This document shows positions 1-64,000 of a DNA stretch of 64,000 bases, one piece after another; the first letter of the stretch is position 1, and each line of letters begins with the position of its first letter. Under the pieces are notes generated by a model, which searched no databases, was not told where the DNA came from, and worked only from the letters and a program-made list of their open reading frames with translations. The translations under genes were made by a program, and so were the position numbers. The DNA is from an uncultured virus (IMG/VR IMGVR_UViG_3300005512_000015). Its lineage: Duplodnaviria; Heunggongvirae; Uroviricota; Caudoviricetes. Location: the IMG/VR virus record IMGVR_UViG_3300005512_000015. One strand, written 5' to 3'.

Positions 1-1413
1 GTTATTCAATAAAAAGTTTTCATATCCAGTTAGGAACGCATCAGCAATAACAAGCTTTTTATTGAAACAAGCAAAGAATTTAGATATGTTAATTGAACTA
101 TTATTAAGGTTTGATCTACTATGTGTCATTAACGAGATAAACTCATCCATAATAATAATATCAAATTGCTTGATGTTGTATTTCCAAAGTGAATCATATT
201 GACAAATTAATGAATCATTTTGATTGTATTGGTCTTTGTTATAAACCTTAATGTCATACTTTTTACCAAAATCTTCTGCAACTGATATACGGTTTGTTAT
301 AATAAGAACACGCATATCTTGCTCGTGACATTCATCAATAATATGACCAATAACTGTTGATTTACCAGTACCCATTGCTGAACGAATAGAAAGTAAACCG
401 TTATCATTGTTTATGAATGTTTGAACAGTGTCAGCAATTTCATCAGATATTTCCAAGTACTTTTCATTAACAGTAACAACATTTGTATCAGTATTGAACT
501 CCAAGAATTCAGCATCATAGTTGATTTCTTTTTTCATCAACTCTTTTGCAACTGGAAGCTTACGTACACTATCAAAAATGTTTAATGACTTTGTACTATT
601 GCCATGATGCATAGTATATGGTGAAGCACTGAACCAGAAATAACCACCAGGAGATTTCTTTTCAGATGGATGTTTGAATGAAATACTATCATTAGGATTG
701 TTTTTGATAGCAACGAAACCAAGGTTTTGGAATACTTTTAGACAAAGCTTTTCCATACTGTCAGCTTCAATGTTTTCAAGTTCAGAAATATTGATTTGAA
801 CACCTTCACCAATATATTCTTTCTTGATTTCATTGATGTGTTCAATTGCTTCTTGTTTTTTGAACTTGAAAAGAGAACCATTTTCATTATTAAGCAATAC
901 GTTGTTTTTAAGGATAGGAGCATTCAACGATGCTTTTCTTGATGCAGACTCATCCATAGTACAGATGTGACCAAGATCATGATGGATATTAGAAATAGCA
1001 AGTTTTAGATGTTCGTGAGGAATACATTCGGTAAATAGGATACCCTTCATATTGAAGCAATTGATGCCATTGTACGACTTTGATTCACCAAGAATAACTC
1101 TGTAATCTTTGAAGTACTCAAGGATTTTGTTTTTGTCTTCTTCAGTTTTTACGTCATCAATATCAAGAATGAAATAATCAGAGCAATCCTTGTAGAAAGG
1201 TTCCAAGTTAGCTTTGCGTCTGAATGTACGAGTAGGTTTTTCTAGCTTTTCCAATGGAATATTCAGAATGAAGTGTGATACCATTACAGAATACATTTGA
1301 AGATTTGAAGTAGCCTCGTGTGTTTCAAATACAAATGTATTATCATCATACGGAGACATTGGAGTTTTACTCATTGTCTTCTTTGCATGGAAAATAGTAA
1401 TCTTTTCCGTCAT
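1..1413 (-). CDS. Primase-polymerase-like (AEP) N-terminus fused to UL9/origin-binding-like SF2 helicase; C-terminus runs off the window edge
   Basis: Not in the ORF track; hand-translated from ATG 1413 (SD AAGGATAG). Contains FILDIDD (DxD), Walker A RSAMGTGKS, ITNR, Walker B IIMDE and LVIADAFL. Confidence 0.7.
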   Translation of the reverse strand, partial: MTEKITIFHAKKTMSKTPMSPYDDNTFVFETHEATSNLQMYSVMVSHFILNIPLEKLEKPTRTFRRKANLEPFYKDCSDYFILDIDDVKTEEDKNKILEYFKDYRVILGESKSYNGINCFNMKGILFTECIPHEHLKLAISNIHHDLGHICTMDESASRKASLNAPILKNNVLLNNENGSLFKFKKQEAIEHINEIKKEYIGEGVQINISELENIEADSMEKLCLKVFQNLGFVAIKNNPNDSISFKHPSEKKSPGGYFWFSASPYTMHHGNSTKSLNIFDSVRKLPVAKELMKKEINYDAEFLEFNTDTNVVTVNEKYLEISDEIADTVQTFINNDNGLLSIRSAMGTGKSTVIGHIIDECHEQDMRVLIITNRISVAEDFGKKYDIKVYNKDQYNQNDSLICQYDSLWKYNIKQFDIIIMDEFISLMTHSRSNLNNSSINISKFFACFNKKLVIADAFLTGYENFLLNN

Positions 1414-1447
1414 ATCTATCCTTTACCTATTAAGTTTTTATGTATTT

Positions 1448-1469
1448 ATTATAACATGATTTCCGTTAA
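1448..1469 (-). promoter_or_regulatory. TTAA-N12-TATAAT promoter (putative middle class)
   Basis: One of about 17 copies with identical spacing. Confidence 0.65.
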
Positions 1470-1490
1470 AGTTTGACTAAATCAGAGAGC

Positions 1491-1522
1491 AAAAAAGGGC
1501 ACCTAAATGAATAGATACCCTT
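1491..1522 (-). terminator. Rho-independent terminator
   Basis: AAGGGTATCTA-TTCATT-TAGGTGCCCTT hairpin followed by a T run. Confidence 0.75.
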
Positions 1523-1544
1523 ATTATAACAAACCATTGTTTAA

Positions 1545-1775
1545 TTAACCACCAAACTCGTGACCAGCAACTCTTTTCATTTGTTTAGTAAATTCTTCGA
1601 ATGAAGGCTTCTTTTTGTAAAGTTTAATAGAAATTTCATTTCTTTCTTTACCTTTGATACGCCATTTATATCCATCTGCTATATGGTCTGGGTCAGTAGT
1701 TTTTACAACTCTACGTTTGTAACCATCTTCCCATGTTTCAGATTTTTTCTCATTTAAAAATTCAGAAAATTTCAT
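1545..1775 (-). CDS. Putative internal head protein
   Basis: N-terminus MKFSEFLNE resembles the T4 capsid-targeting sequence; in a late operon. Confidence 0.55.
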   Translation of the reverse strand: MKFSEFLNEKKSETWEDGYKRRVVKTTDPDHIADGYKWRIKGKERNEISIKLYKKKPSFEEFTKQMKRVAGHEFGG

Positions 1776-1785
1776 AATAACAACC

Positions 1786-2436
1786 TTATTTTACTTTAGC
1801 AGCTAAATCAGCGTCAGCCTTACCCCAAGTACCAGAAGACATCGTAGCAAAAGAATTAACTCTCGCTAAACCCCATTGAATTGGAGTAGTTCCAGGTCGG
1901 TGACTTGTTTTCCAAGCAGCTACACCTCTATCAAATACTTGTTTTAAGATATTATATGGCATACCAGATTGTTCAGCTTTTTTCTTTAAAGCAGCCGTCG
2001 CGTCACCTTCATCAAGCTCAATTGTTTCAATTGATTCTTTTATAGCTTCTACTTCAGCTCCTTTAGGGAAGCCTTTAACATTATCTTTAAATCCTAAAGC
2101 GTCCATCTTAGATCTAAACCAAATATCATCACATGTACGCAGTCTAGTAACCGGGCTTATATAACAAACAGTTGCTTTAACGTTATATGGTCCTATTTGA
2201 GTTAACTTATAGTTACGTTGAGTTCTGCGTGATTCATCGACTTCTTCAGTTTCACCAAACATTTGTTTGAACTTTTTAGTGTGTTTAGAAGGTTTAGTTT
2301 TAGCGGTTGCATCACCAGGTGCAGGTTTATATGCTTCGGGATCATCGTCATCCATTTTAGCTTGTTTGTTAAACTGTGCTTTTCTTTTAGCTAAAGTAGA
2401 CTTTGAAAGTTCGTTTAATAGCTCTTTGAAAGACAT
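1786..2436 (-). CDS. Putative internal head protein with DUF5824-like C-terminal domain
   Basis: Start revised to MSFKELLNE (TAATG overlap); C-terminal motif RGVAAWKTSHRPGTTPIQWGLARVNSF. Confidence 0.55.
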   Translation of the reverse strand: MSFKELLNELSKSTLAKRKAQFNKQAKMDDDDPEAYKPAPGDATAKTKPSKHTKKFKQMFGETEEVDESRRTQRNYKLTQIGPYNVKATVCYISPVTRLRTCDDIWFRSKMDALGFKDNVKGFPKGAEVEAIKESIETIELDEGDATAALKKKAEQSGMPYNILKQVFDRGVAAWKTSHRPGTTPIQWGLARVNSFATMSSGTWGKADADLAAKVK

Positions 2437-2603
2437 TAGTCTGATTCCTTTTCGCCTTTCCAACCAGCATCAACTTCATCAAAGAATTTCTTCTTAGTTT
2501 CAGCATCTAATTCAGATGGATTATCAACACCATATTTCTTTAGCATTTTAGCAAAAAACTCTTTGTAAGTTTCTTCTTCTTGTAAAAACTGTTTAAATTT
2601 CAT
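2436..2603 (-). CDS. 55-aa putative internal head protein
   Basis: Below ORF-track cutoff; MKFKQFLQEEETYKEFFAKMLKKYGVDNPSEL...; AAGGA SD; coupled to the next gene. Confidence 0.65.
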   Translation of the reverse strand: MKFKQFLQEEETYKEFFAKMLKKYGVDNPSELDAETKKKFFDEVDAGWKGEKESD

Positions 2604-2615
2604 TTTGTAATCCTT

Positions 2616-2882
2616 TTAATCTACAATAAATACAGATTTGTTTTTAATTTTGATTGTAAAATCTTTTAAAAGATCTTTAATTTCTTCTTCTTCATATTTT
2701 TTAGCGAAGTCAATTTGCGTTCCAAAAGAAGTTGGAGTAACTAGTTTGATTTTGAAACCAGCTCCTCTAAGTATTTCTTCAGGTTTTTTCGCCTCTTGAA
2801 TAGCTGAGGTTTTAGACTCAGCCAAGATTGTTTCGCTTTTTGCAATAACTTTTTCATCTTTAAGTATCTTTAAAAAGCCCAT
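2616..2882 (-). CDS. Hypothetical late protein (CTS-like start, LAE/IQE sites)
   Basis: ORF with GAGG SD in a late operon. Confidence 0.55.
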   Translation of the reverse strand: MGFLKILKDEKVIAKSETILAESKTSAIQEAKKPEEILRGAGFKIKLVTPTSFGTQIDFAKKYEEEEIKDLLKDFTIKIKNKSVFIVD

Positions 2883-2892
2883 TTTGAACCTC

Positions 2893-3753
2893 TTATACGT
2901 TAATGTCGAATTTGAACATCATCTCATTATCAGTTGCGTGTAATGGAGATGCAGTTACTGCAAATCTGTTATAGATGTGATATGTAGCTTCGCCAGAATC
3001 TGGATTAATTGCTTCAACAACTTCATCTCTATACGGCGAGAATACACCAGCTGATTTACTTGGGTTAGTAGTATCTACTAAACCAACATAAGCTGTAATA
3101 CTTGTAGCATCTGGATTCATAAAGATTTTAGTTTTACCAACTTTAGCCAAGAATAAACCAGACTCTTCAGCTTGATTCATAGCGGCAAATGCAGCACCAG
3201 CAATATATGGTACAACAACAAATGCTTCATATGTTCTTTGATTTAATGAGTTAGCTTTTAAAACTAGTTCGTGAGCTCTTTGAGTAACTTCTCTGTAGAT
3301 AGTTGTAGCATTTGTGCTATCAGAAAGATCTAGATCAGCTTCATCTTTACATTCAGCTTCTAAGAAAGCTAATGTTGCGGTATTTTCTTGATCATTAGCT
3401 AATCCTCTTAAAAGAGTACCAATGATAGAGTCTGCTTCTTTACCGTGTTGTGATCTTAAATCTTGAATAGCTTCTTGAGAAATACCAGTGCTAATTGATT
3501 CACTGTTTTCTACTTCTACATCAGCTCTAACTAATTCAAAATCATTAGCTCCAGCCTTTTTTCTGATATTGAACAATGCGGCCGTAGGACCATTCATTGG
3601 AATAACAGAAAAGATTTGTCTACCTAGTGATGGTAGCGCAGTTTGTTGATACATTACATTGACAGATAAATTCTCGTCAGTTGTTGCGATCTCCGGAGCG
3701 TTTGGAGTCGATGTATCTTCAATCAAATTTTGTTTGATATCGATATTTTCCAT
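2893..3753 (-). CDS. gp23/gp24-family capsid (vertex-like) protein
   Basis: IFSVIPMNGPTAALFNIR resembles the gp23 motif VQPMxGPTxxIF; LIE maturation site; late promoter upstream. Confidence 0.7.
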   Translation of the reverse strand: MENIDIKQNLIEDTSTPNAPEIATTDENLSVNVMYQQTALPSLGRQIFSVIPMNGPTAALFNIRKKAGANDFELVRADVEVENSESISTGISQEAIQDLRSQHGKEADSIIGTLLRGLANDQENTATLAFLEAECKDEADLDLSDSTNATTIYREVTQRAHELVLKANSLNQRTYEAFVVVPYIAGAAFAAMNQAEESGLFLAKVGKTKIFMNPDATSITAYVGLVDTTNPSKSAGVFSPYRDEVVEAINPDSGEATYHIYNRFAVTASPLHATDNEMMFKFDINV

Positions 3754-3787
3754 AGTTATATCTTCCTTTTTTAAAAGTATTTTGTTT

Positions 3788-3803
3788 TATTTATATATTT
3801 ATA
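3788..3803 (-). promoter_or_regulatory. Tandem T4-type late promoters TATAAATA
   Basis: Two adjacent TATAAATA boxes upstream of the capsid-family gene. Confidence 0.75.
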
Positions 3804-3815
3804 TTGGAAGATTTA

Positions 3816-4493
3816 TTAAATATCTTGACTACAATGCGTCTTGAAGTCACACCAGTCGCACAATCTAGTTGGATTTTTTGCGTAGATCTCATCTTTTTCA
3901 ACGTTATTAATAAGCTCCATAAGCTGACTAACATAGTTATCTAGATATTGACGTTCTAAGATAATATCATTTTCCATATCTTCATGTTCAACATAAACAT
4001 ATGCTATTTTAATTTTATCGATGTTTGGGTAACGCTGAAAGAAATATATTCCATAAAACATTAACTGATCGTATTCTTGCCATTTTGGATCTTTATATTT
4101 TCCAGATTTCCAATCAACGAGATGTAACGTGTCATCAATTGTAGTAATGAAATCTATAGAGCCTCTAAACAATGCTTCTTTATCAGAATATTTTGTAGGA
4201 GTTAATTCTTCGGTTAACCCAAAGTCAAATTCTCTAATACTATCTTGTGTTAGATATTTTTCACCTAAATGAGTACGTACAAACTTATCTACAATATGTT
4301 GATACTGCGGAGCAAGCTTATGACGTGCCGGTTCAGGATAATGCTCAATAATAGAATGAACAGCTCCACCTTTCAGTAGAGCCGTAATGTCCATTTTATC
4401 CTTAGGAGCCTTATCAATATAGTTGTACTTAAACTTGCGGTTACAAGATTTATGAGTAGCAATTTTACTAAATGAATAAGGCTTAAATTTCAT
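3816..4493 (-). CDS. PD-(D/E)XK RecB/Cas4-like exonuclease
   Basis: RGSIDF...VDWKSGK, QLMFY; N-terminal Cys plus C-terminal CxxCxxxxxC Fe-S motif. Confidence 0.85.
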   Translation of the reverse strand: MKFKPYSFSKIATHKSCNRKFKYNYIDKAPKDKMDITALLKGGAVHSIIEHYPEPARHKLAPQYQHIVDKFVRTHLGEKYLTQDSIREFDFGLTEELTPTKYSDKEALFRGSIDFITTIDDTLHLVDWKSGKYKDPKWQEYDQLMFYGIYFFQRYPNIDKIKIAYVYVEHEDMENDIILERQYLDNYVSQLMELINNVEKDEIYAKNPTRLCDWCDFKTHCSQDI

Positions 4494-4495
4494 AA

Positions 4496-4783
4496 CTATT
4501 TCGCTATTAGTTGGCCAATAGAATCATCGATATCTGTATTAGATTCCAACCATTCTTTGATAGTTTCTTCTTCAAAGATTTCAGCATCTGATTTTTTCTT
4601 CTCAGCTTTGATCTTGTTTAGAATAGATGCGACTTTACCAGTAGGTACACCTTCTTCATTAAATTCTTCTTTAAGAGCTTTAATATCTTGATCCAATACT
4701 TTCTTTTGCATTTGAAGTTCTAGATACCTTTTAGTGAAATTTTCAATATTTTCTCTAGCTTCTTGTGATGATCTAATTTCCAT
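4496..4783 (-). CDS. DsbA/GapR-like dsDNA-binding protein
   Basis: Coiled-coil DQDIKALKEEFNEEG pattern; 95 aa; near rnh as in T4. Confidence 0.6.
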   Translation of the reverse strand: MEIRSSQEARENIENFTKRYLELQMQKKVLDQDIKALKEEFNEEGVPTGKVASILNKIKAEKKKSDAEIFEEETIKEWLESNTDIDDSIGQLIAK

Positions 4784-4800
4784 TCTTCTTTCCTTTTGTT

Positions 4801-5253
4801 TTATTTAAGTGCATCTTCAACGTACGCTTTGTATTCTTTATATCCGGCGTAATCGTTACAATTTACATATACGAATTCTGATGTAATTTTATCATTACCA
4901 TCAAAATCTTTAAATGTAACTGGGTGGCTTAAGTTAAAAATAACACGATTTTTCTTATCGCTATATTTAACTGAGCTAATTTCATTCTTATTAATAAATC
5001 CATTACCATTAATTTGATAAATGTAATTTTCGATAAAAAATTCATTTTGTGATAATGCTAATAAATTATTTGAAAAATCAACATGGTTGTGACTGTCCCA
5101 ATATACATAATCACTGATTAACTTAGACTTTCCGTAGCTAGATATTTCAATGTTGTAATTGAGATTAAAAATAATTCTATTCCTATCTTCTAAAATATTG
5201 ATATTAGATACGTTTTGTAAATTAACGATCCTATCTTTGGTTTGTAAAAACAA
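4801..5253 (-). CDS. Hypothetical protein with two internal repeats
   Basis: NRIIFNLN...ISDYVY and NRVIFNLS...TSEFVY; TTG start with SD. Confidence 0.7.
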   Translation of the reverse strand: MFLQTKDRIVNLQNVSNINILEDRNRIIFNLNYNIEISSYGKSKLISDYVYWDSHNHVDFSNNLLALSQNEFFIENYIYQINGNGFINKNEISSVKYSDKKNRVIFNLSHPVTFKDFDGNDKITSEFVYVNCNDYAGYKEYKAYVEDALK

Positions 5254-5276
5254 TTGTCCTTCTCCTTATTGATATT

Positions 5277-5298
5277 ATTATAACAAGACTTTGTTTAA
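5277..5298 (-). promoter_or_regulatory. TTAA-N12-TATAAT promoter
   Basis: Repeated motif. Confidence 0.6.
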
Positions 5299-6299
5299 AG
5301 TTTAGATTTAATTCGAACTTGAGCGGATATTCCGCTAAATATATTTTTTTGAATTATATCAGATACAACAATATCACTATGGTTTAGCATTAGTTCATTC
5401 ATATCTTTTTCAATGTACTTATCCGGTTGGATGTACACTTTATATTTCTTCGAATATTCTAAGCTATTTATTAAACCTGTTTTGTCATTATCAAGGACAA
5501 AGACTGGATGTTTTAATTCATTCAAACGATCATCTGGCATTTTAGCACCCATCAAAGCAATACTATTTGGTAGACCACCAGCAATGGAATCAAAGATGCC
5601 TTCATAAATGAATACTGGTTGATCTTTATTGATATTGAACCAATTCCAAATTTTATAACCAATGTTTGCGTCATGCATGTACGTATAGAATGTTTTATCT
5701 TTAATTGATCTTGAGTAGAAGCCATACATTTGTCCTTCAAAATATAAAGGAATAACGATAGCATCTGTGATCTTATAAAGAGTTTCACCAATTTTTAGAT
5801 CTTGGAAACCAAAGTACCATTTACCAAATTTTGATTCCTTATATTCAAAACCACGACCTTTAAGATAATCTAGAGCTTCTGGAACTGTAGATATATCTTT
5901 AAGGTATGGAGTTAAATCATGAATGAGAACCTCTTTTTCTTTAGGTTCTTCAACAGTCTTTTTAAATGAACCGAATACATCTTCAGTATCACCTTTAGCT
6001 AATTTAGCCATAGTGTTACCAAAGTTTTCGCGTTTGTATTGATTCAATAGAGCTGGGAAAAAATCTCTTAGAAATGAGTACACTGTTTTGTTATGTGCTG
6101 CGCAATCACCGTTAAAGCAATTGACATTAGTCACATTATTTTTGATGTACAAATGAAGTCTTTTCTTGTTTTTGTGAGTACGACTATCGCCGCATACTGG
6201 ACAACGAGCTGTAATGTCAACATCAGATTCCTTTCCAATGTTGTCCATTCCAACCGCTAACTTGAAGTATTTAATATCAAGTCTGTCTAACATATCCAT
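5295..6299 (-). CDS. gp61: DNA primase (T4 gp61-like)
   Basis: RCPVCGDS Zn finger; TOPRIM motifs EGIFD, LDND, KDMNE. Confidence 0.92.
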   Translation of the reverse strand: MDMLDRLDIKYFKLAVGMDNIGKESDVDITARCPVCGDSRTHKNKKRLHLYIKNNVTNVNCFNGDCAAHNKTVYSFLRDFFPALLNQYKRENFGNTMAKLAKGDTEDVFGSFKKTVEEPKEKEVLIHDLTPYLKDISTVPEALDYLKGRGFEYKESKFGKWYFGFQDLKIGETLYKITDAIVIPLYFEGQMYGFYSRSIKDKTFYTYMHDANIGYKIWNWFNINKDQPVFIYEGIFDSIAGGLPNSIALMGAKMPDDRLNELKHPVFVLDNDKTGLINSLEYSKKYKVYIQPDKYIEKDMNELMLNHSDIVVSDIIQKNIFSGISAQVRIKSKL

Positions 6300-6313
6300 C
6301 CTTCTTTATTTGG

Positions 6314-7417
6314 TTACCAACCAAAATCGTCAGCAGTAAGCTCTCTGTTAATTTTGAAGTGGTTAGGTAATTCCATTAATATAGATTGTAACTTGTTTTC
6401 CGTTAAATATTGTTCAAAATCTTTATCGTTATAATCCGCTCGTGCTTCTTTAAATTCGATAATAATTTTATTCCAAATATCTGAAGGAATACCTTCTTCC
6501 ATAACTAATGTAAAGTTACGGTCATAGTGTTCTCTATATAATGGATGAGAATCAAGCCAATTGTCTAATGAACCATGTTTTGCAACAGCTTTTGTAAGCG
6601 TACTTGGTCCAAAACGAATATCTTTGTAGATATCCTTAACGCCAGTTGATTCACCTTTACGATTTGTTTTGTAAACATCGAAATCTTCGAGTAATTTACG
6701 TTTGATATCACTATCAATGGGTGCTGCTTTGAATTCCATAGGATTAGCAATATTATATCCTTGATCAGATATAAAGTTGATAAACGTTTGTGTAAACTCT
6801 GTATGGTCAACAACTTTAGGTACATCATCCGAATCATCACCTAAAACAACATGTTCCATTATCCAATGTTCCATTGTTTCGTGTTTATTTTCAGGTACCA
6901 ACCATTTTTTAGTCAAAGCACTATATTGAAATACATTTTCAGTATTACGTTGTGCTTGAATCATATCTTTATCTGGTGAATGAATTAGAATCTTTTCAGA
7001 TCTATTAAATTCTTTTGCTAGTACTAGCATAGTATCATCAGCTTCAGCTTTTGGTACTTCAATTACTTTCCAAGGAAGGTTTGTTTTAATTTGTTCAATT
7101 AAACCATCTACTTCAGCGAATACTTCACCAAAGTTTACTTCCGATTCTTCTCTACCACTCTTACGTCTATGTTTATAACCTGGAAAAAAGTCTTTTCTCC
7201 AATATCCATCGGCAGATTTATCTAAGCAAATAATAATATCTCCAAATTGTTGTCCAAACTCTTGTTTAATTTGGAACAACTCTTGGAAGATATAGTATTT
7301 AGTCAAGCCTATAAAGTCGCTAGTAAGAAATTTACCATCAACTTTTTTAGGCTTGGCTTGAGCTATAGAAGTATGAATCTTTCTATGAATAATAGAACTA
7401 AAATCTATTAATATCAT
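6314..7417 (-). CDS. rnh: T4-type RNase H / 5'-3' exonuclease
   Basis: LIDFS, YWRKD..YK..R, EADD, SPDKDMIQ, GDDSDDVP. Confidence 0.9.
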   Translation of the reverse strand: MILIDFSSIIHRKIHTSIAQAKPKKVDGKFLTSDFIGLTKYYIFQELFQIKQEFGQQFGDIIICLDKSADGYWRKDFFPGYKHRRKSGREESEVNFGEVFAEVDGLIEQIKTNLPWKVIEVPKAEADDTMLVLAKEFNRSEKILIHSPDKDMIQAQRNTENVFQYSALTKKWLVPENKHETMEHWIMEHVVLGDDSDDVPKVVDHTEFTQTFINFISDQGYNIANPMEFKAAPIDSDIKRKLLEDFDVYKTNRKGESTGVKDIYKDIRFGPSTLTKAVAKHGSLDNWLDSHPLYREHYDRNFTLVMEEGIPSDIWNKIIIEFKEARADYNDKDFEQYLTENKLQSILMELPNHFKINRELTADDFGW

Positions 7418-7448
7418 TATTATACCTCCTAGCTAAGGGGAGAACCCC

Positions 7449-8390
7449 TTAAACTAGTCCATTAAGCAAGTCGTCTAAACTGTCTGCTTTTTTAGGTTCA
7501 GGGGCTGGTTGAGCTGCTGCAACTGGTGCTGCAACTGGTTCAGGAGCGACTGCCGCTGGTTGAGCTGGAGTAACTTCTTGAACTGGTGCAACTGCTGGAG
7601 CCACTTCAGCCGTCAATGGAGCAGATGGAGCCACTACTTCTTGATCACTGAATGTTACCCAAGCTTTCTTTTTAACCAATTCATCGTAAGACATAAATGA
7701 TTCAGGTTTCATAAGATCTGAAAGTTTGTAAGTATTAGATTTGATATCTTCTAATGCTGCTTCAACAGAATCATAAATTGAAGTAACTTCATTGATAACT
7801 TCAGAAGCATCATAGTTGATAATACCGTTTGCACCACGTTTAGATACTAAACGGAATGAGTTACCAGCTAATGGGTTGAACATTTCTTTAGGAACTGCAC
7901 CTAGCGATCTATCTTGTTCAGATGGGTCAACTGCTTGTTGGATTTTATCCTTCATCATACCAGACATTTCAAATAAGAAGATTTTACCTTCGTTGGCTGG
8001 GTTAGCTGGATCTTTAAGAACTTTAATGTTAGCTAGGTATTTAACACCACGACCATACATTTTAGCACCTTCTTTATCACCGGCATTCCATAGGTTTTGC
8101 CATTCTTCTTGGAAAGGGCAAGGTTGACCAATTGTGCTTGGAGAGAATTCAGAAACGAAACGTTTCTTACCATTTTTAGTAATTGTCGTATTGATTTTGA
8201 ACATTTTCTGAATCATACCTTTTTCAGAATCAGGTAAGAAACGAATTAGAGCGGCACCGTTACCCTCTTTGTCCTTTTGAAGCTTATAGAATCTTTCATC
8301 TACAGCGTATTTGTTGGTTGCTTGTGCGAATGGGTCTACTCCCATTGCTTCTTTCATTGCGTCAAAGTTAAATGCGTTTGCGTCGATCAT
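7449..8390 (-). CDS. gp32: Single-stranded DNA-binding protein gp32
   Basis: DERFYKL..DKEGNGAALIRFLP, KDPANPANEGKIF; acidic tail SLDDLL. Confidence 0.92.
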   Translation of the reverse strand: MIDANAFNFDAMKEAMGVDPFAQATNKYAVDERFYKLQKDKEGNGAALIRFLPDSEKGMIQKMFKINTTITKNGKKRFVSEFSPSTIGQPCPFQEEWQNLWNAGDKEGAKMYGRGVKYLANIKVLKDPANPANEGKIFLFEMSGMMKDKIQQAVDPSEQDRSLGAVPKEMFNPLAGNSFRLVSKRGANGIINYDASEVINEVTSIYDSVEAALEDIKSNTYKLSDLMKPESFMSYDELVKKKAWVTFSDQEVVAPSAPLTAEVAPAVAPVQEVTPAQPAAVAPEPVAAPVAAAQPAPEPKKADSLDDLLNGLV

Positions 8391-8432
8391 ATTATTTCCT
8401 TTTAGTCGATTATTTCGAATAGTTCATGTTTA

Positions 8433-8498
8433 AAGTCACATTGGACTTACCTCTATGCTACAAAACAGTGTAGCGGCTGTTTGAGTACCTGTTACTCA
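8433..8498 (-). promoter_or_regulatory. Structured gene-32 leader (hairpins plus candidate pseudoknot operator)
   Basis: UGAGUA/UACUCA hairpin; crossing helices AACAG/CUGUU and GCUACA/UGUAGC; AAGUC/GACUU hairpin. Confidence 0.45.
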
Positions 8499-8505
8499 TA
8501 CAATA

Positions 8506-8527
8506 ATTATAACAAATAGTTGATTAA
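8506..8527 (-). promoter_or_regulatory. TTAA-N12-TATAAT promoter of gp32
   Basis: Repeated motif. Confidence 0.65.
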
Positions 8528-8582
8528 TAATTGTATGAATAACAGAAGGAAATCTAAATTAAATTTCCTTATGTATTTTTAT

Positions 8583-9287
8583 TTATACCTTAACAGACAT
8601 CAATACTTTGAAACCTTCAAGTGATTTGTTCAACATTAGAATTCTGTAAGAATCCCTAGCTGAGTTGTATTTTACTTCAACTGTATAATCAGATACTGGT
8701 AACATTTTAAAGTTATCTACAGGAATTTTGATTTCAAATTCTTTAGATGTATTTGCTGATTTAGTAACACTGAATGTATTTGACTTAGCGTTGAACTTAT
8801 TAGTTGCACCAAGAGAAACTTTCATATCACCATCTTGAGATACAAATAATACTTCAGATAGATCTTTGAATACGCCAGTTGCAGACTTTAATGATTTGAT
8901 ATCATCAACACCAAGATCAAAACTAGCTACCGATGGAACAGCTTCAGTCTTTTCAAATTGAGCAGGTTCTTTGTTGTAAGCATCCATTAATGCCAAGTTA
9001 TCCATAATGTAAGATGATGATGTGTTACCACCACTAACACTAATAGTATTTGCATCAATATCAACAGTACGATCTTCAGGGAATAGTTTGAATAGATTTA
9101 AGAAATCAGATAAAGAATCTTTCAATCCGATATCAGGGAATTGATCACCATCAAGTGCTGCGATATCTACTAGTAACATCATATCCTGCGATTCAGATAC
9201 TGCTACTGTTTGCGGGTATTTAAGAATAACTGAATTAGTTACACTATTTAGTTGTGACAATACGTCAGTAACATTTTTATTAAACAT
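8583..9287 (-). CDS. gp45: Sliding clamp gp45
   Basis: Start revised to MFNKNV; L..LNSVTNSV, LSDFLNL and NFKMLPVSDYTVEV resemble gp45; size and context fit. Confidence 0.8.
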   Translation of the reverse strand: MFNKNVTDVLSQLNSVTNSVILKYPQTVAVSESQDMMLLVDIAALDGDQFPDIGLKDSLSDFLNLFKLFPEDRTVDIDANTISVSGGNTSSSYIMDNLALMDAYNKEPAQFEKTEAVPSVASFDLGVDDIKSLKSATGVFKDLSEVLFVSQDGDMKVSLGATNKFNAKSNTFSVTKSANTSKEFEIKIPVDNFKMLPVSDYTVEVKYNSARDSYRILMLNKSLEGFKVLMSVKV

Positions 9288-9315
9288 TTGCTTTCCTTCT
9301 TTGTTTGGATGATTT

Positions 9316-9337
9316 ATTATATCCAATACTTTATTAA
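9316..9337 (-). promoter_or_regulatory. TTAA-N12-TATAAT promoter
   Basis: Repeated motif. Confidence 0.65.
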
Positions 9338-9344
9338 TAATTGA

Positions 9345-9605
9345 TTAAAGAATGTACTCAGGGAAATCTTTTTTCAATCTTTCAACATAATATTTGTAGT
9401 ACTTTGAACTCTTAAAGTTTGTAATATCCTTGCCTTTTTCTAATTGCTCTAACATGCAATAAAATCTGGCATCTTCACGACTATTATATAGTTGATTATC
9501 TTTCTTTTTAAATATTACATCAGCTGGAACAAGGTACCCATCACCGACTTCAACCACAGATATTACTGAGTTTCCGTCGATGATGAACTTTGTTTCAGGT
9601 TTCAT
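9345..9605 (-). CDS. Hypothetical protein coupled to the ParM-like gene
   Basis: ATGA overlap with the upstream gene. Confidence 0.7.
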   Translation of the reverse strand: MKPETKFIIDGNSVISVVEVGDGYLVPADVIFKKKDNQLYNSREDARFYCMLEQLEKGKDITNFKSSKYYKYYVERLKKDFPEYIL

Positions 9606-10558
9606 GCTTTTGTACAGGCGAAGTGAAAAAACCCGATACTGTTATAATACTCGTGTTTAGTTTTTGGTACTCTAATAAATCCATCATCTGTAGATTTGAA
9701 GATAGTAGATCCTCCACCACTTAAGCTAATGAAATCACATTTATCTAGAATTTTACCATACTTTGCTTCAATCAATGCTAGCAATTCTTTTAGATAAGAT
9801 TTTTTAACTTCATCTACGTAATCCTTGAACTCGTGTTTCGTTCCACGTAATTTGTAGATTCCAGTATCGATAATTTCTTTAGCTTCGTGTAAAGTAATAC
9901 TCCTACCGTGAAGCTCTTTAACTTTTTTGGCAACCAATGTAGCAATTTTCATTACTCCTTCTCGTTCAATACCTTCAAATAAGTTTGGCGATGTTTTACC
10001 ATCTGTAACCAAGAACATATCCAACGTATTAAATCCAATATCACAACCTACGAACGAAGTTGCTCCAGTGAATTCTTGCTGTTGATTAGGGAAGTTATTA
10101 CCATATTTGTCAATACATAGTTTAGATCCAGCACCCTGAGGTAAGATATAAACTTCATTGAATTCAAATGGTTCACCACTTACTTCGAAGCTCATTAAGC
10201 CTTCTTTGAAGTGACCTGAATTTTGAATTTGTGCTTTTGATAATCCTGATACAATAATATCAGGTTTAAAACCAATCAATTTAATTACATGATATAGGAA
10301 TAATGGTGCGTAATATTCTAGGTTTTTATAATCAGTAATGTCAATCAAGTTTTCTGATGGTAGATGCAAAGCATTCTCACCAACATAATAACTATGATCT
10401 TTGAAATCATAAATCCTAGAATCTTGAACGTATTCATTGCGTTTAGTGATTCCAATAGTTGATGTAAACTTAAATTGCTTATCAACTTGTCCTTCTGATG
10501 TACCTACGGTGACTTTAACGTCGCCAAAGCCGATATCAATACCTAACACCTTTTTCAT
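9602..10558 (-). CDS. ParM/StbA-like actin-fold ATPase
   Basis: Actin motifs GIDIGFGDVK, PQGAG, DIGFNTLD, SGGGS. Confidence 0.88.
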   Translation of the reverse strand: MKKVLGIDIGFGDVKVTVGTSEGQVDKQFKFTSTIGITKRNEYVQDSRIYDFKDHSYYVGENALHLPSENLIDITDYKNLEYYAPLFLYHVIKLIGFKPDIIVSGLSKAQIQNSGHFKEGLMSFEVSGEPFEFNEVYILPQGAGSKLCIDKYGNNFPNQQQEFTGATSFVGCDIGFNTLDMFLVTDGKTSPNLFEGIEREGVMKIATLVAKKVKELHGRSITLHEAKEIIDTGIYKLRGTKHEFKDYVDEVKKSYLKELLALIEAKYGKILDKCDFISLSGGGSTIFKSTDDGFIRVPKTKHEYYNSIGFFHFACTKA

Positions 10559-10589
10559 ATCTATCCTTTTTGCTTTTTAGATTAAGTTA

Positions 10590-10611
10590 ATTATATCCAA
10601 TAGTTAGTTAA
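10590..10611 (-). promoter_or_regulatory. TTAA-N12-TATAAT promoter
   Basis: Repeated motif. Confidence 0.65.
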
Positions 10612-10619
10612 TTTTTTGA

Positions 10620-10940
10620 TTAAAAATCGAAATTCTGTAACTCTTCAGCTACACTAACTGGTTTTTCCTCACGATGAATTTGAGGAGGTTTAACAACTTC
10701 ATTTGAAACTCCGCCAAAATCAGTATTTAGATCTAGTGTTTCTCCATTTCTAGACTTTGGTCGCGAAGTTTGATCGCTTTCATTAGTCTTTGGTGTCGTT
10801 TTAATTGACGTTTCTTCTCTTGTTTTGTTTCTATTAGAATTGCTATTGTCACCACCAGTAGTAACAACAGAGCTACCATCGCTAAAATTAATGTGAAGTT
10901 CATCAATGTCCTTTGTACATTCTATATTTAATTTAAACAT
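10620..10940 (-). CDS. Hypothetical protein, disordered middle, C-terminus EELQNFDF
   Basis: ORF track; resembles its neighbour. Confidence 0.7.
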   Translation of the reverse strand: MFKLNIECTKDIDELHINFSDGSSVVTTGGDNSNSNRNKTREETSIKTTPKTNESDQTSRPKSRNGETLDLNTDFGGVSNEVVKPPQIHREEKPVSVAEELQNFDF

Positions 10941-11215
10941 TAGAATTCCAGATTTTGCATCTCATCAGGAATTTCCTTTGTAGGTCTTTCATCAGATCTA
11001 AAATTTGGGCCTTCTGGCGTAGTCTTTTGATTTAAATTAGTTGATTGCATTGGTGGAACCGGATCATCAAATGTAATGTCATTGTCTTCATCTACCCTTG
11101 GTCGAATAGTGACATCTTCATTAACAGTCGAAACTTCACCATCTTCAAACTCAATATCGAATGTGATTTTCTTAACATCTCTATTATTTGGTAAATCTTT
11201 AATCTCAATAATCAT
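10940..11215 (-). CDS. Hypothetical protein, C-terminus DEMQNLEF
   Basis: Start revised to MIIEIKD, downstream of a promoter and AGGA SD. Confidence 0.7.
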   Translation of the reverse strand: MIIEIKDLPNNRDVKKITFDIEFEDGEVSTVNEDVTIRPRVDEDNDITFDDPVPPMQSTNLNQKTTPEGPNFRSDERPTKEIPDEMQNLEF

Positions 11216-11240
11216 TCTTTCTTTCCTATTGCTTTCGTTT

Positions 11241-11262
11241 ATTATAACAAAAGATTGCTTAA
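11241..11262 (-). promoter_or_regulatory. TTAA-N12-TATAAT promoter
   Basis: Repeated motif. Confidence 0.6.
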
Positions 11263-11693
11263 AAATCGCGCTTAATTCTATCAATTATGCCTTTACACAT
11301 TCGAATAGTATCAAGAGCAGTTCCAAAGTCTTTAGCTAGTTTACCTCTAATAGATTCATTGACATATGCATCTTTAATGTTGTTTAAAAGAAATTCATCC
11401 ATTGATTGAGCAACTTCACTCAATGGCCAGGAATAACCTGGAATGTCTAATTTTTTTCTAATAGTACGTAGCTCACTATATTTGCTAATCAAAAATTCAT
11501 CAAGAGCATTAATATAATCTATATCAATATATTTTATTGTTGAAGGGTCGTCAAGATAGAGTAAGCACAGAATTTTAATTTCGTGAATTAATTTATCCTG
11601 CTTCTCTTCATTTACATATCCTCCAGATGTTGCTATATCCTGGACAATATCTAAAATCTCTTCCTTCGTAAATTCTCTATCTTGACTAACCAT
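11259..11693 (-). CDS. Hypothetical protein
   Basis: ORF coupled to phoH. Confidence 0.7.
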   Translation of the reverse strand: MVSQDREFTKEEILDIVQDIATSGGYVNEEKQDKLIHEIKILCLLYLDDPSTIKYIDIDYINALDEFLISKYSELRTIRKKLDIPGYSWPLSEVAQSMDEFLLNNIKDAYVNESIRGKLAKDFGTALDTIRMCKGIIDRIKRDF

Positions 11694-13072
11694 TATTTGT
11701 TCTCAAAGATTTTTTCGGTCCAAGCAGTAATCTTACCACGTACAACTTTATTAAGTTCAGTACCAAATAATACAACATCTTCAGATTCTTCACGAGACGC
11801 ACTGATCAAAGTTGATAAACCATTTGTATGTTTGTTAACATATGGGTGGTCAATCTGACGGTTAGATCCAATACAAATTACTTTACAATCTTTATCCATA
11901 CGTGATAGAACAGTTTGTAATGATGTTTTTGCAAAGTTTTGCACCTCATCAATGATAACATAAGCACGTGAAATTGTACGTCCACGAATAGAACCGTTCC
12001 ACATAGTCTCAATGTTGTATTTACCAATCATGTCAGCAACTTTAGAATCAATAGACTCCTGAGATTCATTGTTATCTTTTTTCTTCATATCTTTTTGAGC
12101 AATGAATTCCAATGTATCATATAATGGGTAATTATAGATTTTGAATTTTTCTTCCATACCTGGTAAGAAACCAACTTCTTCAGCTTTATCAACTGATTCT
12201 ACTGAGTTACGAATATAAACAATTTTGTCATATTTACCTTGGCGTACTTGCTTAATACCAGCAGCCAACGCTAGAAGTGTCTTACCTGAACCAGCTAATG
12301 CTTCAATAATAGCAACATCAACTCGATTATCAAGCATTCCAGCCATTGCAAATTTTTGTCCAACATTTAATGGCTTAACTGTTAGGCCGTGGAAATCTTC
12401 TTCACCAATAAAGTTAATTTGTTTATTAACAATAAATGCGATTTTTTCATTTCCATCTTCAGCTTTAAAATGATAACAATAGTTTTCAGGCTTATATTCT
12501 GGATCATATTCACTAATGAATTTTCCTTCCATTGAATTGAATTCGCCACTTTTTACGTCTTCTAAAACTTTAATAAACTCAGGTTTATCAGATCCTTTAG
12601 TATGAGCAGTTCCTTCTGTTTTTACGTTTAATGAAATAGCACGTGTACGACACATAATATCATTACTTAGAAGAATTGTTTCTTCTGGCATTTTGTAATA
12701 ATTTGTTACAAATTGAGCAACTTTAATAATCTTACGATCATTGATTACATCACGTTCTACATTGTGAAGTGCATAATCTTTAAAAGAAATAATATCAACA
12801 TAGATATTTTTAACTTTTAATGACATAATCGTCACGTCTTTCTTAGAACCAGCTTTCTTAGTTTTAACAACCTCGGCTTCTGAAAGAATGCGCCCGAATT
12901 CTCTTGCTTGGAAATTTATTTCAGCAAATCCAGATTTTTTTGAATCTAGTTCATCGATAACTGTTTCTGGAAGTACGATAAGATTATTACCGCCTTGTCC
13001 AATTGTTAAAACTTCTTGCGCATCGGCTAGTATAATGTTTGTATCTAGCACATAAATTTTTTCAAAGTTCAA
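11693..13072 (-). CDS. phoH: PIN-PhoH (PhoH2) protein
   Basis: PIN motif YVLDTNI...VIDELD; AGSGKT, GFLPG, IRGRT, IIDEVQN, QID. Confidence 0.92.
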   Translation of the reverse strand: MNFEKIYVLDTNIILADAQEVLTIGQGGNNLIVLPETVIDELDSKKSGFAEINFQAREFGRILSEAEVVKTKKAGSKKDVTIMSLKVKNIYVDIISFKDYALHNVERDVINDRKIIKVAQFVTNYYKMPEETILLSNDIMCRTRAISLNVKTEGTAHTKGSDKPEFIKVLEDVKSGEFNSMEGKFISEYDPEYKPENYCYHFKAEDGNEKIAFIVNKQINFIGEEDFHGLTVKPLNVGQKFAMAGMLDNRVDVAIIEALAGSGKTLLALAAGIKQVRQGKYDKIVYIRNSVESVDKAEEVGFLPGMEEKFKIYNYPLYDTLEFIAQKDMKKKDNNESQESIDSKVADMIGKYNIETMWNGSIRGRTISRAYVIIDEVQNFAKTSLQTVLSRMDKDCKVICIGSNRQIDHPYVNKHTNGLSTLISASREESEDVVLFGTELNKVVRGKITAWTEKIFENK

Positions 13073-13087
13073 ATTTAACCCCTTAAG

Positions 13088-13468
13088 TTAGATAATTTCT
13101 TTTTCTGCTTTTTCGATAATTTTAATGATTTTCTCCTTATGTTGTATTTCAAACCACTCTTTCGACAATGTCGTTGGAGGTGTATGGTCATACATATAAC
13201 TCAAAACTCGTCTTTCTACTTCGTTGACATCTTCAAACATTTTGCTGATAAGTAACATTTTAGCTGTAGGAAATGGTTTATCTGAGTTATAGCCTATTAA
13301 GCGTCTCTTACAATCCGAAGTCCTTCCAACTTTAATATACTCTGGAAAATTTGAATCAAATAGAACATACATAAAACCTCTACGGTCTGTATATTTTTCT
13401 AATGGTGGAGTGGTATAATCAGCGATGTTAAATTCTGTCAAGTCCTCCGTATCTGGTACTATTAACAT
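13088..13468 (-). CDS. T5orf172/GIY-YIG-like domain protein
   Basis: GFMYV...IKVGRTS...RRL..YN, KEWF. Confidence 0.75.
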   Translation of the reverse strand: MLIVPDTEDLTEFNIADYTTPPLEKYTDRRGFMYVLFDSNFPEYIKVGRTSDCKRRLIGYNSDKPFPTAKMLLISKMFEDVNEVERRVLSYMYDHTPPTTLSKEWFEIQHKEKIIKIIEKAEKEII

Positions 13469-13476
13469 ATCTCTCC

Positions 13477-14136
13477 TTAAATATTGAATTTAGAACTATA
13501 ATCACCACGAATTTTAGGGCGTTTATATTTTCCATCTTCAAAGTACGGTGTTTCTGTGAATTTGATTAGTTGATCGTTCCCACGAAAAACTTTCCAATTC
13601 AGTTCTGCTTCAAATCTACCAGGTTCTGATAAATCCTTATTTCTTTCTAATAAAATTTGCTCTTTATCCAAAAAATTATTAATCATTTTATTGGTCGCTA
13701 AACAAACTCTATATTTGTTGTTATAGTATTTACCCATATACCATACACGGCCAGGATAATCTTTCGTGATTGATTCAATCTCTTCTCTATTTTTAACAGT
13801 AAAAAATACAGCATAATCAGATTTACGAGCTTCTTTTAATGGTTCATTTTCCACAAACTTTAATAGTGCTTTTGCGCCATTATCATTGTCACGTCTCAAC
13901 AATAGATATTCTTCATTAGCTCTTAATGGCATTACGGTATTAACCATCCAACGAGACTCTGAATCAGTGGCTTTGTCATAGTTAACCATTACTGGAGTTT
14001 CTTCTAGCTGGAAATACCAATCAAAAGGCGCTTTAACATTAATGAATTCTTTAAAATCTACACCATTATTTTTAAGTGCTTCTTTACATTCATTATAAAA
14101 TTGTGTATCATAATATGGGTCAATAGTAATAAACAA
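13477..14136 (-). CDS. Hypothetical protein
   Basis: 219-aa ORF, TTG start, AAGGA SD. Confidence 0.7.
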   Translation of the reverse strand: MFITIDPYYDTQFYNECKEALKNNGVDFKEFINVKAPFDWYFQLEETPVMVNYDKATDSESRWMVNTVMPLRANEEYLLLRRDNDNGAKALLKFVENEPLKEARKSDYAVFFTVKNREEIESITKDYPGRVWYMGKYYNNKYRVCLATNKMINNFLDKEQILLERNKDLSEPGRFEAELNWKVFRGNDQLIKFTETPYFEDGKYKRPKIRGDYSSKFNI

Positions 14137-14169
14137 CGTTTTGTTTCCTTTTGTTTTTATTTATCAAAG

Positions 14170-14541
14170 TTAATGTAACTCATAATCAACAACTTTAATA
14201 ATAGCTAAATTATCTGAAACAATAACACCTTTAACTAAACCATATTGCCCTGGGTATTTAAAAAGATGATACAAATAAACACTATTTAACCAAGCTGTGT
14301 AAGTGGGAATAAACCAAAGTGTTAGAGCTGAAATAAGTAGTTTTTTATCTGTATTATTTTGTTTTATTGCGGATGTTCTCATTAAAATAAAATTAGTATA
14401 TTCAATTTTACTCTTTTCATCTAATGAAATTAACTTTATTGATGCAACTAATCCTGTTAAAATAGTACTTACAAAATTAATTATATATCCAAAAATAATA
14501 TAAGAAATAATCATTTCACTAGAAAAATTAAAGAACTCCAT
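14170..14541 (-). CDS. Hypothetical membrane protein
   Basis: Two hydrophobic segments. Confidence 0.65.
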   Translation of the reverse strand: MEFFNFSSEMIISYIIFGYIINFVSTILTGLVASIKLISLDEKSKIEYTNFILMRTSAIKQNNTDKKLLISALTLWFIPTYTAWLNSVYLYHLFKYPGQYGLVKGVIVSDNLAIIKVVDYELH

Positions 14542-15849
14542 TTAAAGCTCCTCAATCCAAAGTTGTTCAATAGATTTCTTAAGTAGTTCATCCAATTTAG
14601 ATTTGCTTACTTTGATATCATCTTGAAGCTTTGCCATACGTTCTTCAGTCAGTGAAAGAATATTCATATTCAATAGGTAATCATAAGAACCATCTTTTTG
14701 AATAATCTCTGTTACATTGTCAAGATCTTTTTCAATATCAGCTTTTTTACGTTTAGCAACTTTTAGTTTATCTTCAACAATCATTTTAATGAATAGATAT
14801 TTAGAAAAGTCAAACCTAATTTGTTCATCTAACTTGGCAGCAACATTATCTTTACGATCACTCATATAAGATAGTTTTACTTGGATGTAATGATCTATGA
14901 TTTCTTTAGCACCATCAAATACTTTGATTTTGTTATTCTCATCGATAACAGTATAGTTTTCTGATACCTTTTTAACTAGCTTAAGTTTAACAAGCAATTC
15001 ATCTTCAGACCATTGCTTTAGTAGCTTACTTGGAATAGTAACTTCAAAGTTGAAATTATCATCTTCAGATTTATCTTTGTAAGATTGAATAATCTTCTTA
15101 TCTTCCAAGTCATCAAGAACATTGATATAACTTTTTAAGTTATAACCAATCGGTACTTCAGTAATTTCTACTTTGTTGACACCTTTAGTTTTTACTACAC
15201 CTTTGATTAACCATTGAGCACTATGTTCACCTTGTTCAATAGTACCACCAAAGCCGTTGTAAAATGGTTCAAAACCATAACGAGGAGACTTACCTTCAAG
15301 TGTTGATTTGATGTAGTTTGTAATCTTAGCTGGATCACGTGGTAAAATCTTTTGGGCAAAACCAGATGATACACCTTCACTTCCATTAACTAATAGTATA
15401 GGTAATGAAGGAACATAGAACATTGGTTCAATTTGTTGTCCTTCAAAGAATTGATGCTTAAGGATAGCAGTATCTTCTTTCTTGAACAATTCAAAGAATT
15501 CAGGAGTACCATAAGTGTAGATATACCTTGATGCTGAAGCTTCTTGAGAGAACCTTGTACCAAAGTTACCTTTTTTCTGTAGTAGTGGAACGTTGTTTGT
15601 ACCTGGGAAATCTTGTCCAAGGTTAACAATAACACCATCAAGACTGCCATGTAGATATTCAGCAAACTCAGCTACCTTTGAACCAAGTTGAGATACCTTA
15701 ATTTTATCTTTAATGTTTTTCTCAAGGATTGTGTATAGAATTTTACGTGAACCGTTTTTCTGACCATCAACCAAAGAAGCAATCTTACGTAAGTTATCAT
15801 AAGATGCTTGGTCAACGTAATCCTTATTAAAAAATTCTGATATTTTCAT
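14542..15849 (-). CDS. gp52: DNA topoisomerase II medium subunit (gp52, GyrA/ParC-like)
   Basis: DGQKNGSRK, YLHG, GNFG, catalytic SRY, LLVNGSEG. Confidence 0.93.
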   Translation of the reverse strand: MKISEFFNKDYVDQASYDNLRKIASLVDGQKNGSRKILYTILEKNIKDKIKVSQLGSKVAEFAEYLHGSLDGVIVNLGQDFPGTNNVPLLQKKGNFGTRFSQEASASRYIYTYGTPEFFELFKKEDTAILKHQFFEGQQIEPMFYVPSLPILLVNGSEGVSSGFAQKILPRDPAKITNYIKSTLEGKSPRYGFEPFYNGFGGTIEQGEHSAQWLIKGVVKTKGVNKVEITEVPIGYNLKSYINVLDDLEDKKIIQSYKDKSEDDNFNFEVTIPSKLLKQWSEDELLVKLKLVKKVSENYTVIDENNKIKVFDGAKEIIDHYIQVKLSYMSDRKDNVAAKLDEQIRFDFSKYLFIKMIVEDKLKVAKRKKADIEKDLDNVTEIIQKDGSYDYLLNMNILSLTEERMAKLQDDIKVSKSKLDELLKKSIEQLWIEEL

Positions 15850-15877
15850 TTGAACCCTTTGTTTAATTTATAGTACT

Positions 15878-15907
15878 ATTATATCAAGTATTTCGTTAAA
15901 AGTAAAT
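15878..15907 (-). promoter_or_regulatory. Hybrid promoter: TTAA-N12-TATAAT plus TTTACT -35
   Basis: Both motifs present. Confidence 0.6.
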
Positions 15908-15985
15908 AAAATAATGAATAATATTCTGCACTAATGTGCAGTTTAATTGGGTGTTTTGAGCATTTATGTGCACGACAGATCAGTA

Positions 15986-17785
15986 TTACAATTTAGCAAT
16001 ACTGAAGTCGTTATCAAGAATGTATTTTTTACGAGGTTCCGAATCATCACCAAGCCATTCATCAATAATCTTATCGTTATCAAACTCAAGGATGTTAATC
16101 ATTTTAGCTAATCCATCAGCTTTAACAACTTCCTTAAGATCATCGCTATCCCATGAACCTAAACCTTTGTAGTAGTTTGAATGTTCACCAGCTTTTAGTT
16201 TTACTTCATCACTAAGGTTATAATACCAAGATATCAATTTATCTTTCTTAGTAACACCAATAACTGGAGTTTGAAGCATACCAATTTTACCTTTAAGCTC
16301 AGGTAAGTATTTCACAAAGAATCCAGTCAATAGACCTCTAATATGATAACCATCCAAGTCTTGGTCAGTAGCATAAATGATGTATTGGTAATCTTCATTT
16401 TGAATGATCTTATAAAGCTCAGATAATTCTTTGTTTGCGGTGAACTTAGATTGTGCTGCACTATAAGCATTCAATGGTTTACCTTTAAGAGTATAATAAC
16501 CACATTCTTTACGACCAAGAACTGGAGATAAACCACCAAGTGCTGATTCACCTTCAACAAGTAGTAGATATTTCTTAACACCAATGCTTGGTAGATACTT
16601 ATCAGACTTAATCTTCTTAACAGTTTTTTGTAGACCTCTTAGTTCTTGACGCTTTTTGAACTCTTCCTTAATTCTATAAACTTCAGTGATAGGATCAATG
16701 ATGTCTTTATTACGGAAGATTTTATTAACGATTTGATCAAATGGAATATCACCAAAGTACTCATTAATTTCAGCAGTACCATTAGTAATCTTTTCTTTTG
16801 ATTGTGAATTGAACTTTGTATTCTTTACATTCTTAAGGAATGCAACAACCATTAATTTGTTTTTGATATCACCAGGTTTGATAGTCTTGAACTTTTTAGC
16901 AAGCTTATCCCTAAGACCCGATACAACATTGTGAACAATAATGTCAATGTGTGTACCACCATCAGGAATTTTAAGACCATTTACATAACTGAACTGACGA
17001 AAATCATCAGCTTCATTTGGAAGGATAGCAAATTTGTAATCCTCAGTTTCATAAATTTCAGAGCTGTCAGTAAACAGGCTGATGTATTTTTTGAATGAGT
17101 TTACATTAATTTTCTTACCATTGAACTTGAATGTAAGCTCAGGGAAAGACATAGATAAGTTGATTAGTCTTTGATAGATAACATTCATATGTACAGTATC
17201 AATAGCTTCTAAGCCAAACTTAGGTAGATCAGGCCAGAATTTTACATTAACTCCAGTTTTACCTTTTGCTTCATCAACTTTATCAGTAAATGATGCGGCA
17301 TTATCTTTGAATGTGATAGTGTAAGATTGTGAACCATCATTAGTTTTACCAACGAACTTCTTAGAGAAACAGTTAGTAGCAAATGAACCAACACCATTCA
17401 TACCAATTTGAGTACGATTTTTATCATCATCAAAGTTTGAACCAGCTCTGGCATGACCCCAAGCTAATTCAGCTAGGTGGTGTCCATCAACATTTTTTTG
17501 AACAGGAATACCTGTACCATTGTCAATAACCTCAACAGTATCATCAGTCATTTTAACTGAGATTTCATTACAACCTTTGAAGTTTGTTTTGATTGCGACA
17601 TCGACAGAGTTATCAATGATCTCGTTAATGATTTTGATTAGACCAGGTACGAAAGAAATTTCTTTGTACTGGATTTTGTTATCTTCAAAAACATATTCAC
17701 TAGATTTAGTAAGGTCAACAGCACCAATGTACATTGATGGTCGTTGAATAATATGTTCTCTTTCGGAAAGTTTACGTATGCTCAT
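15986..17785 (-). CDS. gp39: DNA topoisomerase II large subunit (fused gp39+gp60, GyrB-like)
   Basis: RPSMYIG, EIIDNSVD, GMNGVGS, EGESA, LKGK, DQDLDG, YKGLGS. Confidence 0.95.
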   Translation of the reverse strand: MSIRKLSEREHIIQRPSMYIGAVDLTKSSEYVFEDNKIQYKEISFVPGLIKIINEIIDNSVDVAIKTNFKGCNEISVKMTDDTVEVIDNGTGIPVQKNVDGHHLAELAWGHARAGSNFDDDKNRTQIGMNGVGSFATNCFSKKFVGKTNDGSQSYTITFKDNAASFTDKVDEAKGKTGVNVKFWPDLPKFGLEAIDTVHMNVIYQRLINLSMSFPELTFKFNGKKINVNSFKKYISLFTDSSEIYETEDYKFAILPNEADDFRQFSYVNGLKIPDGGTHIDIIVHNVVSGLRDKLAKKFKTIKPGDIKNKLMVVAFLKNVKNTKFNSQSKEKITNGTAEINEYFGDIPFDQIVNKIFRNKDIIDPITEVYRIKEEFKKRQELRGLQKTVKKIKSDKYLPSIGVKKYLLLVEGESALGGLSPVLGRKECGYYTLKGKPLNAYSAAQSKFTANKELSELYKIIQNEDYQYIIYATDQDLDGYHIRGLLTGFFVKYLPELKGKIGMLQTPVIGVTKKDKLISWYYNLSDEVKLKAGEHSNYYKGLGSWDSDDLKEVVKADGLAKMINILEFDNDKIIDEWLGDDSEPRKKYILDNDFSIAKL

Positions 17786-17814
17786 TTCTATCCTTTTTGC
17801 TATTTGACTGTTCT

Positions 17815-17844
17815 ATTATATCAAGTCTTTTACTATTTGTAAAC
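17815..17844 (-). promoter_or_regulatory. Early promoter GTTTACA-N17-TATAAT
   Basis: Matches the T4 early consensus. Confidence 0.75.
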
Positions 17845-18031
17845 GGTTTTTTTCAATTTCTTTTAACTTCATTTTAATGTCATCAAGTCTATGAACAAAC
17901 AATTTATTGTCAACATAAGATTGCGAAATACCAGATTCAAATGCTTTCTTCTCGTATTCATCAATATAATTATCTATCTTCGTGATTAACTTGTTTATTG
18001 GATTTTTATTTATCATTTTGAGCCTCTCCAT
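17816..18031 (-). CDS. Hypothetical protein (start uncertain)
   Basis: ORF track. Confidence 0.5.
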   Translation of the reverse strand: MERLKMINKNPINKLITKIDNYIDEYEKKAFESGISQSYVDNKLFVHRLDDIKMKLKEIEKNRLQIVKDLI

Positions 18032-18203
18032 CTCTTAATGGATTGTAATCAGATTTACCAAAGATGAAATCTAAAACTTGTTCTTTAATAACTGGTTGAG
18101 CCATCTTAGCTTTTCTTTCGCTAGATTCTTTTTGCGCTTTGTAGAGAGCTTCTTGGCCTTTTCTTGTTATCTCGTCATTTTCTTTGTTAACATCTGTTTT
18201 CAT
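18006..18203 (-). CDS. Hypothetical protein
   Basis: AAGGA SD; promoter at 18231-18252. Confidence 0.65.
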   Translation of the reverse strand: MKTDVNKENDEITRKGQEALYKAQKESSERKAKMAQPVIKEQVLDFIFGKSDYNPLRDGEAQNDK

Positions 18204-18265
18204 TTAGGTCCTTTTTGATATATTTGAATAATTATATCAAGTCCTTTATTAAAGAATGATTAAAA

Positions 18266-18273
18266 TATAAATA
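18266..18273 (+). promoter_or_regulatory. Late promoter TATAAATA
   Basis: Upstream of gp15. Confidence 0.75.
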
Positions 18274-18298
18274 ATAACAAAAGTAAGTAGGAAATCAT

Positions 18299-19291
18299 AT
18301 GATTCATCACGGAACTATAAGAAAATATACCGCTGCACTCCTAGACTTATTTAATGGAATAGAGATCCAGTACGAAGATAGTAATGGAACTACATTAAGT
18401 AGAAATATTCCAATTAAGTACAGTTCAAGAGAAAAGGCTAAGATTCTTGACGATTATACTTCAGAGCAATTGTTTTCCGGTAATACTAACGTATTACCTA
18501 GAGCCAATCTCGCAATGAGTACAATGGTAAAAGCAGATTCAAGAATTCAAAACAAAAATTTAAAAATTGCAAAAATCAAGACTGATGATACGTTTGAATA
18601 TATGTATAATTCAGTTCCATACGAATTTACATTCGAATTAACTTTCCAATGTAGAGGTATGAATGAAGCTTCTCAAATTGTAGAACAAATTGCTCCTAAA
18701 TTTAATCCAACAGTTAATATAGACGTTTGGGATGTTTCAAATTTAGATGAACCAACAAGAGTTCCAGTTAAGCTTTTAGATATTGGTTTTGAAACTGAAG
18801 AATATGACGATGTTTCATCTAACATTGTTATGATTAATATTGGTCTTTCTATAATGGGTAATTTATATCCACCGATTAAATCAAGTGGTCGAATTAAAGA
18901 ATTCAAAATGTACGTTAATGAACAACAAGGTAATTTCTTTAATAAGAAATCTATTCTAGGTTGGGACGTAGACGACAATGGCGAATTGACAAACTCTAAT
19001 ATGACACAAGTAACTGATACGGTTACATATGCACCATCATTAATTAGTATTAACTCTGAGAATACCGTTCAAGTTGGATTAAATAATCTAGTATTGATTT
19101 ATGAAGACAAGGATAATAAGTTATCTGAGTTGACTTTTGAATGGGATGTTATAAGTGGAAGTGCCGTAGTTGTTGGTGATTTAGATACTGCTGAATTAAC
19201 AGTTTCTGCAGTTGGTGATGTAGAAGTGCAAGTTACAATTACCGATGCATTTGGTAATTATAACTCACTTTCAAAAACATTTACAATTTAG
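18299..19291 (+). CDS. gp15: Tail terminator/sheath stabiliser gp15 with Ig-like C-terminal extension
   Basis: HGTIRKY...LF, IPIKY..REK, LPR, VPY.F.FEL, QIVEQI.P.FNP. Confidence 0.85.
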   Translation: MIHHGTIRKYTAALLDLFNGIEIQYEDSNGTTLSRNIPIKYSSREKAKILDDYTSEQLFSGNTNVLPRANLAMSTMVKADSRIQNKNLKIAKIKTDDTFEYMYNSVPYEFTFELTFQCRGMNEASQIVEQIAPKFNPTVNIDVWDVSNLDEPTRVPVKLLDIGFETEEYDDVSSNIVMINIGLSIMGNLYPPIKSSGRIKEFKMYVNEQQGNFFNKKSILGWDVDDNGELTNSNMTQVTDTVTYAPSLISINSENTVQVGLNNLVLIYEDKDNKLSELTFEWDVISGSAVVVGDLDTAELTVSAVGDVEVQVTITDAFGNYNSLSKTFTI

Positions 19292-19587
19292 ATAATAATT
19301 TTTGATTTTTCCTGGATTTCGATACCAGTGGTTGCTTTTAAATAAGCTTTTTCGATTTCTGGGAAATCTTCTAATGGTGAACTCCATATAACATTCATTG
19401 GATGAATCTGCACAGCACCTGGGCCATTACCTAGATCCAAAATACCGTAAGGCATAATGTTACCTTCTTTTGCTTGATATGGTTGCTTAATCAAAATTTC
19501 CTGACCATTAGCACTTTCAACTCCTTCCATATTACCAAAGATAATTTCTCCAGTAATTAACTTAATAACCTTCTTTACGTTTGCCAT
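19288..19587 (-). CDS. Hypothetical Sm-like protein
   Basis: KVIKLITGEIIFG N-terminus typical of small T4-like phage proteins. Confidence 0.65.
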   Translation of the reverse strand: MANVKKVIKLITGEIIFGNMEGVESANGQEILIKQPYQAKEGNIMPYGILDLGNGPGAVQIHPMNVIWSSPLEDFPEIEKAYLKATTGIEIQEKSKIII

Positions 19588-19601
19588 GTTTTTCCTTCGT
19601 T

Positions 19602-19781
19602 TTAGTTTTTGTATTTACTATCTGTGCACTCTTCACAATTCAGAATTTTATGTGCCTTACATTTTTTACCTTTTTCAAGATGCTTTGGTCTTTTAACTAA
19701 ATCTAGTTTTGTATCTACGGTTGCAATATCGGCAGATGTAGTTTCTTCTTTTAGTTTATTTAGATACTTCTTAAACTTCAT
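19602..19781 (-). CDS. 59-aa CTS-like protein with CxxHxxxxCxxC Zn motif
   Basis: Not in the track; MKFKKYLNKLKEETTSAD...CKAHKILNCEEC; AAGGA SD; AATAAATA box upstream. Confidence 0.65.
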   Translation of the reverse strand: MKFKKYLNKLKEETTSADIATVDTKLDLVKRPKHLEKGKKCKAHKILNCEECTDSKYKN

Positions 19782-19827
19782 TGTGACTTCCTTAGTATTG
19801 ATTTTATTATACTATATATTTATTTAA

Positions 19828-21090
19828 TTACTTCTTCATTTTGAAAGAGATTTTCTTATTCGCTGGATTCTTAATGTTTGAATCGAAGTGATATTTAAAT
19901 GTTGCTTCTTTAAATTCTTTAACAGTATATTTAAATGTTTTGGCACTTATGTCAAGATATAACTGTTGTGTGTTTAGACTATTAAGAGAATCATTCAAAA
20001 AGTCTACGTGATCTTTTATATTATTTATTTCGTCAATCATATGATAACCAAGTGGAGATAATATTACACCAGCTTTTTTACCAGATGCTTTAAATAATTT
20101 TTCAGCGTTTGCTTCATTTGGAAATCTTTTCATTACTTCCCAAACTGAACTAAATTGTGCTTTAACCTCATCATAAGTCATTGCTGATATTTGTTTTTCA
20201 AATTCAACGTGTGTTTTAATTTTACCACCAGCTTTAACAATTGCTTGATACCCAGGCGTTTTATAACGTTCACTAAATTCAACAATGGCGTCCATACCAG
20301 ATAGATCTTTTACATCAGTAATGAATTTAGCAGCTTTCTTATATTTAGCAGCTGATTTAATTAAACCTTCATTAATTAGTCCACTTACTGCGGTTAATGA
20401 TGGAGCAGCTCCTGCACCAGCTTTTGCTGATACATTAATCATACCACCATCTTTTGTACTAAAATAATAATCCACAAGTGCAGCATTAGAAGCTGCTGGA
20501 AAAGTTACAGAAACTGCTTCTTTATAATAATGTTTTATTGCCCATAGCGCACCAGTCAATTCACCAAAGTCTTTTGCAATAATATTAATATCAGCTTTAG
20601 AAACTCCCTCAGTATTAATTGATAGTTTATTTTTATAAGAACCTTCAATAAGATCTAGCACGGTGTGTCTAACAGATGCGTCAATACTATCAAGTGATTT
20701 GATTAGCGCGTCATATAGTTGTTTTTCTTTATAAGTATTACCAGCAAATCCTAAAGCATCTGGAGTTAATTGTTTTGTTTTTAATACACCATTATTACTT
20801 TTACCATTGTTAACTAAAAGTAATTCAGTTCCTTTAGGAATACCTGAAGAAGCTTTAGTTGTAACAATATTTTCAGTTCCATATTTTTGTGTTAAGCTTA
20901 CATCAGTATTTTTAAGTTCACATGGAACAATACCACTTAGAATATTTTTGGCAGCATCACCTAGTTCGGCCCTTAAATGAAACGCGTGTCGAGATAGGTT
21001 ATTCTTCATAACCTTAATCCCGGCTTTCTTCAATTCAGTTTCAAATAATTTATGTAACTTTTTAGTTGAAGTAGGTGTGTTATCAGCCAT
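19828..21090 (-). CDS. Putative PD-(D/E)XK-like nuclease
   Basis: DFGEL...FP..SN..LVDYY...VSAK restriction-fold pattern. Confidence 0.55.
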   Translation of the reverse strand: MADNTPTSTKKLHKLFETELKKAGIKVMKNNLSRHAFHLRAELGDAAKNILSGIVPCELKNTDVSLTQKYGTENIVTTKASSGIPKGTELLLVNNGKSNNGVLKTKQLTPDALGFAGNTYKEKQLYDALIKSLDSIDASVRHTVLDLIEGSYKNKLSINTEGVSKADINIIAKDFGELTGALWAIKHYYKEAVSVTFPAASNAALVDYYFSTKDGGMINVSAKAGAGAAPSLTAVSGLINEGLIKSAAKYKKAAKFITDVKDLSGMDAIVEFSERYKTPGYQAIVKAGGKIKTHVEFEKQISAMTYDEVKAQFSSVWEVMKRFPNEANAEKLFKASGKKAGVILSPLGYHMIDEINNIKDHVDFLNDSLNSLNTQQLYLDISAKTFKYTVKEFKEATFKYHFDSNIKNPANKKISFKMKK

Positions 21091-22598
21091 TAGTTATATG
21101 CCTTTTTGATCTCATTATACATCGAGTGCAATTCTTTTGGAGTATTTTTCTTAAAGAATTCTTCATCATCAATGTTTTCAATAACTTTAGATGCACTAAT
21201 GTCTGAATCAGTACGTGGCATTTCACGAACTTCAACACCAAGTCTACGCTTTAATTGTTCTTTGTAAGATCCAACTCTATCAGTACCAGCATATACAGCA
21301 TTAATATTGATAGGTGATTTACCAAGAATACCATTTAAGTTACCCGAACTATGATGAATGATTTCAACATTTGGGAATGCTTTCTTCATCATTTTTTCAC
21401 GTAGATCTTTTGTTTCTTTAGTATCTTTACCAGTTACAATACAAATAACAACATTGTCGTATAATGTACTAGCTCTTTTAATCATTTTAGCGTGGCCATC
21501 TTTAGTTAAAATTCTGAATTTACCAAGAATTAACGCGTTATTATTACCACGCATTTGTTTAACTAATAATGTCTTAGCATTTAATTGAATATCGTCTTTA
21601 ATCATAGCATCAGTTTTCTTACTATGCTTAAATTGAATTTTTAATTTCTTAAGTTCTAATGCTAGCTCTTCTAAAATATCATCAAGTTTTCTTGATTTAA
21701 CTACAATCGCATTACTTAATCTAAAAGCTTCACCATTAACATAAGTCCAGTAATTGTTTTCAATTTCTGGATCAGCTTCCATGTACTTACCTTTGATTTC
21801 TCTACGAGCAGCTTGATCTAATTGATATTCTTGTTGCCACTTAAGTATCTTATCTTGATACTTCATTACAACACCTTCTTCTTTACCACCATATTTAGAT
21901 TCAACATCTAAGAATAACTGACGTAAATCATCTATCAATAGTTCTGGGTTAGACCAGTTCATAGATAATTTTCTAGCTTCAAATTCAGCTTTTAAAGATT
22001 TAAGAATAGCACCCTTTTTAAATCCGATTTGACTTCCCATTACACCTTTGAATAGTAATTGTGGATGGTCAATTTTAAGTGCTTTAGCGTAATCATTACG
22101 TAAACCAGTTTGCATAGCACCCGGCATAGTTTTAAGAACACCATATTGTTCAGTCCATTTGGCTTTAGCATACCCAATAAGAACCATTTTATGTTTAGTA
22201 CTATAATCAGAACTTAATGTTGGTTTACTCATTAAGAATTCAATGAATAGCTCAGTTCCAACTGGAATAGAATTTTTGTTAAGTTTTGAAAAATGTTCGA
22301 ATACTAATTTGAATTGAGATGGACCAATTGATTCTTTCTTAATTTTAGTTTTAGCGTTAAAATCATATTCTTTGCTATATAGAATTTGACCTTTGTAAGC
22401 AAAGATATAATCGTTGATAGTACCTTTGTTGTCTTTCTTAATAACTGTTAATTTAATACCATCAGTCTTGTGTTCAACAACAACTTCAGACGATAGAAAA
22501 TCTTCAATTCTAGATTTGTTTGTTAGGTACTTACCAGCAGCTAGAATAGAAATATCTAACTGCTCTTTACCTTCGTTTAAGTATCTTAGAAAATCCAT
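21090..22598 (-). CDS. KxDG ligase-like nucleotidyltransferase fused to HxGH-class cytidylyltransferase-like domain; CTS start
   Basis: MDFLRYLNE; EHKTDG, FIEF, EEGVVMK, LKWQ; GKFRILTKDGH, AGTDR, ISASKV. Confidence 0.7.
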   Translation of the reverse strand: MDFLRYLNEGKEQLDISILAAGKYLTNKSRIEDFLSSEVVVEHKTDGIKLTVIKKDNKGTINDYIFAYKGQILYSKEYDFNAKTKIKKESIGPSQFKLVFEHFSKLNKNSIPVGTELFIEFLMSKPTLSSDYSTKHKMVLIGYAKAKWTEQYGVLKTMPGAMQTGLRNDYAKALKIDHPQLLFKGVMGSQIGFKKGAILKSLKAEFEARKLSMNWSNPELLIDDLRQLFLDVESKYGGKEEGVVMKYQDKILKWQQEYQLDQAARREIKGKYMEADPEIENNYWTYVNGEAFRLSNAIVVKSRKLDDILEELALELKKLKIQFKHSKKTDAMIKDDIQLNAKTLLVKQMRGNNNALILGKFRILTKDGHAKMIKRASTLYDNVVICIVTGKDTKETKDLREKMMKKAFPNVEIIHHSSGNLNGILGKSPININAVYAGTDRVGSYKEQLKRRLGVEVREMPRTDSDISASKVIENIDDEEFFKKNTPKELHSMYNEIKKAYN

Positions 22599-23801
22599 TT
22601 ACTTCTCCAAAGAGTTTAGGTAAGATCTGAACGTCTCATTAACTTTAGTGTATTTGCTGTAATATTCTTCAACGTATTTAGCTGATTCATCTTTCAATTT
22701 AAGTTCTTTTACAAGCTTAGAATAACCACTTGACTTAACTTGGAAATCAAGATCTGGGTTACCAACTTCTAATTCCTGACCTCTTTGACCTTTATAACCC
22801 CAAAGCATTTCAATATAACGATCGTGAGTACGTTGAATATCTTTTCTATCAAGGTGAGCTTTCATTAATTCAATAACACCAACGAAAGATTCAAATTTCT
22901 TAACATCTTGTTCATTACCAGTAAGTTGTCTAAAAGCTAACTTGTAAATTTCACCAACGATTGTTTCGTAGTTTGATTCACTAGTTTTAAGTTCACGATA
23001 AATTTGTTTACCTTCATCGTTTCTCATAACTTTGCTAGTTTCAGGATCGATCATTGGTTCATATGCTACACGAATACCACGAGTTACTGAGAACTTCAAT
23101 AGTCTTGGTAGTGAACCATTCATTTTTTTGAATTTTAGTTTTTCAGGAGTTGAAGCAGGAGTTGCAATAACAATATCGTCTCTAGCGGATGCTCCACCAA
23201 CGATAGCTTGAATTAAGAACTTGTGGTGTACAGCTTTAACTCCAGCTTTAGCATCTTTGAACGAAGAACTATGAGAAAACTTAGCCCATTCTGTTGGCAT
23301 ATCATCTTCAAAAGGAAGTAATTCAAAATCTACTTGAGCGTAAGCACGTTGACCATTTTTGAAATCAACCATAATTACCGCGTTAATTTGATCACCAAAT
23401 GCATCTTTATTACCACGGTTAGAACCCATGTATCTAGCACCAGGTAAAATTTCTTTACCTTCTAAATCATGTAAAAATTGCCATAAGTCTTGACCAATTT
23501 CTTCTGGTACAGTAATATCTAAATCACCAGCGCTTGGCTTGTATTGCATTACATCTTCATCAGATAAAGTTGGATCCATGATGAATGAAGTACTACCATT
23601 AAACGCAAAACCATTTGTTAGAATTTCTTCTTTAACCCAAATTGGTTTTTTGTATTTCTTTTTAAAATCTTTATTCATTTTCTTAAAGATTTCTACGAAC
23701 GTAGCAATAAACTCTTTACGTCCAATTTCTTTAACTTGTATCTTTTGTGCTCTGGTTTCTTCACCAGTTGTCCAATTCTTAGCTGTTACATTTCCACCCA
23801 T
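22599..23801 (-). CDS. Pol-beta-superfamily nucleotidyltransferase
   Basis: Start revised to MGGNV (GGAG SD); NGSTS...GDLDI (GS..DxD); third Asp in QVDF. Confidence 0.7.
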   Translation of the reverse strand: MGGNVTAKNWTTGEETRAQKIQVKEIGRKEFIATFVEIFKKMNKDFKKKYKKPIWVKEEILTNGFAFNGSTSFIMDPTLSDEDVMQYKPSAGDLDITVPEEIGQDLWQFLHDLEGKEILPGARYMGSNRGNKDAFGDQINAVIMVDFKNGQRAYAQVDFELLPFEDDMPTEWAKFSHSSSFKDAKAGVKAVHHKFLIQAIVGGASARDDIVIATPASTPEKLKFKKMNGSLPRLLKFSVTRGIRVAYEPMIDPETSKVMRNDEGKQIYRELKTSESNYETIVGEIYKLAFRQLTGNEQDVKKFESFVGVIELMKAHLDRKDIQRTHDRYIEMLWGYKGQRGQELEVGNPDLDFQVKSSGYSKLVKELKLKDESAKYVEEYYSKYTKVNETFRSYLNSLEK

Positions 23802-23829
23802 TGTGAACTCCAAATATTTATTTTAGTAT

Positions 23830-23875
23830 TATTTATATATGATCTATTATATCAAATAATGAGCGAAATGTAAAC
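23830..23875 (-). promoter_or_regulatory. Early promoter (23846-23875) plus late promoter TATAAATA (23830-23837)
   Basis: Both consensus motifs are exact. Confidence 0.75.
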
Positions 23876-23879
23876 GGTT

Positions 23880-24467
23880 TTAGTACTTATTTTGAAAGAA
23901 TTTCAAAATTTCTGGTTGTGTTAGTTCTTGAGGGTTGTAATCATTTGGTTTAAAATCAACACACATATTAATGCGCTCAAATCCATCGGGTTCCCATACA
24001 GTAGGATCTTTGTTATGAATATGACCGTGAATGATAGTATTAATTTTATTTTTATTAATTTTGAACATCATTGCCTTTTCAGGACCTTTGTTCCATTTAG
24101 ATTTGTAGCATGGATAGTGATTAATAAAGTAAGGTGGAATGTCAAAGTAATCAACAACGTCAATAAAACCAGCGTCTAAATAGAATTCATCTGGTTCATA
24201 GTCGTGATTACCTCTTACTAATATTTTTCGTCCCTTCATTAACTTTAACAAGCTTTGAAAATGTTCTTGTCTACCACGTAATGCAGCTGATAGATCGCCA
24301 ACAAATAAATGAATATCTTTGTCAGTAACAACATCATTATGCTTTTGAACCATATGTTTTGCGCAATCAATGACACAATTTTCGTCATCCAAGTCAAATG
24401 GTCTTTCAGCGTATTTGATTATATTTTTGTGGTAAAAATGGTGGTCACTACTGGCAAAAACTCTCAT
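23880..24467 (-). CDS. Calcineurin-like metallophosphoesterase
   Basis: SDHH, GD, GNHD, NHYP, HGHIH. Confidence 0.9.
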   Translation of the reverse strand: MRVFASSDHHFYHKNIIKYAERPFDLDDENCVIDCAKHMVQKHNDVVTDKDIHLFVGDLSAALRGRQEHFQSLLKLMKGRKILVRGNHDYEPDEFYLDAGFIDVVDYFDIPPYFINHYPCYKSKWNKGPEKAMMFKINKNKINTIIHGHIHNKDPTVWEPDGFERINMCVDFKPNDYNPQELTQPEILKFFQNKY

Positions 24468-24697
24468 TAAACATTAATCTCCTTATATTGAACAGGAACT
24501 AAACCAATAATATCAATATTCATAAAGATGTTGTTTAAATACTGTTCATCCAACATTTTATCATCTGGATTTCTTTGAATGTGTTCATTTTGAGCTAATA
24601 GTTTCATATTAAATTCTGAAAGTTCTTTTTCAGAAATAACAATTGAACTCACATATCTTACATTATTATTTTTATCTTCTATTAGTAATTGGTACAT
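24467..24697 (-). CDS. Hypothetical protein
   Basis: ORF with GAGG SD, coupled to the next gene. Confidence 0.65.
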   Translation of the reverse strand: MYQLLIEDKNNNVRYVSSIVISEKELSEFNMKLLAQNEHIQRNPDDKMLDEQYLNNIFMNIDIIGLVPVQYKEINV

Positions 24698-24707
24698 TTA
24701 ATTTCCT

Positions 24708-24881
24708 CTATTCGTATGTTATTGTAAATGTTTTATGTTTTTTATAGAAAGTCTCTATTTTCATCCAGTTTTTTAATGTCCATTCATCGCCATAAACAAA
24801 TTTGTATTTACCATTTTGAGTGTTAGTAACTACAGCTAATTCATTTGCTCGTTTATGCTTGTACACTTTCTTTACAGCCAT
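24708..24881 (-). CDS. 57-aa hypothetical protein
   Basis: Not in the track; MAVKKVYKHKRANEL...; GGAG SD; fills the gap. Confidence 0.5.
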   Translation of the reverse strand: MAVKKVYKHKRANELAVVTNTQNGKYKFVYGDEWTLKNWMKIETFYKKHKTFTITYE

Positions 24882-25402
24882 TCTGGTTTCTCCCTATTAG
24901 TATATTTTAGCATTGCTGCTTTTTCCATAATATAGTAAGTTCTATAAGCAGTTACAGAATCAGCATCTTTACAATAATCTGGCATTGCTTGAGGCATTTT
25001 AGTTAAACCGATATTAGGAATATTTTTTGGAATTTTATCAAGCACGTTTTCTAACTTAGTTTGCGTTAAGTGGATTTTACCATATCTAAATGTGTACTCG
25101 TTACATAAAGCCATAAAGTGCTGATATAACCACTCGTAATTTTCCTTAGATGCTCTAGCCCATACTGCTGATGGATGATTGATATGTGTAGCTTTGTAGA
25201 TAATTTCTTCTTTAGCTGGATCACTTAGTTTCCATCTTTTAAGTTTTCTACCGGATGAAGCATCAATCCACATTTCACCATCTAAGAACCTATGCGCAGT
25301 AGATAAAAGTTGTGCACATTCAATAATCATTTTAACAACATGTTTGTCACAATTCATTTGAGCTGCTTTAACTGGATTAGTATCTAAGTAAAAAATATTC
25401 AT
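24872..25402 (-). CDS. Pyrimidine-dimer DNA glycosylase/DenV-related family protein
   Basis: MNIFYLD, CDKHVVKM..E.AQLLS, YKATHINHPS..W. Confidence 0.8.
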   Translation of the reverse strand: MNIFYLDTNPVKAAQMNCDKHVVKMIIECAQLLSTAHRFLDGEMWIDASSGRKLKRWKLSDPAKEEIIYKATHINHPSAVWARASKENYEWLYQHFMALCNEYTFRYGKIHLTQTKLENVLDKIPKNIPNIGLTKMPQAMPDYCKDADSVTAYRTYYIMEKAAMLKYTNREKPEWL

Positions 25403-25433
25403 TGATTAAACCTTTATTTAATTTGTTAGATCT

Positions 25434-25463
25434 ATTATAACAAGTCTTTTATGAAATGTAAAC
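25434..25463 (-). promoter_or_regulatory. Early promoter GTTTACA-N17-TATAAT
   Basis: Consensus match. Confidence 0.75.
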
Positions 25464-25478
25464 AGTTTTTTACTTTTT

Positions 25479-25811
25479 TTATAGATATGTTAAACTGCTC
25501 CAAATAGTATCTGGTTCCATTAAGTCAACAACGTCTCCGTGCTGCATTGTTATTTGATTATATGGCGATGCCATACTATGATGTAAGCCATAACTATGTT
25601 TACTAACACAATATGTACTACCTGACGAACCAGAAAACTCATAGTGATTTTCAAATTCTTCAAACTTAGTAATACCACTGTTCAATCTCCAACTGGTACC
25701 AGTTAAATATGAAGAATCCCAACCGGCAAGAACCTTATAAATTGTCTCATCGCCATAATTAATTTTTAAAACTACCCAATGATCTGGGGTATAGTTAGAA
25801 TTTAATCTCAT
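25479..25811 (-). CDS. Conserved phage hypothetical protein
   Basis: PDHWVVLKI, YKVLAGW, SWRLNSGI, GSSGSTY. Confidence 0.75.
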   Translation of the reverse strand: MRLNSNYTPDHWVVLKINYGDETIYKVLAGWDSSYLTGTSWRLNSGITKFEEFENHYEFSGSSGSTYCVSKHSYGLHHSMASPYNQITMQHGDVVDLMEPDTIWSSLTYL

Positions 25812-25830
25812 GTTAACTCCTTTTTGTTCA

Positions 25831-25860
25831 TATAAATAATTATAACAAAAAAGTAATTAA
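25831..25860. promoter_or_regulatory. Adjacent opposite-strand promoters: late TATAAATA (+, 25831-25838) and TTAA-N12-TATAAT (-, 25839-25860)
   Basis: Exact motifs between two divergent genes. Confidence 0.65.
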
Positions 25861-25874
25861 AAAAGAAGGAATTC

Positions 25875-27692
25875 ATGGAAAATATCAGGACAATATTTGA
25901 CGAAGAAACTATTGAACATTTTCGTCAAAATAAAGATGAGATTACAGAGGAACTTTTAGAAAAGCTTCGTTCTCATGGTAATGAAGGAAAGCATATTGCA
26001 TTAGAAATTCTAGATCTTGAAAAAGACAATGAACAATACTACCTTGATGCCTTTGGAAATCGTATTTCATTTAATGGTAATAGACGACTTAAGAAAGCTT
26101 TTACTAAATTAAGTATATCAGAAATTCATAAAATAGAACTCCAAAAATGTGCTGAAGACATTCATTATTTTAAAGACAATTATGTGAAAATTAAAACCAA
26201 ACAAGGTGTAAACTTTCCAGATTTAAGACCATACCAAGATGAATTCATTAATGAAATCATCCCAGATGAAAATGAAGATAATATTGGATTAATGGGTAGA
26301 CAGTCCGGTAAATCTATTAGTACTGCAATTTATCTTGCGCATAAATTCAACTTTGACAAAGAAATTAATATCGGTATTGTAGCCAACAAAGGACCAATGG
26401 CTCGTGAATTCCTAGCAAATACTAAAAACATTATTATTGAGTTACCTATATGGATGCAGCAAGGTGTTCAAGTTTGGAATAAAGGTTCAATTGAAAATGA
26501 ATCAAAGATGAGAATATTAACAGATGTTCCAACATCAGATGCGTTTCGTGGATTTACAATTGCTATTCTAGTCGTGGATGAGACAGCATTTATCAAGTCA
26601 ACCGTTTGGGACGAGTTCGCTGATTCTATTTTCCCATCACAATCTGGTCTTGCTTGGAAAAAGAATATTATGTTGAGTACCGCCAATGGTATGAACCACT
26701 TTTATCAAATGGTTAAGGGTGCTCGTGAAGGGTTAAACGGTATGAATCTATTTGAAGTTGACTGGAGAGATGTTCCAAGATATAAACCAGATGGTTCATT
26801 AATGTCTCCTGAAGAATTCCAAGAAAAAATTATTGCTAAACACGGTATCATTTATTTTAACCAAAACTACGCTAATGAATTTATGGGATCTTCTCATACA
26901 TTGATTAGTGCTAAAATGCTTCAAGAAATGAAAGAAGCAGAAGTACAAGAAATTAGAGATGGTAAGCTAAAAATATATCATTATCCAGAAGCAGGACATA
27001 AGTATATCTTTACAGTTGATCCAGCCAAAGATGGACAAGATGCATTTGCTTGTCAAATTATCGACATCACAAACTTTAAATTTAAACAAGTCGCAACAGC
27101 ACAATTACAAATTGATTATCTGTTAATGCCAGAGTTTATAAATGAGTGGTGCGAATATTACAATAATCCATATTTGGTTATTGAGAATAATGAAGGCGCA
27201 GGACAAAGTATCGCTGACCAAATGTACAACGATTACGAATATGAGAATCTTCATTATGACAAAGATGTAGGAAGAAACAAAAAGAAAAAATATCCAGGAT
27301 TTAGAACTACTCCAAAATCTAGAAAACAAATTCTTCAGACATTGAAATTATTCATCGAGAACGGTAACCTTGAAATAAATGATAAGAGTACTATTAACGA
27401 GTTTTATCAATTCATTTTGATTAACAACAAATTCCAGGCAGATGATGGCGCACATGATGACATGATTATGTCACTAGCTCTAGCATTCGTGCCATTTACA
27501 AATAGTAAAAACTTTGAGGATATGAAGGTCCTTATTAAGAACCTTTATGATTCAGAATCTTTAGAAGAGTCTGAAAAAGTTGAGTTTGGAGAATTGTTAA
27601 CTGTTGGTTCATTTGATGACGGATCCGATGAAGAATATCTTGAGAATAGATCTCAAGAAACTTGGAATGGTCATCTTATAAACTATGAATGA
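25875..27692 (+). CDS. gp17: Terminase large subunit gp17
   Basis: LRPYQ, GRQSGKS, VVDETAF, STANG.NHFY, VDPA, HDDMIM. Confidence 0.95.
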   Translation: MENIRTIFDEETIEHFRQNKDEITEELLEKLRSHGNEGKHIALEILDLEKDNEQYYLDAFGNRISFNGNRRLKKAFTKLSISEIHKIELQKCAEDIHYFKDNYVKIKTKQGVNFPDLRPYQDEFINEIIPDENEDNIGLMGRQSGKSISTAIYLAHKFNFDKEINIGIVANKGPMAREFLANTKNIIIELPIWMQQGVQVWNKGSIENESKMRILTDVPTSDAFRGFTIAILVVDETAFIKSTVWDEFADSIFPSQSGLAWKKNIMLSTANGMNHFYQMVKGAREGLNGMNLFEVDWRDVPRYKPDGSLMSPEEFQEKIIAKHGIIYFNQNYANEFMGSSHTLISAKMLQEMKEAEVQEIRDGKLKIYHYPEAGHKYIFTVDPAKDGQDAFACQIIDITNFKFKQVATAQLQIDYLLMPEFINEWCEYYNNPYLVIENNEGAGQSIADQMYNDYEYENLHYDKDVGRNKKKKYPGFRTTPKSRKQILQTLKLFIENGNLEINDKSTINEFYQFILINNKFQADDGAHDDMIMSLALAFVPFTNSKNFEDMKVLIKNLYDSESLEESEKVEFGELLTVGSFDDGSDEEYLENRSQETWNGHLINYE

Positions 27693-27919
27693 TTAGATTG
27701 ATCTTCTTGTGTTTCTAAAAATTTTAAGAAATAAAAGTTACGAACTAAGATATCAAGTCTTTCATCTTGAATTTCCTTGATATCTATGCCGTCTTCTTTA
27801 TATTTGTTGATAATCTTCCAGCCTTCCCATTTAGGGAATTCTTTGCGATTAATGCCAATGTAATTATAATATAACTTATCGGCATTAGCCGTAATTTCTT
27901 CAAAGTATGTTTCGAACAA
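27683..27919 (-). CDS. Hypothetical protein
   Basis: TTG start, AAGG SD. Confidence 0.6.
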   Translation of the reverse strand: MFETYFEEITANADKLYYNYIGINRKEFPKWEGWKIINKYKEDGIDIKEIQDERLDILVRNFYFLKFLETQEDQSNHS

Positions 27920-27961
27920 AATATATCTACCTTATGTTTTATTTTTATTTATCTATAAGGT

Positions 27962-28498
27962 TTATGCGTTTTTGCGCTTCTTAACTTTATGTGTGCCCTT
28001 CTTAATAGCTGAAGCTCTAGACTTTTGGTATGCTGCAATCTTAGCTTTATTAGCTCTATAATATCTTTTACGAGAAGCTTTGTTTGCTCTAGCATCTTTC
28101 TTTCTTGCTGCTTTAGTTTTTCTTAAATCAGCTTTAGAATTTTTCATGAACTTACGTTTTTTACGATTTTTGTTAGTACCTTTCATAATACGAGAAACGC
28201 CTTCGTCCATTTCAGACTCTTCGTCTTCTTCGTCCTCTAATTCTTCAAGCATATCATAAATGTCTTGGTACATATCTGGACCAAGTTCTTTTACCATTTT
28301 CATTACATCTTCTTTGGTAAAAGTATCAATTTCGTCTTGTTCATTTTCATCATCTTCATCAAAGAATTCGTTATAGATGATATAACCGAATTGATCAACT
28401 TCATCTTCGGTTAGCTCGTCTAATTCTTCAATGATTTTAGCAAGCATTTCCTCATTTTCTTTCAAATAAGTTTTAAAAGTGCCCATATTGTTCTCCAT
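27962..28498 (-). CDS. Acidic/basic bipartite CTS protein, prohead-core-like
   Basis: MGTFKTYLKE; acidic N-half, Lys/Arg-rich C-half after MDE; late promoter at 28513-28520. Confidence 0.6.
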   Translation of the reverse strand: MENNMGTFKTYLKENEEMLAKIIEELDELTEDEVDQFGYIIYNEFFDEDDENEQDEIDTFTKEDVMKMVKELGPDMYQDIYDMLEELEDEEDEESEMDEGVSRIMKGTNKNRKKRKFMKNSKADLRKTKAARKKDARANKASRKRYYRANKAKIAAYQKSRASAIKKGTHKVKKRKNA

Positions 28499-28515
28499 TA
28501 ATGTTTTATTTTTAT

Positions 28516-28941
28516 TTATAATAAACTTTCGAGAAAATATTGAACATCTTCATCATTTTTATAATCAAGAGCAACAACAGTATCACATTCTGGTGTTTTG
28601 ATAATAATCACATCTTTATCCATATCATAAATGTAATAATAATCGAATAAATCTCCGTCTTCCATATATGAGTAGATGTATTTAAATGATTCTACATTTT
28701 GATTATCCTTACCATATATTTCACCAAAAACCATAGAATTATCTAATAGTAATTTAATATTAACGTATGATTGCGATTCAAAAATATTAGAAATAAACTT
28801 ATTTCTGTCATCATTTAGAGAGTTGATAATACTGATTCCAGTATCATGAAATTCGCCTTCATCTTCGACATAATTATAAACTACTTTACCGCCAATTGCA
28901 ACACCTACGAAGGCAGAGATTTTAGAGTGATATTCTTGCAT
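28516..28941 (-). CDS. Hypothetical protein
   Basis: ORF with AAGGA SD; faint similarity to 52258-52575. Confidence 0.65.
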   Translation of the reverse strand: MQEYHSKISAFVGVAIGGKVVYNYVEDEGEFHDTGISIINSLNDDRNKFISNIFESQSYVNIKLLLDNSMVFGEIYGKDNQNVESFKYIYSYMEDGDLFDYYYIYDMDKDVIIIKTPECDTVVALDYKNDEDVQYFLESLL

Positions 28942-28981
28942 TTTGTTTCCTTAATATTTGATTTATTTATTAGATTTTGAA

Positions 28982-30544
28982 TTAGATACCAAGTTCAGCA
29001 TAAAGTTTATCTATGTCTGAATCAAACGGATCAGCTTTTGTTTTATCCGATTCTATCACTTTTTGAATGTCTTCCCTTACTATTTGTTTTACTTCTTGAT
29101 TTGCAAATTCCTCCGCATCTTTTTGTTTAGTTGGAGTAATAATACCAAAGTCTTCGGTAATATCACCTGTTGTTTTTATTGATGATGGGTCCATCAAATC
29201 AATACCAGCAATGTCAGTACCAGCATTTTGAATAAGCATATCATGGAACCTCATGTGTTCATAATCGATATTCATCATCCAAGTATCGGTACGACCAGCA
29301 AAACGGTTTTTAGTTACTTTACAAACAATTTCTTTTCTTTCCTTCATTTCTTCGTTCTGTAATAAGAACATTAAGAAGTCAGCCGTCATAACAGTACCCA
29401 TAGAATCAGATACGTTAGCATTGTCAGCGTCATCAATATTGTTTGTAGCACTACGGTTAAGCTGTGATGCTGAAATAATAGGAACACCCATCTTTTTAGC
29501 ACTTGCTCTAGTTTCTTCAGCAATAGATTTGATGTAACTATACAGACCAGCTGATGGACTCAATAGATCTGATTTCATAATACCAATGTAATCCACGAAT
29601 ACAGCATCAAACTCAATACCTTTTTCAATTTTATAAGACTCAACTAGTTGTTCTAGCATAAGTGGACTAAACGCACCACTTGGATAATCCTTAACGAAGA
29701 ACTTACCACAAGTACCTTCAGTTTTCATTTTGTTATAAGCCGATAATACCATTTCTTTAGTTACTACTGGACGATCAAGTTTATTTAGTTCACCTTGAGT
29801 TTTACTAAGATCTAGCAAAGAGTTGATAGGTAGATCCATAGCATTAGCATGTACTCTTTTCATGATTTCTTTATCTGCCATTTCAAGAGATATTAAAAGA
29901 ATATTTTTATTCTTTTTAATCATACCTGAAATAAGGTCAGTCATTAACAAAGACTTACCAACACCTGAAGCAGCAAGAATAATTGACAAAGTACCAGGCA
30001 AGAAACCAGGACCAAGTCTTTTATTCATTTCGTCATGTTGAGTACGAATACCAGTCATACGCTCTGAATAATATTCGATCATTTCATCAATGTCATCAAA
30101 GTCAAGACCAAGATCAGTATCAATACTAATCTTAGCACGTTCATCCATGATTTGTTGAGCTTTTAGTTTCAGATTGTCATCTTTATTCATAAGACCATCT
30201 GAACCAACTTGTAGAGCTTCCATGTACATAGCATCTTTAACCCAAGATACTGTTTCATCGCACATAAATTCAACATTTTGTACTTCTTCAGTAGTATTAA
30301 TAGCTTGAAGAGATTTAATGATTTCAGCTCTGATTTCAGCATTAGAAACATTTTTAACAGAAGCAACCAATTCAGTAAGTGATGGTACCGCGTGATACTC
30401 ACCAAAGTAATCTTTTACCAAATTGAATAACTCTTGGTTACCAATGTCATTGAAATATTTTTTCTTAAGAATTGGCATTACTTTACCAAAAAACTCACCA
30501 TTATGAGTAAGTTTTTTTAATAGAATTGGTTCAAATTCTGTCAT
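28982..30544 (-). CDS. gp41: Replicative helicase gp41 (DnaB-like)
   Basis: ASGVGKS, ISLEM, VDYIGI, SQLNR, KNRF. Confidence 0.95.
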   Translation of the reverse strand: MTEFEPILLKKLTHNGEFFGKVMPILKKKYFNDIGNQELFNLVKDYFGEYHAVPSLTELVASVKNVSNAEIRAEIIKSLQAINTTEEVQNVEFMCDETVSWVKDAMYMEALQVGSDGLMNKDDNLKLKAQQIMDERAKISIDTDLGLDFDDIDEMIEYYSERMTGIRTQHDEMNKRLGPGFLPGTLSIILAASGVGKSLLMTDLISGMIKKNKNILLISLEMADKEIMKRVHANAMDLPINSLLDLSKTQGELNKLDRPVVTKEMVLSAYNKMKTEGTCGKFFVKDYPSGAFSPLMLEQLVESYKIEKGIEFDAVFVDYIGIMKSDLLSPSAGLYSYIKSIAEETRASAKKMGVPIISASQLNRSATNNIDDADNANVSDSMGTVMTADFLMFLLQNEEMKERKEIVCKVTKNRFAGRTDTWMMNIDYEHMRFHDMLIQNAGTDIAGIDLMDPSSIKTTGDITEDFGIITPTKQKDAEEFANQEVKQIVREDIQKVIESDKTKADPFDSDIDKLYAELGI

Positions 30545-30578
30545 GTTGTTCCTTTACAGCTTTATTTAATTTAGAGAT

Positions 30579-30600
30579 ATTATACCATAAGTTTAGTTAA
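30579..30600 (-). promoter_or_regulatory. TTAA-N12-TATAAT promoter of the helicase
   Basis: Repeated motif. Confidence 0.65.
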
Positions 30601-30779
30601 AAACCAATCAAATTCCATCCATGATTTGCAATAGCGTTTAAAATAATAAACAGACCGACTATTAATTCAAAGATAATGAAACTAGTTCTGATTAGTGCAA
30701 CCTTGTCAGCCTTATGATCTTCATCGAATGCTTTGCTTCCAAGCGCTTTAGCCCAGATTCTCCACATTAGATGTTCCAC
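30597..30779 (-). CDS. Small membrane protein
   Basis: WRIWAKALG..AD.VA.IRT followed by a TM segment. Confidence 0.7.
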   Translation of the reverse strand: MEHLMWRIWAKALGSKAFDEDHKADKVALIRTSFIIFELIVGLFIILNAIANHGWNLIGF

Positions 30780-31015
30780 TCTTTCTTTTTAACGTTACTC
30801 ATAATGTCTTTTAATGTATCTTCTACACAATCATCACAAAGTTCAAAAGACCAAGTTTCACCGTCAAATTTAGATCCAAAACCAAAATCTATAGCAATCT
30901 CATTGATGTCTGACCACATCATTTCTGTTTCACCTTTTGCTGTTTTACCACATTTATCACAGCATACCGAAACAACATTTTTATGTTTTACGTAAATGTC
31001 TTGTGTTACTTTCAT
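30767..31015 (-). CDS. Small Zn-ribbon protein
   Basis: CDKCG...LCDDC. Confidence 0.7.
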   Translation of the reverse strand: MKVTQDIYVKHKNVVSVCCDKCGKTAKGETEMMWSDINEIAIDFGFGSKFDGETWSFELCDDCVEDTLKDIMSNVKKKEWNI

Positions 31016-31028
31016 AGATTAATCCCTT

Positions 31029-31958
31029 CTAATAGCAGCAATCATTGATAGCTTTTGTTACTTTTTGAACTTCTGCCATAATAGCATTAAAGTCAACTTT
31101 ACCTTGAACCTTGTATGTGAATGCGTGCATATGACCAATTGTTCTGTTACCAGTTAGTATTTCACGTAAATCATCTAGTTGAGTATTTGTATAAGATGTG
31201 TCTTGGTTAATCCTAACCTTAACAATACCCCATTCATTGATGCCAATTACAAAGTGTTTTCCTTCTCTCATTTCTTTAACAAGAATTTGATTAAACCATT
31301 CTTGAACAAATGCCACCGTAATATCACCAGCTCTATGAATTAGATTTCTATTTTCATATGATTTTAGTGCTTTGTCAAATTCAGTTGCAAATTGACTTAC
31401 TGCTGATTTGTAATTGTCTGGTAATTTATAACCATCTTCAACTATTTTATATGCTAGATCAGTTGTACCGAATCTCCAAAAATACTCATTTAAGTCTTGA
31501 GATACATCAAAATATGGAGACTTAACTTGCCATAAATCATAAACGTCAATTAGCGTTGATAAATTATCTAAGTTTTGGTTTTGACCTTTATTACCCAAGT
31601 ACTCGTTACAAAGAAGTGTAGCACTTTTAGTCTTATCCCATACAACTTTCATATTAGGAAAGTCATCCCAAAAACCATCCGGATATAAGTGATGGTCAAT
31701 ATGAGTACACTTATTAAACGTGTCATACAATGTTTTTAGTGCTGGCTTATTGTCAGCAAATGAAACATCCGGAATAACAATATTAGTATTACCATTTTGA
31801 GCTTGGTATCTAACAATGTCATCAACAATTTCATTAATATTTGCGTAATTCGTATGGTAATATCTTTTCTTCACAGTTGGGAACTTGTACTCTAAGTTGA
31901 TCATACAACCTAGAGCATCAAGATCGTTATGTGTAAAGACAATTAGCTCGTCTTTCAT
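31029..31958 (-). CDS. DHH-family phosphoesterase
   Basis: THNDLDALG, IDHH, SAT, YDLW, GHMHA. Confidence 0.85.
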   Translation of the reverse strand: MKDELIVFTHNDLDALGCMINLEYKFPTVKKRYYHTNYANINEIVDDIVRYQAQNGNTNIVIPDVSFADNKPALKTLYDTFNKCTHIDHHLYPDGFWDDFPNMKVVWDKTKSATLLCNEYLGNKGQNQNLDNLSTLIDVYDLWQVKSPYFDVSQDLNEYFWRFGTTDLAYKIVEDGYKLPDNYKSAVSQFATEFDKALKSYENRNLIHRAGDITVAFVQEWFNQILVKEMREGKHFVIGINEWGIVKVRINQDTSYTNTQLDDLREILTGNRTIGHMHAFTYKVQGKVDFNAIMAEVQKVTKAINDCCY

Positions 31959-31960
31959 TT

Positions 31961-32179
31961 TTAGCCTTTTTTCATGAATTTAAAATTAGTCACAATGTCA
32001 CTAAGCTGCTGTTCTGACATTTTGTATGTGAAGAAATCCCATGAACAATATGGTTCATCGTTTTTCCAACATCGAGCTCGCTTTAGTGCTTGTACAACTC
32101 CGTTTGTAAGTTTATTCTGTTTATTAAGCATTTCTAATTCAAGCATAATACTGTCGAATTCTTTCCACGTCTTAGTCAT
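31961..32179 (-). CDS. Hypothetical protein
   Basis: ORF within the operon. Confidence 0.6.
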   Translation of the reverse strand: MTKTWKEFDSIMLELEMLNKQNKLTNGVVQALKRARCWKNDEPYCSWDFFTYKMSEQQLSDIVTNFKFMKKG

Positions 32180-32180
32180 T

Positions 32181-32564
32181 TTATTTTCTCTTGTTCAGTT
32201 CGTACTCTTCGTACATTGTTATGATTTCAGATAACTCTTTGTCATCCATGAGATCCAAATATTCCTGAGCTTTTTCCTCGTTAATTTTAAAATGCTCAGA
32301 AACATATTGAATTTTTTTAAGCTTATCCTGAGAAACGTTTTTTGGATAAGGTATATATTTTACTTTTCCAGCGAACGCATGTTTTACCATCCAGTACTGA
32401 TTTTCAATTGGTATATCATCGTATATATTAATGGCATTAGCTGCAATAATAGTATGAGGATTACCCGATAGCCATTTGCAAAAAATGTAAGAAGGTACCT
32501 TTTGAATTTCTTCAATTGAAGGTTTTTTCTTAGGATCGATTGCTGAAGTAAGTGTCTTAAACAT
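32181..32564 (-). CDS. gp62: Clamp loader small subunit gp62
   Basis: YIFCKWLS, AN.IN, QY, HFKINEEKAQEYL resemble gp62. Confidence 0.75.
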   Translation of the reverse strand: MFKTLTSAIDPKKKPSIEEIQKVPSYIFCKWLSGNPHTIIAANAINIYDDIPIENQYWMVKHAFAGKVKYIPYPKNVSQDKLKKIQYVSEHFKINEEKAQEYLDLMDDKELSEIITMYEEYELNKRK

Positions 32565-32584
32565 GTATTTCCTTATTTTCTATT

Positions 32585-32606
32585 ATTATATCAAGTACTT
32601 TATTAA
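32585..32606 (-). promoter_or_regulatory. TTAA-N12-TATAAT promoter
   Basis: Repeated motif. Confidence 0.6.
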
Positions 32607-32629
32607 AAAGTACTAAAAATAAATCTGGA

Positions 32630-32806
32630 TTAATTTTCAAAATATTTTAATGTTTCTTTTAAAGTTCTACGTTTCAAAAATAGATTTTCTAATTCATCCA
32701 TTGATTCATGATCAATTGAAGATTCACTCATTGTTTCAATAACAATTTCGATTTCAAATTCAATATTATTAAGAGCTATTGCTAACTCTTCAATTGTTTC
32801 GTACAT
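32630..32806 (-). CDS. 58-aa acidic hypothetical protein
   Basis: Not in the track; MYETIEELAIALNN...; AAGGA SD. Confidence 0.55.
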   Translation of the reverse strand: MYETIEELAIALNNIEFEIEIVIETMSESSIDHESMDELENLFLKRRTLKETLKYFEN

Positions 32807-32815
32807 GTTTTTTCC

Positions 32816-33748
32816 TTACCAGTCATCTAGTTCTTGAGTTTCTTTTTCTAAGTCATAGTTCATTGGTTCAACCATAAGCATAAGAGGTTTTAAGAAATTC
32901 TTTTCAAAGTTTGTGTCATAATCAACACAATCACATTTTGCGATTTCATTTACAAAACTATCATTAGTAAACGCCACAATATTACTGTTGAACATGTTGG
33001 GCGTTTGTAAGAAGATACGTTTACATTTGTCTCCAGCTTGGATAGGTGCAAATTTATCAGTAAGATTGTTTTCTTCAATGTACATGTTATGACGTAAAGC
33101 AGCACGTGAACCAATTGGAACAGTATCTTTTTCAAGGTCATAATCAAGACGTGATACACCACCAACTGCTGCAATCATATTAAGATCAACAGTAGTAAAT
33201 TCCTGTTTGATATCCTTTACCCAATTGCGTAGATCAGATTCATCTTTATCCAAGATGTGCGGAATAGCTTGCTTAAGATATTTTTGAGACCATTTGGGTG
33301 TACTTGACTTAATAATTTCAAGACCCATAACTTTAATCTTAGGTGAATCACTTGGATAACGAGTACCTTCATTATCTCTTACACGAGCGTAGTACTTTTT
33401 CTTAGCAGTGAATACGGCAGCATCAGCAATGATTTCACGTTCACAACCAATTTTATCACGATTGTATGCATTCAATTCATCAGCAAAATCCTCAATAGTC
33501 TTTTGAATAGTTGGTTGAATAACCTTTTGCTCAAAGTTATCAGCCCAAGTAACATACTCATTAATATCAAGACCAGGGTTTTTAGCCATATACATTTCTA
33601 CAAAAGGCTCGATGTGATAGTATACGGAATTATGTACCAAAATATTATTACCAAAAAAGTTATGATTGCCTTCCACTTCTATATCATATACCCATTCTTC
33701 TTGAATGCCTAAATCTTCAATTTCAAAATTATCGCAAACTTCCATCAT
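32816..33748 (-). CDS. gp43: Split-intein C-half (about 40 aa) fused to DNA polymerase B C-terminal part
   Basis: VYDIEV..NHNFF.NNILVHN/SVY; AKKKYYA, KVMGLEIIKSSTP; ends LDDW. Confidence 0.93.
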   Translation of the reverse strand: MMEVCDNFEIEDLGIQEEWVYDIEVEGNHNFFGNNILVHNSVYYHIEPFVEMYMAKNPGLDINEYVTWADNFEQKVIQPTIQKTIEDFADELNAYNRDKIGCEREIIADAAVFTAKKKYYARVRDNEGTRYPSDSPKIKVMGLEIIKSSTPKWSQKYLKQAIPHILDKDESDLRNWVKDIKQEFTTVDLNMIAAVGGVSRLDYDLEKDTVPIGSRAALRHNMYIEENNLTDKFAPIQAGDKCKRIFLQTPNMFNSNIVAFTNDSFVNEIAKCDCVDYDTNFEKNFLKPLMLMVEPMNYDLEKETQELDDW

Positions 33749-33777
33749 TCATATCCTTTATATCCGTTATATGCTTT

Positions 33778-33799
33778 ATTATATCATAAGTTTATTTAA
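33778..33799 (-). promoter_or_regulatory. TTAA-N12-TATAAT promoter of IntC-pol
   Basis: Repeated motif. Confidence 0.6.
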
Positions 33800-34478
33800 A
33801 TTTACAATTATCGAAGTGCCATTGTTTCATCGCGCTACCTTTTCCTTCTTTTCCACAATGTGGGCATTTAACCGTTGGTTGATTTTTAAGTCTTTTCTTT
33901 GCGGCCTCTGACATTTTCTTTTTTTGTTCTTCGGATTTAGGTTTACCTTTCATTTTTTTAGAAAGGCTTTCTGCTTGTTTTGCTTTAGCTTGTTTACCTT
34001 CTTCCGTTTCTAACCATTTTTTGTTGGCTTCTATGATTTTTTTCTTTGCTTCGGGAGTATGTGTTTTTCCATACATACCATTCTTTTCCCCCTTTGAGGC
34101 ACGTTTTTTATTTATTTCATCTATTTCTTCTTGGGATTTTCCATTTTTCCAAAGTGCTTTACCAAAATTTGAGTTATTTTCTCCAGATGAATCAATGTGT
34201 GAAAACGAACCAAAACCGCCCAACGTCATATTATATGACATTTTATCATTCACGACATCTTCTGTTATCAATTCATTTTCCTTTTCTTTCATTTCTTCAT
34301 CAGTTTTGAACACAAAAAGAACTTCTTTTTCGAAGTTTTCTTTACCGTATTTTTCTATTGCTTTTTTCAATGCCACGCCTGAACCCAAATAATTATCATT
34401 CGGGTTTTTTGTTCTATGCATCCCTATATAATACTTTCCGTTTGTTTTGTTTATTGTTTTGTATATTGTGTAATTCAT
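33792..34478 (-). mobile_element. Free-standing GIY-YIG (Seg-like) homing endonuclease with NUMOD3 repeats
   Basis: IYKT.N..NGKYYIG, YLGSG, YN...GG, NGMYGKTHT, C-terminal CPHC. Confidence 0.92.
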
Positions 34479-34483
34479 ATAAT

Positions 34484-34491
34484 TATTTATA
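34484..34491 (-). promoter_or_regulatory. Late promoter TATAAATA, 5 nt before the endonuclease ATG
   Basis: Exact motif. Confidence 0.7.
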
Positions 34492-34496
34492 TGGAA

Positions 34497-35171
34497 CTAA
34501 ACTGAATCGGTAACAATTTTGATTAATTTATCTGATTTCAACACATCTTTTGGTTTTATTTCAATAAGTTTATCATCACGTACCACCATCATAGAGTGGT
34601 CTTCGGTAATAGTAACTTCATCACCATTGCATTTGATTTTATACATTCTTTTTTTAACTTTATGCTTCATAACATAGTTGATATTGTTATATTGTAATTC
34701 TTTATCCTTTGAAACTGAAGCAGCTTTAATTGGTATTTTTACATGCTTAATAAAGTTATGTTTACCACGAACCTCGATATCACCATCTAAATCTTTATAT
34801 AAATCTTCTATTGGAATATCACCATTATTTGTTTTAATTAATGTCGACCCTATTACTGAATCAGTATCACCATAAACAATATAAGGCTTTTCAGATGCGT
34901 GTAGCTTTTGAAGTGTTTCCTCAATATACTTAGCTAGCTTTTGGATAAAGTAACGACCATTACCGGTGATAGCTGCAGCCATTTCTTCATTGAACAGCGG
35001 GAACCACCGATTGGCCATGGCACCGTACAATGAGTTGATCATTGTTTTTTCAACTAATTGCTTAGTGTTATATAACGATTCACCATTTTGAGCTTGTTCA
35101 AGTAGTTCCTCGAGTTCTTCTTTGGGTAAAGACCGTAATTCATCTTCAGTATATTCTAATACGTTTTTCAT
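34497..35171 (-). CDS. gp43: DNA polymerase B middle part (motifs B and C) fused to a 120-aa split-intein N-half (34500-34859)
   Basis: KTMINSLYG, YGDTD/SVIGST, intein block B ITEDHS. Confidence 0.93.
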   Translation of the reverse strand: MKNVLEYTEDELRSLPKEELEELLEQAQNGESLYNTKQLVEKTMINSLYGAMANRWFPLFNEEMAAAITGNGRYFIQKLAKYIEETLQKLHASEKPYIVYGDTDSVIGSTLIKTNNGDIPIEDLYKDLDGDIEVRGKHNFIKHVKIPIKAASVSKDKELQYNNINYVMKHKVKKRMYKIKCNGDEVTITEDHSMMVVRDDKLIEIKPKDVLKSDKLIKIVTDSV

Positions 35172-35377
35172 ATCTTTCCTTCTAAATCCATATTAGTAAT
35201 TATATCATAGATTTGATTAAATTCTAGTTCATCTTTGACTTTCCAATTGCATGGTTTACATAGTTCCATGCTTACAGTCTTATGTGTTTTTTGTTTATAG
35301 AAATGATGAAGGCCTTTAGCCTTTTTGCATCTCGGACAAACTTGTGTTTCTTTAGATTTTTTCATGCTGTTATCCAA
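35168..35377 (-). CDS. Small Zn-finger protein
   Basis: CPRC...CKPC. Confidence 0.65.
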   Translation of the reverse strand: MDNSMKKSKETQVCPRCKKAKGLHHFYKQKTHKTVSMELCKPCNWKVKDELEFNQIYDIITNMDLEGKI

Positions 35378-35658
35378 TCAAAGTCTGTTTGCATCATTAT
35401 TGTTTCTGAGCCATCATACTCTTGAATTATAAATTTTGTATCAATTGGAACCCAGATTATTTCAATATCTTCAATTCCACCACTATATATTTGTCTTTTA
35501 TCGGCTAGTCTGCGAGCCTTTTCATATTCTTTTTTGATAAACAATTGATTGAAATCTGGATCAAGCGGAGAAACATCTGACCAAGTACTCCAACCTGCAC
35601 CAAACCCTCTAGACACGGCTATTGCAACTTCTTCGTAATCATTAATAATTCTATCCAT
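35362..35658 (-). CDS. Conserved phage hypothetical protein
   Basis: S.GFGAGWSTW, F.I.EYDGSE. Confidence 0.75.
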   Translation of the reverse strand: MDRIINDYEEVAIAVSRGFGAGWSTWSDVSPLDPDFNQLFIKKEYEKARRLADKRQIYSGGIEDIEIIWVPIDTKFIIQEYDGSETIMMQTDFDWITA

Positions 35659-35668
35659 TTTATATCCT

Positions 35669-36226
35669 TTACCATCTTTCAAATTTATTCAAATTTTCCA
35701 TAAACTTATCTGGAAATATTTCCCAAATAGTTTGGTTTATTCCTCTATAATCCATTTCTTTAACTTTTTTAACTACATCTAACTTAGCGAGAGTTGGAAA
35801 ATAATATTTGTGAACCAATCGCTGACTAGCATCTTTACTATTATTAGATGTTGCAAAAACTCTACCTCTTCCATTTACCCATTCTAAACAAGCCGGTGTA
35901 AGGAATTGATCAGTGAGATTTTGATGTTGAGCTATTAACTTTTTTGGTGTTATTAAACCATTTGATGGTCTAGCTTCACCAAATGTACATACTCTAGTAA
36001 GTATTCTATATGTATTTGGACCCATAACATCATCAAAAGAATGAGCTGCAACACTTCCTATAGGGATAAAATTTTGATAAAGAATCCAAGCATTCCATTC
36101 GCGTTCGTTGCGAAAACAATCAATCATAGCGGCCTGACTGGAATTATTAACAAACCCCTTTTCAGCTGCTTTCTTATAAAATGATGTTAGGTTTAAATCT
36201 TCTGACCATTCAATCATTTTATACAT
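35669..36226 (-). CDS. Hypothetical protein, possibly GNAT-fold
   Basis: WILY....IGSVAAH, YRILTR; fold call is a weak inference. Confidence 0.6.
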   Translation of the reverse strand: MYKMIEWSEDLNLTSFYKKAAEKGFVNNSSQAAMIDCFRNEREWNAWILYQNFIPIGSVAAHSFDDVMGPNTYRILTRVCTFGEARPSNGLITPKKLIAQHQNLTDQFLTPACLEWVNGRGRVFATSNNSKDASQRLVHKYYFPTLAKLDVVKKVKEMDYRGINQTIWEIFPDKFMENLNKFERW

Positions 36227-37817
36227 GTTGTTCCTTTAAGATTTGTTTGATTAGTACTGCTTGACGCTCATACTTAAACTGTTCTTTCTTAGCTTTTTTA
36301 CGAGAATCATAAATATCTTGTACCATTTCTGGTACCATACCAAGCTTGTCTTTGCTGAAGACCGCACCATTAATACCAAGTGCCATGTTGTTATCTTTTA
36401 GACATTGTGTTATAGCTTCCCATACTTCGGGTGGTAAATCAAGACGCTTTTCTTCATCTTGGTCATTGAAGTACTGCATAACAATATCTCGTAACTGATC
36501 AGGCAACTTATATTTAGGAATGTATGTTTCAGGACTCATGTTGAAACCAACCATACCAAGTAGCGGGTACATTGAGTTAACATCGGCAGAAACTACCCAT
36601 TTATGTTTACCTTTATTAGGATCACGAACATAACCACCTACAACATGTGGATTATCAAATTCAGTACGAGCCGGCATAACTTGGTTTGATAACATAGATT
36701 TGTTGTTAATGTATTGAGACCAAGGTTTTACTGTACCCATAGAGTCACCAATTTGAACACCCATCTTTTCTGAAATCATAGTCATAAGTACAGTAAAGTT
36801 TAGCTTTTCATCCAACCTACGAATAAGATATGTATCTTTAATACCATAGTAAACGAATTCAGAATGTGCCAATTCTTTTACTTCATCAGTATTACCAGCA
36901 ACTGCTGCTTGATAAATCTTAGATGCTTTTTGTTCATCGGTAGGATTATTAGGAATGATGTACTTACCCGTGTAAAAGTCATCAAATGCTGCATATTCAG
37001 TATGTTGTACTTTGTTTTCACCAAGCTCGATTTCAGAGATAGTATCAAGTGAATATGAAGGACGAGGAGCAAAAGTAAACTTTTTGTAGACATCCATAAG
37101 ATCAATATAGAAATGACCATCAGCATTTACGTTGAATTCAGTACGACCTTGAAATTCAGATTCTTTGTAAGATACTGAACCATAGTTTGATAGACGATCA
37201 GTTGCCATACCGAGATTTTTAAGACGATTATAGATGTAAGGGTAATCGAATCCTTTACCATTCCAAGCATAGATTACAAGTGGATCAAGCTTTTCAAAGA
37301 TGTTTAGATATGTTTCCAGTAAGTGTACTTCATTATCACATTTGATGTACTTAACGTCATAGTCAAAATTGTAATCAGATTCATGTTGCCAGTCGCGTAG
37401 ACCAAGTACAAACATAACTTTGGCTTTTGAATCATAGAATTGCATTAGTGAAATAGGTTCAGCTGCTTTTTCAGGAACTGGGAAACCTGTACTACAAGTA
37501 CCAACACGTGTTTCAATATCCAGATACCAGATTCTTGGGTCAACTTGATATTTGTCTTGATTCCAGTAGTTGTCACGAATATTACGATACATTGGATCAA
37601 GAAATCCATAGTGTTCACGACCTTGTTTAGCATTACCTTGCTTTTTGTCAAGTTTGATAGAGTCATCAAGGATGTAAGTATACAAACCACGCGAAGATGG
37701 TTCATACCATTCGTAGGGAAGATTGATTTTCTTTTTCATTGAACGACCTAGTTGGTCATCATAGTAACGCTCATAAAATTCATAGCCATCACGCCACGTA
37801 GATTCAAATAAATTCAT
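36219..37817 (-). CDS. gp43: DNA polymerase B N-terminal part (3'-5' exonuclease and motif A; gp43A-like)
   Basis: LDIET, WN...FD.PYI, SYSLD, Y.IKD, GGYV, DVNSMYP, SPET; ends in the fingers domain. Confidence 0.95.
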   Translation of the reverse strand: MNLFESTWRDGYEFYERYYDDQLGRSMKKKINLPYEWYEPSSRGLYTYILDDSIKLDKKQGNAKQGREHYGFLDPMYRNIRDNYWNQDKYQVDPRIWYLDIETRVGTCSTGFPVPEKAAEPISLMQFYDSKAKVMFVLGLRDWQHESDYNFDYDVKYIKCDNEVHLLETYLNIFEKLDPLVIYAWNGKGFDYPYIYNRLKNLGMATDRLSNYGSVSYKESEFQGRTEFNVNADGHFYIDLMDVYKKFTFAPRPSYSLDTISEIELGENKVQHTEYAAFDDFYTGKYIIPNNPTDEQKASKIYQAAVAGNTDEVKELAHSEFVYYGIKDTYLIRRLDEKLNFTVLMTMISEKMGVQIGDSMGTVKPWSQYINNKSMLSNQVMPARTEFDNPHVVGGYVRDPNKGKHKWVVSADVNSMYPLLGMVGFNMSPETYIPKYKLPDQLRDIVMQYFNDQDEEKRLDLPPEVWEAITQCLKDNNMALGINGAVFSKDKLGMVPEMVQDIYDSRKKAKKEQFKYERQAVLIKQILKEQHV

Positions 37818-37847
37818 GTCTTTCCTTCGTTTGTTTTAATATAGAGT

Positions 37848-37869
37848 ATTATATCAAGTCGTTGGTTAA
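37848..37869 (-). promoter_or_regulatory. TTAA-N12-TATAAT promoter of the polymerase
   Basis: Repeated motif. Confidence 0.65.
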
Positions 37870-38490
37870 TTTTTTTGGGATTTTATTAATGTGTGATATA
37901 GAACCAATTGGCTGATCTGGATTTACGATAACGCTTGGTTTAACTTCTTGAATAAATTTATGTAGAGTCTGATTAATGCCTGGCCAATTGCTACAATGAA
38001 TTAATATTGAACCGCCAAATTCTAACTTATTATAAATTTTATATAGTTGCTTATTAAACATATCGATTAGTTTGTCGCCATATCTATTTTGCATTTCTGT
38101 GCTTGGAGTGGCATCCCAAAATACTACATCGAAGTCTAAGTTAAAATCAAATTCATTTAAATCTGCATTTAAAATTTTGGCGTTATAACCGATTTTTAAA
38201 TAGTCCATTATTATTTTTAGTTTAAAGTCAAATGAATCATCTATGTCTATAGAGTATATTGGGACGTTTTTATTTGAATATGACAATAATATTGTTGTTC
38301 CGCCTTTTTCTCTTCCTGCTTCTAAAATACCAACTTTAGAGTTTTTTGAAATTCTATAAAGATATTCAATTTCTTTTGGATCAAGTCTAATAAATTCTTT
38401 GCCGATTACATTCAATTGAGTAATATTATAGTTAGAATATGAATCATCGTATGAGGTTCTACCGCATGCCTTTAATTCATCTAATTCCAT
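37849..38490 (-). CDS. Class I SAM-dependent methyltransferase (Methyltransf_24-like)
   Basis: ILEAG...GGTT, IYSID, FDVVFWDA, L..GG.I.IH. Confidence 0.75.
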   Translation of the reverse strand: MELDELKACGRTSYDDSYSNYNITQLNVIGKEFIRLDPKEIEYLYRISKNSKVGILEAGREKGGTTILLSYSNKNVPIYSIDIDDSFDFKLKIIMDYLKIGYNAKILNADLNEFDFNLDFDVVFWDATPSTEMQNRYGDKLIDMFNKQLYKIYNKLEFGGSILIHCSNWPGINQTLHKFIQEVKPSVIVNPDQPIGSISHINKIPKKLTNDLI

Positions 38491-38605
38491 ATTTCACCCA
38501 TTATATATCATTCTGTTCATTATTTACGGGTTTTCATGATTCATGAACGTTTAGAATTGTTGAACACTACAGGACGATAAGATGATATTTTGGTATATAA
38601 TCCAT

Positions 38606-38908
38606 TTACTCATCACCAGGAGCTTCAACATTATTCCGTTTAATAACATAAATACCTACGTCATCGTCATATTTCATCAGAGACTTTACAATACGTATTT
38701 GTTCGGGAGTCATCTTCATCCAGGTGTTAGTGTAAGTGCCTTCATACCCGCTAGGTAAAACTTCTTCCCAGTACCAGTACTCATCATCTTCGAAAGTAAA
38801 GAACCTATAAGCTTCATAATAAGAAATCCAAGGTACACCTTCTGTATAATTCGTATGTTCTTTGTAAATGTATACTTTTTTTGCAAATAGTCGTTTAAAG
38901 AAGTTCAT
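38606..38908 (-). CDS. Hypothetical protein
   Basis: Start revised to MNFFKRL (ATGA overlap). Confidence 0.6.
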   Translation of the reverse strand: MNFFKRLFAKKVYIYKEHTNYTEGVPWISYYEAYRFFTFEDDEYWYWEEVLPSGYEGTYTNTWMKMTPEQIRIVKSLMKYDDDVGIYVIKRNNVEAPGDE

Positions 38909-39111
38909 AGTCGTTCCCACCATTCCTTTTCTATAATATAATAATTGAGTTTTTCGTCTATCACACAAAGTGTGGTGTATATGCTCAATGGGAATAAAAG
39001 TAAAGTCCACAAAATAAACGGAAATTTATATGAACCTAAGTATAGTTCCGATAGAATAAGAAATGAAGTATGTAAGCTCCATAATATAATAATCAGATGT
39101 AAATGTTTCAT
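38905..39111 (-). CDS. Small membrane protein
   Basis: Start revised to MKHLHL; AAGGA SD; two TM segments. Confidence 0.6.
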   Translation of the reverse strand: MKHLHLIIILWSLHTSFLILSELYLGSYKFPFILWTLLLFPLSIYTTLCVIDEKLNYYIIEKEWWERL

Positions 39112-39124
39112 AATATAGTCCTTT

Positions 39125-39420
39125 AATTGGAATGAGTATCCCATTGCCCTTATTTCTAAGGATTGCCGACGCATTACGCTCACTCGTCTAAGGTTTTTGA
39201 TTTGCTACACACGGAGAAGTACCTTAACTCCGTACGAGCCACTTGGATACTCATTAAGAATAACACCAGACTCAGTTTAAAGAAGGGAGCTCCAACTATT
39301 AATCCTATCCGATGCTATTTTTAATAAGCCATCACGACCTCTTAGGAATATGGTTCCGCAAGATTGCGGAACCAGATCTTCTAGGACAGGTTTAAGGTTA
39401 CCACATCAAATCGTTCAATA
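39125..39420 (-). ncRNA. Candidate structured RNA A (or long 5' leader)
   Basis: 11-bp long-range helix, 10-bp hairpin, GAAA tetraloop, candidate pseudoknot; no credible ORF. Confidence 0.55.
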
Positions 39421-39454
39421 TCACGATTCTCGCAAAAGTAAACAATTATTTTAA

Positions 39455-40072
39455 TTAAATCTCAGCCAATTTATCCATTGCAAGTTTAAATGCATTTTCA
39501 TCTTTAGCGTCAATATAAACTTTATTGCCCTTAGCTCTTTTCATGATTCTAACTTTAATACCTGCTTTAGTGTCATGCAATAGCTTCTTAATCATATTAG
39601 ATTCTTCGTCATCTGCATCTACTATAGCGCGAGGATTAGTTAATTTAGTGTTAGCCGAGCCTAAAGTTCCTTTTAGCTCTTTAGGTAGAACAACATTAAA
39701 ATTACCAACAACTGTTTGGTCTTTCGCCGGACCGGTTTTAGCTGCACCAGCTTTCGGGATAGGCTTTTTGCTTAAGTTTTTCTTCAATTCAGGATAAAAA
39801 TCTGCGATTTCGCTATCACTCATTCCTAAATAGGCTGGGTGTCTTAAAATTTTTACAACTTGATCTGGATCGCCTGAAATATCAACTATTCCTTTGTTTT
39901 TAGTAGGTGTAATTTTTACCCGAAGAGAATCCCAAGCATTTCGAATTAACGCGGTTTCGTCCCTTGTATTAGGTATCCAATCGGCATCTATTTTGATTTC
40001 TTTTTTCTCATTCAAGTGAACTGAGGCATAAGCTTCAGATATTTGTTGAATATAATCTTTAAAAGTTTCCAT
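39455..40072 (-). CDS. Putative internal head protein
   Basis: METFKDYI..ISE...LNE; late promoter at 40120-40127. Confidence 0.6.
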   Translation of the reverse strand: METFKDYIQQISEAYASVHLNEKKEIKIDADWIPNTRDETALIRNAWDSLRVKITPTKNKGIVDISGDPDQVVKILRHPAYLGMSDSEIADFYPELKKNLSKKPIPKAGAAKTGPAKDQTVVGNFNVVLPKELKGTLGSANTKLTNPRAIVDADDEESNMIKKLLHDTKAGIKVRIMKRAKGNKVYIDAKDENAFKLAMDKLAEI

Positions 40073-40121
40073 TTTTTTTTCCTATCTTAATTAAATACTA
40101 CATATATGTTATACTATTCTA

Positions 40122-40420
40122 TTTATAGTAAGCCCTTATACAACCACCGCCTGCCGAAGCTTCGAGAGGAATTACATATAAAGATTCACTAATCATATTT
40201 CAATCATTATAGTGGCGAATAATGATAACACTTCCACTTAATTTCTAGTGTTCTGATTTATAGTATCGTACTAGGAACAACACTTGCTTTCTAATTCAGA
40301 CCATAACCTAAATTATCAAACTTACCCGTAAATTTAAGCATACCCTTATGGAGGTGTACTTGCCAGTAGGTAGTGGGTCAATCTGCTCTACTGGTGAGTT
40401 TGGTGCTATGTCGGCTTATT
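40122..40420 (+). ncRNA. Candidate structured RNA B (strand uncertain)
   Basis: Terminal helix and several internal helices; TGnTATACT at 40107-40115; no ORF. Confidence 0.5.
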
Positions 40421-41024
40421 TGTTTTTAAAATAATCTAGATTCTCAGCTTTTAACTTTGTGGCTTCATCGTATGAGATAACTTCCATACTACCATAAGAG
40501 TCAGGGTATTTTGGAAGACCATAATCTTTTAAATTCTTAATCCATTTAGCTGACTTGGCTTTAGATGCAGCGTGAACTGAATTGGTCTTACGGTAATAAA
40601 GATAATACTTATTAAAGTTATGTTGGTAAGGAATACCTTTCTCATCTAGATAAGCTTTCAACCACCATTCGAGAGACTTAGTAATATCAGTTAATATACT
40701 TTTAGTTTCGTTCTTACGCCAATCAAGATAACCAGCACTTAAATCGGTTCCGAAATCCCAGATTTCTTTTGGAGCATCTACATTTTTTCTATTATCATAA
40801 TCTGTGAACTTCTTAAATTCATATGGAGTATCATATCCCCATTCTTGACCACCGGTTGCCATATAGTTATTTTCATCATCCATTTCGGAGTGATTATTCC
40901 ATACATCTACGACAATATCAGGTAAGATATTATTAACAATTTCCCATCTATCACCGTATTTCTTGGCTTTAACAACCAGCTTTTTGGCTTGTGCTTCATT
41001 TAAAAATTCTTTAAACTGACCCAT
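40416..41024 (-). CDS. Putative internal head protein
   Basis: MGQFKEFLNEA closely matches the T4 CTS. Confidence 0.65.
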   Translation of the reverse strand: MGQFKEFLNEAQAKKLVVKAKKYGDRWEIVNNILPDIVVDVWNNHSEMDDENNYMATGGQEWGYDTPYEFKKFTDYDNRKNVDAPKEIWDFGTDLSAGYLDWRKNETKSILTDITKSLEWWLKAYLDEKGIPYQHNFNKYYLYYRKTNSVHAASKAKSAKWIKNLKDYGLPKYPDSYGSMEVISYDEATKLKAENLDYFKNK

Positions 41025-41071
41025 GTTATTTCCTTTTAGACTTTATATCTATTTATTCATTTCTTAAATCT

Positions 41072-41114
41072 ATTATAACATGTCATTAAATAAAAGTAAA
41101 CAATTATATAAATA
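41072..41114. promoter_or_regulatory. Early promoter (-, 41072-41101) and divergent late promoter (+, 41107-41114)
   Basis: Exact motifs. Confidence 0.7.
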
Positions 41115-41119
41115 AATTT

Positions 41120-41398
41120 ATGAAGAAAACATACCTTTACATAATGTTCGATCCAGATAAACCTTCTAAATGTAAGGTGGGTATAACTATAAATATTGAA
41201 CAAAGGCTACGGTCTTATAGAACAGCTAGTCCTCAGTGTACATTTACATATACAACCGAAATACCTAATAAGAGATTCGAAAAGGAAATACACGAATTAC
41301 TTAAAGATACTATACTGTTAGACCGAGAATACGTTCATTGTAACCCAACTATCGTACAAAACATAATAGAAGGGTATATGACAGATAAAGGTTATTAG
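41120..41398 (+). CDS. T5orf172/GIY-YIG-like small protein
   Basis: YLYIM...KVGIT.NIEQRL.SY.TASP. Confidence 0.8.
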   Translation: MKKTYLYIMFDPDKPSKCKVGITINIEQRLRSYRTASPQCTFTYTTEIPNKRFEKEIHELLKDTILLDREYVHCNPTIVQNIIEGYMTDKGY

Positions 41399-41607
41399 CC
41401 TTCAAGCTTATCAATAATATGAGCTAATAGTTCATGCTGAGTGATAATATCCTTTTCAGAACCTTCTTCTAGAAAACTATTCTTTATAGTCAATAAATAC
41501 ATATCATCTCTAATTTCGACGTGCATAATATGTTCAACTGGAGTATCGATGCCAGTTTCTTCTGTAACGATCTCAGCTAAGTATTTTTTAAAGTTATCGT
41601 TAATCAT
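41395..41607 (-). CDS. Hypothetical protein
   Basis: Start revised to MINDNF. Confidence 0.6.
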   Translation of the reverse strand: MINDNFKKYLAEIVTEETGIDTPVEHIMHVEIRDDMYLLTIKNSFLEEGSEKDIITQHELLAHIIDKLEG

Positions 41608-41827
41608 TATTAGTACCCTCTTTATACAAAAATAAAACTTGAAGCAAATCAAACTCACCATAAGTCAGTGAGAACCGTTCAAAGGTGTTACTACGACTAA
41701 TGTGAACATCAACACCTTCACCATTAGTCCAATGAGTCACTTCCATAAAATCATGTTCACCTGCCATAATACAATATGGACCTAGCTCAGACGATACTGC
41801 TTTACGGTTATTCACTTGGGTCAACAT
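41600..41827 (-). CDS. Hypothetical protein
   Basis: EVTHWTNGEGVDV pattern. Confidence 0.7.
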   Translation of the reverse strand: MLTQVNNRKAVSSELGPYCIMAGEHDFMEVTHWTNGEGVDVHISRSNTFERFSLTYGEFDLLQVLFLYKEGTNND

Positions 41828-41990
41828 TAGCTTCAGCCCTCAACAAAGTCATATCAAAATTATAGAACTTTAATAAGACAGCACAAGCAAGCTCTACCGT
41901 CTCATCTCCAGAATTTAAAAACTGAGTCTTTAACTCTTCAATAATGATTTCATCATATTGTTCATCTGATATAGTCAATTCTAGTTTCAT
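41808..41990 (-). CDS. Hypothetical protein
   Basis: Coupled ORF. Confidence 0.6.
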   Translation of the reverse strand: MKLELTISDEQYDEIIIEELKTQFLNSGDETVELACAVLLKFYNFDMTLLRAEANVDPSE

Positions 41991-42601
41991 TATACCACCT
42001 TCAATTGTTCAAATGTAACAAAAGCTTCTAGATTGATATCTCTGAGTTTCTTTTCTGTTTCAGTCTCATCCCATTCTTTACCGCAGAACGTATAGAGATT
42101 AGCCACGCGATGTCTATAAGCTTCTTTGTCTAATAAGAAAAAAACAATATATTCAGCTTCAATAAGAGTTTTATCTTTAAATGATGTTAAGATGTTAAAC
42201 CTACGATTAGTCAAATCAAAAGCCATATTGTGTAAAATTTGGTCGTCATACCATAAAGCGTTATTGACCCAAGATTGAGATAGATTGTATTCAGATTTAA
42301 AATCAAAACTGTTAGCAATGTAGTCTAAGTATTCTTTGTCAGTTTGAACTACTTTCAGAACCTTTTCAATATACGAACCGTCTTCAGTACATACAATCTC
42401 TTCATCTCCATCAAAATTATCTCGAAGATACTCAATAGCCTCAGATACATTCATGCCATCAAGCGTATCAAGGTATGCAGTATCGTAATCATCAAGATCC
42501 CTTTCAGCAATACTCCAGTTGAATCCGATAGTATAGTCATTGAATTGTTCTAGGAAATTATAAACTTTTTTGATTTCATTGATTTGTTTTTCATAATACA
42601 T
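41990..42601 (-). CDS. Hypothetical acidic protein
   Basis: 203-aa ORF with GGAG SD. Confidence 0.7.
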   Translation of the reverse strand: MYYEKQINEIKKVYNFLEQFNDYTIGFNWSIAERDLDDYDTAYLDTLDGMNVSEAIEYLRDNFDGDEEIVCTEDGSYIEKVLKVVQTDKEYLDYIANSFDFKSEYNLSQSWVNNALWYDDQILHNMAFDLTNRRFNILTSFKDKTLIEAEYIVFFLLDKEAYRHRVANLYTFCGKEWDETETEKKLRDINLEAFVTFEQLKVV

Positions 42602-42604
42602 AAA

Positions 42605-42790
42605 TTACTCCTTGTGACTAGGTAGAGAAGTTAGAATTCGTTCAGCTTGGGAATTCCATTGTGACCAATACTTCTCAACGTTCTCCTTAACATCAAGTCT
42701 TTCTTCTTTAAGTAAAGCTTTATTCATACCAATAAAGAATTCTATAGCTAGTTCTCTAGCTAGTATTTCAGTTTGAGTTCTATCGCACAT
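42605..42790 (-). CDS. Hypothetical protein
   Basis: AAGGA SD. Confidence 0.6.
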   Translation of the reverse strand: MCDRTQTEILARELAIEFFIGMNKALLKEERLDVKENVEKYWSQWNSQAERILTSLPSHKE

Positions 42791-42967
42791 ATTAGTTTTC
42801 CTTGTATGCCTTATTCTTAACTTGTGTATATTCTATACATTTGTAAATCACGGGATTAGATGATATAAGTTTCTTTTGTGTACACACAGTATAGTATTCT
42901 TGAGGAGGGCTATTACGTGACATACCAGTCAAGAATACAATAGATACTAGTAGTAGGATAACTTTAG

Positions 42968-43150
42968 TCATGATTTTTTCTCTAAGTTATCCAGTATATG
43001 AATCAGAATAAATGTAATGACCATCAAGCTAATTGACAAAAATCCCATACCTATAATAATAGGGTTTTGTGTCTCATTACCCAAGTGAAATATATAAACT
43101 GGGGTTAAAAAAGTAAGCCCCATCAAAGTAATCCAAAATATAACGTTCAT
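42968..43150 (-). CDS. Small membrane protein
   Basis: Two TM segments. Confidence 0.6.
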   Translation of the reverse strand: MNVIFWITLMGLTFLTPVYIFHLGNETQNPIIIGMGFLSISLMVITFILIHILDNLEKKS

Positions 43151-43321
43151 AATTTAATCCTTTTTGTCTACAAATAGATTAACAGCACTAGCCACAACCG
43201 CATGTAATGCTGTTTTTTGTTCTTTGGTTAACTCTCCAGTTACAGCTACACAAAAGTTTTCATGTACCGCAGACTTGCTGGTATAAACCACTCGATCATT
43301 TACTTCTACAATATTCATCAC

Positions 43322-43618
43322 TTACTCCTTAAACCATTCAATAGGTGCGTTGTTCTTTTCATATTCAAATACCAAAGCATTCAGATTCATATATCTCAAG
43401 CTACTATAACTTTCAAGGAAGTTAGTAAAGCTTCTCCACGATTCGCCTGTCATAATAGGTAGTCCGATTTCATCTCTACCCTTGTAGGTTTCTTCGTACA
43501 TTGGGTCGGTATCATCATCGCAATAAACATCAATACGACCACCAGCCCAGCCACCACCATTCTTCTTGATAAAGTCTGGATTGAGTGGTCCCATCCAATT
43601 AGTACTATAAGTCCACAT
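43322..43618 (-). CDS. Hypothetical protein
   Basis: AGGA SD. Confidence 0.7.
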   Translation of the reverse strand: MWTYSTNWMGPLNPDFIKKNGGGWAGGRIDVYCDDDTDPMYEETYKGRDEIGLPIMTGESWRSFTNFLESYSSLRYMNLNALVFEYEKNNAPIEWFKE

Positions 43619-43626
43619 AGTTAATC

Positions 43627-44010
43627 CTATTTTATAGATTTCATATCATCTACAATATCGTCTATATTATTAATAATAGACATAGTTACATCATAATCAG
43701 TAGATACACCAAGTCTATGGATTTTATGTTTTAGAGCTTGAAGATCTCTAATATAATCACCATAAACATGGTCAACAATCCTGCGTCTAGCTTCTTCTCT
43801 CATTCTTCTTAGTTCATGGATGTTTCCATGATAAACATCATCCACTATATAACTAGCATCAATTGTCACTTTACTAATGTATTCAGTAACCCTACTCATA
43901 GACTGTTTGGGTAGAGTTTCATCACTCACCATACTCATACTATAAGATCTAGGCTTTTTAAGTCCTTCGCATTCTACAATACCATTAAATATATTAGACA
44001 TTATATCCAC
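43627..44010 (-). CDS. Hypothetical protein
   Basis: ORF track. Confidence 0.65.
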   Translation of the reverse strand: MDIMSNIFNGIVECEGLKKPRSYSMSMVSDETLPKQSMSRVTEYISKVTIDASYIVDDVYHGNIHELRRMREEARRRIVDHVYGDYIRDLQALKHKIHRLGVSTDYDVTMSIINNIDDIVDDMKSIK

Positions 44011-44023
44011 CTTTCTTTATTTC

Positions 44024-44476
44024 TTATTTGTATGCGTAAAATACGTGATTACCAATTAATCCTAGCTTAGCAATCTGTTGGCTTTTTGACCATGTAGGTT
44101 TAATAGCTGTTGTATGATAATGCGTAGCGTGAGTGATACGAGGAGACTTACCACTTAGTACACGTTGTGAGATATATAAAGCTAACTCATATTCTTCTGA
44201 ATCTTCGTCAATTTTAAGAGTTTGAGCTTTACCATCATTGACGCAAGAGAATTGATACTTCTGACGAGTTACTTCATAAACAGAATTAGGCCATCTTTTA
44301 GACTCGACTCTATTCATTATAACATCAGCAACGGCCATCATACCAACACGTCCTTCACCACGAGCTTCACAATACAGAGTATCAGCCATATAGAACATGT
44401 CATTAACATCGTAATTGTTAGATGCATTAGCTGAGAATGATGATGCTAACATAGCCGATAAGATTAACTTTTTCAT
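44024..44476 (-). CDS. SleB/Hydrolase_2 cell-wall hydrolase with signal peptide
   Basis: Start MKKLILSAM; YCEARGE...AVADVIMNRV, YQFS, ATHYH, IGNHVFY. Confidence 0.9.
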   Translation of the reverse strand: MKKLILSAMLASSFSANASNNYDVNDMFYMADTLYCEARGEGRVGMMAVADVIMNRVESKRWPNSVYEVTRQKYQFSCVNDGKAQTLKIDEDSEEYELALYISQRVLSGKSPRITHATHYHTTAIKPTWSKSQQIAKLGLIGNHVFYAYK

Positions 44477-44718
44477 TATACTTTCTCCGATGGACGAGTG
44501 AATGGTGAATGTTTCCAATAGATACCAAAATCAGGATCAACAACTTTTGCTAAATCACGAATAGCTTGTAGATGCTCAGCACCAGCTATTCTAAATGATC
44601 TATCATCAGAATATTCATAAGACCAGTCATGAGAATTTAATAACTGAAGGTATCTCTCCATAAGAGGTTTGATAGCTTCTTCAGGAGTTTGAATTGATTC
44701 AATATGTAGCTGTTTCAT
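44476..44718 (-). CDS. Hypothetical early protein
   Basis: HDWSYEYSDD motif; directly behind an early promoter. Confidence 0.7.
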   Translation of the reverse strand: MKQLHIESIQTPEEAIKPLMERYLQLLNSHDWSYEYSDDRSFRIAGAEHLQAIRDLAKVVDPDFGIYWKHSPFTRPSEKV

Positions 44719-44729
44719 AACTTATTTCC

Positions 44730-44788
44730 TTATTTCTTGAATCTATTATAATATAAAATTTAGAAAAAGTAAACAATTATTTCACTTT
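44730..44788 (-). repeat. Early-promoter cassette repeat, copy 1
   Basis: AAGTGAAATAATTGTTTACT-N17-TATAATAGATTCAAGAAATAA. Confidence 0.75.
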
Positions 44789-44796
44789 ATTTTCAA

Positions 44797-45051
44797 TTAT
44801 TTTTCACTAGGACAATTACCATATACGCTGAATACACCTAAATATTTAATAATTGAATATTCAGATTCTTCTTCTACTCTAGCACTAAATCTAAATGATG
44901 ATTTGTTTAAACAAAATGTATTTTTAGATAACGTATTCTGTACATTATTTATTATACCATCAGTATGTGTAATATCAAAAATAACTGGTTTTTCGTATTG
45001 CTCTTCTATCTCTTTGATAAAAGTTTCTAGTACACCATCTTGACTTTTCAT
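44797..45051 (-). CDS. Hypothetical protein
   Basis: Coupled ORF. Confidence 0.6.
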   Translation of the reverse strand: MKSQDGVLETFIKEIEEQYEKPVIFDITHTDGIINNVQNTLSKNTFCLNKSSFRFSARVEEESEYSIIKYLGVFSVYGNCPSEK

Positions 45052-45461
45052 AATTTAATAAACTCTCCATCTTTGACCTGAAACATATCTACTTTGCCAT
45101 TACTACGAGTGTAATGACGTCCACCATCAATCATATTACCATTATCGAACTTCTTATAATCATGACGATGTTGACTGTACTGATAATTACCATCATCATC
45201 TTGGATAGCTGCAAAGTCATATTCTTCTACAGCATCCATTGAAGTAATAGTGCCACGACCCATACCATCCATAAAGATACCAAAGTAGCGATTACCAAAC
45301 TCAGGATGAGGTGTATCTCTATAGTAGACGTCAGCTACTATTGATGTAGGAAGGATTTCGGTAGTACACACGTATTTGACATCGCAGCCATCTTTCTCAG
45401 AATACATTTCAATTACTTTTTGTTGGTCAAACTCTTTAAGTGGTTCATGTAATACATTCAT
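45048..45461 (-). CDS. Conserved phage hypothetical protein
   Basis: Start MNVLHEP; TPHPEFGNRYFG, YSQHRHDY, IDGGR. Confidence 0.75.
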   Translation of the reverse strand: MNVLHEPLKEFDQQKVIEMYSEKDGCDVKYVCTTEILPTSIVADVYYRDTPHPEFGNRYFGIFMDGMGRGTITSMDAVEEYDFAAIQDDDGNYQYSQHRHDYKKFDNGNMIDGGRHYTRSNGKVDMFQVKDGEFIKL

Positions 45462-45471
45462 AATATAACTC

Positions 45472-45705
45472 CTAATATATGTCAACACAATTGAATTCAA
45501 AATCTTCGTGAGATATGCTGAAAGTGATTTCTGATAAATCGTCTTCTTTAATACTAGCTTCACATAATAAAGATGTACCAGAAGCGTCTATTACAGATAC
45601 ACTATAATCTAAAATCTCATCGATAGAATCTACACCAGTATCACCATAATAAAAAACTTGTTTACCTGATGATAATGCGTCTCTAATTTTTCCTAAAGTA
45701 ACCAT
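45472..45705 (-). CDS. Hypothetical early protein
   Basis: GAGGA SD; behind a promoter. Confidence 0.65.
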   Translation of the reverse strand: MVTLGKIRDALSSGKQVFYYGDTGVDSIDEILDYSVSVIDASGTSLLCEASIKEDDLSEITFSISHEDFEFNCVDIY

Positions 45706-45722
45706 AATATAATCCTCTTTCT

Positions 45723-45780
45723 TTATTTCTTGAGTCTATTATAATACACAATTGAGAAAAAGTAAACAGTTATTTCACTT
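45723..45780 (-). repeat. Early-promoter cassette repeat, copy 2
   Basis: AAGTGAAATAACTGTTTACT-N17-TATAATAGACTCAAGAAATAA. Confidence 0.75.
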
Positions 45781-45911
45781 TTGTTTTAATAATATGCTTA
45801 ATAATTTTATATTCAATCTTTTGGGCTTTCTTAAACTTACCTTTAAGGTTGGCCTTTGTTAGCTTTCGATATAGTTTCTTTAGTTTGTCGTGATACTTTA
45901 ATACACTCATT

Positions 45912-46376
45912 TTAGTAGTCCCATCTTATTGGTGTTCTTAGTGAAAATATTTTGGTTTGTTTATCAATCAGTTTACATTCTACTAGTTCGAATAAAACCT
46001 CTCGAGTTACATGAACTTCGTCAGCAAAGATATATCTTGCAGGAGTAGGGTTTAGTCCGTTAAAGCGTAATTTATCGATGCGTGAACCGAATCTGTCGTC
46101 CCGTACTTGAAAGATTAAGTCTCTTCTTGATGTTCTTTCAACTCTTTCTGGACGGTGATGAGTTAATAGAATATCACCGTTTCTATAATGGTCCATAATA
46201 AATGTAGACTTACCGACTTGTCTAGGACAAACAATCTCGACCATATTCCATTCAGTTAGATAGTGTTCAATAGACATACTATTTACATAGACATCATCTA
46301 GAGGAGCTTTATTGTTACCACACGTCAATAGGTTCCAAGCATTTTTAAATAGGTCTTGCCAGTTATCTTTATTCAT
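45912..46376 (-). CDS. Small terminase-like P-loop protein
   Basis: PRQVGKST and IFADE motifs. Confidence 0.6.
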   Translation of the reverse strand: MNKDNWQDLFKNAWNLLTCGNNKAPLDDVYVNSMSIEHYLTEWNMVEIVCPRQVGKSTFIMDHYRNGDILLTHHRPERVERTSRRDLIFQVRDDRFGSRIDKLRFNGLNPTPARYIFADEVHVTREVLFELVECKLIDKQTKIFSLRTPIRWDY

Positions 46377-46383
46377 ACTGTTC

Positions 46384-46659
46384 TCACTTTACTCTTTCTC
46401 CTAATATGACTTTGTAGTACATTAGGTTATTGTAGTCTTCTGTGTTGTTTACACAGGATAAAGCTCCTTCAAGCACTTCAACATCATGCTTGGCTAGTGA
46501 TTGTTGTGGGGTTTGATTAACCTTATCCAAGTCAACCTTCATGCCATTGCCTAGCATGTAGCAGCATTCTTTTAGGTGTTCACAATGAGTCACAAGCTCT
46601 GCGTTTTGTTGTTCTAGTTCATTTATTTTTTGCCTTAATTCTGTATTTTGTGTTGTCAT
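46384..46659 (-). CDS. Hypothetical coiled-coil protein
   Basis: ORF track. Confidence 0.65.
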   Translation of the reverse strand: MTTQNTELRQKINELEQQNAELVTHCEHLKECCYMLGNGMKVDLDKVNQTPQQSLAKHDVEVLEGALSCVNNTEDYNNLMYYKVILGERVK

Positions 46660-46822
46660 TATTCTTTACCTTTCAATTTACACTCAAAGACATTATCAAC
46701 TACATAAAAATGACCAGTCTTAATACAGTCTTCATTAACTGAATCTAATGTTGTAGTATAAGCTATTCCGTAAACAAAAGCGGTCCAAACAAATCCAAAA
46801 ACTACAGCAATCGTCATATCTT

Positions 46823-47038
46823 TCATTCTTTATCCTTCAGTTGAGTTTTTACTGTTGCCCATTCTAAAGAAACAAAATCAAACATACCGTCGTGACCTTC
46901 AGCTACTAGCGTTTCAACTGCGTGGTATTTCTCGAGCCACACAACAGTGTCTGTACCCGAAATCGAAGTAGGCACCCAAGCAAACCTTTCAACAAGTCGA
47001 GTATCACCTTCTTTGTATTTCTTATTTTCCCATCTCAT
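46823..47038 (-). CDS. Hypothetical early protein
   Basis: FAWVP...VWLEKY; behind a promoter. Confidence 0.65.
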   Translation of the reverse strand: MRWENKKYKEGDTRLVERFAWVPTSISGTDTVVWLEKYHAVETLVAEGHDGMFDFVSLEWATVKTQLKDKE

Positions 47039-47055
47039 ATTAATTACCTTTTGTT

Positions 47056-47110
47056 TTATTTCTTGAATCTATTATACCATAGTTTTCTTAAAATGTAAAC
47101 AATTATTTTT
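47056..47110 (-). repeat. Early-promoter cassette repeat, copy 3
   Basis: AAATAATTGTTTACA-N17-TATAATAGATTCAAGAAATAA. Confidence 0.75.
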
Positions 47111-47118
47111 AATTATTT

Positions 47119-47355
47119 TTAATTAATTCCAATATTCATATTATTAGATGCTTTTACGGCTTTGTCAGCAAAATCTTTTAACCATTCCTGCATATAATCA
47201 TCTATTGCATTATTATCAATAGTACCTTTAGGATCTGTATTAATTACATTGTAGTCAACTGTTAACATATTATCATCACCTAAGTTTAGAGATTTAACTT
47301 CGATGATAATATCTAGATCATCAGGATATTGCAAAGTTGCTATTATATCTTTCAT
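47119..47355 (-). CDS. Hypothetical protein
   Basis: Coupled ORF. Confidence 0.6.
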   Translation of the reverse strand: MKDIIATLQYPDDLDIIIEVKSLNLGDDNMLTVDYNVINTDPKGTIDNNAIDDYMQEWLKDFADKAVKASNNMNIGIN

Positions 47356-47597
47356 TCTTTATCCACGTGCATTAAATTGTAGTTATCCCAATAGAAGAAA
47401 TAACACAACCAACGAATATCAATTATCGTTATAGTGCCTGCAGGTTTAATTCTAATCTTAGGTAACCAAAACCACCAACTGTAATTGAATTTAGGAGGAA
47501 CCTCATTAACTTCTGTTAAGTGATCAATCTCTTCTTGATCTCCAGTATAGAGTTTAGCAGCTTTACCTAGTACAATGAAATGATTGCCAATTTGCAT
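47352..47597 (-). CDS. Hypothetical protein
   Basis: Coupled ORF. Confidence 0.6.
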   Translation of the reverse strand: MQIGNHFIVLGKAAKLYTGDQEEIDHLTEVNEVPPKFNYSWWFWLPKIRIKPAGTITIIDIRWLCYFFYWDNYNLMHVDKE

Positions 47598-47755
47598 TAG
47601 TATTCTCCTTCGAGATGTATCTTTTCAAACTTGGTCAGCTTACCAGACTTCAACCATTCTAGTGCTACTTTATTAGCTTCCATGATGTCAGTGAATTGAC
47701 CTATTCGTACTTGATTACCAGCTACGGTGTTATGTCTATATAAATTCCAAATCAT
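47597..47755 (-). CDS. Hypothetical protein
   Basis: Start revised to MIWNLY (ATGA overlap). Confidence 0.55.
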   Translation of the reverse strand: MIWNLYRHNTVAGNQVRIGQFTDIMEANKVALEWLKSGKLTKFEKIHLEGEY

Positions 47756-47943
47756 AAAATAGTACTTAAATGATAAAGAATATAAGGCGTAGATAAACCT
47801 AAAATAAGACCAATCGAAAACCATACGAAACGGCTTGGAGGTGGTATTAAGTATTCATCATTTAACAGCCTGCCGTTTACGTAAAGTTTTCCGTTCTTGT
47901 TCTCTAAAGTTGTTCCATTGATACTAGATTTTGTATATCCCAT
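47752..47943 (-). CDS. Small membrane protein
   Basis: Start revised to MGYTKS; C-terminal TM segment. Confidence 0.55.
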   Translation of the reverse strand: MGYTKSSINGTTLENKNGKLYVNGRLLNDEYLIPPPSRFVWFSIGLILGLSTPYILYHLSTIL

Positions 47944-47947
47944 TTCA

Positions 47948-48487
47948 CTAATCCCATAATCCTTGATAGTAGACTCCAAATAATCTAAAGCCATTAGCCA
48001 TACGTTTTTCTTTTTCTTCGTCGTATACATCGCTATCATCGTGAAGCTTATACTCGAATGCCCAAATCATTTCATCTAAAACCCATGACCATCTATTATG
48101 GACATTCTCATCAGTACCAAAGTCTTTGTTCTCGATTTTAGAATTGATTGACTTTAATTCATCCGGCACATCCGCATCATCAACTAAAGCAGAACCGTGT
48201 TTGGTTTCTTTAAGTTGTTTAAGCATTGGTATAATGATATGAGCTAATGTCTCATCCATAGACCAAGTATCGTAAGGGTCAATATGAACAAATGCTCTTG
48301 GGCGGCTGGAACGGTAGTCGTATAATTTTTGACATACCTTTAGTAACAAACTATCATCATTTTTGCCGCATAAGAAATCACCTAGATTCATAACAGCATC
48401 ACCATACGGATCTTTCCAGAATAGAATCTTTTCAGCAATTTGGTGCGGACCAATAAAGTTCACATACGGTTTTATTTCAACTTTCAT
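47948..48487 (-). CDS. Conserved phage hypothetical protein
   Basis: IDPYDTWSMD.TLA.II.PMLKQL, W.WVLDEMIWAF, LWD. Confidence 0.8.
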   Translation of the reverse strand: MKVEIKPYVNFIGPHQIAEKILFWKDPYGDAVMNLGDFLCGKNDDSLLLKVCQKLYDYRSSRPRAFVHIDPYDTWSMDETLAHIIIPMLKQLKETKHGSALVDDADVPDELKSINSKIENKDFGTDENVHNRWSWVLDEMIWAFEYKLHDDSDVYDEEKEKRMANGFRLFGVYYQGLWD

Positions 48488-48497
48488 TCTTTATCCT

Positions 48498-48872
48498 TCA
48501 TTTGTTAGCTAATCTTTTAAATACATCCATAATCTCTTCTTCTGATTCGAATGTTTCTAATAGTTTTTTAAGAGCTTTATCCTGACGAGATAGCTTTCTT
48601 TGTGCTTCTTTCTCAGCCTTAGCTTGTTCTTTAGCAATACGAGCTTCATACTCTTTATCTGTTTCTTCTCGCTCTGAATAGCATTTAATATCAAAAGCCC
48701 CATCGTAACCATAGTGTTCTACTTGCATATACACAGTATCTTCTGGGATAATATCAGAATTATAAAACGTATTAGAGATATGTTTAAAGAAGTCTGCTTC
48801 AGTCATCATATCACTTGGAAATAACTCTGAAGCTTCGAAGCTTCCGATACGTTCTTTAATTAACTTTTTCAT
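48498..48872 (-). CDS. Hypothetical early protein
   Basis: REETDKEYEAR pattern; behind a promoter. Confidence 0.7.
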   Translation of the reverse strand: MKKLIKERIGSFEASELFPSDMMTEADFFKHISNTFYNSDIIPEDTVYMQVEHYGYDGAFDIKCYSEREETDKEYEARIAKEQAKAEKEAQRKLSRQDKALKKLLETFESEEEIMDVFKRLANK

Positions 48873-48890
48873 AATATATTCTCTCTTTCC

Positions 48891-48945
48891 TTATTTCTTG
48901 AATCTATTATAACAGGTAATTCAGAAAAAGTAAACAATTATTTTT
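48891..48945 (-). repeat. Early-promoter cassette repeat, copy 4
   Basis: AAATAATTGTTTACT-N17-TATAATAGATTCAAGAAATAA. Confidence 0.75.
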
Positions 48946-49156
48946 AATTACTTAATAATTTTAAAAGACCAAGCAAATCGTATCTGGATTTGATAAAGTT
49001 GCCTTCTCCATGATCAAACACGAATGCAGCGTTTTGGATATAAGACGTGTCAGAAGCACCCATACCTTGACTTCGTTCTTTTGCTTCATTTAGATGTTGT
49101 TCTGATTGAAAGAAATAAGATCTTCTTCCAATTTGTAATGAATAGAATTGTTTCAT
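48944..49156 (-). CDS. Hypothetical protein
   Basis: ORF track. Confidence 0.6.
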   Translation of the reverse strand: MKQFYSLQIGRRSYFFQSEQHLNEAKERSQGMGASDTSYIQNAAFVFDHGEGNFIKSRYDLLGLLKLLSN

Positions 49157-49281
49157 TTTTTAAAAATTCCACGCTTATTTTATAAATTGTATAGTAAAAA
49201 ATATTAAAGTTGTGTAGAACACTAACATTAAAACTATTCCAAATAATGCTTTAATAGTATATCTCCTTTAAGCAAACAAAT

Positions 49282-49305
49282 AAAAACAACCCCGAAGGGT
49301 CGTTT
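49282..49305 (-). terminator. Rho-independent terminator with C-UUCG-G tetraloop
   Basis: AAACGACCC-TTCG-GGGTTGTTTTT. Confidence 0.85.
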
Positions 49306-49313
49306 GTATAAAA

Positions 49314-50489
49314 CTATAATCCGATCTTTTTAACTCTCGATGCTTTTTGTACTTTAGAAATACCGTCCTCTTTTAAATAAGGTTGTGTTGCGGATTTAAT
49401 TCTTTTATTTAATCTTTTATTGATTTCAGAACCTAAATCAGCTGGTAGAACTTCGTGAGTTTTAAAAATATCATTAAAATCCTTTTCGTCAAGGTTGTTA
49501 TCTAACCATATTGATAGCGCCTCTGGTGCGTCCAGAGCCCTTAACTCAAGGATATCGAATAGTCTACCCTTTCTCAAAAGGGCTGAATCAATATCAGAGT
49601 ACTTCTGGTTAGTAGTAATGATAAATTTTGTCTTTGACTTTTCAACGCCATCTGTGAATGATAAAAATTGATTTAAAAAATCATTTTTTCTAGCATCATC
49701 AATAGATTGAACTTCACTATCTCTTTTAGTCAACATATAATCAAGATCATCAATAATACAGATATCAGCTTGAATCTTAGCCATATCTCTCCAGAACTTA
49801 TCATTAATCAAAACATCTGTACTTTTAACGTAAACCACTGATATAAATTGGTTATCCAGAGCTGGATTATCTTCTAATTTGTCGTATGGTAATTTATCAG
49901 AATTTTCATAAGCGTGTTTAAGCGCTAATGTACTCATCTTGGATTTACCTAAACCAGGTTCACCAACTAGTAACAGGATATTTTCAGCACCTGTAAAGAA
50001 TTGATCAAACATAATTTGAGTATCTATATATGGATAGTACTTATCTGAAATATATTGTAATTCTTCAATATCCATTTGTTTAGATGCGTTATCTAATTGT
50101 CCAGAATTCATAAAATACGAATGCATAAACATATCAACGCCGTCATCTTCATCGCTATGTTTTAGATAAATTTGCCAAGCTTTATTGCAAATTTCTTCAG
50201 TTTGTGCATAAATACCAAAGAATAAATCTACAGAATTACCACGAACGTAAACTCTTAGTTTTTCGCCTTGTACTTTATAATTGACATTATTTTTATTTCT
50301 AGAATAATCAAACTCTTTTAAATCACAAATACTTTTTAAATCTTCAATAAATGACTTATAATCAATAGATTTAATACTCATGTCTTGAAGAGCATAGTGA
50401 AATCCATCTTGGATGTCAAGTTGCGAAATTACTGCTTCATCGACACTAAGATCATCTGAATTATGCGTTATAATTAATTTAGAATCCAT
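49314..50489 (-). CDS. AAA+ ATPase
   Basis: GEPGLGKS, IIDDLD, TTN, DSALLRKGRLFD. Confidence 0.9.
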   Translation of the reverse strand: MDSKLIITHNSDDLSVDEAVISQLDIQDGFHYALQDMSIKSIDYKSFIEDLKSICDLKEFDYSRNKNNVNYKVQGEKLRVYVRGNSVDLFFGIYAQTEEICNKAWQIYLKHSDEDDGVDMFMHSYFMNSGQLDNASKQMDIEELQYISDKYYPYIDTQIMFDQFFTGAENILLLVGEPGLGKSKMSTLALKHAYENSDKLPYDKLEDNPALDNQFISVVYVKSTDVLINDKFWRDMAKIQADICIIDDLDYMLTKRDSEVQSIDDARKNDFLNQFLSFTDGVEKSKTKFIITTNQKYSDIDSALLRKGRLFDILELRALDAPEALSIWLDNNLDEKDFNDIFKTHEVLPADLGSEINKRLNKRIKSATQPYLKEDGISKVQKASRVKKIGL

Positions 50490-50687
50490 CTAATCTTCCT
50501 TCTTATTTTTGGTTTTTTCAATAATGATTCTTACTAAAGTACCAATAATAGCAACTATGGTAACTGGCCAGATGATACTATCAAAAGCATCCTTTTTAGC
50601 GATGTCAATACCATGATATCCAGCAGCAAAGCTTGACGCCAAAAGCATAAACAGTGCAATTGCAAAATACGCGATTAAGTATTCCAT
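50490..50687 (-). CDS. Small membrane protein
   Basis: Two TM segments, WP motif. Confidence 0.65.
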   Translation of the reverse strand: MEYLIAYFAIALFMLLASSFAAGYHGIDIAKKDAFDSIIWPVTIVAIIGTLVRIIIEKTKNKKED

Positions 50688-50938
50688 AGCTTCTCCTTTA
50701 TTTTGTTAATTATTTCATAAGCTTCATAATCTTCTTCAGAAGCATCTCTAACGGTTTCTTCGATTTCAAATGAATGCGAAGTATGATACTCTACTTTCTC
50801 CATAACTTTACCATCTTTAACATAATAAGATGTTTTCCAGTTATAAAGATTATATAATTTTTTTAGAAAAATATCGTCAATATTATTATTTGTTAAGTGT
50901 ACATCTACATATTGAGTATGGGGTACCTTTATAATCAT
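50675..50938 (-). CDS. Hypothetical protein
   Basis: ORF within the operon. Confidence 0.65.
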   Translation of the reverse strand: MIIKVPHTQYVDVHLTNNNIDDIFLKKLYNLYNWKTSYYVKDGKVMEKVEYHTSHSFEIEETVRDASEEDYEAYEIINKIKEKLWNT

Positions 50939-50941
50939 AAT

Positions 50942-51874
50942 TTAACCCTTTACCTTCATAAGCTCAGTTAAGCAAGCTGCCAAGTTTAGATTTTTGTCAC
51001 GAACTGAATCAGACATATGTTGATATTTAGCAATAGTAATGACAACATTTGGATAAACTTCTGGTTTGAAGTACTTAGCCGCATTATTATATAGGAACGT
51101 GTACATATTGTCAGGACCATTTAGTTTGTTTACTTCAGTAATCATATCAGTATATGTTGATGGTGATACAACTTGCATAACCTTGTCAAATACATTAACG
51201 TCATCTAGTTCATTAGCTGATACGACGAATTGACCACCTTTAGAGAACTTTTGAAGTGCACCAATCATAGATCTAATACGAGGATAGTACGTATTGATTA
51301 CGGGAACTAGATCTTTAGGTTCGTATTGAACTTGCTCATTTTCCAGAATGAACTTCATTCTTTCAAAGATTGGTTTAACCATAACATCTTTGCTGAATGA
51401 ATTGAAGTCATAAACTTCCAATCTGTCTAATAGTGGTTCGATGATTTTTTCTTTGTAGTTACCTGTAAAAACAAATCTACAATTAGCACTGAATTCATCA
51501 ATGAAACCACGGAATGCCGCCTGACCATCTTTTGAGAAGTGATCAAACTCATCCATAACTACGATTTTGATATTATCATCAAATGAAGATTGACTGGCAA
51601 ACTTACCAACTTTACCTCTAAGAACATCAATACCTTTTTCCATCGAAGCATTAATCCATAGTGCTTCACCACCGATTTCTTTAATAATAGAGTGTGCTGT
51701 GCTTGATTTACCTGTACCTGGATTAGATGAGAACAAACCAATGTTTGTGATATCTTGAGAAGCGATATCAGCTTTAAGTTTTGTTTTGATTTCCTCTGGA
51801 ATGATGAGGTCATCGATGCATGCTGGCTTGTATTTTTCGTACCAAACTGACTTTGAGTTGTCAATTATTTTCAT
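50942..51874 (-). CDS. gp44: Clamp loader large subunit gp44
   Basis: WYEKYKP, PGTGKS, INAS, MDEFD, FTGN..KIIEPL. Confidence 0.93.
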   Translation of the reverse strand: MKIIDNSKSVWYEKYKPACIDDLIIPEEIKTKLKADIASQDITNIGLFSSNPGTGKSSTAHSIIKEIGGEALWINASMEKGIDVLRGKVGKFASQSSFDDNIKIVVMDEFDHFSKDGQAAFRGFIDEFSANCRFVFTGNYKEKIIEPLLDRLEVYDFNSFSKDVMVKPIFERMKFILENEQVQYEPKDLVPVINTYYPRIRSMIGALQKFSKGGQFVVSANELDDVNVFDKVMQVVSPSTYTDMITEVNKLNGPDNMYTFLYNNAAKYFKPEVYPNVVITIAKYQHMSDSVRDKNLNLAACLTELMKVKG

Positions 51875-51897
51875 ATCTATCCTTATTTTTTTTATTT

Positions 51898-51919
51898 ATT
51901 ATAATATAAACCTATTTAA
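51898..51919 (-). promoter_or_regulatory. TTAA-N12-TATAAT promoter
   Basis: Repeated motif. Confidence 0.6.
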
Positions 51920-52181
51920 CATACACGTAAACGTCAAACTCTTTAGCGTTATCTAAACCGCCTACAACATTTCCACCAAAATTATATGATAAGTTATGAA
52001 TTTTTCCAGTCCAGTAATTTCTAACATTCATTTTTGTTTTAGCTTTACGACCACGTAAACAAACTCTGAAATTAGTACCTTTAAGAGATTCTTTAAGAGC
52101 AACGATGTCTGGATCATTGCGATCTGTTGTAGTACCTTTGTAAGAAGTTGAAGTTCTGATATCCATTTTAGTCTTGATCAT
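51912..52181 (-). CDS. Hypothetical early protein
   Basis: RV.LRGR...A..FDVYVY; early promoter at 52212-52241. Confidence 0.7.
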   Translation of the reverse strand: MIKTKMDIRTSTSYKGTTTDRNDPDIVALKESLKGTNFRVCLRGRKAKTKMNVRNYWTGKIHNLSYNFGGNVVGGLDNAKEFDVYVYVK

Positions 52182-52257
52182 GTTATTTCCTTTATTTGAT
52201 TTGATAGAACTATTATATCAAGTTTTATTGATAATGTAAACGGTTTTAACAATAAAT

Positions 52258-52575
52258 TTAAAGAATTTCCCAACTTTCTGTTTCTGGATCAAAGAAGTAG
52301 TTATAAGATTCTCCAAACTTCGTAATAAAGTCTTCAGTATCTTCAGCTTCATAAATTTCCAGAGGTTCACCTCTATCATAATAAAAATCGCAATCTTCAA
52401 TGGAATTACCCATATAAGAAGCTGCTCCTTGCTCAATCAGTTGAACTACGTAGTCATAGTCCAAGTAATTGTCTTCAAGTATTTTACCAACACCATCTTC
52501 GTATCCATCAAAGTGAACATATATTCCTTTGATTTCTCCTTCAATTTCAGTTGAAATTGTAGCTCGTGTACTCAT
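52258..52575 (-). CDS. Conserved phage hypothetical protein
   Basis: MSTRATI...IYVHFDGY..GVG..L..NY. Confidence 0.75.
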   Translation of the reverse strand: MSTRATISTEIEGEIKGIYVHFDGYEDGVGKILEDNYLDYDYVVQLIEQGAASYMGNSIEDCDFYYDRGEPLEIYEAEDTEDFITKFGESYNYFFDPETESWEIL

Positions 52576-52588
52576 ATATTGTCCTTTA

Positions 52589-53017
52589 TTATTTTACAAA
52601 ATCTTTTGGTTGTAGCGTTTGTAATGCTTCTTCAGTAAAGTACTGATTACCAGGGTTACCTTGTAATTTATCACAAAGTTCTTGATCTTCTTTACTAAGC
52701 TTAGCATAACGAACAAAGTCACCAGATGGTCTTGTTAAACCTTTTCTTAATTCAATAACATCAAATGCTTGTTTCAAACAATCTTCAGCAGAAACACCTT
52801 TAATATCAGCAATATTTATTAATGTTACAATGGTATCACCAACAGCATCCATAAATTCTTCATCGTCATTCAATACGATTGCTTCGTGAATTTCAATACA
52901 TTCTTGCATTACACGCTGGTATTGAGATTGTAACCGATCTTTCATAGGTGCATCTTCAGAGCCACCAATGCCACGAATTGCTTTCCAATCACGTACTTCT
53001 TGAAATTGTTTAATCAT
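52589..53017 (-). CDS. MazG-like NTP pyrophosphohydrolase
   Basis: ECIEIHEA...DAVGDTIVTL...CL..AF..I..RKG. Confidence 0.85.
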   Translation of the reverse strand: MIKQFQEVRDWKAIRGIGGSEDAPMKDRLQSQYQRVMQECIEIHEAIVLNDDEEFMDAVGDTIVTLINIADIKGVSAEDCLKQAFDVIELRKGLTRPSGDFVRYAKLSKEDQELCDKLQGNPGNQYFTEEALQTLQPKDFVK

Positions 53018-53048
53018 CTTTCTATCCTTTATTTGTTTAATTTCGTAT

Positions 53049-53070
53049 ATTATATCAAATGTTTAATTAA
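53049..53070 (-). promoter_or_regulatory. TTAA-N12-TATAAT promoter
   Basis: Repeated motif. Confidence 0.6.
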
Positions 53071-53533
53071 AGTTTATGTCATTTCTGTATCTTAAATCAA
53101 TATATGGAGTATCACCATATTTAACTTTAGATATCTCAGAACTAGCATCTAACAATTTACTAATAAATTTAACAGTAACTTCATCACCAGCTTTTAGTAA
53201 TCTATCTTTTGGTTTATCAGTTTGATAATAAAGAAAACAATCTAGTTGTCCCATTTCAATAGATTCTTTAAATTGTTGAATTTTTTGTCTATTTTTAATA
53301 TTAAAATATTTTGTTGAAATTTCTTTAACATCAACCTTTTTTCCATCAATTATAAAGTCATGTCTCCAATTTAATGGCGCCTGTATATTTTCTCCAGACT
53401 TATGAATTGTATACCATTCTAATAATAATGAATCGCAATTTTTTCTTGAATCATATGTGCCTTTAGCATACTCATTATCAGCATACTTAACAAAACACTC
53501 TGGAACAGTTATGGTTAATTCAGAATAAGCCAT
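53063..53533 (-). CDS. PD-(D/E)XK nuclease, possibly DenB-like
   Basis: LLEW...HDF....VDVK. Confidence 0.55.
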   Translation of the reverse strand: MAYSELTITVPECFVKYADNEYAKGTYDSRKNCDSLLLEWYTIHKSGENIQAPLNWRHDFIIDGKKVDVKEISTKYFNIKNRQKIQQFKESIEMGQLDCFLYYQTDKPKDRLLKAGDEVTVKFISKLLDASSEISKVKYGDTPYIDLRYRNDINFN

Positions 53534-53748
53534 TATATGCCTAAACCTTCAGACATTAATTGCATATTAAACATAATTTTTTGCAAATCGATATCCTTAT
53601 TAGTTTTTTGAATTTGAAGTCTTAGTCTATTGTATTTTGGATCTTTAGTAGCTTGCATCCAATCTAATAGATATTCTTTTTGAGAGTCAAGAGAACCTTG
53701 ACCCATAACAGTAAGTCTGATTTCATTAGTAAATTTATTGTATTTCAT
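53533..53748 (-). CDS. Hypothetical early protein
   Basis: Behind the early promoter at 53779-53808. Confidence 0.65.
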   Translation of the reverse strand: MKYNKFTNEIRLTVMGQGSLDSQKEYLLDWMQATKDPKYNRLRLQIQKTNKDIDLQKIMFNMQLMSEGLGI

Positions 53749-53842
53749 GATTTCCGCCTTTTGTTTATTTCATGATCTATTATATCAAATGTTCTATGAA
53801 ATGTAAACGGAAATCACTAATTATTTTAGGGAATTTTTAAAT

Positions 53843-55093
53843 TTACCAATCTTCATCTTGTGGATGTGATTGTGTATCGCAACGTTGTTTAGTATTATCT
53901 TGCTTAACGAATGGTGTTGTACTGATAGGTAATTCACCTTCAACGTAAGCTTTAATATTTTTACCAATAAATGTCGCTGTTTTTACTGGAACATTTTGAC
54001 TAATGTTGCTCCATAGTTTTTCATCTACTAGATCAAAATCATGTGGATGTCCCATCAACCATAACAGTTCACGAATATTATAACCACGTTCATACTTTGG
54101 TTGTAACATACGATGTGCAGCTTTATTAACTACAGCATTCATATATTGACCTTGATGAGTGATAAACGTTGAACTATCCCAGAAGTTTTGTCCAGCATCT
54201 GTCTTAGCTTTACAATGTAAACATAATTTCTTAGCTTTTTCATTACCCTTTTTATCGAAATAATCAGCAGCAATATCAAAACCAATTTTTTGCGTTAATT
54301 GTAATGATGTCCAAGTGGATTTCTTATCTTCTGGATCGATTTTCTTAACTGCTTCTAACATCGTATTTACACCTAAGTGATCAAGTGCAAAGTGGTAATA
54401 ATCATCTAATGAATCTTCAGCAACTGGAGTTTGTTGATTAGCTGATTCAGGAATCATATCTAAATAATCAGATAGTAATGGAAAATCTTTATCTTCATAG
54501 TTAAACAACCCAGGATTACCATCACGATAAAACATAATAAATGTACGTTGACGTGATTGAGGAATTCCATGACGAATTGTATTTGTTTTAACTAGTTGTG
54601 TTGTGTAATTATATTCTTCAGCAATTTCACGAATCCTATTGATAGTTGCTTCACCTGATTTAGTATAAGCAGCTGGAGCATTTTCATAAGCAACAACTTT
54701 AGCTTCAGTTTTCATACCAAGACGAGATAAAGCATACATATTCTGGTTTTGATCGTTATCTGCACAACCTCTTTTCTTAGATCCACATGTACTTGAATTC
54801 ATTTGAGATAATCCAGCACAAACAGCTACGTGCATTAATACATCTAGATTAGTACAAAGTTTATTGAAAAGCTTTTCATCATCTTCACCAATAAATGTCT
54901 CGTAATCATCTTTCATATTGATTACCGGAATACCAAGTGATCTAGTGTTATTCATGTAGTTGATGTAATGCGAATCATTATCAAATCCAGCAGTAATAAT
55001 AGCTACTGGAGGTGTTTCAAATGCTGCTTCAAAACCAATTGACATTCCACCGATGAGAGGCTGTGCAACTGCCCATTTAATATTACCACTCAT
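53843..55093 (-). CDS. Divergent DNA cytosine-C5 methyltransferase-fold protein
   Basis: Start revised to MSGNIKW; PLIGG (motif I), AVCAGLS (IV), ENAP (VI), QSRQR (VIII), REL.WLMG.P.DF (IX), QNVP (X). Confidence 0.8.
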   Translation of the reverse strand: MSGNIKWAVAQPLIGGMSIGFEAAFETPPVAIITAGFDNDSHYINYMNNTRSLGIPVINMKDDYETFIGEDDEKLFNKLCTNLDVLMHVAVCAGLSQMNSSTCGSKKRGCADNDQNQNMYALSRLGMKTEAKVVAYENAPAAYTKSGEATINRIREIAEEYNYTTQLVKTNTIRHGIPQSRQRTFIMFYRDGNPGLFNYEDKDFPLLSDYLDMIPESANQQTPVAEDSLDDYYHFALDHLGVNTMLEAVKKIDPEDKKSTWTSLQLTQKIGFDIAADYFDKKGNEKAKKLCLHCKAKTDAGQNFWDSSTFITHQGQYMNAVVNKAAHRMLQPKYERGYNIRELLWLMGHPHDFDLVDEKLWSNISQNVPVKTATFIGKNIKAYVEGELPISTTPFVKQDNTKQRCDTQSHPQDEDW

Positions 55094-56432
55094 CCAATCC
55101 AACCTCTTCGTCTTTAATTTCAAATATTTCACGTTTCTTTTTAACGTAATATGAATATTCATTACGTGTACAATCTTTAACATTAAATGAAAGCGCATTA
55201 TCAGGGAATGTATTCATTAAAATTAAGAAGTTCTCGTAACCAAATTCACCATGCGTTTTCTTTAGTAGTTCTTCAAATGAAAGTTTGTTTTCTTCTTTAC
55301 CAACTTCTAAAATTTCTTTAATGAAATTAGGAACAACAATATCAGCCGATACTTCACGATAAATGAACTCTTTACCATTTTTTACATATTCTTCAAATAG
55401 TTCTTTGTTATTAGCAATTTCAACCATTTGATCATATACATCTGATAAATCTTTTTCAGCACTAAATAATGCAATTTTGTCATTATCGATATAACGTTTA
55501 CCAGTACTGTCTACATTGTTTTCACCATAATGTTTATCAAAAATTGGAATAGCACCATTAATGAAGATTTCCATTTGTGAATATTCCATACGATCACCAT
55601 AGTTTTGAGGCTCTTTTGGTAGCGCAAAACCAGAATAACCAAACATTGTTTTAGCTAGTAATTCTTGACCAACTTCATATGGGTATGGACCAAACACTGT
55701 ACAAGTTTCCATGTCTTCTTCAAGGTTATCAAACTTAGGTTGATATACACAATTTGGATGATCGATAATATCGCCTTTAGCTCCAATTGAACGCTCAATA
55801 CCAATTAAACGACCCTTGAATTCATTGTTAGGAATATCTAAGAAATTTAGTACTCTATTAGGACCCTTCATTGATGTCCAACGACCAGCATATAGAACCA
55901 TTTTTTCTTTTTCTTCAAATGGCACAGCTTTGTAATTGATATTCATTGGCATAGCAAAACGTCTAATACGATCTTGCTTATGATCTAATATAGACTTAAC
56001 GGCTGTAGAATAATCAGTAATTGTACTAAAGTTATAAGTTTGATCACATTGATTAGCAATAGCAACGTGCATTGGAATACGTTCATAGTTTGCTTTTTTG
56101 ATTTCGTGCATCATAGCAACAGTGATAGGTTTATTAACCTTCATAATCATATCAAAAAAGAATGACTTAGTTGTACTTGGTTTATTACCACTTCCTGGGT
56201 ATGAGTTATAGATAACAATATCATAGTTGTCGTTTAGCTTTTGAGCCGTTTCTTCTATTTCTTCTGGTAAAAAGTCGATGTACTCTCCAACGTGTCCACC
56301 ACCTCGACCGAAAGTCTTTTCTTTAAGATTATAGATGTCTAAATCTTCTTTGTAAAAATCCTGAAAAACTGCAGCGTATTTTTCAACGCCGCAACCATCT
56401 AAACCTTTACCAAATACGATTGCTATTTTCAT
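55083..56432 (-). CDS. T4 alpha-glucosyltransferase-like DNA glycosyltransferase
   Basis: GKGLDGCGVEKY, GRWTSMKG, GIERS, MEYSQME, G.IPIF match T4 AGT motifs. Confidence 0.85.
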   Translation of the reverse strand: MKIAIVFGKGLDGCGVEKYAAVFQDFYKEDLDIYNLKEKTFGRGGGHVGEYIDFLPEEIEETAQKLNDNYDIVIYNSYPGSGNKPSTTKSFFFDMIMKVNKPITVAMMHEIKKANYERIPMHVAIANQCDQTYNFSTITDYSTAVKSILDHKQDRIRRFAMPMNINYKAVPFEEKEKMVLYAGRWTSMKGPNRVLNFLDIPNNEFKGRLIGIERSIGAKGDIIDHPNCVYQPKFDNLEEDMETCTVFGPYPYEVGQELLAKTMFGYSGFALPKEPQNYGDRMEYSQMEIFINGAIPIFDKHYGENNVDSTGKRYIDNDKIALFSAEKDLSDVYDQMVEIANNKELFEEYVKNGKEFIYREVSADIVVPNFIKEILEVGKEENKLSFEELLKKTHGEFGYENFLILMNTFPDNALSFNVKDCTRNEYSYYVKKKREIFEIKDEEVGLDEW

Positions 56433-56434
56433 TT

Positions 56435-57817
56435 CTATCCTTCTAGTATATTTGTTATTTCATGATTAATTATATCATTTTCGTTATTAATAAACTGATC
56501 AATTTTGAATAACTCTCTTAGTTCTGCCAATATTTCATTTCTTTTTTCTGGGTTAGAATTAAAAAATTCAATACGTTCATCGATCTCAGCAGAGTTATGT
56601 ACAACTAAATGTTTTTGTATTCTTTTTGGTATTTGTAAAAAGCTTGGATCATATTGCTCATCCAACAATGGAAGAATATTTTCCGAAACATAAAATACTG
56701 GTTTAAAGTTCAATGAATCATAATGTGATACACACCTAAACACGATACCATATTTGTATTTAGCTATTTGCTTATACAATTCTAAAGGTGGAATACCTTC
56801 TTTAAAGTTTTGATGGCTTGTAACCTCATCAACAATCTCGCTTCTATTTTTTGATAGATAGTCTTCGTGTTTCTTAGTTTTCTTAGTGAAATTGTTTCTA
56901 ACTAATGGAACAAAATAAGTACTTTTATTAGCTTTAACATCTTTTAAGAATGTTGGCCAAACTGTACTTCTAAATCCTGTGTCATGGAATAATGTACCGG
57001 CGAAAAATAAGTTATGTGTTTTCTGAACTTCTTCCTCAATACCCCAATCATCTAATGAATTGTTGTTAAATTTCTTATCATATAATAAATGTTGAAATTG
57101 TGCAATTGGAAACTTTAAAAAATCTCTTGTACCACGTTTATCGGCTTCAAAATAATAAGCCTTTAATGGAATATTGTTTTGCTTATAATAGAATGATGGA
57201 AATGCTGGATCAATAATAAATGAAATTACACTACCTTTTAACTTGTTATTGTCATTTAAATACTTAATAAAATAGTTCATAAAATGAGCAGTTTTAGTAC
57301 TAAAAGCAATAGGTGAAACTAATCTGTCCCATTCATCTACTAGATATTTGTCAGTAATTTCAATGTCATGTAATGTCTTTTCGTCAGTACCGACATAATC
57401 AAAGTATTCGTGTTTTAGTTCATTAAGTTCTTTATTAAGCGAAGTATTACAATACGCGGTCAATGGTAAGCGATATCCAAAATCTGTACCTAAAATGATA
57501 TTATCAATATCGGGCAATCCATTGAATGATGCTTCCAATGATTTATGTATTTCAACTTTATTTATGTCTCTATAATTTTCAGCGTCTGATTTTCTAAGTA
57601 GTTTATCCCAACCACTTTTAAATTCATAATAATTATCAGTTAAACCGCAACTTGTACCAATAGTGATTATATTATATTGATCTTTAATTTTTTCTTTGAT
57701 GTACCGAGCGGTACCATACGTATTTGTGTATTCGTCTTGTTTTCCTTTGTCCACAAACAACAAAGTTTTTTTACAAGGGTCAATTTGGAGCTGCCCTTGT
57801 AATTCGAAAATTTCCAT
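56435..57817 (-). CDS. T4 beta-glucosyltransferase-like GT-B glycosyltransferase
   Basis: FPIAQF, KTHNLFFAG, LLDEQYD and V.NSAEI.ERI......R.EIL are collinear with the T4 BGT C-domain. Confidence 0.65.
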   Translation of the reverse strand: MEIFELQGQLQIDPCKKTLLFVDKGKQDEYTNTYGTARYIKEKIKDQYNIITIGTSCGLTDNYYEFKSGWDKLLRKSDAENYRDINKVEIHKSLEASFNGLPDIDNIILGTDFGYRLPLTAYCNTSLNKELNELKHEYFDYVGTDEKTLHDIEITDKYLVDEWDRLVSPIAFSTKTAHFMNYFIKYLNDNNKLKGSVISFIIDPAFPSFYYKQNNIPLKAYYFEADKRGTRDFLKFPIAQFQHLLYDKKFNNNSLDDWGIEEEVQKTHNLFFAGTLFHDTGFRSTVWPTFLKDVKANKSTYFVPLVRNNFTKKTKKHEDYLSKNRSEIVDEVTSHQNFKEGIPPLELYKQIAKYKYGIVFRCVSHYDSLNFKPVFYVSENILPLLDEQYDPSFLQIPKRIQKHLVVHNSAEIDERIEFFNSNPEKRNEILAELRELFKIDQFINNENDIINHEITNILEG

Positions 57818-57819
57818 GT

Positions 57820-59343
57820 CTATCCTTTATATATTTTGTAAATATTTTTAAAGATATCATAGTAAACCTCCTGATTATTTTTGTTGTGTGAATGTAATGG
57901 AATCATGCTCAAAAACAAACTTGCACAAATCAAAAGGATATACTTGATCTCTTCTTCTTTGTAATATTTATTTGTTTTATTTTTGAATAATTCTTTTATA
58001 TTAGTTTTACCATTATTGTATAATTTGTAAGTATCACCATCTTTAACATAAAGCTCTGAGTCTACAAAATCATAATCAAATAGAATACTGTGGAAAACTT
58101 TAGCCATTTCATAATAATGGTCTCCAAATAATTCACCTCTTGGGTCAATCATTTTAATTTTATCTGCTTGGAAATCATAAAGTAGATTACTGAAACAAAA
58201 ATCACCGTGCATTAATGATGGTCTATTGAATTTACCAATTTCATTTTCTAATTCTTTTATGAATTCATTAACTAGTTTGTTCTCAACTGGGATTTCTATA
58301 TCTTTAATACGATCTTTAGTTTTACCAACGATAGATTTCATAAAGTTATTTGGTTGACCATAAGATTCCATTTTATGTAATGTATCAAACATTGATTCAA
58401 AAATAGAATCCCAAGTTTCTTCTGATGAATCCAAGAATAGATAAATTTCACGTAATGAAGGTGCTAAAACCTTTTCCATTTTATACCAAGTTCTTGAACT
58501 GTAAAGATCTTTACCAAAGATTCTTGGAGTATCTACTGCAATATCGTCAGGTAGATTAGTAAACCAATTGTATTCTTTAATAAGTTTTTCACGTTCTAAC
58601 TCAGAACTCTTAGTAATAAATGGACCATCAACAGCAATATCATTAAATGATCTACTAATCTTAACAGATCTATTTTGTAGATATTCATCTAGTGTTCCAA
58701 AGTCAACTAGATTTAAATTAGTTGTGAACATAGAATCAACTTTTGAAATATCTTCTAGTACTGTACTAATTTGGAATTCACCAGCAATACGATTACTATC
58801 TGAAGATAATTGATCAGTCAAAAATGCATACAATAATTCTGAATCTTTGATGTGATAAACACCTGAAACAGCTAAGTTAGTATCTGGTCTTTCTTGAGGT
58901 TTATCAAAGAATGTTAACGATCCTTTAGAATCATCTTCAACCATACACCATCTTGAATAGTCAGGTACTTCTTGAACTGAAATAAAGTTAACATCAAAAT
59001 CACATGTAGCAATTTGATCTTCAACAACCAAGTCACCAAGCAATATAAGAACACTATCTTTATCGCCTTCGAACAAACCACTATGAATTGCTCCAGACAA
59101 ACCATTTTGTTGTTCTTGTCTAGTGATAGTTACTTTCTTGTTATAGAAACTAAGAATTTCTTTTACTGTTTCTTCTTGGTGATTTAACACAACTCTAATA
59201 TCGTTACAGCCGTGTTGTTCTAACCACTCAATTTGGTGGATTAGAATAGGTTTTTCTTTGTATGGTAAAATGGTTTTAGAGTATTGTTTTCCTAACTCTT
59301 TAAACCTAGTGCCTTTACCTGCGGCAGGAATAATTCCAATCAT
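57820..59343 (-). CDS. Sugar-phosphate nucleotidyltransferase fused to APH/choline-kinase-like domain
   Basis: IPAAGKGTR, LGD, DKP, DFGT; HGDFCFSN, IDPRG. Confidence 0.88.
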   Translation of the reverse strand: MIGIIPAAGKGTRFKELGKQYSKTILPYKEKPILIHQIEWLEQHGCNDIRVVLNHQEETVKEILSFYNKKVTITRQEQQNGLSGAIHSGLFEGDKDSVLILLGDLVVEDQIATCDFDVNFISVQEVPDYSRWCMVEDDSKGSLTFFDKPQERPDTNLAVSGVYHIKDSELLYAFLTDQLSSDSNRIAGEFQISTVLEDISKVDSMFTTNLNLVDFGTLDEYLQNRSVKISRSFNDIAVDGPFITKSSELEREKLIKEYNWFTNLPDDIAVDTPRIFGKDLYSSRTWYKMEKVLAPSLREIYLFLDSSEETWDSIFESMFDTLHKMESYGQPNNFMKSIVGKTKDRIKDIEIPVENKLVNEFIKELENEIGKFNRPSLMHGDFCFSNLLYDFQADKIKMIDPRGELFGDHYYEMAKVFHSILFDYDFVDSELYVKDGDTYKLYNNGKTNIKELFKNKTNKYYKEEEIKYILLICASLFLSMIPLHSHNKNNQEVYYDIFKNIYKIYKG

Positions 59344-59700
59344 TTAATATCCTTCTAACATGTGAAGCTCGTCTGGCCTCATTGCTTTATCATCTATATA
59401 GATTATACCATAAGGTTTATTAAAACTTAGCTCATTATACTTAACACCGTGTTTTTCTAACCATGCTTTAATGCGTGGACGATACATAGCAATTGCATCT
59501 TCACGAATAGGAGCAGAAAAATGACCACGAGCTGTAAAAATACTAATTTCGTAACCCTTATCGAATAACTCGTTTAACTTATTTATGAGTGGAAGATTAG
59601 GAACTCCTCCTTCAATGTCAGAAGTGTCTGGACCAAAATGTTGGCAAAGTGTATCATCAAAATCTACAACAAAACGTTTGTTTAATTTTTCTTTAGTCAT
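59344..59700 (-). CDS. HAD-family phosphatase (capsule-biosynthesis type)
   Basis: Start MTKEKL; DFDDTL, TAR, KP...YIDDK. Confidence 0.88.
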   Translation of the reverse strand: MTKEKLNKRFVVDFDDTLCQHFGPDTSDIEGGVPNLPLINKLNELFDKGYEISIFTARGHFSAPIREDAIAMYRPRIKAWLEKHGVKYNELSFNKPYGIIYIDDKAMRPDELHMLEGY

Positions 59701-60235
59701 TGTTAGTCCTATGTAATGAGCCAAATGATAAACTGATTTTCACTGGCATATTTTTTAAATCTTTAAATAGCGTTTTATCGCACTCTTCATAACTAGGCGC
59801 TTCTTTCATCTTAGATAAATGAACAATAAGTTGATGAGGTAACGTACAAATAAATTCTAAGTCAGCTGGTAAAGCACCATCAAAGTCTGAACTTCTAAAG
59901 TGAACAATTACGTGAATGTAATCTCTAACTAAAAGTTGAATCATCGAAATACAATCAGCACTGACGGCAACTAGTCTGCGAGTATCTGTTATATCTACGG
60001 GACTGTAGTATTTGATCTCTTGTAGACGTGTAAACAATTGATGTTCAAGGTATTTATGAAAGTGTAATTCAAACTTTTTACGAGTAGTTAAAACTGGTGT
60101 TTCATTATCTTTAAAAAAGTCTTCACCTTGTTTAAAGCAATCAAATTGATTGTCAAAATATAGATCGTAATTGAACGCGACAAGTTCTTTATCACCATCA
60201 AGACTTTCAATTACGAATTCACGTAACCCTTGCAT
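59693..60235 (-). CDS. Short thymidylate-synthase-fold protein
   Basis: TRR, DCIS.IQ, HFRSSD....LPADL, FGSLH. Confidence 0.7.
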   Translation of the reverse strand: MQGLREFVIESLDGDKELVAFNYDLYFDNQFDCFKQGEDFFKDNETPVLTTRKKFELHFHKYLEHQLFTRLQEIKYYSPVDITDTRRLVAVSADCISMIQLLVRDYIHVIVHFRSSDFDGALPADLEFICTLPHQLIVHLSKMKEAPSYEECDKTLFKDLKNMPVKISLSFGSLHRTNND

Positions 60236-60906
60236 TATACTTCCAACGCTTCTAATTGATCAAAGTGACGTTCATAAACATGGATATTTGAAACTGTCCA
60301 AATAAGTTTACCAACTTTAACATTTAAGTCTTTGGCTAGTTGAGCTTGTACATGTTTAGCCCATGCGTAATCATTGTTGTAACCGAATACTGAATCATTT
60401 GAACGCATGATATAATGTGAATGTAATTCACCATCACGAATAAAGAATGAGTTTGCGAATGTACACATAAAATCATTCATACCATCTTTGTTAAAATCAG
60501 TATGCATAGATGGACGATTGTAAATCATAGTTGCTCTACGAGAATCAGGGTTAGCAGACAATTCATCAAAAACATTTTCATATTGATTGCCATTTTCTTC
60601 AGTATAGATACACCAACCATAGTTTGAATTGATTTCACCATCTTTGGATGAAATAGCTTCCCAGATGGCTGGAGTTTTACCAGGGATATCAGCAACTTTT
60701 AGTGAAGCGCTTTTATACCATTCCAATTCACGCTCAATATATTCATAAGCAGGTGTACGAACAATGTAATCTTCATCAGCTTCAAAAGTAGCACCAATGA
60801 TTTCAATTGTTTTAGCACCAGTACGATCAACAGTGAATTCGGCATTGTTGTATGCTTCTTTGAACATTTTACGAATGTCGTTAACTTTAAGTGTAGTATT
60901 AATCAT
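60235..60906 (-). CDS. gp42: dCMP hydroxymethylase-like enzyme (gp42 family)
   Basis: Start MINTTL; INSNYGW, SRRATMIYNRPSM, DFMCT, MRSND.VFGY.NDYAW (Asp at the dCMP-specificity position), HVYERHF. Confidence 0.88.
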   Translation of the reverse strand: MINTTLKVNDIRKMFKEAYNNAEFTVDRTGAKTIEIIGATFEADEDYIVRTPAYEYIERELEWYKSASLKVADIPGKTPAIWEAISSKDGEINSNYGWCIYTEENGNQYENVFDELSANPDSRRATMIYNRPSMHTDFNKDGMNDFMCTFANSFFIRDGELHSHYIMRSNDSVFGYNNDYAWAKHVQAQLAKDLNVKVGKLIWTVSNIHVYERHFDQLEALEV

Positions 60907-61222
60907 TGTCTTTCCTTTTGTATCGATTATCCATTTCAGGATTAGTAGTTTCAAGTGTTTGCATTTTTAGAATCAATAGTTGTGTTAGTGCATGATCAAT
61001 GTGTGGCAAACCAGATTCAGGATCAAAGTCTTCACCTGACCAAAATGAATTTAAGTGCCGTTGTAGTGAAGAATAAGTACGTCCATAAGTAGTATTATTT
61101 ACGTCATCGCGCCAATTGTTTTCACCATATTTTGCTGCACCAAAGCCAAGTACTTGTGCCATAGACATTAGTACTTCAGGTGGAATAAGATGTAGTGGTG
61201 CTTTACCTTGATCAAATTTCAT
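60899..61222 (-). CDS. DUF5664-type dNTP diphosphohydrolase
   Basis: KFDQGK..L.LIP, GAAKYG..NW, RH...GED.DPESGLPH..HA. Confidence 0.85.
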   Translation of the reverse strand: MKFDQGKAPLHLIPPEVLMSMAQVLGFGAAKYGENNWRDDVNNTTYGRTYSSLQRHLNSFWSGEDFDPESGLPHIDHALTQLLILKMQTLETTNPEMDNRYKRKDND

Positions 61223-61250
61223 ATCTATCCTTTTCTTTAATTATGTGTAT

Positions 61251-61272
61251 ATTATAACAAATGTTTGATTAA
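61251..61272 (-). promoter_or_regulatory. TTAA-N12-TATAAT promoter of the modification operon
   Basis: Repeated motif. Confidence 0.65.
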
Positions 61273-61275
61273 ATT

Positions 61276-61500
61276 TTAATAAAACCATTTGTGAAAGTAT
61301 AATCTCCAGATATAACCTCTAAAAATACTAATTATTGTGAAATACAACGCAATAATTATATTTTCAAATAATCCAATCTCTATATCATATAACCAAAAAA
61401 TTATAGGTTGTGCTATAAAGATGCTTAATAATAGGCCACTTCCTACATTCGCTAGTGATTCATACATGGCAAGTTTGTGGAGTTTCTTTCTTTGTACCAT
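61276..61500 (-). CDS. Small two-TM membrane protein
   Basis: ES.ANV.SG...FT.IS..RGY..R..F. Confidence 0.7.
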   Translation of the reverse strand: MVQRKKLHKLAMYESLANVGSGLLLSIFIAQPIIFWLYDIEIGLFENIIIALYFTIISIFRGYIWRLYFHKWFY

Positions 61501-61509
61501 TAAGATCCT

Positions 61510-61764
61510 TTATTTGCGAATTTTATTTGTTTTAGCGATGTGTTCTATTTGTTGGTTTTCACGAACGAGTTGTTCGTAGCGGCGAATGCCGAATTGTTCT
61601 AGTCGATCTTGTTGGTAATCATCTAGCTTAAATTCTTGCATAAGAGGAATAGCTCGTTCGATTGCTACAGTGAGTTGTTTGATTGATTTAGAATCTTTAA
61701 TTGAATTGTAAATGAAGTCATAGCCAGCTTTTGCTTGTTCAGAGTTATCTTGAAAACGTGCCAT
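61510..61764 (-). CDS. Hypothetical protein
   Basis: GAGGA SD. Confidence 0.7.
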   Translation of the reverse strand: MARFQDNSEQAKAGYDFIYNSIKDSKSIKQLTVAIERAIPLMQEFKLDDYQQDRLEQFGIRRYEQLVRENQQIEHIAKTNKIRK

Positions 61765-61784
61765 TTTGTCTTTCCTCAGTGATT

Positions 61785-61817
61785 AAAAAAGGCAAGCTGT
61801 TTTATCAGCTTACCTTT
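61785..61817 (-). terminator. Rho-independent terminator or attenuator hairpin
   Basis: AAAGGTAAGCTG-ATAAAA-CAGCTTGCCTTTTTT, immediately after the promoter at 61820-61841. Confidence 0.7.
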
Positions 61818-61852
61818 ATATTATACCAAGTTATTCGTTAAAATAACACTGT

Positions 61853-62944
61853 TTATTTTAATTCTTTTCCGTTTATTTTAACAACGAATTTTCCATCATG
61901 AACGTGAACTTTTAATTCTTGTCCGTTCATTTCTTTGCTAAAGATTACATCTTCTTCGCCTTCATCCATTTTATATCTTCCAGCCATTACCGAGTGAAAG
62001 TCTTTAGCTTTAACATTTAGTTCAGTTAATTTGTTTTGCATCCATTCTGGAAAGTCGTTACCTTGTTGTAAATATTCCATAATTTCTTTTGAAACATATC
62101 TAACGAATCTAGCTTGATCCATTGCCATACTTTCTTCATCTGGAGAAGCTGGTTGCATATCTTCAATATTTTCATTAAGACCAGCTTTAACTTTTCTTGA
62201 ACAACCAATTGCTTTAAGAACTTTTTGCGCTCCACGAACATCTGATTTATCAACCATAACGATGTTACCTTCGATTGAAGCATTAATATCAGCATCAGCT
62301 AAAGATTGTAATACAAAATCAGCATCTTGAGATTCAGAAAGTTCAACAGATTCTTTAATACTTTCAGAACCAAATAACGTATCTAAATTAGAATTAACTT
62401 TTTCTAGATCTTTAACGATCTTGGCAAATTTAGATTCTGAGTAACCTTTAAGCTTATCGACTTTTCTGGTAGATATCATCATACTGATAGGGCCAGTCTT
62501 ACTTTTAATTTTAGTACATAAATAAGTTATGTCCTGAACCGACTTTCCTGCTGATTGTTCTAAAATAATAGCTTCTTCAAGTTCGTCTTCATCTTCATCT
62601 TCAAGAGATAATTCTTCAGGAGCGTATTTTTTAGTTGTACCATCTTCTAATTCAACAGTGTAATACTTACCTTCTTCAGGCTCGTCAATTTTTACGATTT
62701 TACCTTCAGAGCCAGATGCTTTACAAATTACTTCATCACCAATTTCGAAATGACTTTCGTCAACTCTAGCATTTTTAAAGTCACCTAAAACTTTTAATGC
62801 ATCAAGGCTTGGAAAATTAATTTCTAAAGCTTTGATAATTTTATTATTATGCTCTTTGTCTTTTTTCATTTTGATAATAAGTTTTTCAGCAGCGGCTAAA
62901 AGCTTCTTATCCATTGTACCTTCTACAAGATCTCTAAATTTCAT
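61853..62944 (-). CDS. Putative internal head polyprotein-like protein
   Basis: MKFRDLVE; many (L/I/V)xE sites (VDE, LEE, IKE, LSE, LNE); late promoter at 62972-62979. Confidence 0.6.
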   Translation of the reverse strand: MKFRDLVEGTMDKKLLAAAEKLIIKMKKDKEHNNKIIKALEINFPSLDALKVLGDFKNARVDESHFEIGDEVICKASGSEGKIVKIDEPEEGKYYTVELEDGTTKKYAPEELSLEDEDEDELEEAIILEQSAGKSVQDITYLCTKIKSKTGPISMMISTRKVDKLKGYSESKFAKIVKDLEKVNSNLDTLFGSESIKESVELSESQDADFVLQSLADADINASIEGNIVMVDKSDVRGAQKVLKAIGCSRKVKAGLNENIEDMQPASPDEESMAMDQARFVRYVSKEIMEYLQQGNDFPEWMQNKLTELNVKAKDFHSVMAGRYKMDEGEEDVIFSKEMNGQELKVHVHDGKFVVKINGKELK

Positions 62945-62974
62945 AGCTATTTCCTATTGTTGTTTTAGAATTAT

Positions 62975-63550
62975 TTATATTTTTTCATCAATTAACCCTA
63001 ATTTAACAGCTTCATCTGGGTCCATATAGTAATCTCTTTTTGTTTTTGACTTAATATCTTCTAATGTAGATTTACCTTTAGTGAAATTAGCAATATCAAC
63101 CATTAGTTTGTCATCTAGATATTTTGATTCGTGGTAATCAATTTCCATATCATGAATAGTTCCTCTTGTTCCAGAACTAACTGAATGAATCATAATTCTA
63201 CAGTTTTTAGTAGCTTTTCTTGTTCCAGTACCAGCCGCCAATAAATATGCACCCATTGAAGCACACATACCAGTTCCAATTGTATTAACTTTACAAGGTA
63301 ATGTATCAATAACATCTTTTATAGCATAACCATCATAAACAGAACCACCCGGTGAATTGATATAAAACTCGATATCTTTATCTGGATCATCCGCGGCTAA
63401 CCACATTAATTGCATAATTGCGATGTTTGCTGTGTCTTCATTTACTTCAGTTCCAAAATAAACTATTCTATCAGCCAATAATCTTGAGAATATATCCATT
63501 GGTTTCTCAGATCTTCCTGTTTTTTCAATTACATAGGGTACATGTATCAT
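62975..63550 (-). CDS. clpP: ClpP protease subunit
   Basis: DIFSRLL.DRI, YINSPGG, CASMG, RIMIH, RDYYM...EA...GLID. Confidence 0.95.
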   Translation of the reverse strand: MIHVPYVIEKTGRSEKPMDIFSRLLADRIVYFGTEVNEDTANIAIMQLMWLAADDPDKDIEFYINSPGGSVYDGYAIKDVIDTLPCKVNTIGTGMCASMGAYLLAAGTGTRKATKNCRIMIHSVSSGTRGTIHDMEIDYHESKYLDDKLMVDIANFTKGKSTLEDIKSKTKRDYYMDPDEAVKLGLIDEKI

Positions 63551-63562
63551 AATATTCCTTTA

Positions 63563-64000
63563 TTAAATTTTAATTGCATACCAATTGATAAATTTTTCAT
63601 TACCATTGTTTTTTGCTTTTGTTTTTGATGCACTAGATTGATATAATTTAGCACCATTATTTCTATAACTTCTTATTAATGACATTTCTGGCAATTTATT
63701 CTCATTGCATATTTTTTGAAAATTACCATGACATTCAAACATCAATTCGTCATTACTATTAAAGATGTGTATTATTTCAGCTGAAGGATTGTCCTTACCG
63801 GTCAATAATCCCTTTCTACCTGTTGACACATTATTTTTATGTTCTTCTGATAATTTTCTTCCTTTTAGTGAATTTGATATATTTTCGCATTGTTCTTTCG
63901 TTCGTTTCTTTCCTGTATTTGAATTTGCTGCTTTTTCTATTGCAAACTTAGAACGCTTTTTATTTTTTGTATTAGATATCATTCCTGTCATAGAATCAGA
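63563..64000 (-). mobile_element. C-terminal part of a NUMOD3 homing-endonuclease-like gene (start probably beyond the window)
   Basis: GKKRTKE....IS.SLKG, LSEEHK, G..NPSA repeats; catalytic domain not visible. Confidence 0.65.

What the first reader, a model, noticed from the sequence alone, without database searches (positions are those of the whole stretch)
19828..23875. Candidate virion-delivered nucleotidylation system: Pol-beta NTase, KxDG ligase/cytidylyltransferase fusion and nuclease
Seen: three abutting genes (TAA-ATG and TAATG junctions) driven by both an early and a late promoter. Gene 1 has GS...DxD...D (Pol-beta fold) and ends in a CTS-like FRSYLN. Gene 2 starts with a CTS and joins ligase-superfamily motifs (EHKTDG, EGVV) to an HxGH-class domain (GKF...GH, G.DR, ISAS). 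Gene 3 has a restriction-like D...SAK core. A metallophosphoesterase lies directly upstream. Known: these are three unrelated nucleotidyl-transfer folds, used in RNA repair, AMPylation, NAD+ synthesis and cyclic-nucleotide signalling. Inference: a packaged module that repairs or tags nucleic acid ends, makes a nucleotide signal or decoy, or modifies host proteins at injection. I know of no characterised function for this combination.
Basis: partly seen in the sequence, partly recalled or inferred. Interest (0 to 1): 0.85.

Follow-up and report, generated by a model that had tools for sequence, protein, structure and literature searches.

The report
Phage fill-and-seal nucleic-acid repair module
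An uncultured T4-like marine phage carries a tight gene row for a small polymerase-X-like enzyme, an RNA-ligase-2-like enzyme fused to an adenylyltransferase, and a restriction-enzyme-like nuclease, which most likely mends broken nucleic acid and is at least partly loaded into the phage head.

Summary
Three abutting minus-strand genes (23801-22599, 22598-21090, 21090-19828) follow a metallophosphoesterase. A strong sigma-70-like promoter and a TATAAATA late-promoter box lie upstream.

- **Gene 3** belongs to a large family with no Pfam match. Its invariant residues are E, D and K, with S nearly invariant (E...D...SxK).

Genes 1 and 2 are neighbours in 28 of 33 informative related loci. Relatives add a Pnkp-like kinase (12 of 43) or the phosphoesterase (13 of 43). 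Gene 3 rarely accompanies them (2 of 43), but its family sits beside an analogous ligase-like (DUF6267) plus cytidylyltransferase pair in 57 of 80 loci, including cyanophage S-SZBM1, whose cytidylyltransferase was found in virions.

Best reading: a heal, fill and seal break-repair kit, probably for phage DNA. tRNA repair is the main rival. The role of the fused adenylyltransferase is unresolved. I found no support for signalling or AMPylation.

The parts
24872..25402 (-). DenV-like pyrimidine-dimer DNA glycosylase gene. This is context and a possible upstream step of the pathway.
   Evidence: Pfam Pyr_excise PF03013, E 1e-5, 26.2 bits against a cut-off of 23. It has its own 11-of-12 sigma-70-like promoter at 25462-25434. 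A homologue lies upstream of g1 in Vibrio phage Va1, L006 and L010, and next to g3 relatives in 16 of 80 loci.
23880..24467 (-). Metallophosphoesterase, 195 aa. Candidate 3'-end healing enzyme.
   Evidence: Pfam Metallophos 2e-9 and phrog_547 3e-27. The only hit among solved structures is the uncharacterised aq_1665 (1xm7, 2e-8). A homologue occurs in 13 of 43 g2 loci.
23846..23874 (-). Early-type sigma-70-like promoter in front of g1.
   Evidence: TTTACA-17-TATAAT with TG, 11 of 12. This is a consensus match only.
23830..23837 (-). TATAAATA late-promoter-like box, 36 nt (box start to ATG) before the g1 ATG.
   Evidence: Ten of the 12 copies in the window lie 13-55 nt upstream of a same-strand start codon.
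22599..23801 (-). g1: Pol-beta-superfamily nucleotidyltransferase, 400 aa, with a palm and thumb like family X polymerases. It has a conserved MGGN N-terminus and a conserved C-terminal ESFRxYL-type tail.
22572..22598 (-). g2 residues 1-9 (MDFLRYLNE): a leader like the T4 capsid-targeting sequence.
   Evidence: T4 CTS as quoted in bioRxiv 10.1101/2021.01.19.427310. The motif is at the N-terminus of 4 of 108 window ORFs against 0.3 expected, and of 28 of 47 g2 homologues. Residues 1-16 have pLDDT below 50.
21549..22550 (-). g2 residues about 17-350: Rnl2-like nick-sealing ligase, comprising the nucleotidyltransferase domain and a helical C-domain.
   Evidence: Foldseek hit to T4 RNA ligase 2 (2hvr), E 7e-7 over about 360 columns. 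K44, D46, G47, E241, G242 and K253 are invariant. Pfam RNA_ligase PF09414 matches 6 of 47 homologues but not the window protein itself.
21093..21548 (-). g2 residues about 351-502: HIGH-superfamily (PPAT/NMNAT-like) nucleotidyltransferase domain.
19828..21090 (-). g3: member of a large phage family with no Pfam match and an E...D...SxK signature. Probably a PD-(D/E)XK nuclease.
   Evidence: E177, D207 and K223 are invariant, and S221 is at least 90% conserved, in 104 diverse sequences. The family has 741 representatives. There is no Pfam or PDB sequence match. The Atlas search gave leads only, to restriction enzymes and PDDEXK_1.

Best explanation
The row is a break-repair kit that heals, fills and seals breaks in duplex nucleic acid, most likely the phage's own DNA.

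**Proposed steps**
1. The metallophosphoesterase cleans blocked 3' ends. In relatives a Pnkp-like kinase would phosphorylate 5' ends. (Inferred.)
2. g1, a minimal polymerase-X-like enzyme, adds one or a few nucleotides at a gap, possibly ribonucleotides. (Inferred from fold and catalytic residues.)
3. The Rnl2-like domain of g2 seals the resulting nick through a lysyl-AMP intermediate on K44. (Inferred from fold and motifs.)
4. The PPAT/NMNAT-like domain fused to the ligase transfers AMP to a phosphate monoester. Its acceptor is unknown. The options are the 5'-phosphate at the break (making or reversing an AppN end) or a cofactor precursor such as NMN.
5. g3 would incise or trim.

**Delivery**
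g2 carries a T4-type capsid-targeting leader, and the operon has both early-type and late-type promoters. Some of the kit is therefore probably loaded into heads and injected with the genome. The neighbouring DenV-like glycosylase suggests UV lesions as one source of the breaks.

**Shown here:** folds, conserved catalytic residues, gene linkage, the leader motif and the promoters.

**Not shown:** any activity, the substrate, or presence in virions.
For: **Folds and catalytic residues**

**Gene linkage**
- g1 lies within 3 kb upstream on the same strand in 28 of 33 g2 loci that have at least 1.5 kb upstream. This count includes the window's own contig.
- A split form exists in Xanthomonas phage X1: a KLDG/EGVV protein of 286 aa overlapping a 162-aa HIGH nucleotidyltransferase.
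- A P-loop kinase is present in 12 of 43 loci, once fused to g2. Its best PDB matches are the kinase-domain entries 4gp7 and 4jst (E 4.6e-5), which I recall as the C. thermocellum Pnkp kinase domain, and T4 Pnk (E 0.007).
- The metallophosphoesterase is present in 13 of 43 loci.
- A DenV-like gene is in the same gene row and next to g3 relatives in 16 of 80 loci.

**A parallel triad in other phages**
- The g3 family sits beside the DUF6267 KxDG ligase-like protein and/or a HIGH nucleotidyltransferase in 57 of 80 loci, and in 48 of the 55 loci with at least 2.5 kb downstream. The two are fused in 5 loci.
- The same triad occurs in cyanophage S-SZBM1, genes _142, _141 and _140.

**Capsid-targeting leader**
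-.
- The kinases, the DUF6267 proteins and many of the cytidylyltransferases in relatives carry the same leader.

**Virion mass spectrometry**
- S-SZBM1_140 and S-CREM2 ORF154 were detected in virions (passages of PMC9146016 and PMC10665884).

**Precedents (abstracts read)**
- A viral PolX-ligase fusion that performs base-excision repair (PMC5537341).
- A nick-sealing RNA ligase proposed to act on genomic nicks after ribonucleotide gap filling (PMC5397189).
Against: - Rnl2-family ligases, Pnk-like kinases and phosphoesterases are the classic parts of RNA repair, not DNA repair.
- The g1 structural matches are only middling: Z no higher than 8.0, and no Foldseek PDB match at E 0.001 or better. 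g1 has no Pfam polymerase X domain.
- No kinase homologue is in the 64-kb window.
- The DenV-like gene is near g2 in only 3 of 43 IMG/VR loci.
- g3 is with g1-g2 in only 2 of 43 loci. In one of these it is followed by an N6/N4 DNA methylase.
- The loci come from related phages. The nearest terminases are Vibrio pv27-like at 68.5% and Campylobacter firehammerviruses at about 50%. Shared ancestry therefore inflates the synteny counts.
- In Campylobacter phages g1 and g2 lie about 65 kb apart.
- The virion mass spectrometry concerns a cytidylyltransferase that the g2 profile does not even detect: no hit at E up to 10.
- g1, g3 and the phosphoesterase lack an N-terminal leader.
- Nothing explains why a ligase needs a fused HIGH nucleotidyltransferase.
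Confidence: 0.45

Rival explanations
1. It is an RNA (tRNA) repair counter-defence. After a host anticodon nuclease cuts tRNA, the phosphoesterase (and the kinase in relatives) heals the ends, g1 restores a lost nucleotide as RlaP enzymes do, and the Rnl2-like ligase reseals the RNA.
For: - g2 belongs structurally to the Rnl2 RNA-ligase family.
- The kinase in relatives resembles the kinase of the Pnkp/Hen1 RNA repair system and T4 Pnk.
- Phages are known to pair RNA ligases with a Pol-beta nucleotidyltransferase (RlaP), kinases and phosphoesterases, and restoring a nucleotide removed by RloC has been proposed (passages of PMC7824862).
- RlaP adds 1-2 NMP to damaged RNA and does not act on DNA (PMC12776372, abstract and Results part 1).
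Against: - g1 and 0 of 50 homologues match PF10127.
- Its nearest folds are templated gap-filling DNA polymerases with a thumb, not RNA-specific enzymes.
- g2 has the Rnl2-type C-domain used for duplex nicks. As I recall, tRNA anticodon-loop breaks are the substrate of Rnl1-type ligases.
- A PD-(D/E)XK-like nuclease, a DenV-like neighbour and capsid loading have no obvious place in tRNA repair.
- No tRNA nuclease target is known for this uncultured phage.
Confidence: 0.25
2. The HIGH nucleotidyltransferase domain is the point of the module. It would make a small nucleotide product (NAD+, a coenzyme, an activated sugar or alcohol for DNA hypermodification, or a signal or decoy), with the ligase-like and Pol-beta-like enzymes serving that chemistry rather than repair.
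For: - Source annotations of homologues name NMNAT, PPAT or glycerol-3-phosphate cytidylyltransferase.
- The window has a cluster of DNA-modification-type genes at 53843-61222.
- The viral PolX-ligase precedent uses NAD+ (PMC5537341 abstract).
Against: - The domain is fused or adjacent to two different ligase families in many phages. This points to a shared macromolecular substrate rather than a metabolite pool.
- No partner for NAD+ salvage was seen in the 64-kb window. A Nampt-like or NadV-like gene was not specifically searched for, and the PHROGs scan of 70 ORFs named none.
- All ligase and polymerase catalytic residues are kept.
- No cyclase-type or CD-NTase-specific match stood above the family X polymerases.
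Confidence: 0.1
3. g3 is not part of the g1-g2 unit here. It would be a separately mobile restriction-type or homing-type nuclease occupying a variable slot downstream of g2.
For: - g3 accompanies g2 in 2 of 43 loci only.
- The slot after g2 or between g1 and g2 holds many unrelated ORFs of 260-520 aa in relatives, none with a Pfam match.
- In L027 the g3 homologue is followed by an N6_N4 DNA methylase, 5e-39.
- The Atlas feature search pointed to MspI-like and HaeIII-like clusters, as leads only.
Against: - The g3 family is next to a ligase-like protein plus a HIGH nucleotidyltransferase in 57 of 80 loci, and to a methylase in none of the recurrent neighbour clusters that I scanned.
- The triad recurs in cyanophage S-SZBM1.
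- The TAATG overlap couples g3 to g2 translationally.
Confidence: 0.3
4. The proteins are injected effectors that nucleotidylate (AMPylate) host proteins.
For: Only the capsid-targeting-like leader of g2 and the general ability of Pol-beta-fold enzymes to modify proteins (recalled).
Against: - No structural match to protein-AMPylating families stood out. The g1 neighbours are polymerases and RNA or oligonucleotide transferases.
- The ligase and kinase partners fit polynucleotide ends.
Confidence: 0.03

Closest known systems
Bacteriophage T4 RNA ligase 2 (Rnl2, gp24.1; PDB 2hvr, 2hvq)
   Same: Best solved structural match for g2 residues about 17-350, E 7e-7 to 4e-6 over about 360 columns. Both have a KxDG lysine and an EG motif. 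Both are phage-encoded. Both are of the nick-sealing type with a C-terminal helical domain.
   Different: g2 carries an extra C-terminal HIGH nucleotidyltransferase domain and a CTS-like leader. Sequence similarity is too low for Pfam PF09414 to match the window protein. The biological role of Rnl2 itself is unknown (recalled).
RlaP (PF10127) with RNA ligases in phage and bacterial RNA repair, for example T4 NrdC.11
   Same: A Pol-beta-superfamily nucleotidyltransferase encoded next to an RNA ligase, with kinases and phosphoesterases nearby (PMC7824862 passages; PMC12776372).
   Different: g1 does not match PF10127: 0 of 50 homologues. Its nearest folds are family X DNA polymerases. No RlaP entry appeared among the listed structural matches, which does not exclude similarity.
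Viral minimal polymerase X with a ligase in base-excision repair: ASFV Pol X (PDB 5hr9) and the Phaeocystis globosa virus PolX-ligase fusion
   Different: The partner here is Rnl2-like, not a DNA ligase or an NAD+ ligase. No AP endonuclease was identified. g1 has about 200 extra C-terminal residues. Activity is untested.
Deinococcus radiodurans nick-sealing RNA ligase DraRnl (Rnl5)
   Same: An RNA ligase that seals duplex nicks. It is proposed to act on genomic nicks left by a repair polymerase that incorporates ribonucleotides (PMC5397189 abstract). That logic matches g1 plus g2.
   Different: It belongs to a different ligase family (Rnl5) and is cellular. It has no fused nucleotidyltransferase.
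Clostridium thermocellum Pnkp (kinase, metallophosphoesterase, ligase-like domain) of the Pnkp/Hen1 system
   Same: The same set of activities in one unit. The stand-alone kinases beside g2 in relatives match the 171-residue kinase-domain entries 4gp7 and 4jst at E 4.6e-5. The identity of those entries as the CthPnkp kinase domain is recalled; the table calls them 'Metallophosphoesterase'.
   Different: The genes here are separate. The window itself has no kinase. There is no Hen1 methyltransferase. The system here adds a polymerase-X-like enzyme and a HIGH nucleotidyltransferase.
T4-like cyanophage 'cytidylyltransferase' with its DUF6267 (PF19782) neighbour, for example S-SZBM1_140 and _141, S-RIM2 gp176 and gp175
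   Same: A KxDG ligase-like protein paired with a HIGH nucleotidyltransferase, sometimes fused, often beside a g3-family protein (S-SZBM1_142: A4 profile 7.9e-16). Leaders are CTS-like. The cytidylyltransferase was detected in virions.
   Different: The ligase-like family differs (DUF6267 rather than Rnl2-like). The g2 profile does not detect the cyanophage cytidylyltransferase. No polymerase-X-like gene was found in those 80 loci.
T4 internal proteins and Alt, loaded through the capsid-targeting sequence
   Same: An N-terminal peptide of about 10 residues with the same pattern of aromatic, aliphatic and glutamate residues as the T4 CTS. It recurs on several window proteins, some of them behind TATAAATA boxes.
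   Different: Here the presumed cargo is a set of nucleic-acid enzymes. Cleavage and packaging are untested. The cleavage rule (L/I)xE is recalled, not taken from a call.

Membership tests
Family X DNA polymerase | Pol-beta palm with GS and three catalytic carboxylates | tested here: met
   G69, S70, D93, D95 and D158 are invariant in 50 sequences.
Family X DNA polymerase | Structural match of palm plus thumb to solved polymerase X enzymes | tested here: inconclusive
Family X DNA polymerase | Sequence-profile membership (Pfam polymerase X domains) | tested here: not met
   No Pfam family at E up to 0.1 for g1, and none of that kind in 50 homologues at E up to 0.05.
RlaP (PF10127) | Match to the PF10127 profile | tested here: not met
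   No match for g1 or for any of 50 homologues.
RlaP (PF10127) | Encoded next to an RNA ligase | tested here: met
   g1 is within 3 kb upstream of g2 in 28 of 33 informative loci.
Rnl2-type RNA ligase | Covalent nucleotidyltransferase motifs (KxDG lysine, motif IV EG, motif V lysine) | tested here: met
   K44, D46, G47, E241, G242 and K253 are invariant in 47 sequences. The motif numbering is recalled.
Rnl2-type RNA ligase | Fold of the nucleotidyltransferase domain plus the C-terminal helical domain | tested here: met
   Foldseek hit to T4 Rnl2 (2hvr, 2hvq), E 7e-7 to 4e-6 over 359-370 columns of a chain of about 319 residues.
Rnl2-type RNA ligase | Match to Pfam RNA_ligase PF09414 | tested here: inconclusive
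   The window protein has no match at E up to 0.1. Six of 47 homologues match at E up to 0.01.
HIGH-superfamily nucleotidyltransferase (PF01467; PPAT, NMNAT) | Rossmann fold with (T/H)xGH and ISxxK/R-type motifs | tested here: met
HIGH-superfamily nucleotidyltransferase (PF01467; PPAT, NMNAT) | Assignment to one substrate class (PPAT, NMNAT or another) | tested here: inconclusive
PD-(D/E)XK nuclease | Conserved acidic residues and lysine in the order E...D...(D/E/S)xK | tested here: met
   E177, D207 and K223 are invariant, and S221 is at least 90% conserved, in 104 sequences.
PD-(D/E)XK nuclease | The restriction-endonuclease-like fold | tested here: inconclusive
The Atlas model has pLDDT 0.49 and TM 0.28-0.31 to PDDEXK_1 clusters, 'under the bar'. 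There is no PDB or Pfam sequence match.
T4-type CTS cargo (capsid-loaded proteins) | N-terminal peptide of about 10 residues resembling the T4 CTS | tested here: met
   g2 starts MDFLRYLNE. The T4 CTS is quoted. The motif is at 4 of 108 N-termini against 0.3 expected, and in 28 of 47 homologues.
T4-type CTS cargo (capsid-loaded proteins) | Cleavage by the prohead protease and presence in virions | not testable with these tools
   The only evidence is indirect: virion mass spectrometry of an analogous cyanophage cytidylyltransferase, which is not an orthologue of the g2 domain.
Healing-and-sealing systems (T4 Pnkp with Rnl; Pnkp/Hen1) | Polynucleotide 5'-kinase present | tested here: not met
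   No homologue of the kinase profile in the 64-kb window at E up to 10. A kinase is present in 12 of 43 related loci. The rest of the phage genome is not held.

The most novel reading that the evidence does not exclude
The phage loads a ready-made DNA break-repair kit into its head and injects it with the genome, so that damage acquired outside the cell (UV lesions, nicks) or inflicted at entry is mended before any phage gene is expressed. Within the kit, the HIGH nucleotidyltransferase fused to the ligase acts directly on polynucleotide 5'-phosphate ends. It would make or reverse the adenylylated (AppN) intermediate, an activity not known for this superfamily. The same logic would explain the long-unexplained 'cytidylyltransferase' gene that I found in 558 phage records, mostly cyanophages.
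Probability: 0.12. Interest if true: 0.85.

Novelty: new variant of a known kind. Interest (0 to 1): 0.62.

Why it matters
**How common the parts are.** g1 and g2 each have more than 350 relatives at 90% clustering in public metagenomes. The g3 family has 741 representatives at 50% clustering. The analogous cytidylyltransferase occurs in 558 phage records, mostly cyanophages.

**What is published.** None of these proteins has a tested function in the papers I could search. The cyanophage papers I read call the enzyme's role unclear (PMC9146016 passage).

**What confirmation would mean.**
- It would give T4 Rnl2-type ligases a biological context.
- It would add a polymerase-X-like enzyme to the phage repair repertoire.
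- It would show that phages inject nucleic-acid repair enzymes.
- It could reveal new chemistry for a HIGH nucleotidyltransferase.

Repair of sunlight damage bears directly on how fast marine phage infectivity decays. A compact ligase, polymerase and adenylyltransferase set may also be useful as a reagent.

Tried and rejected
**Searches that returned nothing useful**
- Megablast of the region against phage records: no match.
- The window's own genome is not held. The nearest record, G001, is a 20-kb fragment with no PF09414 match. The rest of the phage could therefore not be searched for a kinase, Rnl1, RlaP or a DNA ligase.
- PDB sequence searches, with single sequences and with profiles, gave nothing for g1, g3 or DUF6267.
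- Pfam found nothing in 28 longer or divergent members of the g3 family, so no fused domain gives a clue.
- An earlier-notes search by place and by sequence found nothing.

**Comparisons that gave no support**
- hhalign of my profiles against single sequences: the 335-aa and 286-aa proteins of Xanthomonas X1 and the 264-aa protein of Va1. The X1 286-aa protein is called ligase-like only from its KLDG and EGVV motifs and its position.
- The g3-family profile finds no member in cyanophage S-RIM2. My visual impression that gp174 is related is therefore dropped.

**Ideas considered and set aside**
- The shared FxxYLxE peptide as a sliding-clamp motif. I rejected this as the less likely reading. 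The split polymerase and the RNase H-like exonuclease end in ELDDW and DDFGW instead, and the peptide matches the T4 CTS including its final glutamate.
- g3 as the nuclease of a restriction-modification pair. Only one locus has a methylase beside it.

**Not available**
Binding between them is untested.
- No RNA or read data were sought, because the phage is uncultured.

Full report
**Where this is**

The window is part of an AT-rich (about 32% GC) T4-like phage. The PHROGs and Pfam scans name these genes:
- the two topoisomerase II subunits (14542-15849 and 15986-17785);
- gp15 (18299-19291);
- large terminase (25875-27692);
- helicase, clamp and clamp loader;
- a split DNA polymerase;
- a prohead protease.

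Its terminase is closest to Vibrio phages pv27, phiTY18 and phiKT1024 (68.5% identity) and then to Campylobacter firehammerviruses (about 50%). The phage's own genome is not held, so everything below rests on the 64-kb window and on related loci.

Three genes abut on the minus strand:
- g1, 23801-22599. The ORF listing starts it at TTG 23813, but ATG 23801 follows GGAG.
- g2, 22598-21090.
- g3, 21090-19828.

The junctions are TAA-ATG and TAATG. A metallophosphoesterase (24467-23880; Pfam 2e-9) lies directly upstream.

In the 66-nt gap before g1 there are two promoter-like elements:
- A sigma-70-like site that matches 11 of 12 positions and has a TG. It is one of only two such sites in 6.5 kb. 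The other precedes the DenV-like gene at 25402-24872.
- A TATAAATA box. The word is no more frequent than chance (12 found, 13.5 expected). However, 10 of the 12 copies lie 13-55 nt before a same-strand start codon, including those of head, tail-sheath-stabiliser and terminase genes. I therefore read it as this phage's late promoter.

**Gene 1**

No Pfam family matches g1 or any of 50 homologues, and PDB sequences give nothing. The AlphaFold model is confident (pLDDT 91.8).

G69, S70, D93, D95 and D158 are invariant. So are an N-terminal MGGN and, in 39 of 50 sequences under a loose pattern, a C-terminal ESFRxYL-type tail. Among predicted viral structures its neighbours are uncharacterised phage proteins.

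**Gene 2**

The model (pLDDT 89.7; residues 1-16 below 50) matches two kinds of solved structure:
- T4 RNA ligase 2, at E 7e-7 to 4e-6 over about 360 columns. This covers both the nucleotidyltransferase domain and its C-terminal domain.

Conserved residues cover the ligase lysine motif (K44, D46, G47), EG (E241, G242), K253, the G-K-F...H369 motif, G438/D440/R441, and I467/S468/A469. Pfam sees CTP_transf_like in 41 of 47 homologues and RNA_ligase in 6 of 47.

In Xanthomonas phage X1 the two halves are separate, overlapping genes. One is a 286-aa protein with KLDG and EGVV. The other is a 162-aa nucleotidyltransferase that my g2 profile detects. This argues that the fusion reflects a working partnership.

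**Gene 3**

There is no Pfam, PHROG or PDB sequence match, yet the family is large: 741 representatives. In 104 members of 20-53% identity the only invariant residues are E177, D207, K223 and G227, with S221 and G176 nearly invariant. That is the order and spacing of a PD-(D/E)XK core in which S replaces the usual acidic residue.

The Atlas search pointed to restriction-enzyme and PDDEXK_1 clusters, but below its own thresholds.

**Who travels with whom**

I fetched 43 viral-contig loci that encode a g2 relative, one of which is the window's own contig. Of these, 33 have at least 1.5 kb upstream. In 28 of the 33, g1 lies within 3 kb upstream on the same strand. The misses are three Campylobacter phages, where g1 is about 65 kb away, plus L017, where g1 lies downstream on the opposite strand, and L019, which holds only a g1 fragment (E 1e-4).

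Other neighbours in the 43 loci:
- the phosphoesterase in 13;
- a P-loop kinase of about 175-182 aa in 12, once fused to the N-terminus of g2;
- a DenV-like gene in 3;
- g3 in 2.

The kinase matches Pfam AAA_33 and Zeta_toxin. Its best solved relatives are the 171-residue kinase-domain entries 4gp7 and 4jst (E 4.6e-5), which I recall as the kinase domain of Clostridium thermocellum Pnkp, and T4 polynucleotide kinase (E 0.007). The window itself has no such kinase.

These loci come from related phages, so the counts overstate the number of independent events.

**A parallel triad elsewhere**

g3 looked like a passenger until I followed its own family through 80 loci. In 57 of them it is near a 380-430-aa protein with a KxDG motif and/or a 200-aa HIGH nucleotidyltransferase. 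That holds for 48 of the 55 loci with at least 2.5 kb downstream of g3, and the two proteins are fused in 5 loci.

- The KxDG protein is Pfam DUF6267 in 8 of 8 tested.
- The nucleotidyltransferase is the 'cytidylyltransferase' of T4-like cyanophages, found in 558 phage records.
- A HAD-type 'polynucleotide kinase' PHROG neighbour occurs in 23 of 80 loci.
- A DenV-like gene occurs in 16 of 80.

Cultured cyanophage S-SZBM1 has all three in a row: _142 is a g3-family member (profile E 7.9e-16), _141 is DUF6267 (3.7e-130), and _140 is the cytidylyltransferase.

So 'nuclease-like, ligase-like, HIGH nucleotidyltransferase' is a recurring set. The window's clade uses an Rnl2-like ligase in place of DUF6267 and adds the polymerase-X-like g1. 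In one g2 locus (L027) the g3 homologue is followed by an N6/N4 DNA methylase, which keeps a restriction-type reading of g3 alive.

**The leader**

T4 loads its internal proteins through a roughly 10-residue N-terminal capsid-targeting sequence that is then cut off. This is stated in a passage of bioRxiv 10.1101/2021.01.19.427310 and a passage of PMC3012670.

g2 begins MDFLRYLNE, which has the same pattern of aromatic, aliphatic and terminal glutamate residues. Evidence that the motif is real:
- In the window, [FYW]xx[FYW][LIV]xE starts within the first six residues of 4 of 108 ORFs, against 0.3 expected from its rate elsewhere. A looser form is at 7 of 108 against 0.7. Two more cases appear if an internal ATG is the true start.
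- Three proteins with this or a looser form of the leader sit behind TATAAATA boxes.
- 28 of 47 g2 homologues have the motif.
- So do 33 of 48 DUF6267 proteins, 19 of 45 cytidylyltransferases, and most of the stand-alone kinases.

A sliding-clamp motif is a less likely reading, because the polymerase and the RNase H-like exonuclease end differently.

Two published cyanophage virion proteomes list the cytidylyltransferase: S-SZBM1_140 and S-CREM2 ORF154. I saw passages and table rows only. This supports capsid loading for that family. However, the g2 profile does not detect those proteins, so extending the result to g2 is an inference. g1, g3 and the phosphoesterase have no N-terminal leader. 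g1 carries a similar peptide at its C-terminus, which I cannot explain.

**What it most likely does**

The parts are:
- an end-cleaning phosphoesterase (plus a Pnkp-like kinase in relatives);
- a small polymerase-X-like nucleotidyltransferase;
- a nick-sealing ligase;
- a nuclease.

This is the toolkit of single-strand-break or short-patch repair. I favour phage DNA as the substrate (confidence 0.45) for four reasons:
1. The nearest folds to g1 are templated gap fillers.
2. g2 is the duplex-nick type of ligase.
3. A DenV-like glycosylase and a nuclease are neighbours.
4. Capsid loading makes most sense for enzymes that must act on the incoming genome.

There are precedents. One is a viral PolX-ligase fusion that performs base-excision repair (PMC5537341 abstract). 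Another is a nick-sealing RNA ligase proposed to close genomic nicks after ribonucleotide gap filling (PMC5397189 abstract).

The main rival (confidence 0.25) is tRNA repair against host anticodon nucleases. That is the established context for RNA ligases with Pol-beta nucleotidyltransferases (RlaP), kinases and phosphoesterases in phages (PMC7824862 passages; PMC12776372). g1 is not an RlaP by profile.

The role of the fused HIGH domain is the real open point. Chemically it should adenylylate a phosphate monoester. Its repeated pairing with two different ligase families suggests the acceptor is the 5'-phosphate at the break, or else a ligase cofactor. Nothing here tests that.

I found no support for nucleotide signalling, decoys or protein AMPylation.

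**Novelty**

My literature searches found no paper that assigns a function to these proteins or describes the fusion. The cyanophage papers I read call the cytidylyltransferase's role unclear. Supplementary tables of those papers were not read.

Earlier notes of this scan describe the same kind of module in other genomes. They agree with my reading but are not independent evidence. I rate this a new variant of a known kind (break repair, heal and seal), with a small chance of new chemistry.

Noticed in passing
window 32816-37817 (-): The T4-type DNA polymerase is in three ORFs (36219-37817, 34497-35171, 32816-33748). A homing-endonuclease ORF (33792-34478, phrog_314 1.5e-55) lies between the last two and has its own TATAAATA box.
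   Followed up: no
window 1545-1775, 1786-2436, 2436-2603, 2616-2882, 19602-19781, 27962-28498, 39455-40072, 40416-41024 (all -): Several small or unknown proteins start with the same CTS-like peptide (for example MKFSEFLNE, MKFKQFLQE, MGQFKEFLNE). At least three sit behind TATAAATA boxes. They are candidate internal or ejected proteins. The ORF at 1786-2463 also matches Pfam DUF5824 and the C-terminal part of the 'cytidyltransferase' phrog_3041.
   Followed up: partly
window 53843-61222 (-): A cluster suggesting modified DNA. It includes a thymidylate-synthase-like gene (60235-60954), a dATP/dGTP-pyrophosphohydrolase-like gene (60899-61222), a glucosyltransferase-like gene (55083-56432), a methyltransferase-like gene (53843-55198), a 507-aa protein of phrog_24015 (57820-59343) and a HAD-type 'polynucleotide kinase / phosphoheptose isomerase' PHROG hit (59344-59724). 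A MazG-like gene lies just upstream at 52589-53017.
   Followed up: no
window 22599-23801 (-), residues 1-4 and 385-400 of g1: g1 has an invariant N-terminal G2-G3-N4 after the start methionine, which is itself at least 90% conserved. It also has a conserved C-terminal ESFRxYL-type tail that mimics the leader of g2 (39 of 50 under a loose pattern). No explanation was found for either.
   Followed up: partly
window 19602-19781 and 19288-19587 (-): Two small ORFs follow the module in the window and in many relatives (orf59 and orf99). orf59 has a CTS-like start and a Cys-rich KKCKAHKILNCEEC stretch.
   Followed up: no
window 32816-33748 and 6314-7417 (-), C-termini: The last polymerase fragment ends in ELDDW and the RNase H-like exonuclease ends in DDFGW. 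These are possibly this clade's clamp-binding tails.
   Followed up: no
L027 4693-6713: In one related contig the g3 homologue (426 aa) is followed directly by an N6_N4 DNA methylase (Pfam 5e-39). The order there is phosphoesterase, g3, methylase, g1, g2.
   Followed up: partly
L038 1914-3839 and L041 7953-9902: Some g2 relatives are 642-650 aa long, with about 150 extra C-terminal residues of unknown family. L037 has an N-terminal P-loop kinase fused to g2.
   Followed up: partly

Follow-up and report, generated by a model that had tools for sequence, protein, structure and literature searches.

A compact, uncatalogued structured RNA in a T4-like phage and its proposed role as a 5′ leader

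Introduction

Late and lysis genes of T4 such as e and soc have their ribosome binding site (RBS) hidden in a helix on transcripts that arrive from upstream, the masking helices being single hairpins that are opened by a late promoter inside them. The RNA described here likewise comes from a T4-like phage and would likewise have its RBS hidden in a helix, but there is no TATAAATA within the leader. It precedes a gene for a 68-aa protein, which exceeds the length of most type I toxins, and at ~300 nt it compares with ~600–800 nt for the structured RNAs OLE, ROOL and GOLLD.

Leaders of type I toxins are the nearest in kind, above all that of timP in the timPR type I system, where the Shine-Dalgarno (SD) sequence is reported to be switched by long-range pairings together with a pseudoknot in the 5′ UTR (PMC13000454). 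Such leaders (PMC13000454, PMC11228461) are long, structured and pseudoknotted, like the present RNA, and their long-range pairings govern the SD of a small membrane-protein gene, as is proposed here. Our RNA differs from timP in being phage-encoded, in having a 68-aa, two-segment protein behind it and in its three domains, and neither an antitoxin RNA nor a sequence match was found. The encoded protein is small and hydrophobic, as expected of a type I toxin (two hydrophobic segments, conserved in its one homologue, P0006). By analogy, the RNA would work like the timP leader, a resemblance that does not by itself make it a member of the type I toxin–antitoxin systems.

Paired ends, several domains with pseudoknots and a possible kissing loop are also found in OLE, ROOL and GOLLD (10.1101/2024.12.08.627333) and in raiA (RF03072), and GOLLD and ROOL share the phage setting. 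Unlike these, the RNA matches no model, its closing stem covers an RBS and it has no family of homologues. The PeSL promoter cassettes of T4-like phages (PMC2839356, PMC4122927) are likewise reported to place repeated early promoters in a variable gene block; this likeness explains the setting and not the RNA, whose own promoter has kept just its left half intact. Large multi-pseudoknot RNAs without a family have in the past been a source of new riboswitches, ribozymes and RNA assemblies. The RNA reported here is a real, uncatalogued and compact structured RNA, for which we give a full 298-nt testable model with named alternative pairings and a candidate target gene; it is also a singleton, which caps its value for now.

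Genomic setting

The window, by which we mean the whole stretch of 64,000 nucleotides analysed, is part of a T4-like myophage, with PHROG matches to DNA polymerase, clamp, clamp loader, helicase, topoisomerase, terminase and prohead protease, and almost every gene in it is carried by the minus strand. The closest named records are six Vibrio phages of 191–196 kb whose polymerase is 66–67% identical, a figure that reaches 69–80% in IMG/VR fragments. ATPase and polymerase lie less than 500 nt apart in the relatives; here they are parted by an 11.5-kb block of small genes (37849–49157), and the RNA lies within it. The block consists mostly of orphan genes and carries five near-identical early promoters and a crippled one, an arrangement like that of PeSL-type shuffling. 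One database contig (L001/L132) is the same phage and has an identical RNA; a cluster of substitutions with a 12-nt in-frame deletion is seen there within the 100-aa gene (L132 ~2130–2190, window 38720–38790), its flanks being identical.

On the minus strand there is no terminator between the upstream 205-aa gene and the RNA, nor between the RNA and the 68-aa gene, so that read-through from the late promoter upstream of the former would also transcribe the RNA. The 205-aa protein has a C-terminal domain common to proteins of other large phages. It and the product of 40416–41024 (minus strand) start with an M-x-x-F-K...E-A leader of the type seen in head-internal proteins of T4-like phages. An Atlas search with the 202-aa protein gave no usable match.

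Extent, strand and promoter

The RNA was first noticed, in a sequence-only reading, as a GC-elevated region at 39125–39445. These bounds are corrected here to about 39408–39111, since 39445–39409 is promoter and lies outside the RNA, and since the fold extends to the AUG at 39111 (Table 1). The elevation in GC is real but modest, at 40–42% against 30–33% in the flanks, with nearby coding DNA reaching 38–40%. The RNA is larger and better bounded than first described, and a concrete leader mechanism can be modelled for it.

Folding is stronger on the minus strand than on the plus strand (z −3.8 versus −2.0), except for the stem 39335–39400, for which the plus strand gives the better fold (z −5 to −6). 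We assign the RNA to the minus strand because of its GAAA tetraloop and the G-U extensions of P2, P3 and PK1, all found on that strand only, and because of its loop geometry: on the minus strand PK1 has a first loop of 0–1 nt, a second stem of 6–7 bp and an A-rich third loop of 15–16 nt. Such lengths make a workable H-type pseudoknot, and the mirror image is unworkable.

Exact TTTAC-N-TATAAT promoters occur 12 times in the phage, compared with 0.86 expected. The GTTTAC −35 that had been reported is present at 39438–39443 on the minus strand, and the −10 described as weak is indeed degenerate, leaving a crippled promoter that ranks 13 with the matrix and scores 12, compared with 20–33 for the 11 strong promoters. 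The +1 predicted from it falls at about 39408–39406. Around the −10, at 39409–39428 (minus strand), lies a 6-bp inverted repeat resembling an operator. At the predicted 5′ end, on the 5′ strand of P0, the RNA reads AUG-UGG-UAA (Met-Trp-stop; 39406–39398, minus strand), which could be a leaderless minigene or chance.

Table 1. Features of the RNA and its surroundings (positions in the window).
Feature	Position	Strand	Remarks
Structured RNA, proposed 5′ leader	~39111..39408	-	298 nt
Upstream/−35 half of early promoter (−35 at 39442–39437)	39434..39450	-	letter-for-letter the left half of promoters 44773 and 48934
Degenerate −10, TATTGA	39415..39420	-	16-nt spacer; within 6-bp inverted repeat
P0 5′ strand with anti-SD CCUU (39397–39394)	39394..39408	-	folding past the first boundary
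P0 3′ strand: SD AAAGGA (39124–39119), spacer, A of AUG	39111..39124	-	GGA core unpaired probability 0.01–0.06
Domain 1: 4-bp base, internal loop, 10-bp hairpin 39374–39351	39337..39391	-	hairpin better on plus strand
Anti-P1 strand	39321..39329	-	pairs with 39257–39249 and excludes P1; in minimum-energy fold
Domain 2: 13-bp G-U-rich helix (39319–07/39271–59), 4-bp upper helix, loop 39298–39281	39259..39319	-	
PK2 5′ strand, domain 2 loop	39292..39298	-	7 bp with 39130–39124
PK2 3′ strand	39124..39130	-	gapless between P1 and P0
8-nt palindrome GGAGCUCC, domain 2 loop	39286..39293	-	sole 8-nt palindrome in region; 2-nt overlap with PK2
PK3 strand, putative, weak	39302..39306	-	5 bp (one G-U) with 39387–39383 of domain 1
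Domain 3, closed by P1 (39255–45/39141–31, 11 bp)	39131..39255	-	
Stacked P2 (39238–34/39187–83), P3 (39233–28/39216–11), PK1 (39227–21/39194–88), A-rich linker	39183..39238	-	
P4, 5-bp hairpin with GAAA tetraloop	39148..39161	-	
Upstream 205-aa gene	39455..40072	-	behind late promoter TATAAATA at 40127–40120
68-aa gene, two hydrophobic segments, charged C-terminus	38905..39111	-	one homologue, P0006
100-aa orphan gene	38606..38908	-	ATGA overlap couples it to the 68-aa gene; only a near-identical relative found

Architecture of the fold

Six pairings had been named from the letters, and all are exact Watson-Crick complements at their coordinates. A proposed UCCUA/UAGGA domain stands in part: both motifs are present, UCCUA twice and UAGGA once, which leaves room for one such pairing at a time. 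Our model arranges the RNA as a closing helix, P0, around three domains. PK1 lies inside domain 3, PK2 connects the 3′ strand with domain 2, and a weak PK3 links domain 1 to domain 2. P0 (39408–39394 with 39123–39111) comprises 9 + 4 bp (3 of the 13 pairs are G-U), and the 31 nt from 39141 to 39111 are tiled by P1, PK2 and P0 in turn, without gap or overlap. The palindrome GGAGCUCC may possibly serve as a dimer contact.

The 11-bp helix of the sequence-only reading, P1, holds as a complement, but not in the minimum-energy fold: without pseudoknots P1 is absent, the competing anti-P1 pairing being better by 1.8 kcal/mol, and the pair probability of P1 is ~0.3. We infer that PK1 and PK2 together would tip the balance toward P1.

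Strength of the fold against controls

The strand 39108–39408 folds with −93.1 kcal/mol (z −5.06), and none of 100 shuffles folds as well. Of 400 dinucleotide shuffles, 0 contained two Watson-Crick helices of ≥10 bp and 1% contained one of ≥11 bp, while a 13-bp helix with G-U pairs allowed is seen in 12% of shuffles. The descriptor for P2, P3 and the pseudoknot, which was composed with the sequence already known, matches none of 1000 shuffles, and its sole match in the 64-kb window is the RNA site. Among 165 minus-strand tiles of 298 nt (tiling up to 48945), a test likewise designed post hoc, the RNA ranks second in folding excess, level with the coding tiles 7225–7522, 31661–31958 and 4245–4542 (minus strand). 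The untailored greedy sum of helices is matched by 50 of 685 shuffles (7%) and is not significant. When the tail was shuffled 5000 times, pairings as good as P0 arose in 0.4% of cases, as good as PK2 in 0.7% and as good as both jointly in none; of 9140 sampled minus-strand 21-mers, 0.1% pair with the 3′ strand of P0 as well as its 5′ strand does.

The downstream gene

The 68-aa protein has a single match among 1.84 billion representatives, P0006, which is also 68 aa long, is 53% identical over the full length and shares the same Met start, so that we consider the open reading frame real and its start to lie at 39111. The two hydrophobic segments and the charged tail are present in P0006 as well. 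Searches of Pfam, PHROG and the Atlas gave no usable match for the 68-aa protein. The RBS of the gene is closely similar to the ordinary RBS behind promoter 45766. Within the region itself no credible open reading frame had been seen, and none emerged: the seven of ≥20 aa are short or antisense, or lengthen the 68-aa gene by 24 codons from a GTG start, an extension that P0006 lacks.

Known families and relatives

Covariance models of Rfam 15 gave 0 matches in the window at their gathering cut-offs; with E up to 10, five matches were obtained at 39110–39460, all at chance level and none to a ribozyme family. The initial view that this is neither tRNA nor tmRNA is borne out by ARAGORN (0 genes) and by the tmRNA model RF00023, without a match at E 10 on its own contig (G007). 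On that contig type A RNase P (RF00010) gave no candidate, and group I intron (RF00028), SAM-I riboswitch (RF00162), raiA (RF03072) and pistol (RF02679) models gave no match at E 10. Judged by eye, PK2 takes the position of P4 in RNase P but lacks the conserved letters, the U conserved in the P3 3′ strand of SAM-I is missing, and the strand order is not HDV-like. Fits by eye to the consensus of RNase P, SAM-I, c-di-GMP-I, HDV, pistol, group I and II introns and IS200/605 ends were all dropped. A solitary CRISPR repeat (Racr; PMC10651486) was also rejected as a candidate, the match to CRISPR-DR35 being at chance level (13.8 bits against a cut-off of 35, E 8.4).

The collection of homologues that the sequence-only reading had called for yielded only the identical copy, L001/L132. 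By blastn, no other relative came up in 50,697 phage records, queried with the whole region and with each half of it, or in 72,556 plasmids, queried with the region. Four pattern scans of IMG/VR were made: one gave at least 117 stretches, with nhmmer over 118 loci returning own copies only; another gave 6, of which 5 were chance; another at least 119, of which 80 of 119 were scored with the model for 0 hits; and the last gave 2, one of them our own. Of two pattern scans of GTDB genomes, one gave 0 stretches and the other 18 (19 loci scored, none real). We also built two covariance models, R1 (domain 3) and R2 (domains 1–2), each from a single sequence and therefore weak. Against three complete Vibrio phages and G001 they gave two weak and unconvincing hits, and they found no relative in five IMG/VR relatives, in 32 loci, or in 12 of the 15 loci of relatives of the upstream protein, nor did R2 in 46 loci; single-sequence covariance models matched 0 of 151 bacterial genomes (class of G008). 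A looser descriptor, scanned over the collected loci, gave six matches, all without the context of domain 3. These methods miss distant RNA relatives, so the results indicate rarity within the data searched and not absence. Six 12-letter motifs were not found in three of the six supplementary files of PMC10690425, and at the level of titles and abstracts (among them PMC10085705 and 10.64898/2026.09.22.753630) no published description of the RNA was found.

A proposed leader and its alternatives

Three options had been offered for the region: ncRNA, ribozyme or regulatory leader of unknown class. That it is a structured RNA outside the known classes stands; of the three, the leader comes out strongest, given a 5′ end that can pair across the RBS and the lack of a terminator after it, a stand-alone ncRNA is possible and a ribozyme is unsupported. 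We tentatively propose, at somewhat short of an even chance, that the RNA is a cis-acting 5′ leader which keeps the 68-aa membrane-protein gene, and the 100-aa gene coupled to it, translationally off. The closing helix P0 covers the SD and the spacer and takes in the A of the AUG; PK2 and then P1 adjoin it gaplessly on the same 3′ strand, and the SD core is paired with a probability >0.9 in the folding model. Two either-or pairings can potentially form: the anti-SD strand (39398–92) may pair with the SD or with the loop of P3 (39227–21), the latter competing with PK1, and P1 may form or anti-P1, which would also unseat PK2. In the folding model the anti-SD is taken by the P3 loop while the growing transcript is 190–200 nt long, and it pairs with the SD once the RNA is complete. 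The OFF state would be the compact one, with P1, PK1, PK2 and P0 formed, and the ON state would arise when the anti-SD is caught by the P3 loop or the 5′ end is removed. Candidate triggers are trimming of the 5′ end by a nuclease, the action of a protein or small ligand on domain 3, or a ribosome that occupies the AUG-UGG-UAA. The purpose may be to limit, until it is needed, a two-helix membrane protein (holin-, immunity- or toxin-like) that could be harmful.

The leader is favoured by the agreement of the fold ends with independent landmarks (the predicted +1 and the start codon), by the rarity of P0 and PK2 in shuffles and 21-mers, the paired SD core and the missing terminator, by a downstream gene that is real and starts at 39111, by the anti-SD switch in growing transcripts, and by the precedent of timP (PMC13000454). 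Against it, accessibility of the SD region (0.38) falls within the range of 10 control early leaders (0.29–0.93, with 7 of 10 at ≥0.68) and rises little when the 5′ strand of P0 is deleted (0.43; 0.71 with domain 3 alone). P0 may itself be chance, since 3 of its 13 pairs are G-U and the RBS so closely resembles that behind promoter 45766. The promoter is weak, three domains exceed what masking an SD needs, the tiling and descriptor tests are post hoc and the untailored helix sum reaches only 50 of 685, and no RNA homologue was found that could supply covariation or a link to the downstream gene. No gene for an antisense RNA was identified: a weak plus-strand promoter-like site is present, no terminator lies over the leader, and the window has one 13-nt antisense match elsewhere, at 41007. 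An elaboration, which we rate as quite unlikely, makes the leader a new three-domain, multi-pseudoknot switch, in which domain 3 senses a ligand or protein, with input such as a host defence or stress signal, and competition between PK1 and anti-SD capture gates translation of the membrane protein in lytic infection; if true, this would be a new layer of phage gene control and a riboswitch-like sensor of new architecture.

The paired ends, three domains, two to three pseudoknots, GAAA loop and A-rich linker are also the build of a stand-alone RNA, and a free-standing ornate ncRNA of a new class, cut from the early or late transcript, is possible if on the unlikely side. P0 would then be its closing stem, the RBS being included only through insertion into a promoter–RBS cassette, and the RNA might work in trans, serving as scaffold or decoy and perhaps dimerising by its palindromic loop. 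Consistent with this, the promoter half and RBS resemble the phage's standard cassette with ~300 nt between them, a second gene-free gap lies 620 nt upstream, and the palindrome sits in an apical loop; OLE, ROOL and GOLLD are reported to multimerise by kissing loops (10.1101/2024.12.08.627333). However, there is no terminator, and release would strip a real gene of its RBS; the palindrome overlaps PK2; and searches of three complete Vibrio-phage relatives and of contigs from closer ones did not find it, contrary to what one would expect of a widely useful RNA. Its being a singleton throughout the searches would also suit an insert that is non-functional or decaying, or hairpins clustered by chance, within a variable gene block, where insertion broke the promoter. 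The coding tiles at 7225, 31661 and 4245 that equal it, the greedy helix sum, the stem of domain 1 that is better on the plus strand and the location in a block absent between ATPase and polymerase of the relatives all point the same way, but we think it unlikely: the 11- and 10-bp helices are perfect and undecayed, the pseudoknot has the right shape, a GNRA loop is present, and the ends fall on the +1 and AUG.

As a compact nested pseudoknot, domain 3 has the size of a ribozyme, and by eye the strands flanking P4 bear a superficial likeness to J4/2 of HDV. It is nevertheless very doubtful that the RNA is a new class of ribozyme, self-cleaving or processing, which by trimming late read-through transcripts would expose or protect the message downstream, as the strand order is, by eye, unlike that of HDV or pistol, the pistol and group I models are empty at E 10 on the contig itself and no Rfam ribozyme matches. 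We regard as extremely improbable a functional RNA on the plus strand, whether a solitary CRISPR-repeat mimic (Racr) at 39136–39170 or an antisense RNA. The former position does match CRISPR-DR35 weakly, the 39335–39400 stem is better on the plus strand and there is a promoter-like site at 38914–38942 (plus strand), but the match is at the level of chance, the promoter-like site sits within conserved coding sequence, and the minus strand is the better choice on pseudoknot geometry, on the GAAA loop and on the G-U pairs.

A second gene-free region and other observations

The gap upstream of the RNA, region B (40129–40418, minus strand), lies just before the late promoter; it is closed by a 6-bp helix, contains a UUCG loop and may form pseudoknots. 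Its folding is no better than that of shuffles (z −0.5; 339 of 685), and it has no Rfam match and no sequence similarity to the RNA locus (region A), the halves of which show no similarity to each other either.

Elsewhere in the window, the polymerase is encoded in three pieces (32816–37817, minus strand), the middle one having an intein-like segment at its end; next comes a free-standing GIY-YIG endonuclease gene (33792–34478) with its own late promoter (34484–34491), and then the last piece, which together look like a fractured gene with a split intein. A cluster of methyltransferase-, glucosyltransferase-, thymidylate-synthase- and pyrophosphohydrolase-like genes (53843–61222, minus strand) suggests modification of DNA bases. 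Among the relatives, two Vibrio phages, Va1 and phiKT1024, carry an odd tRNA-like element ending in CCA within their tRNA clusters (L302 16246–16346 and L287 ~18150–18260), and a related phage contig has what is presumably an IS200/605-like right end, followed by a hairpin-rich, gene-free stretch (L306 2742–3092).
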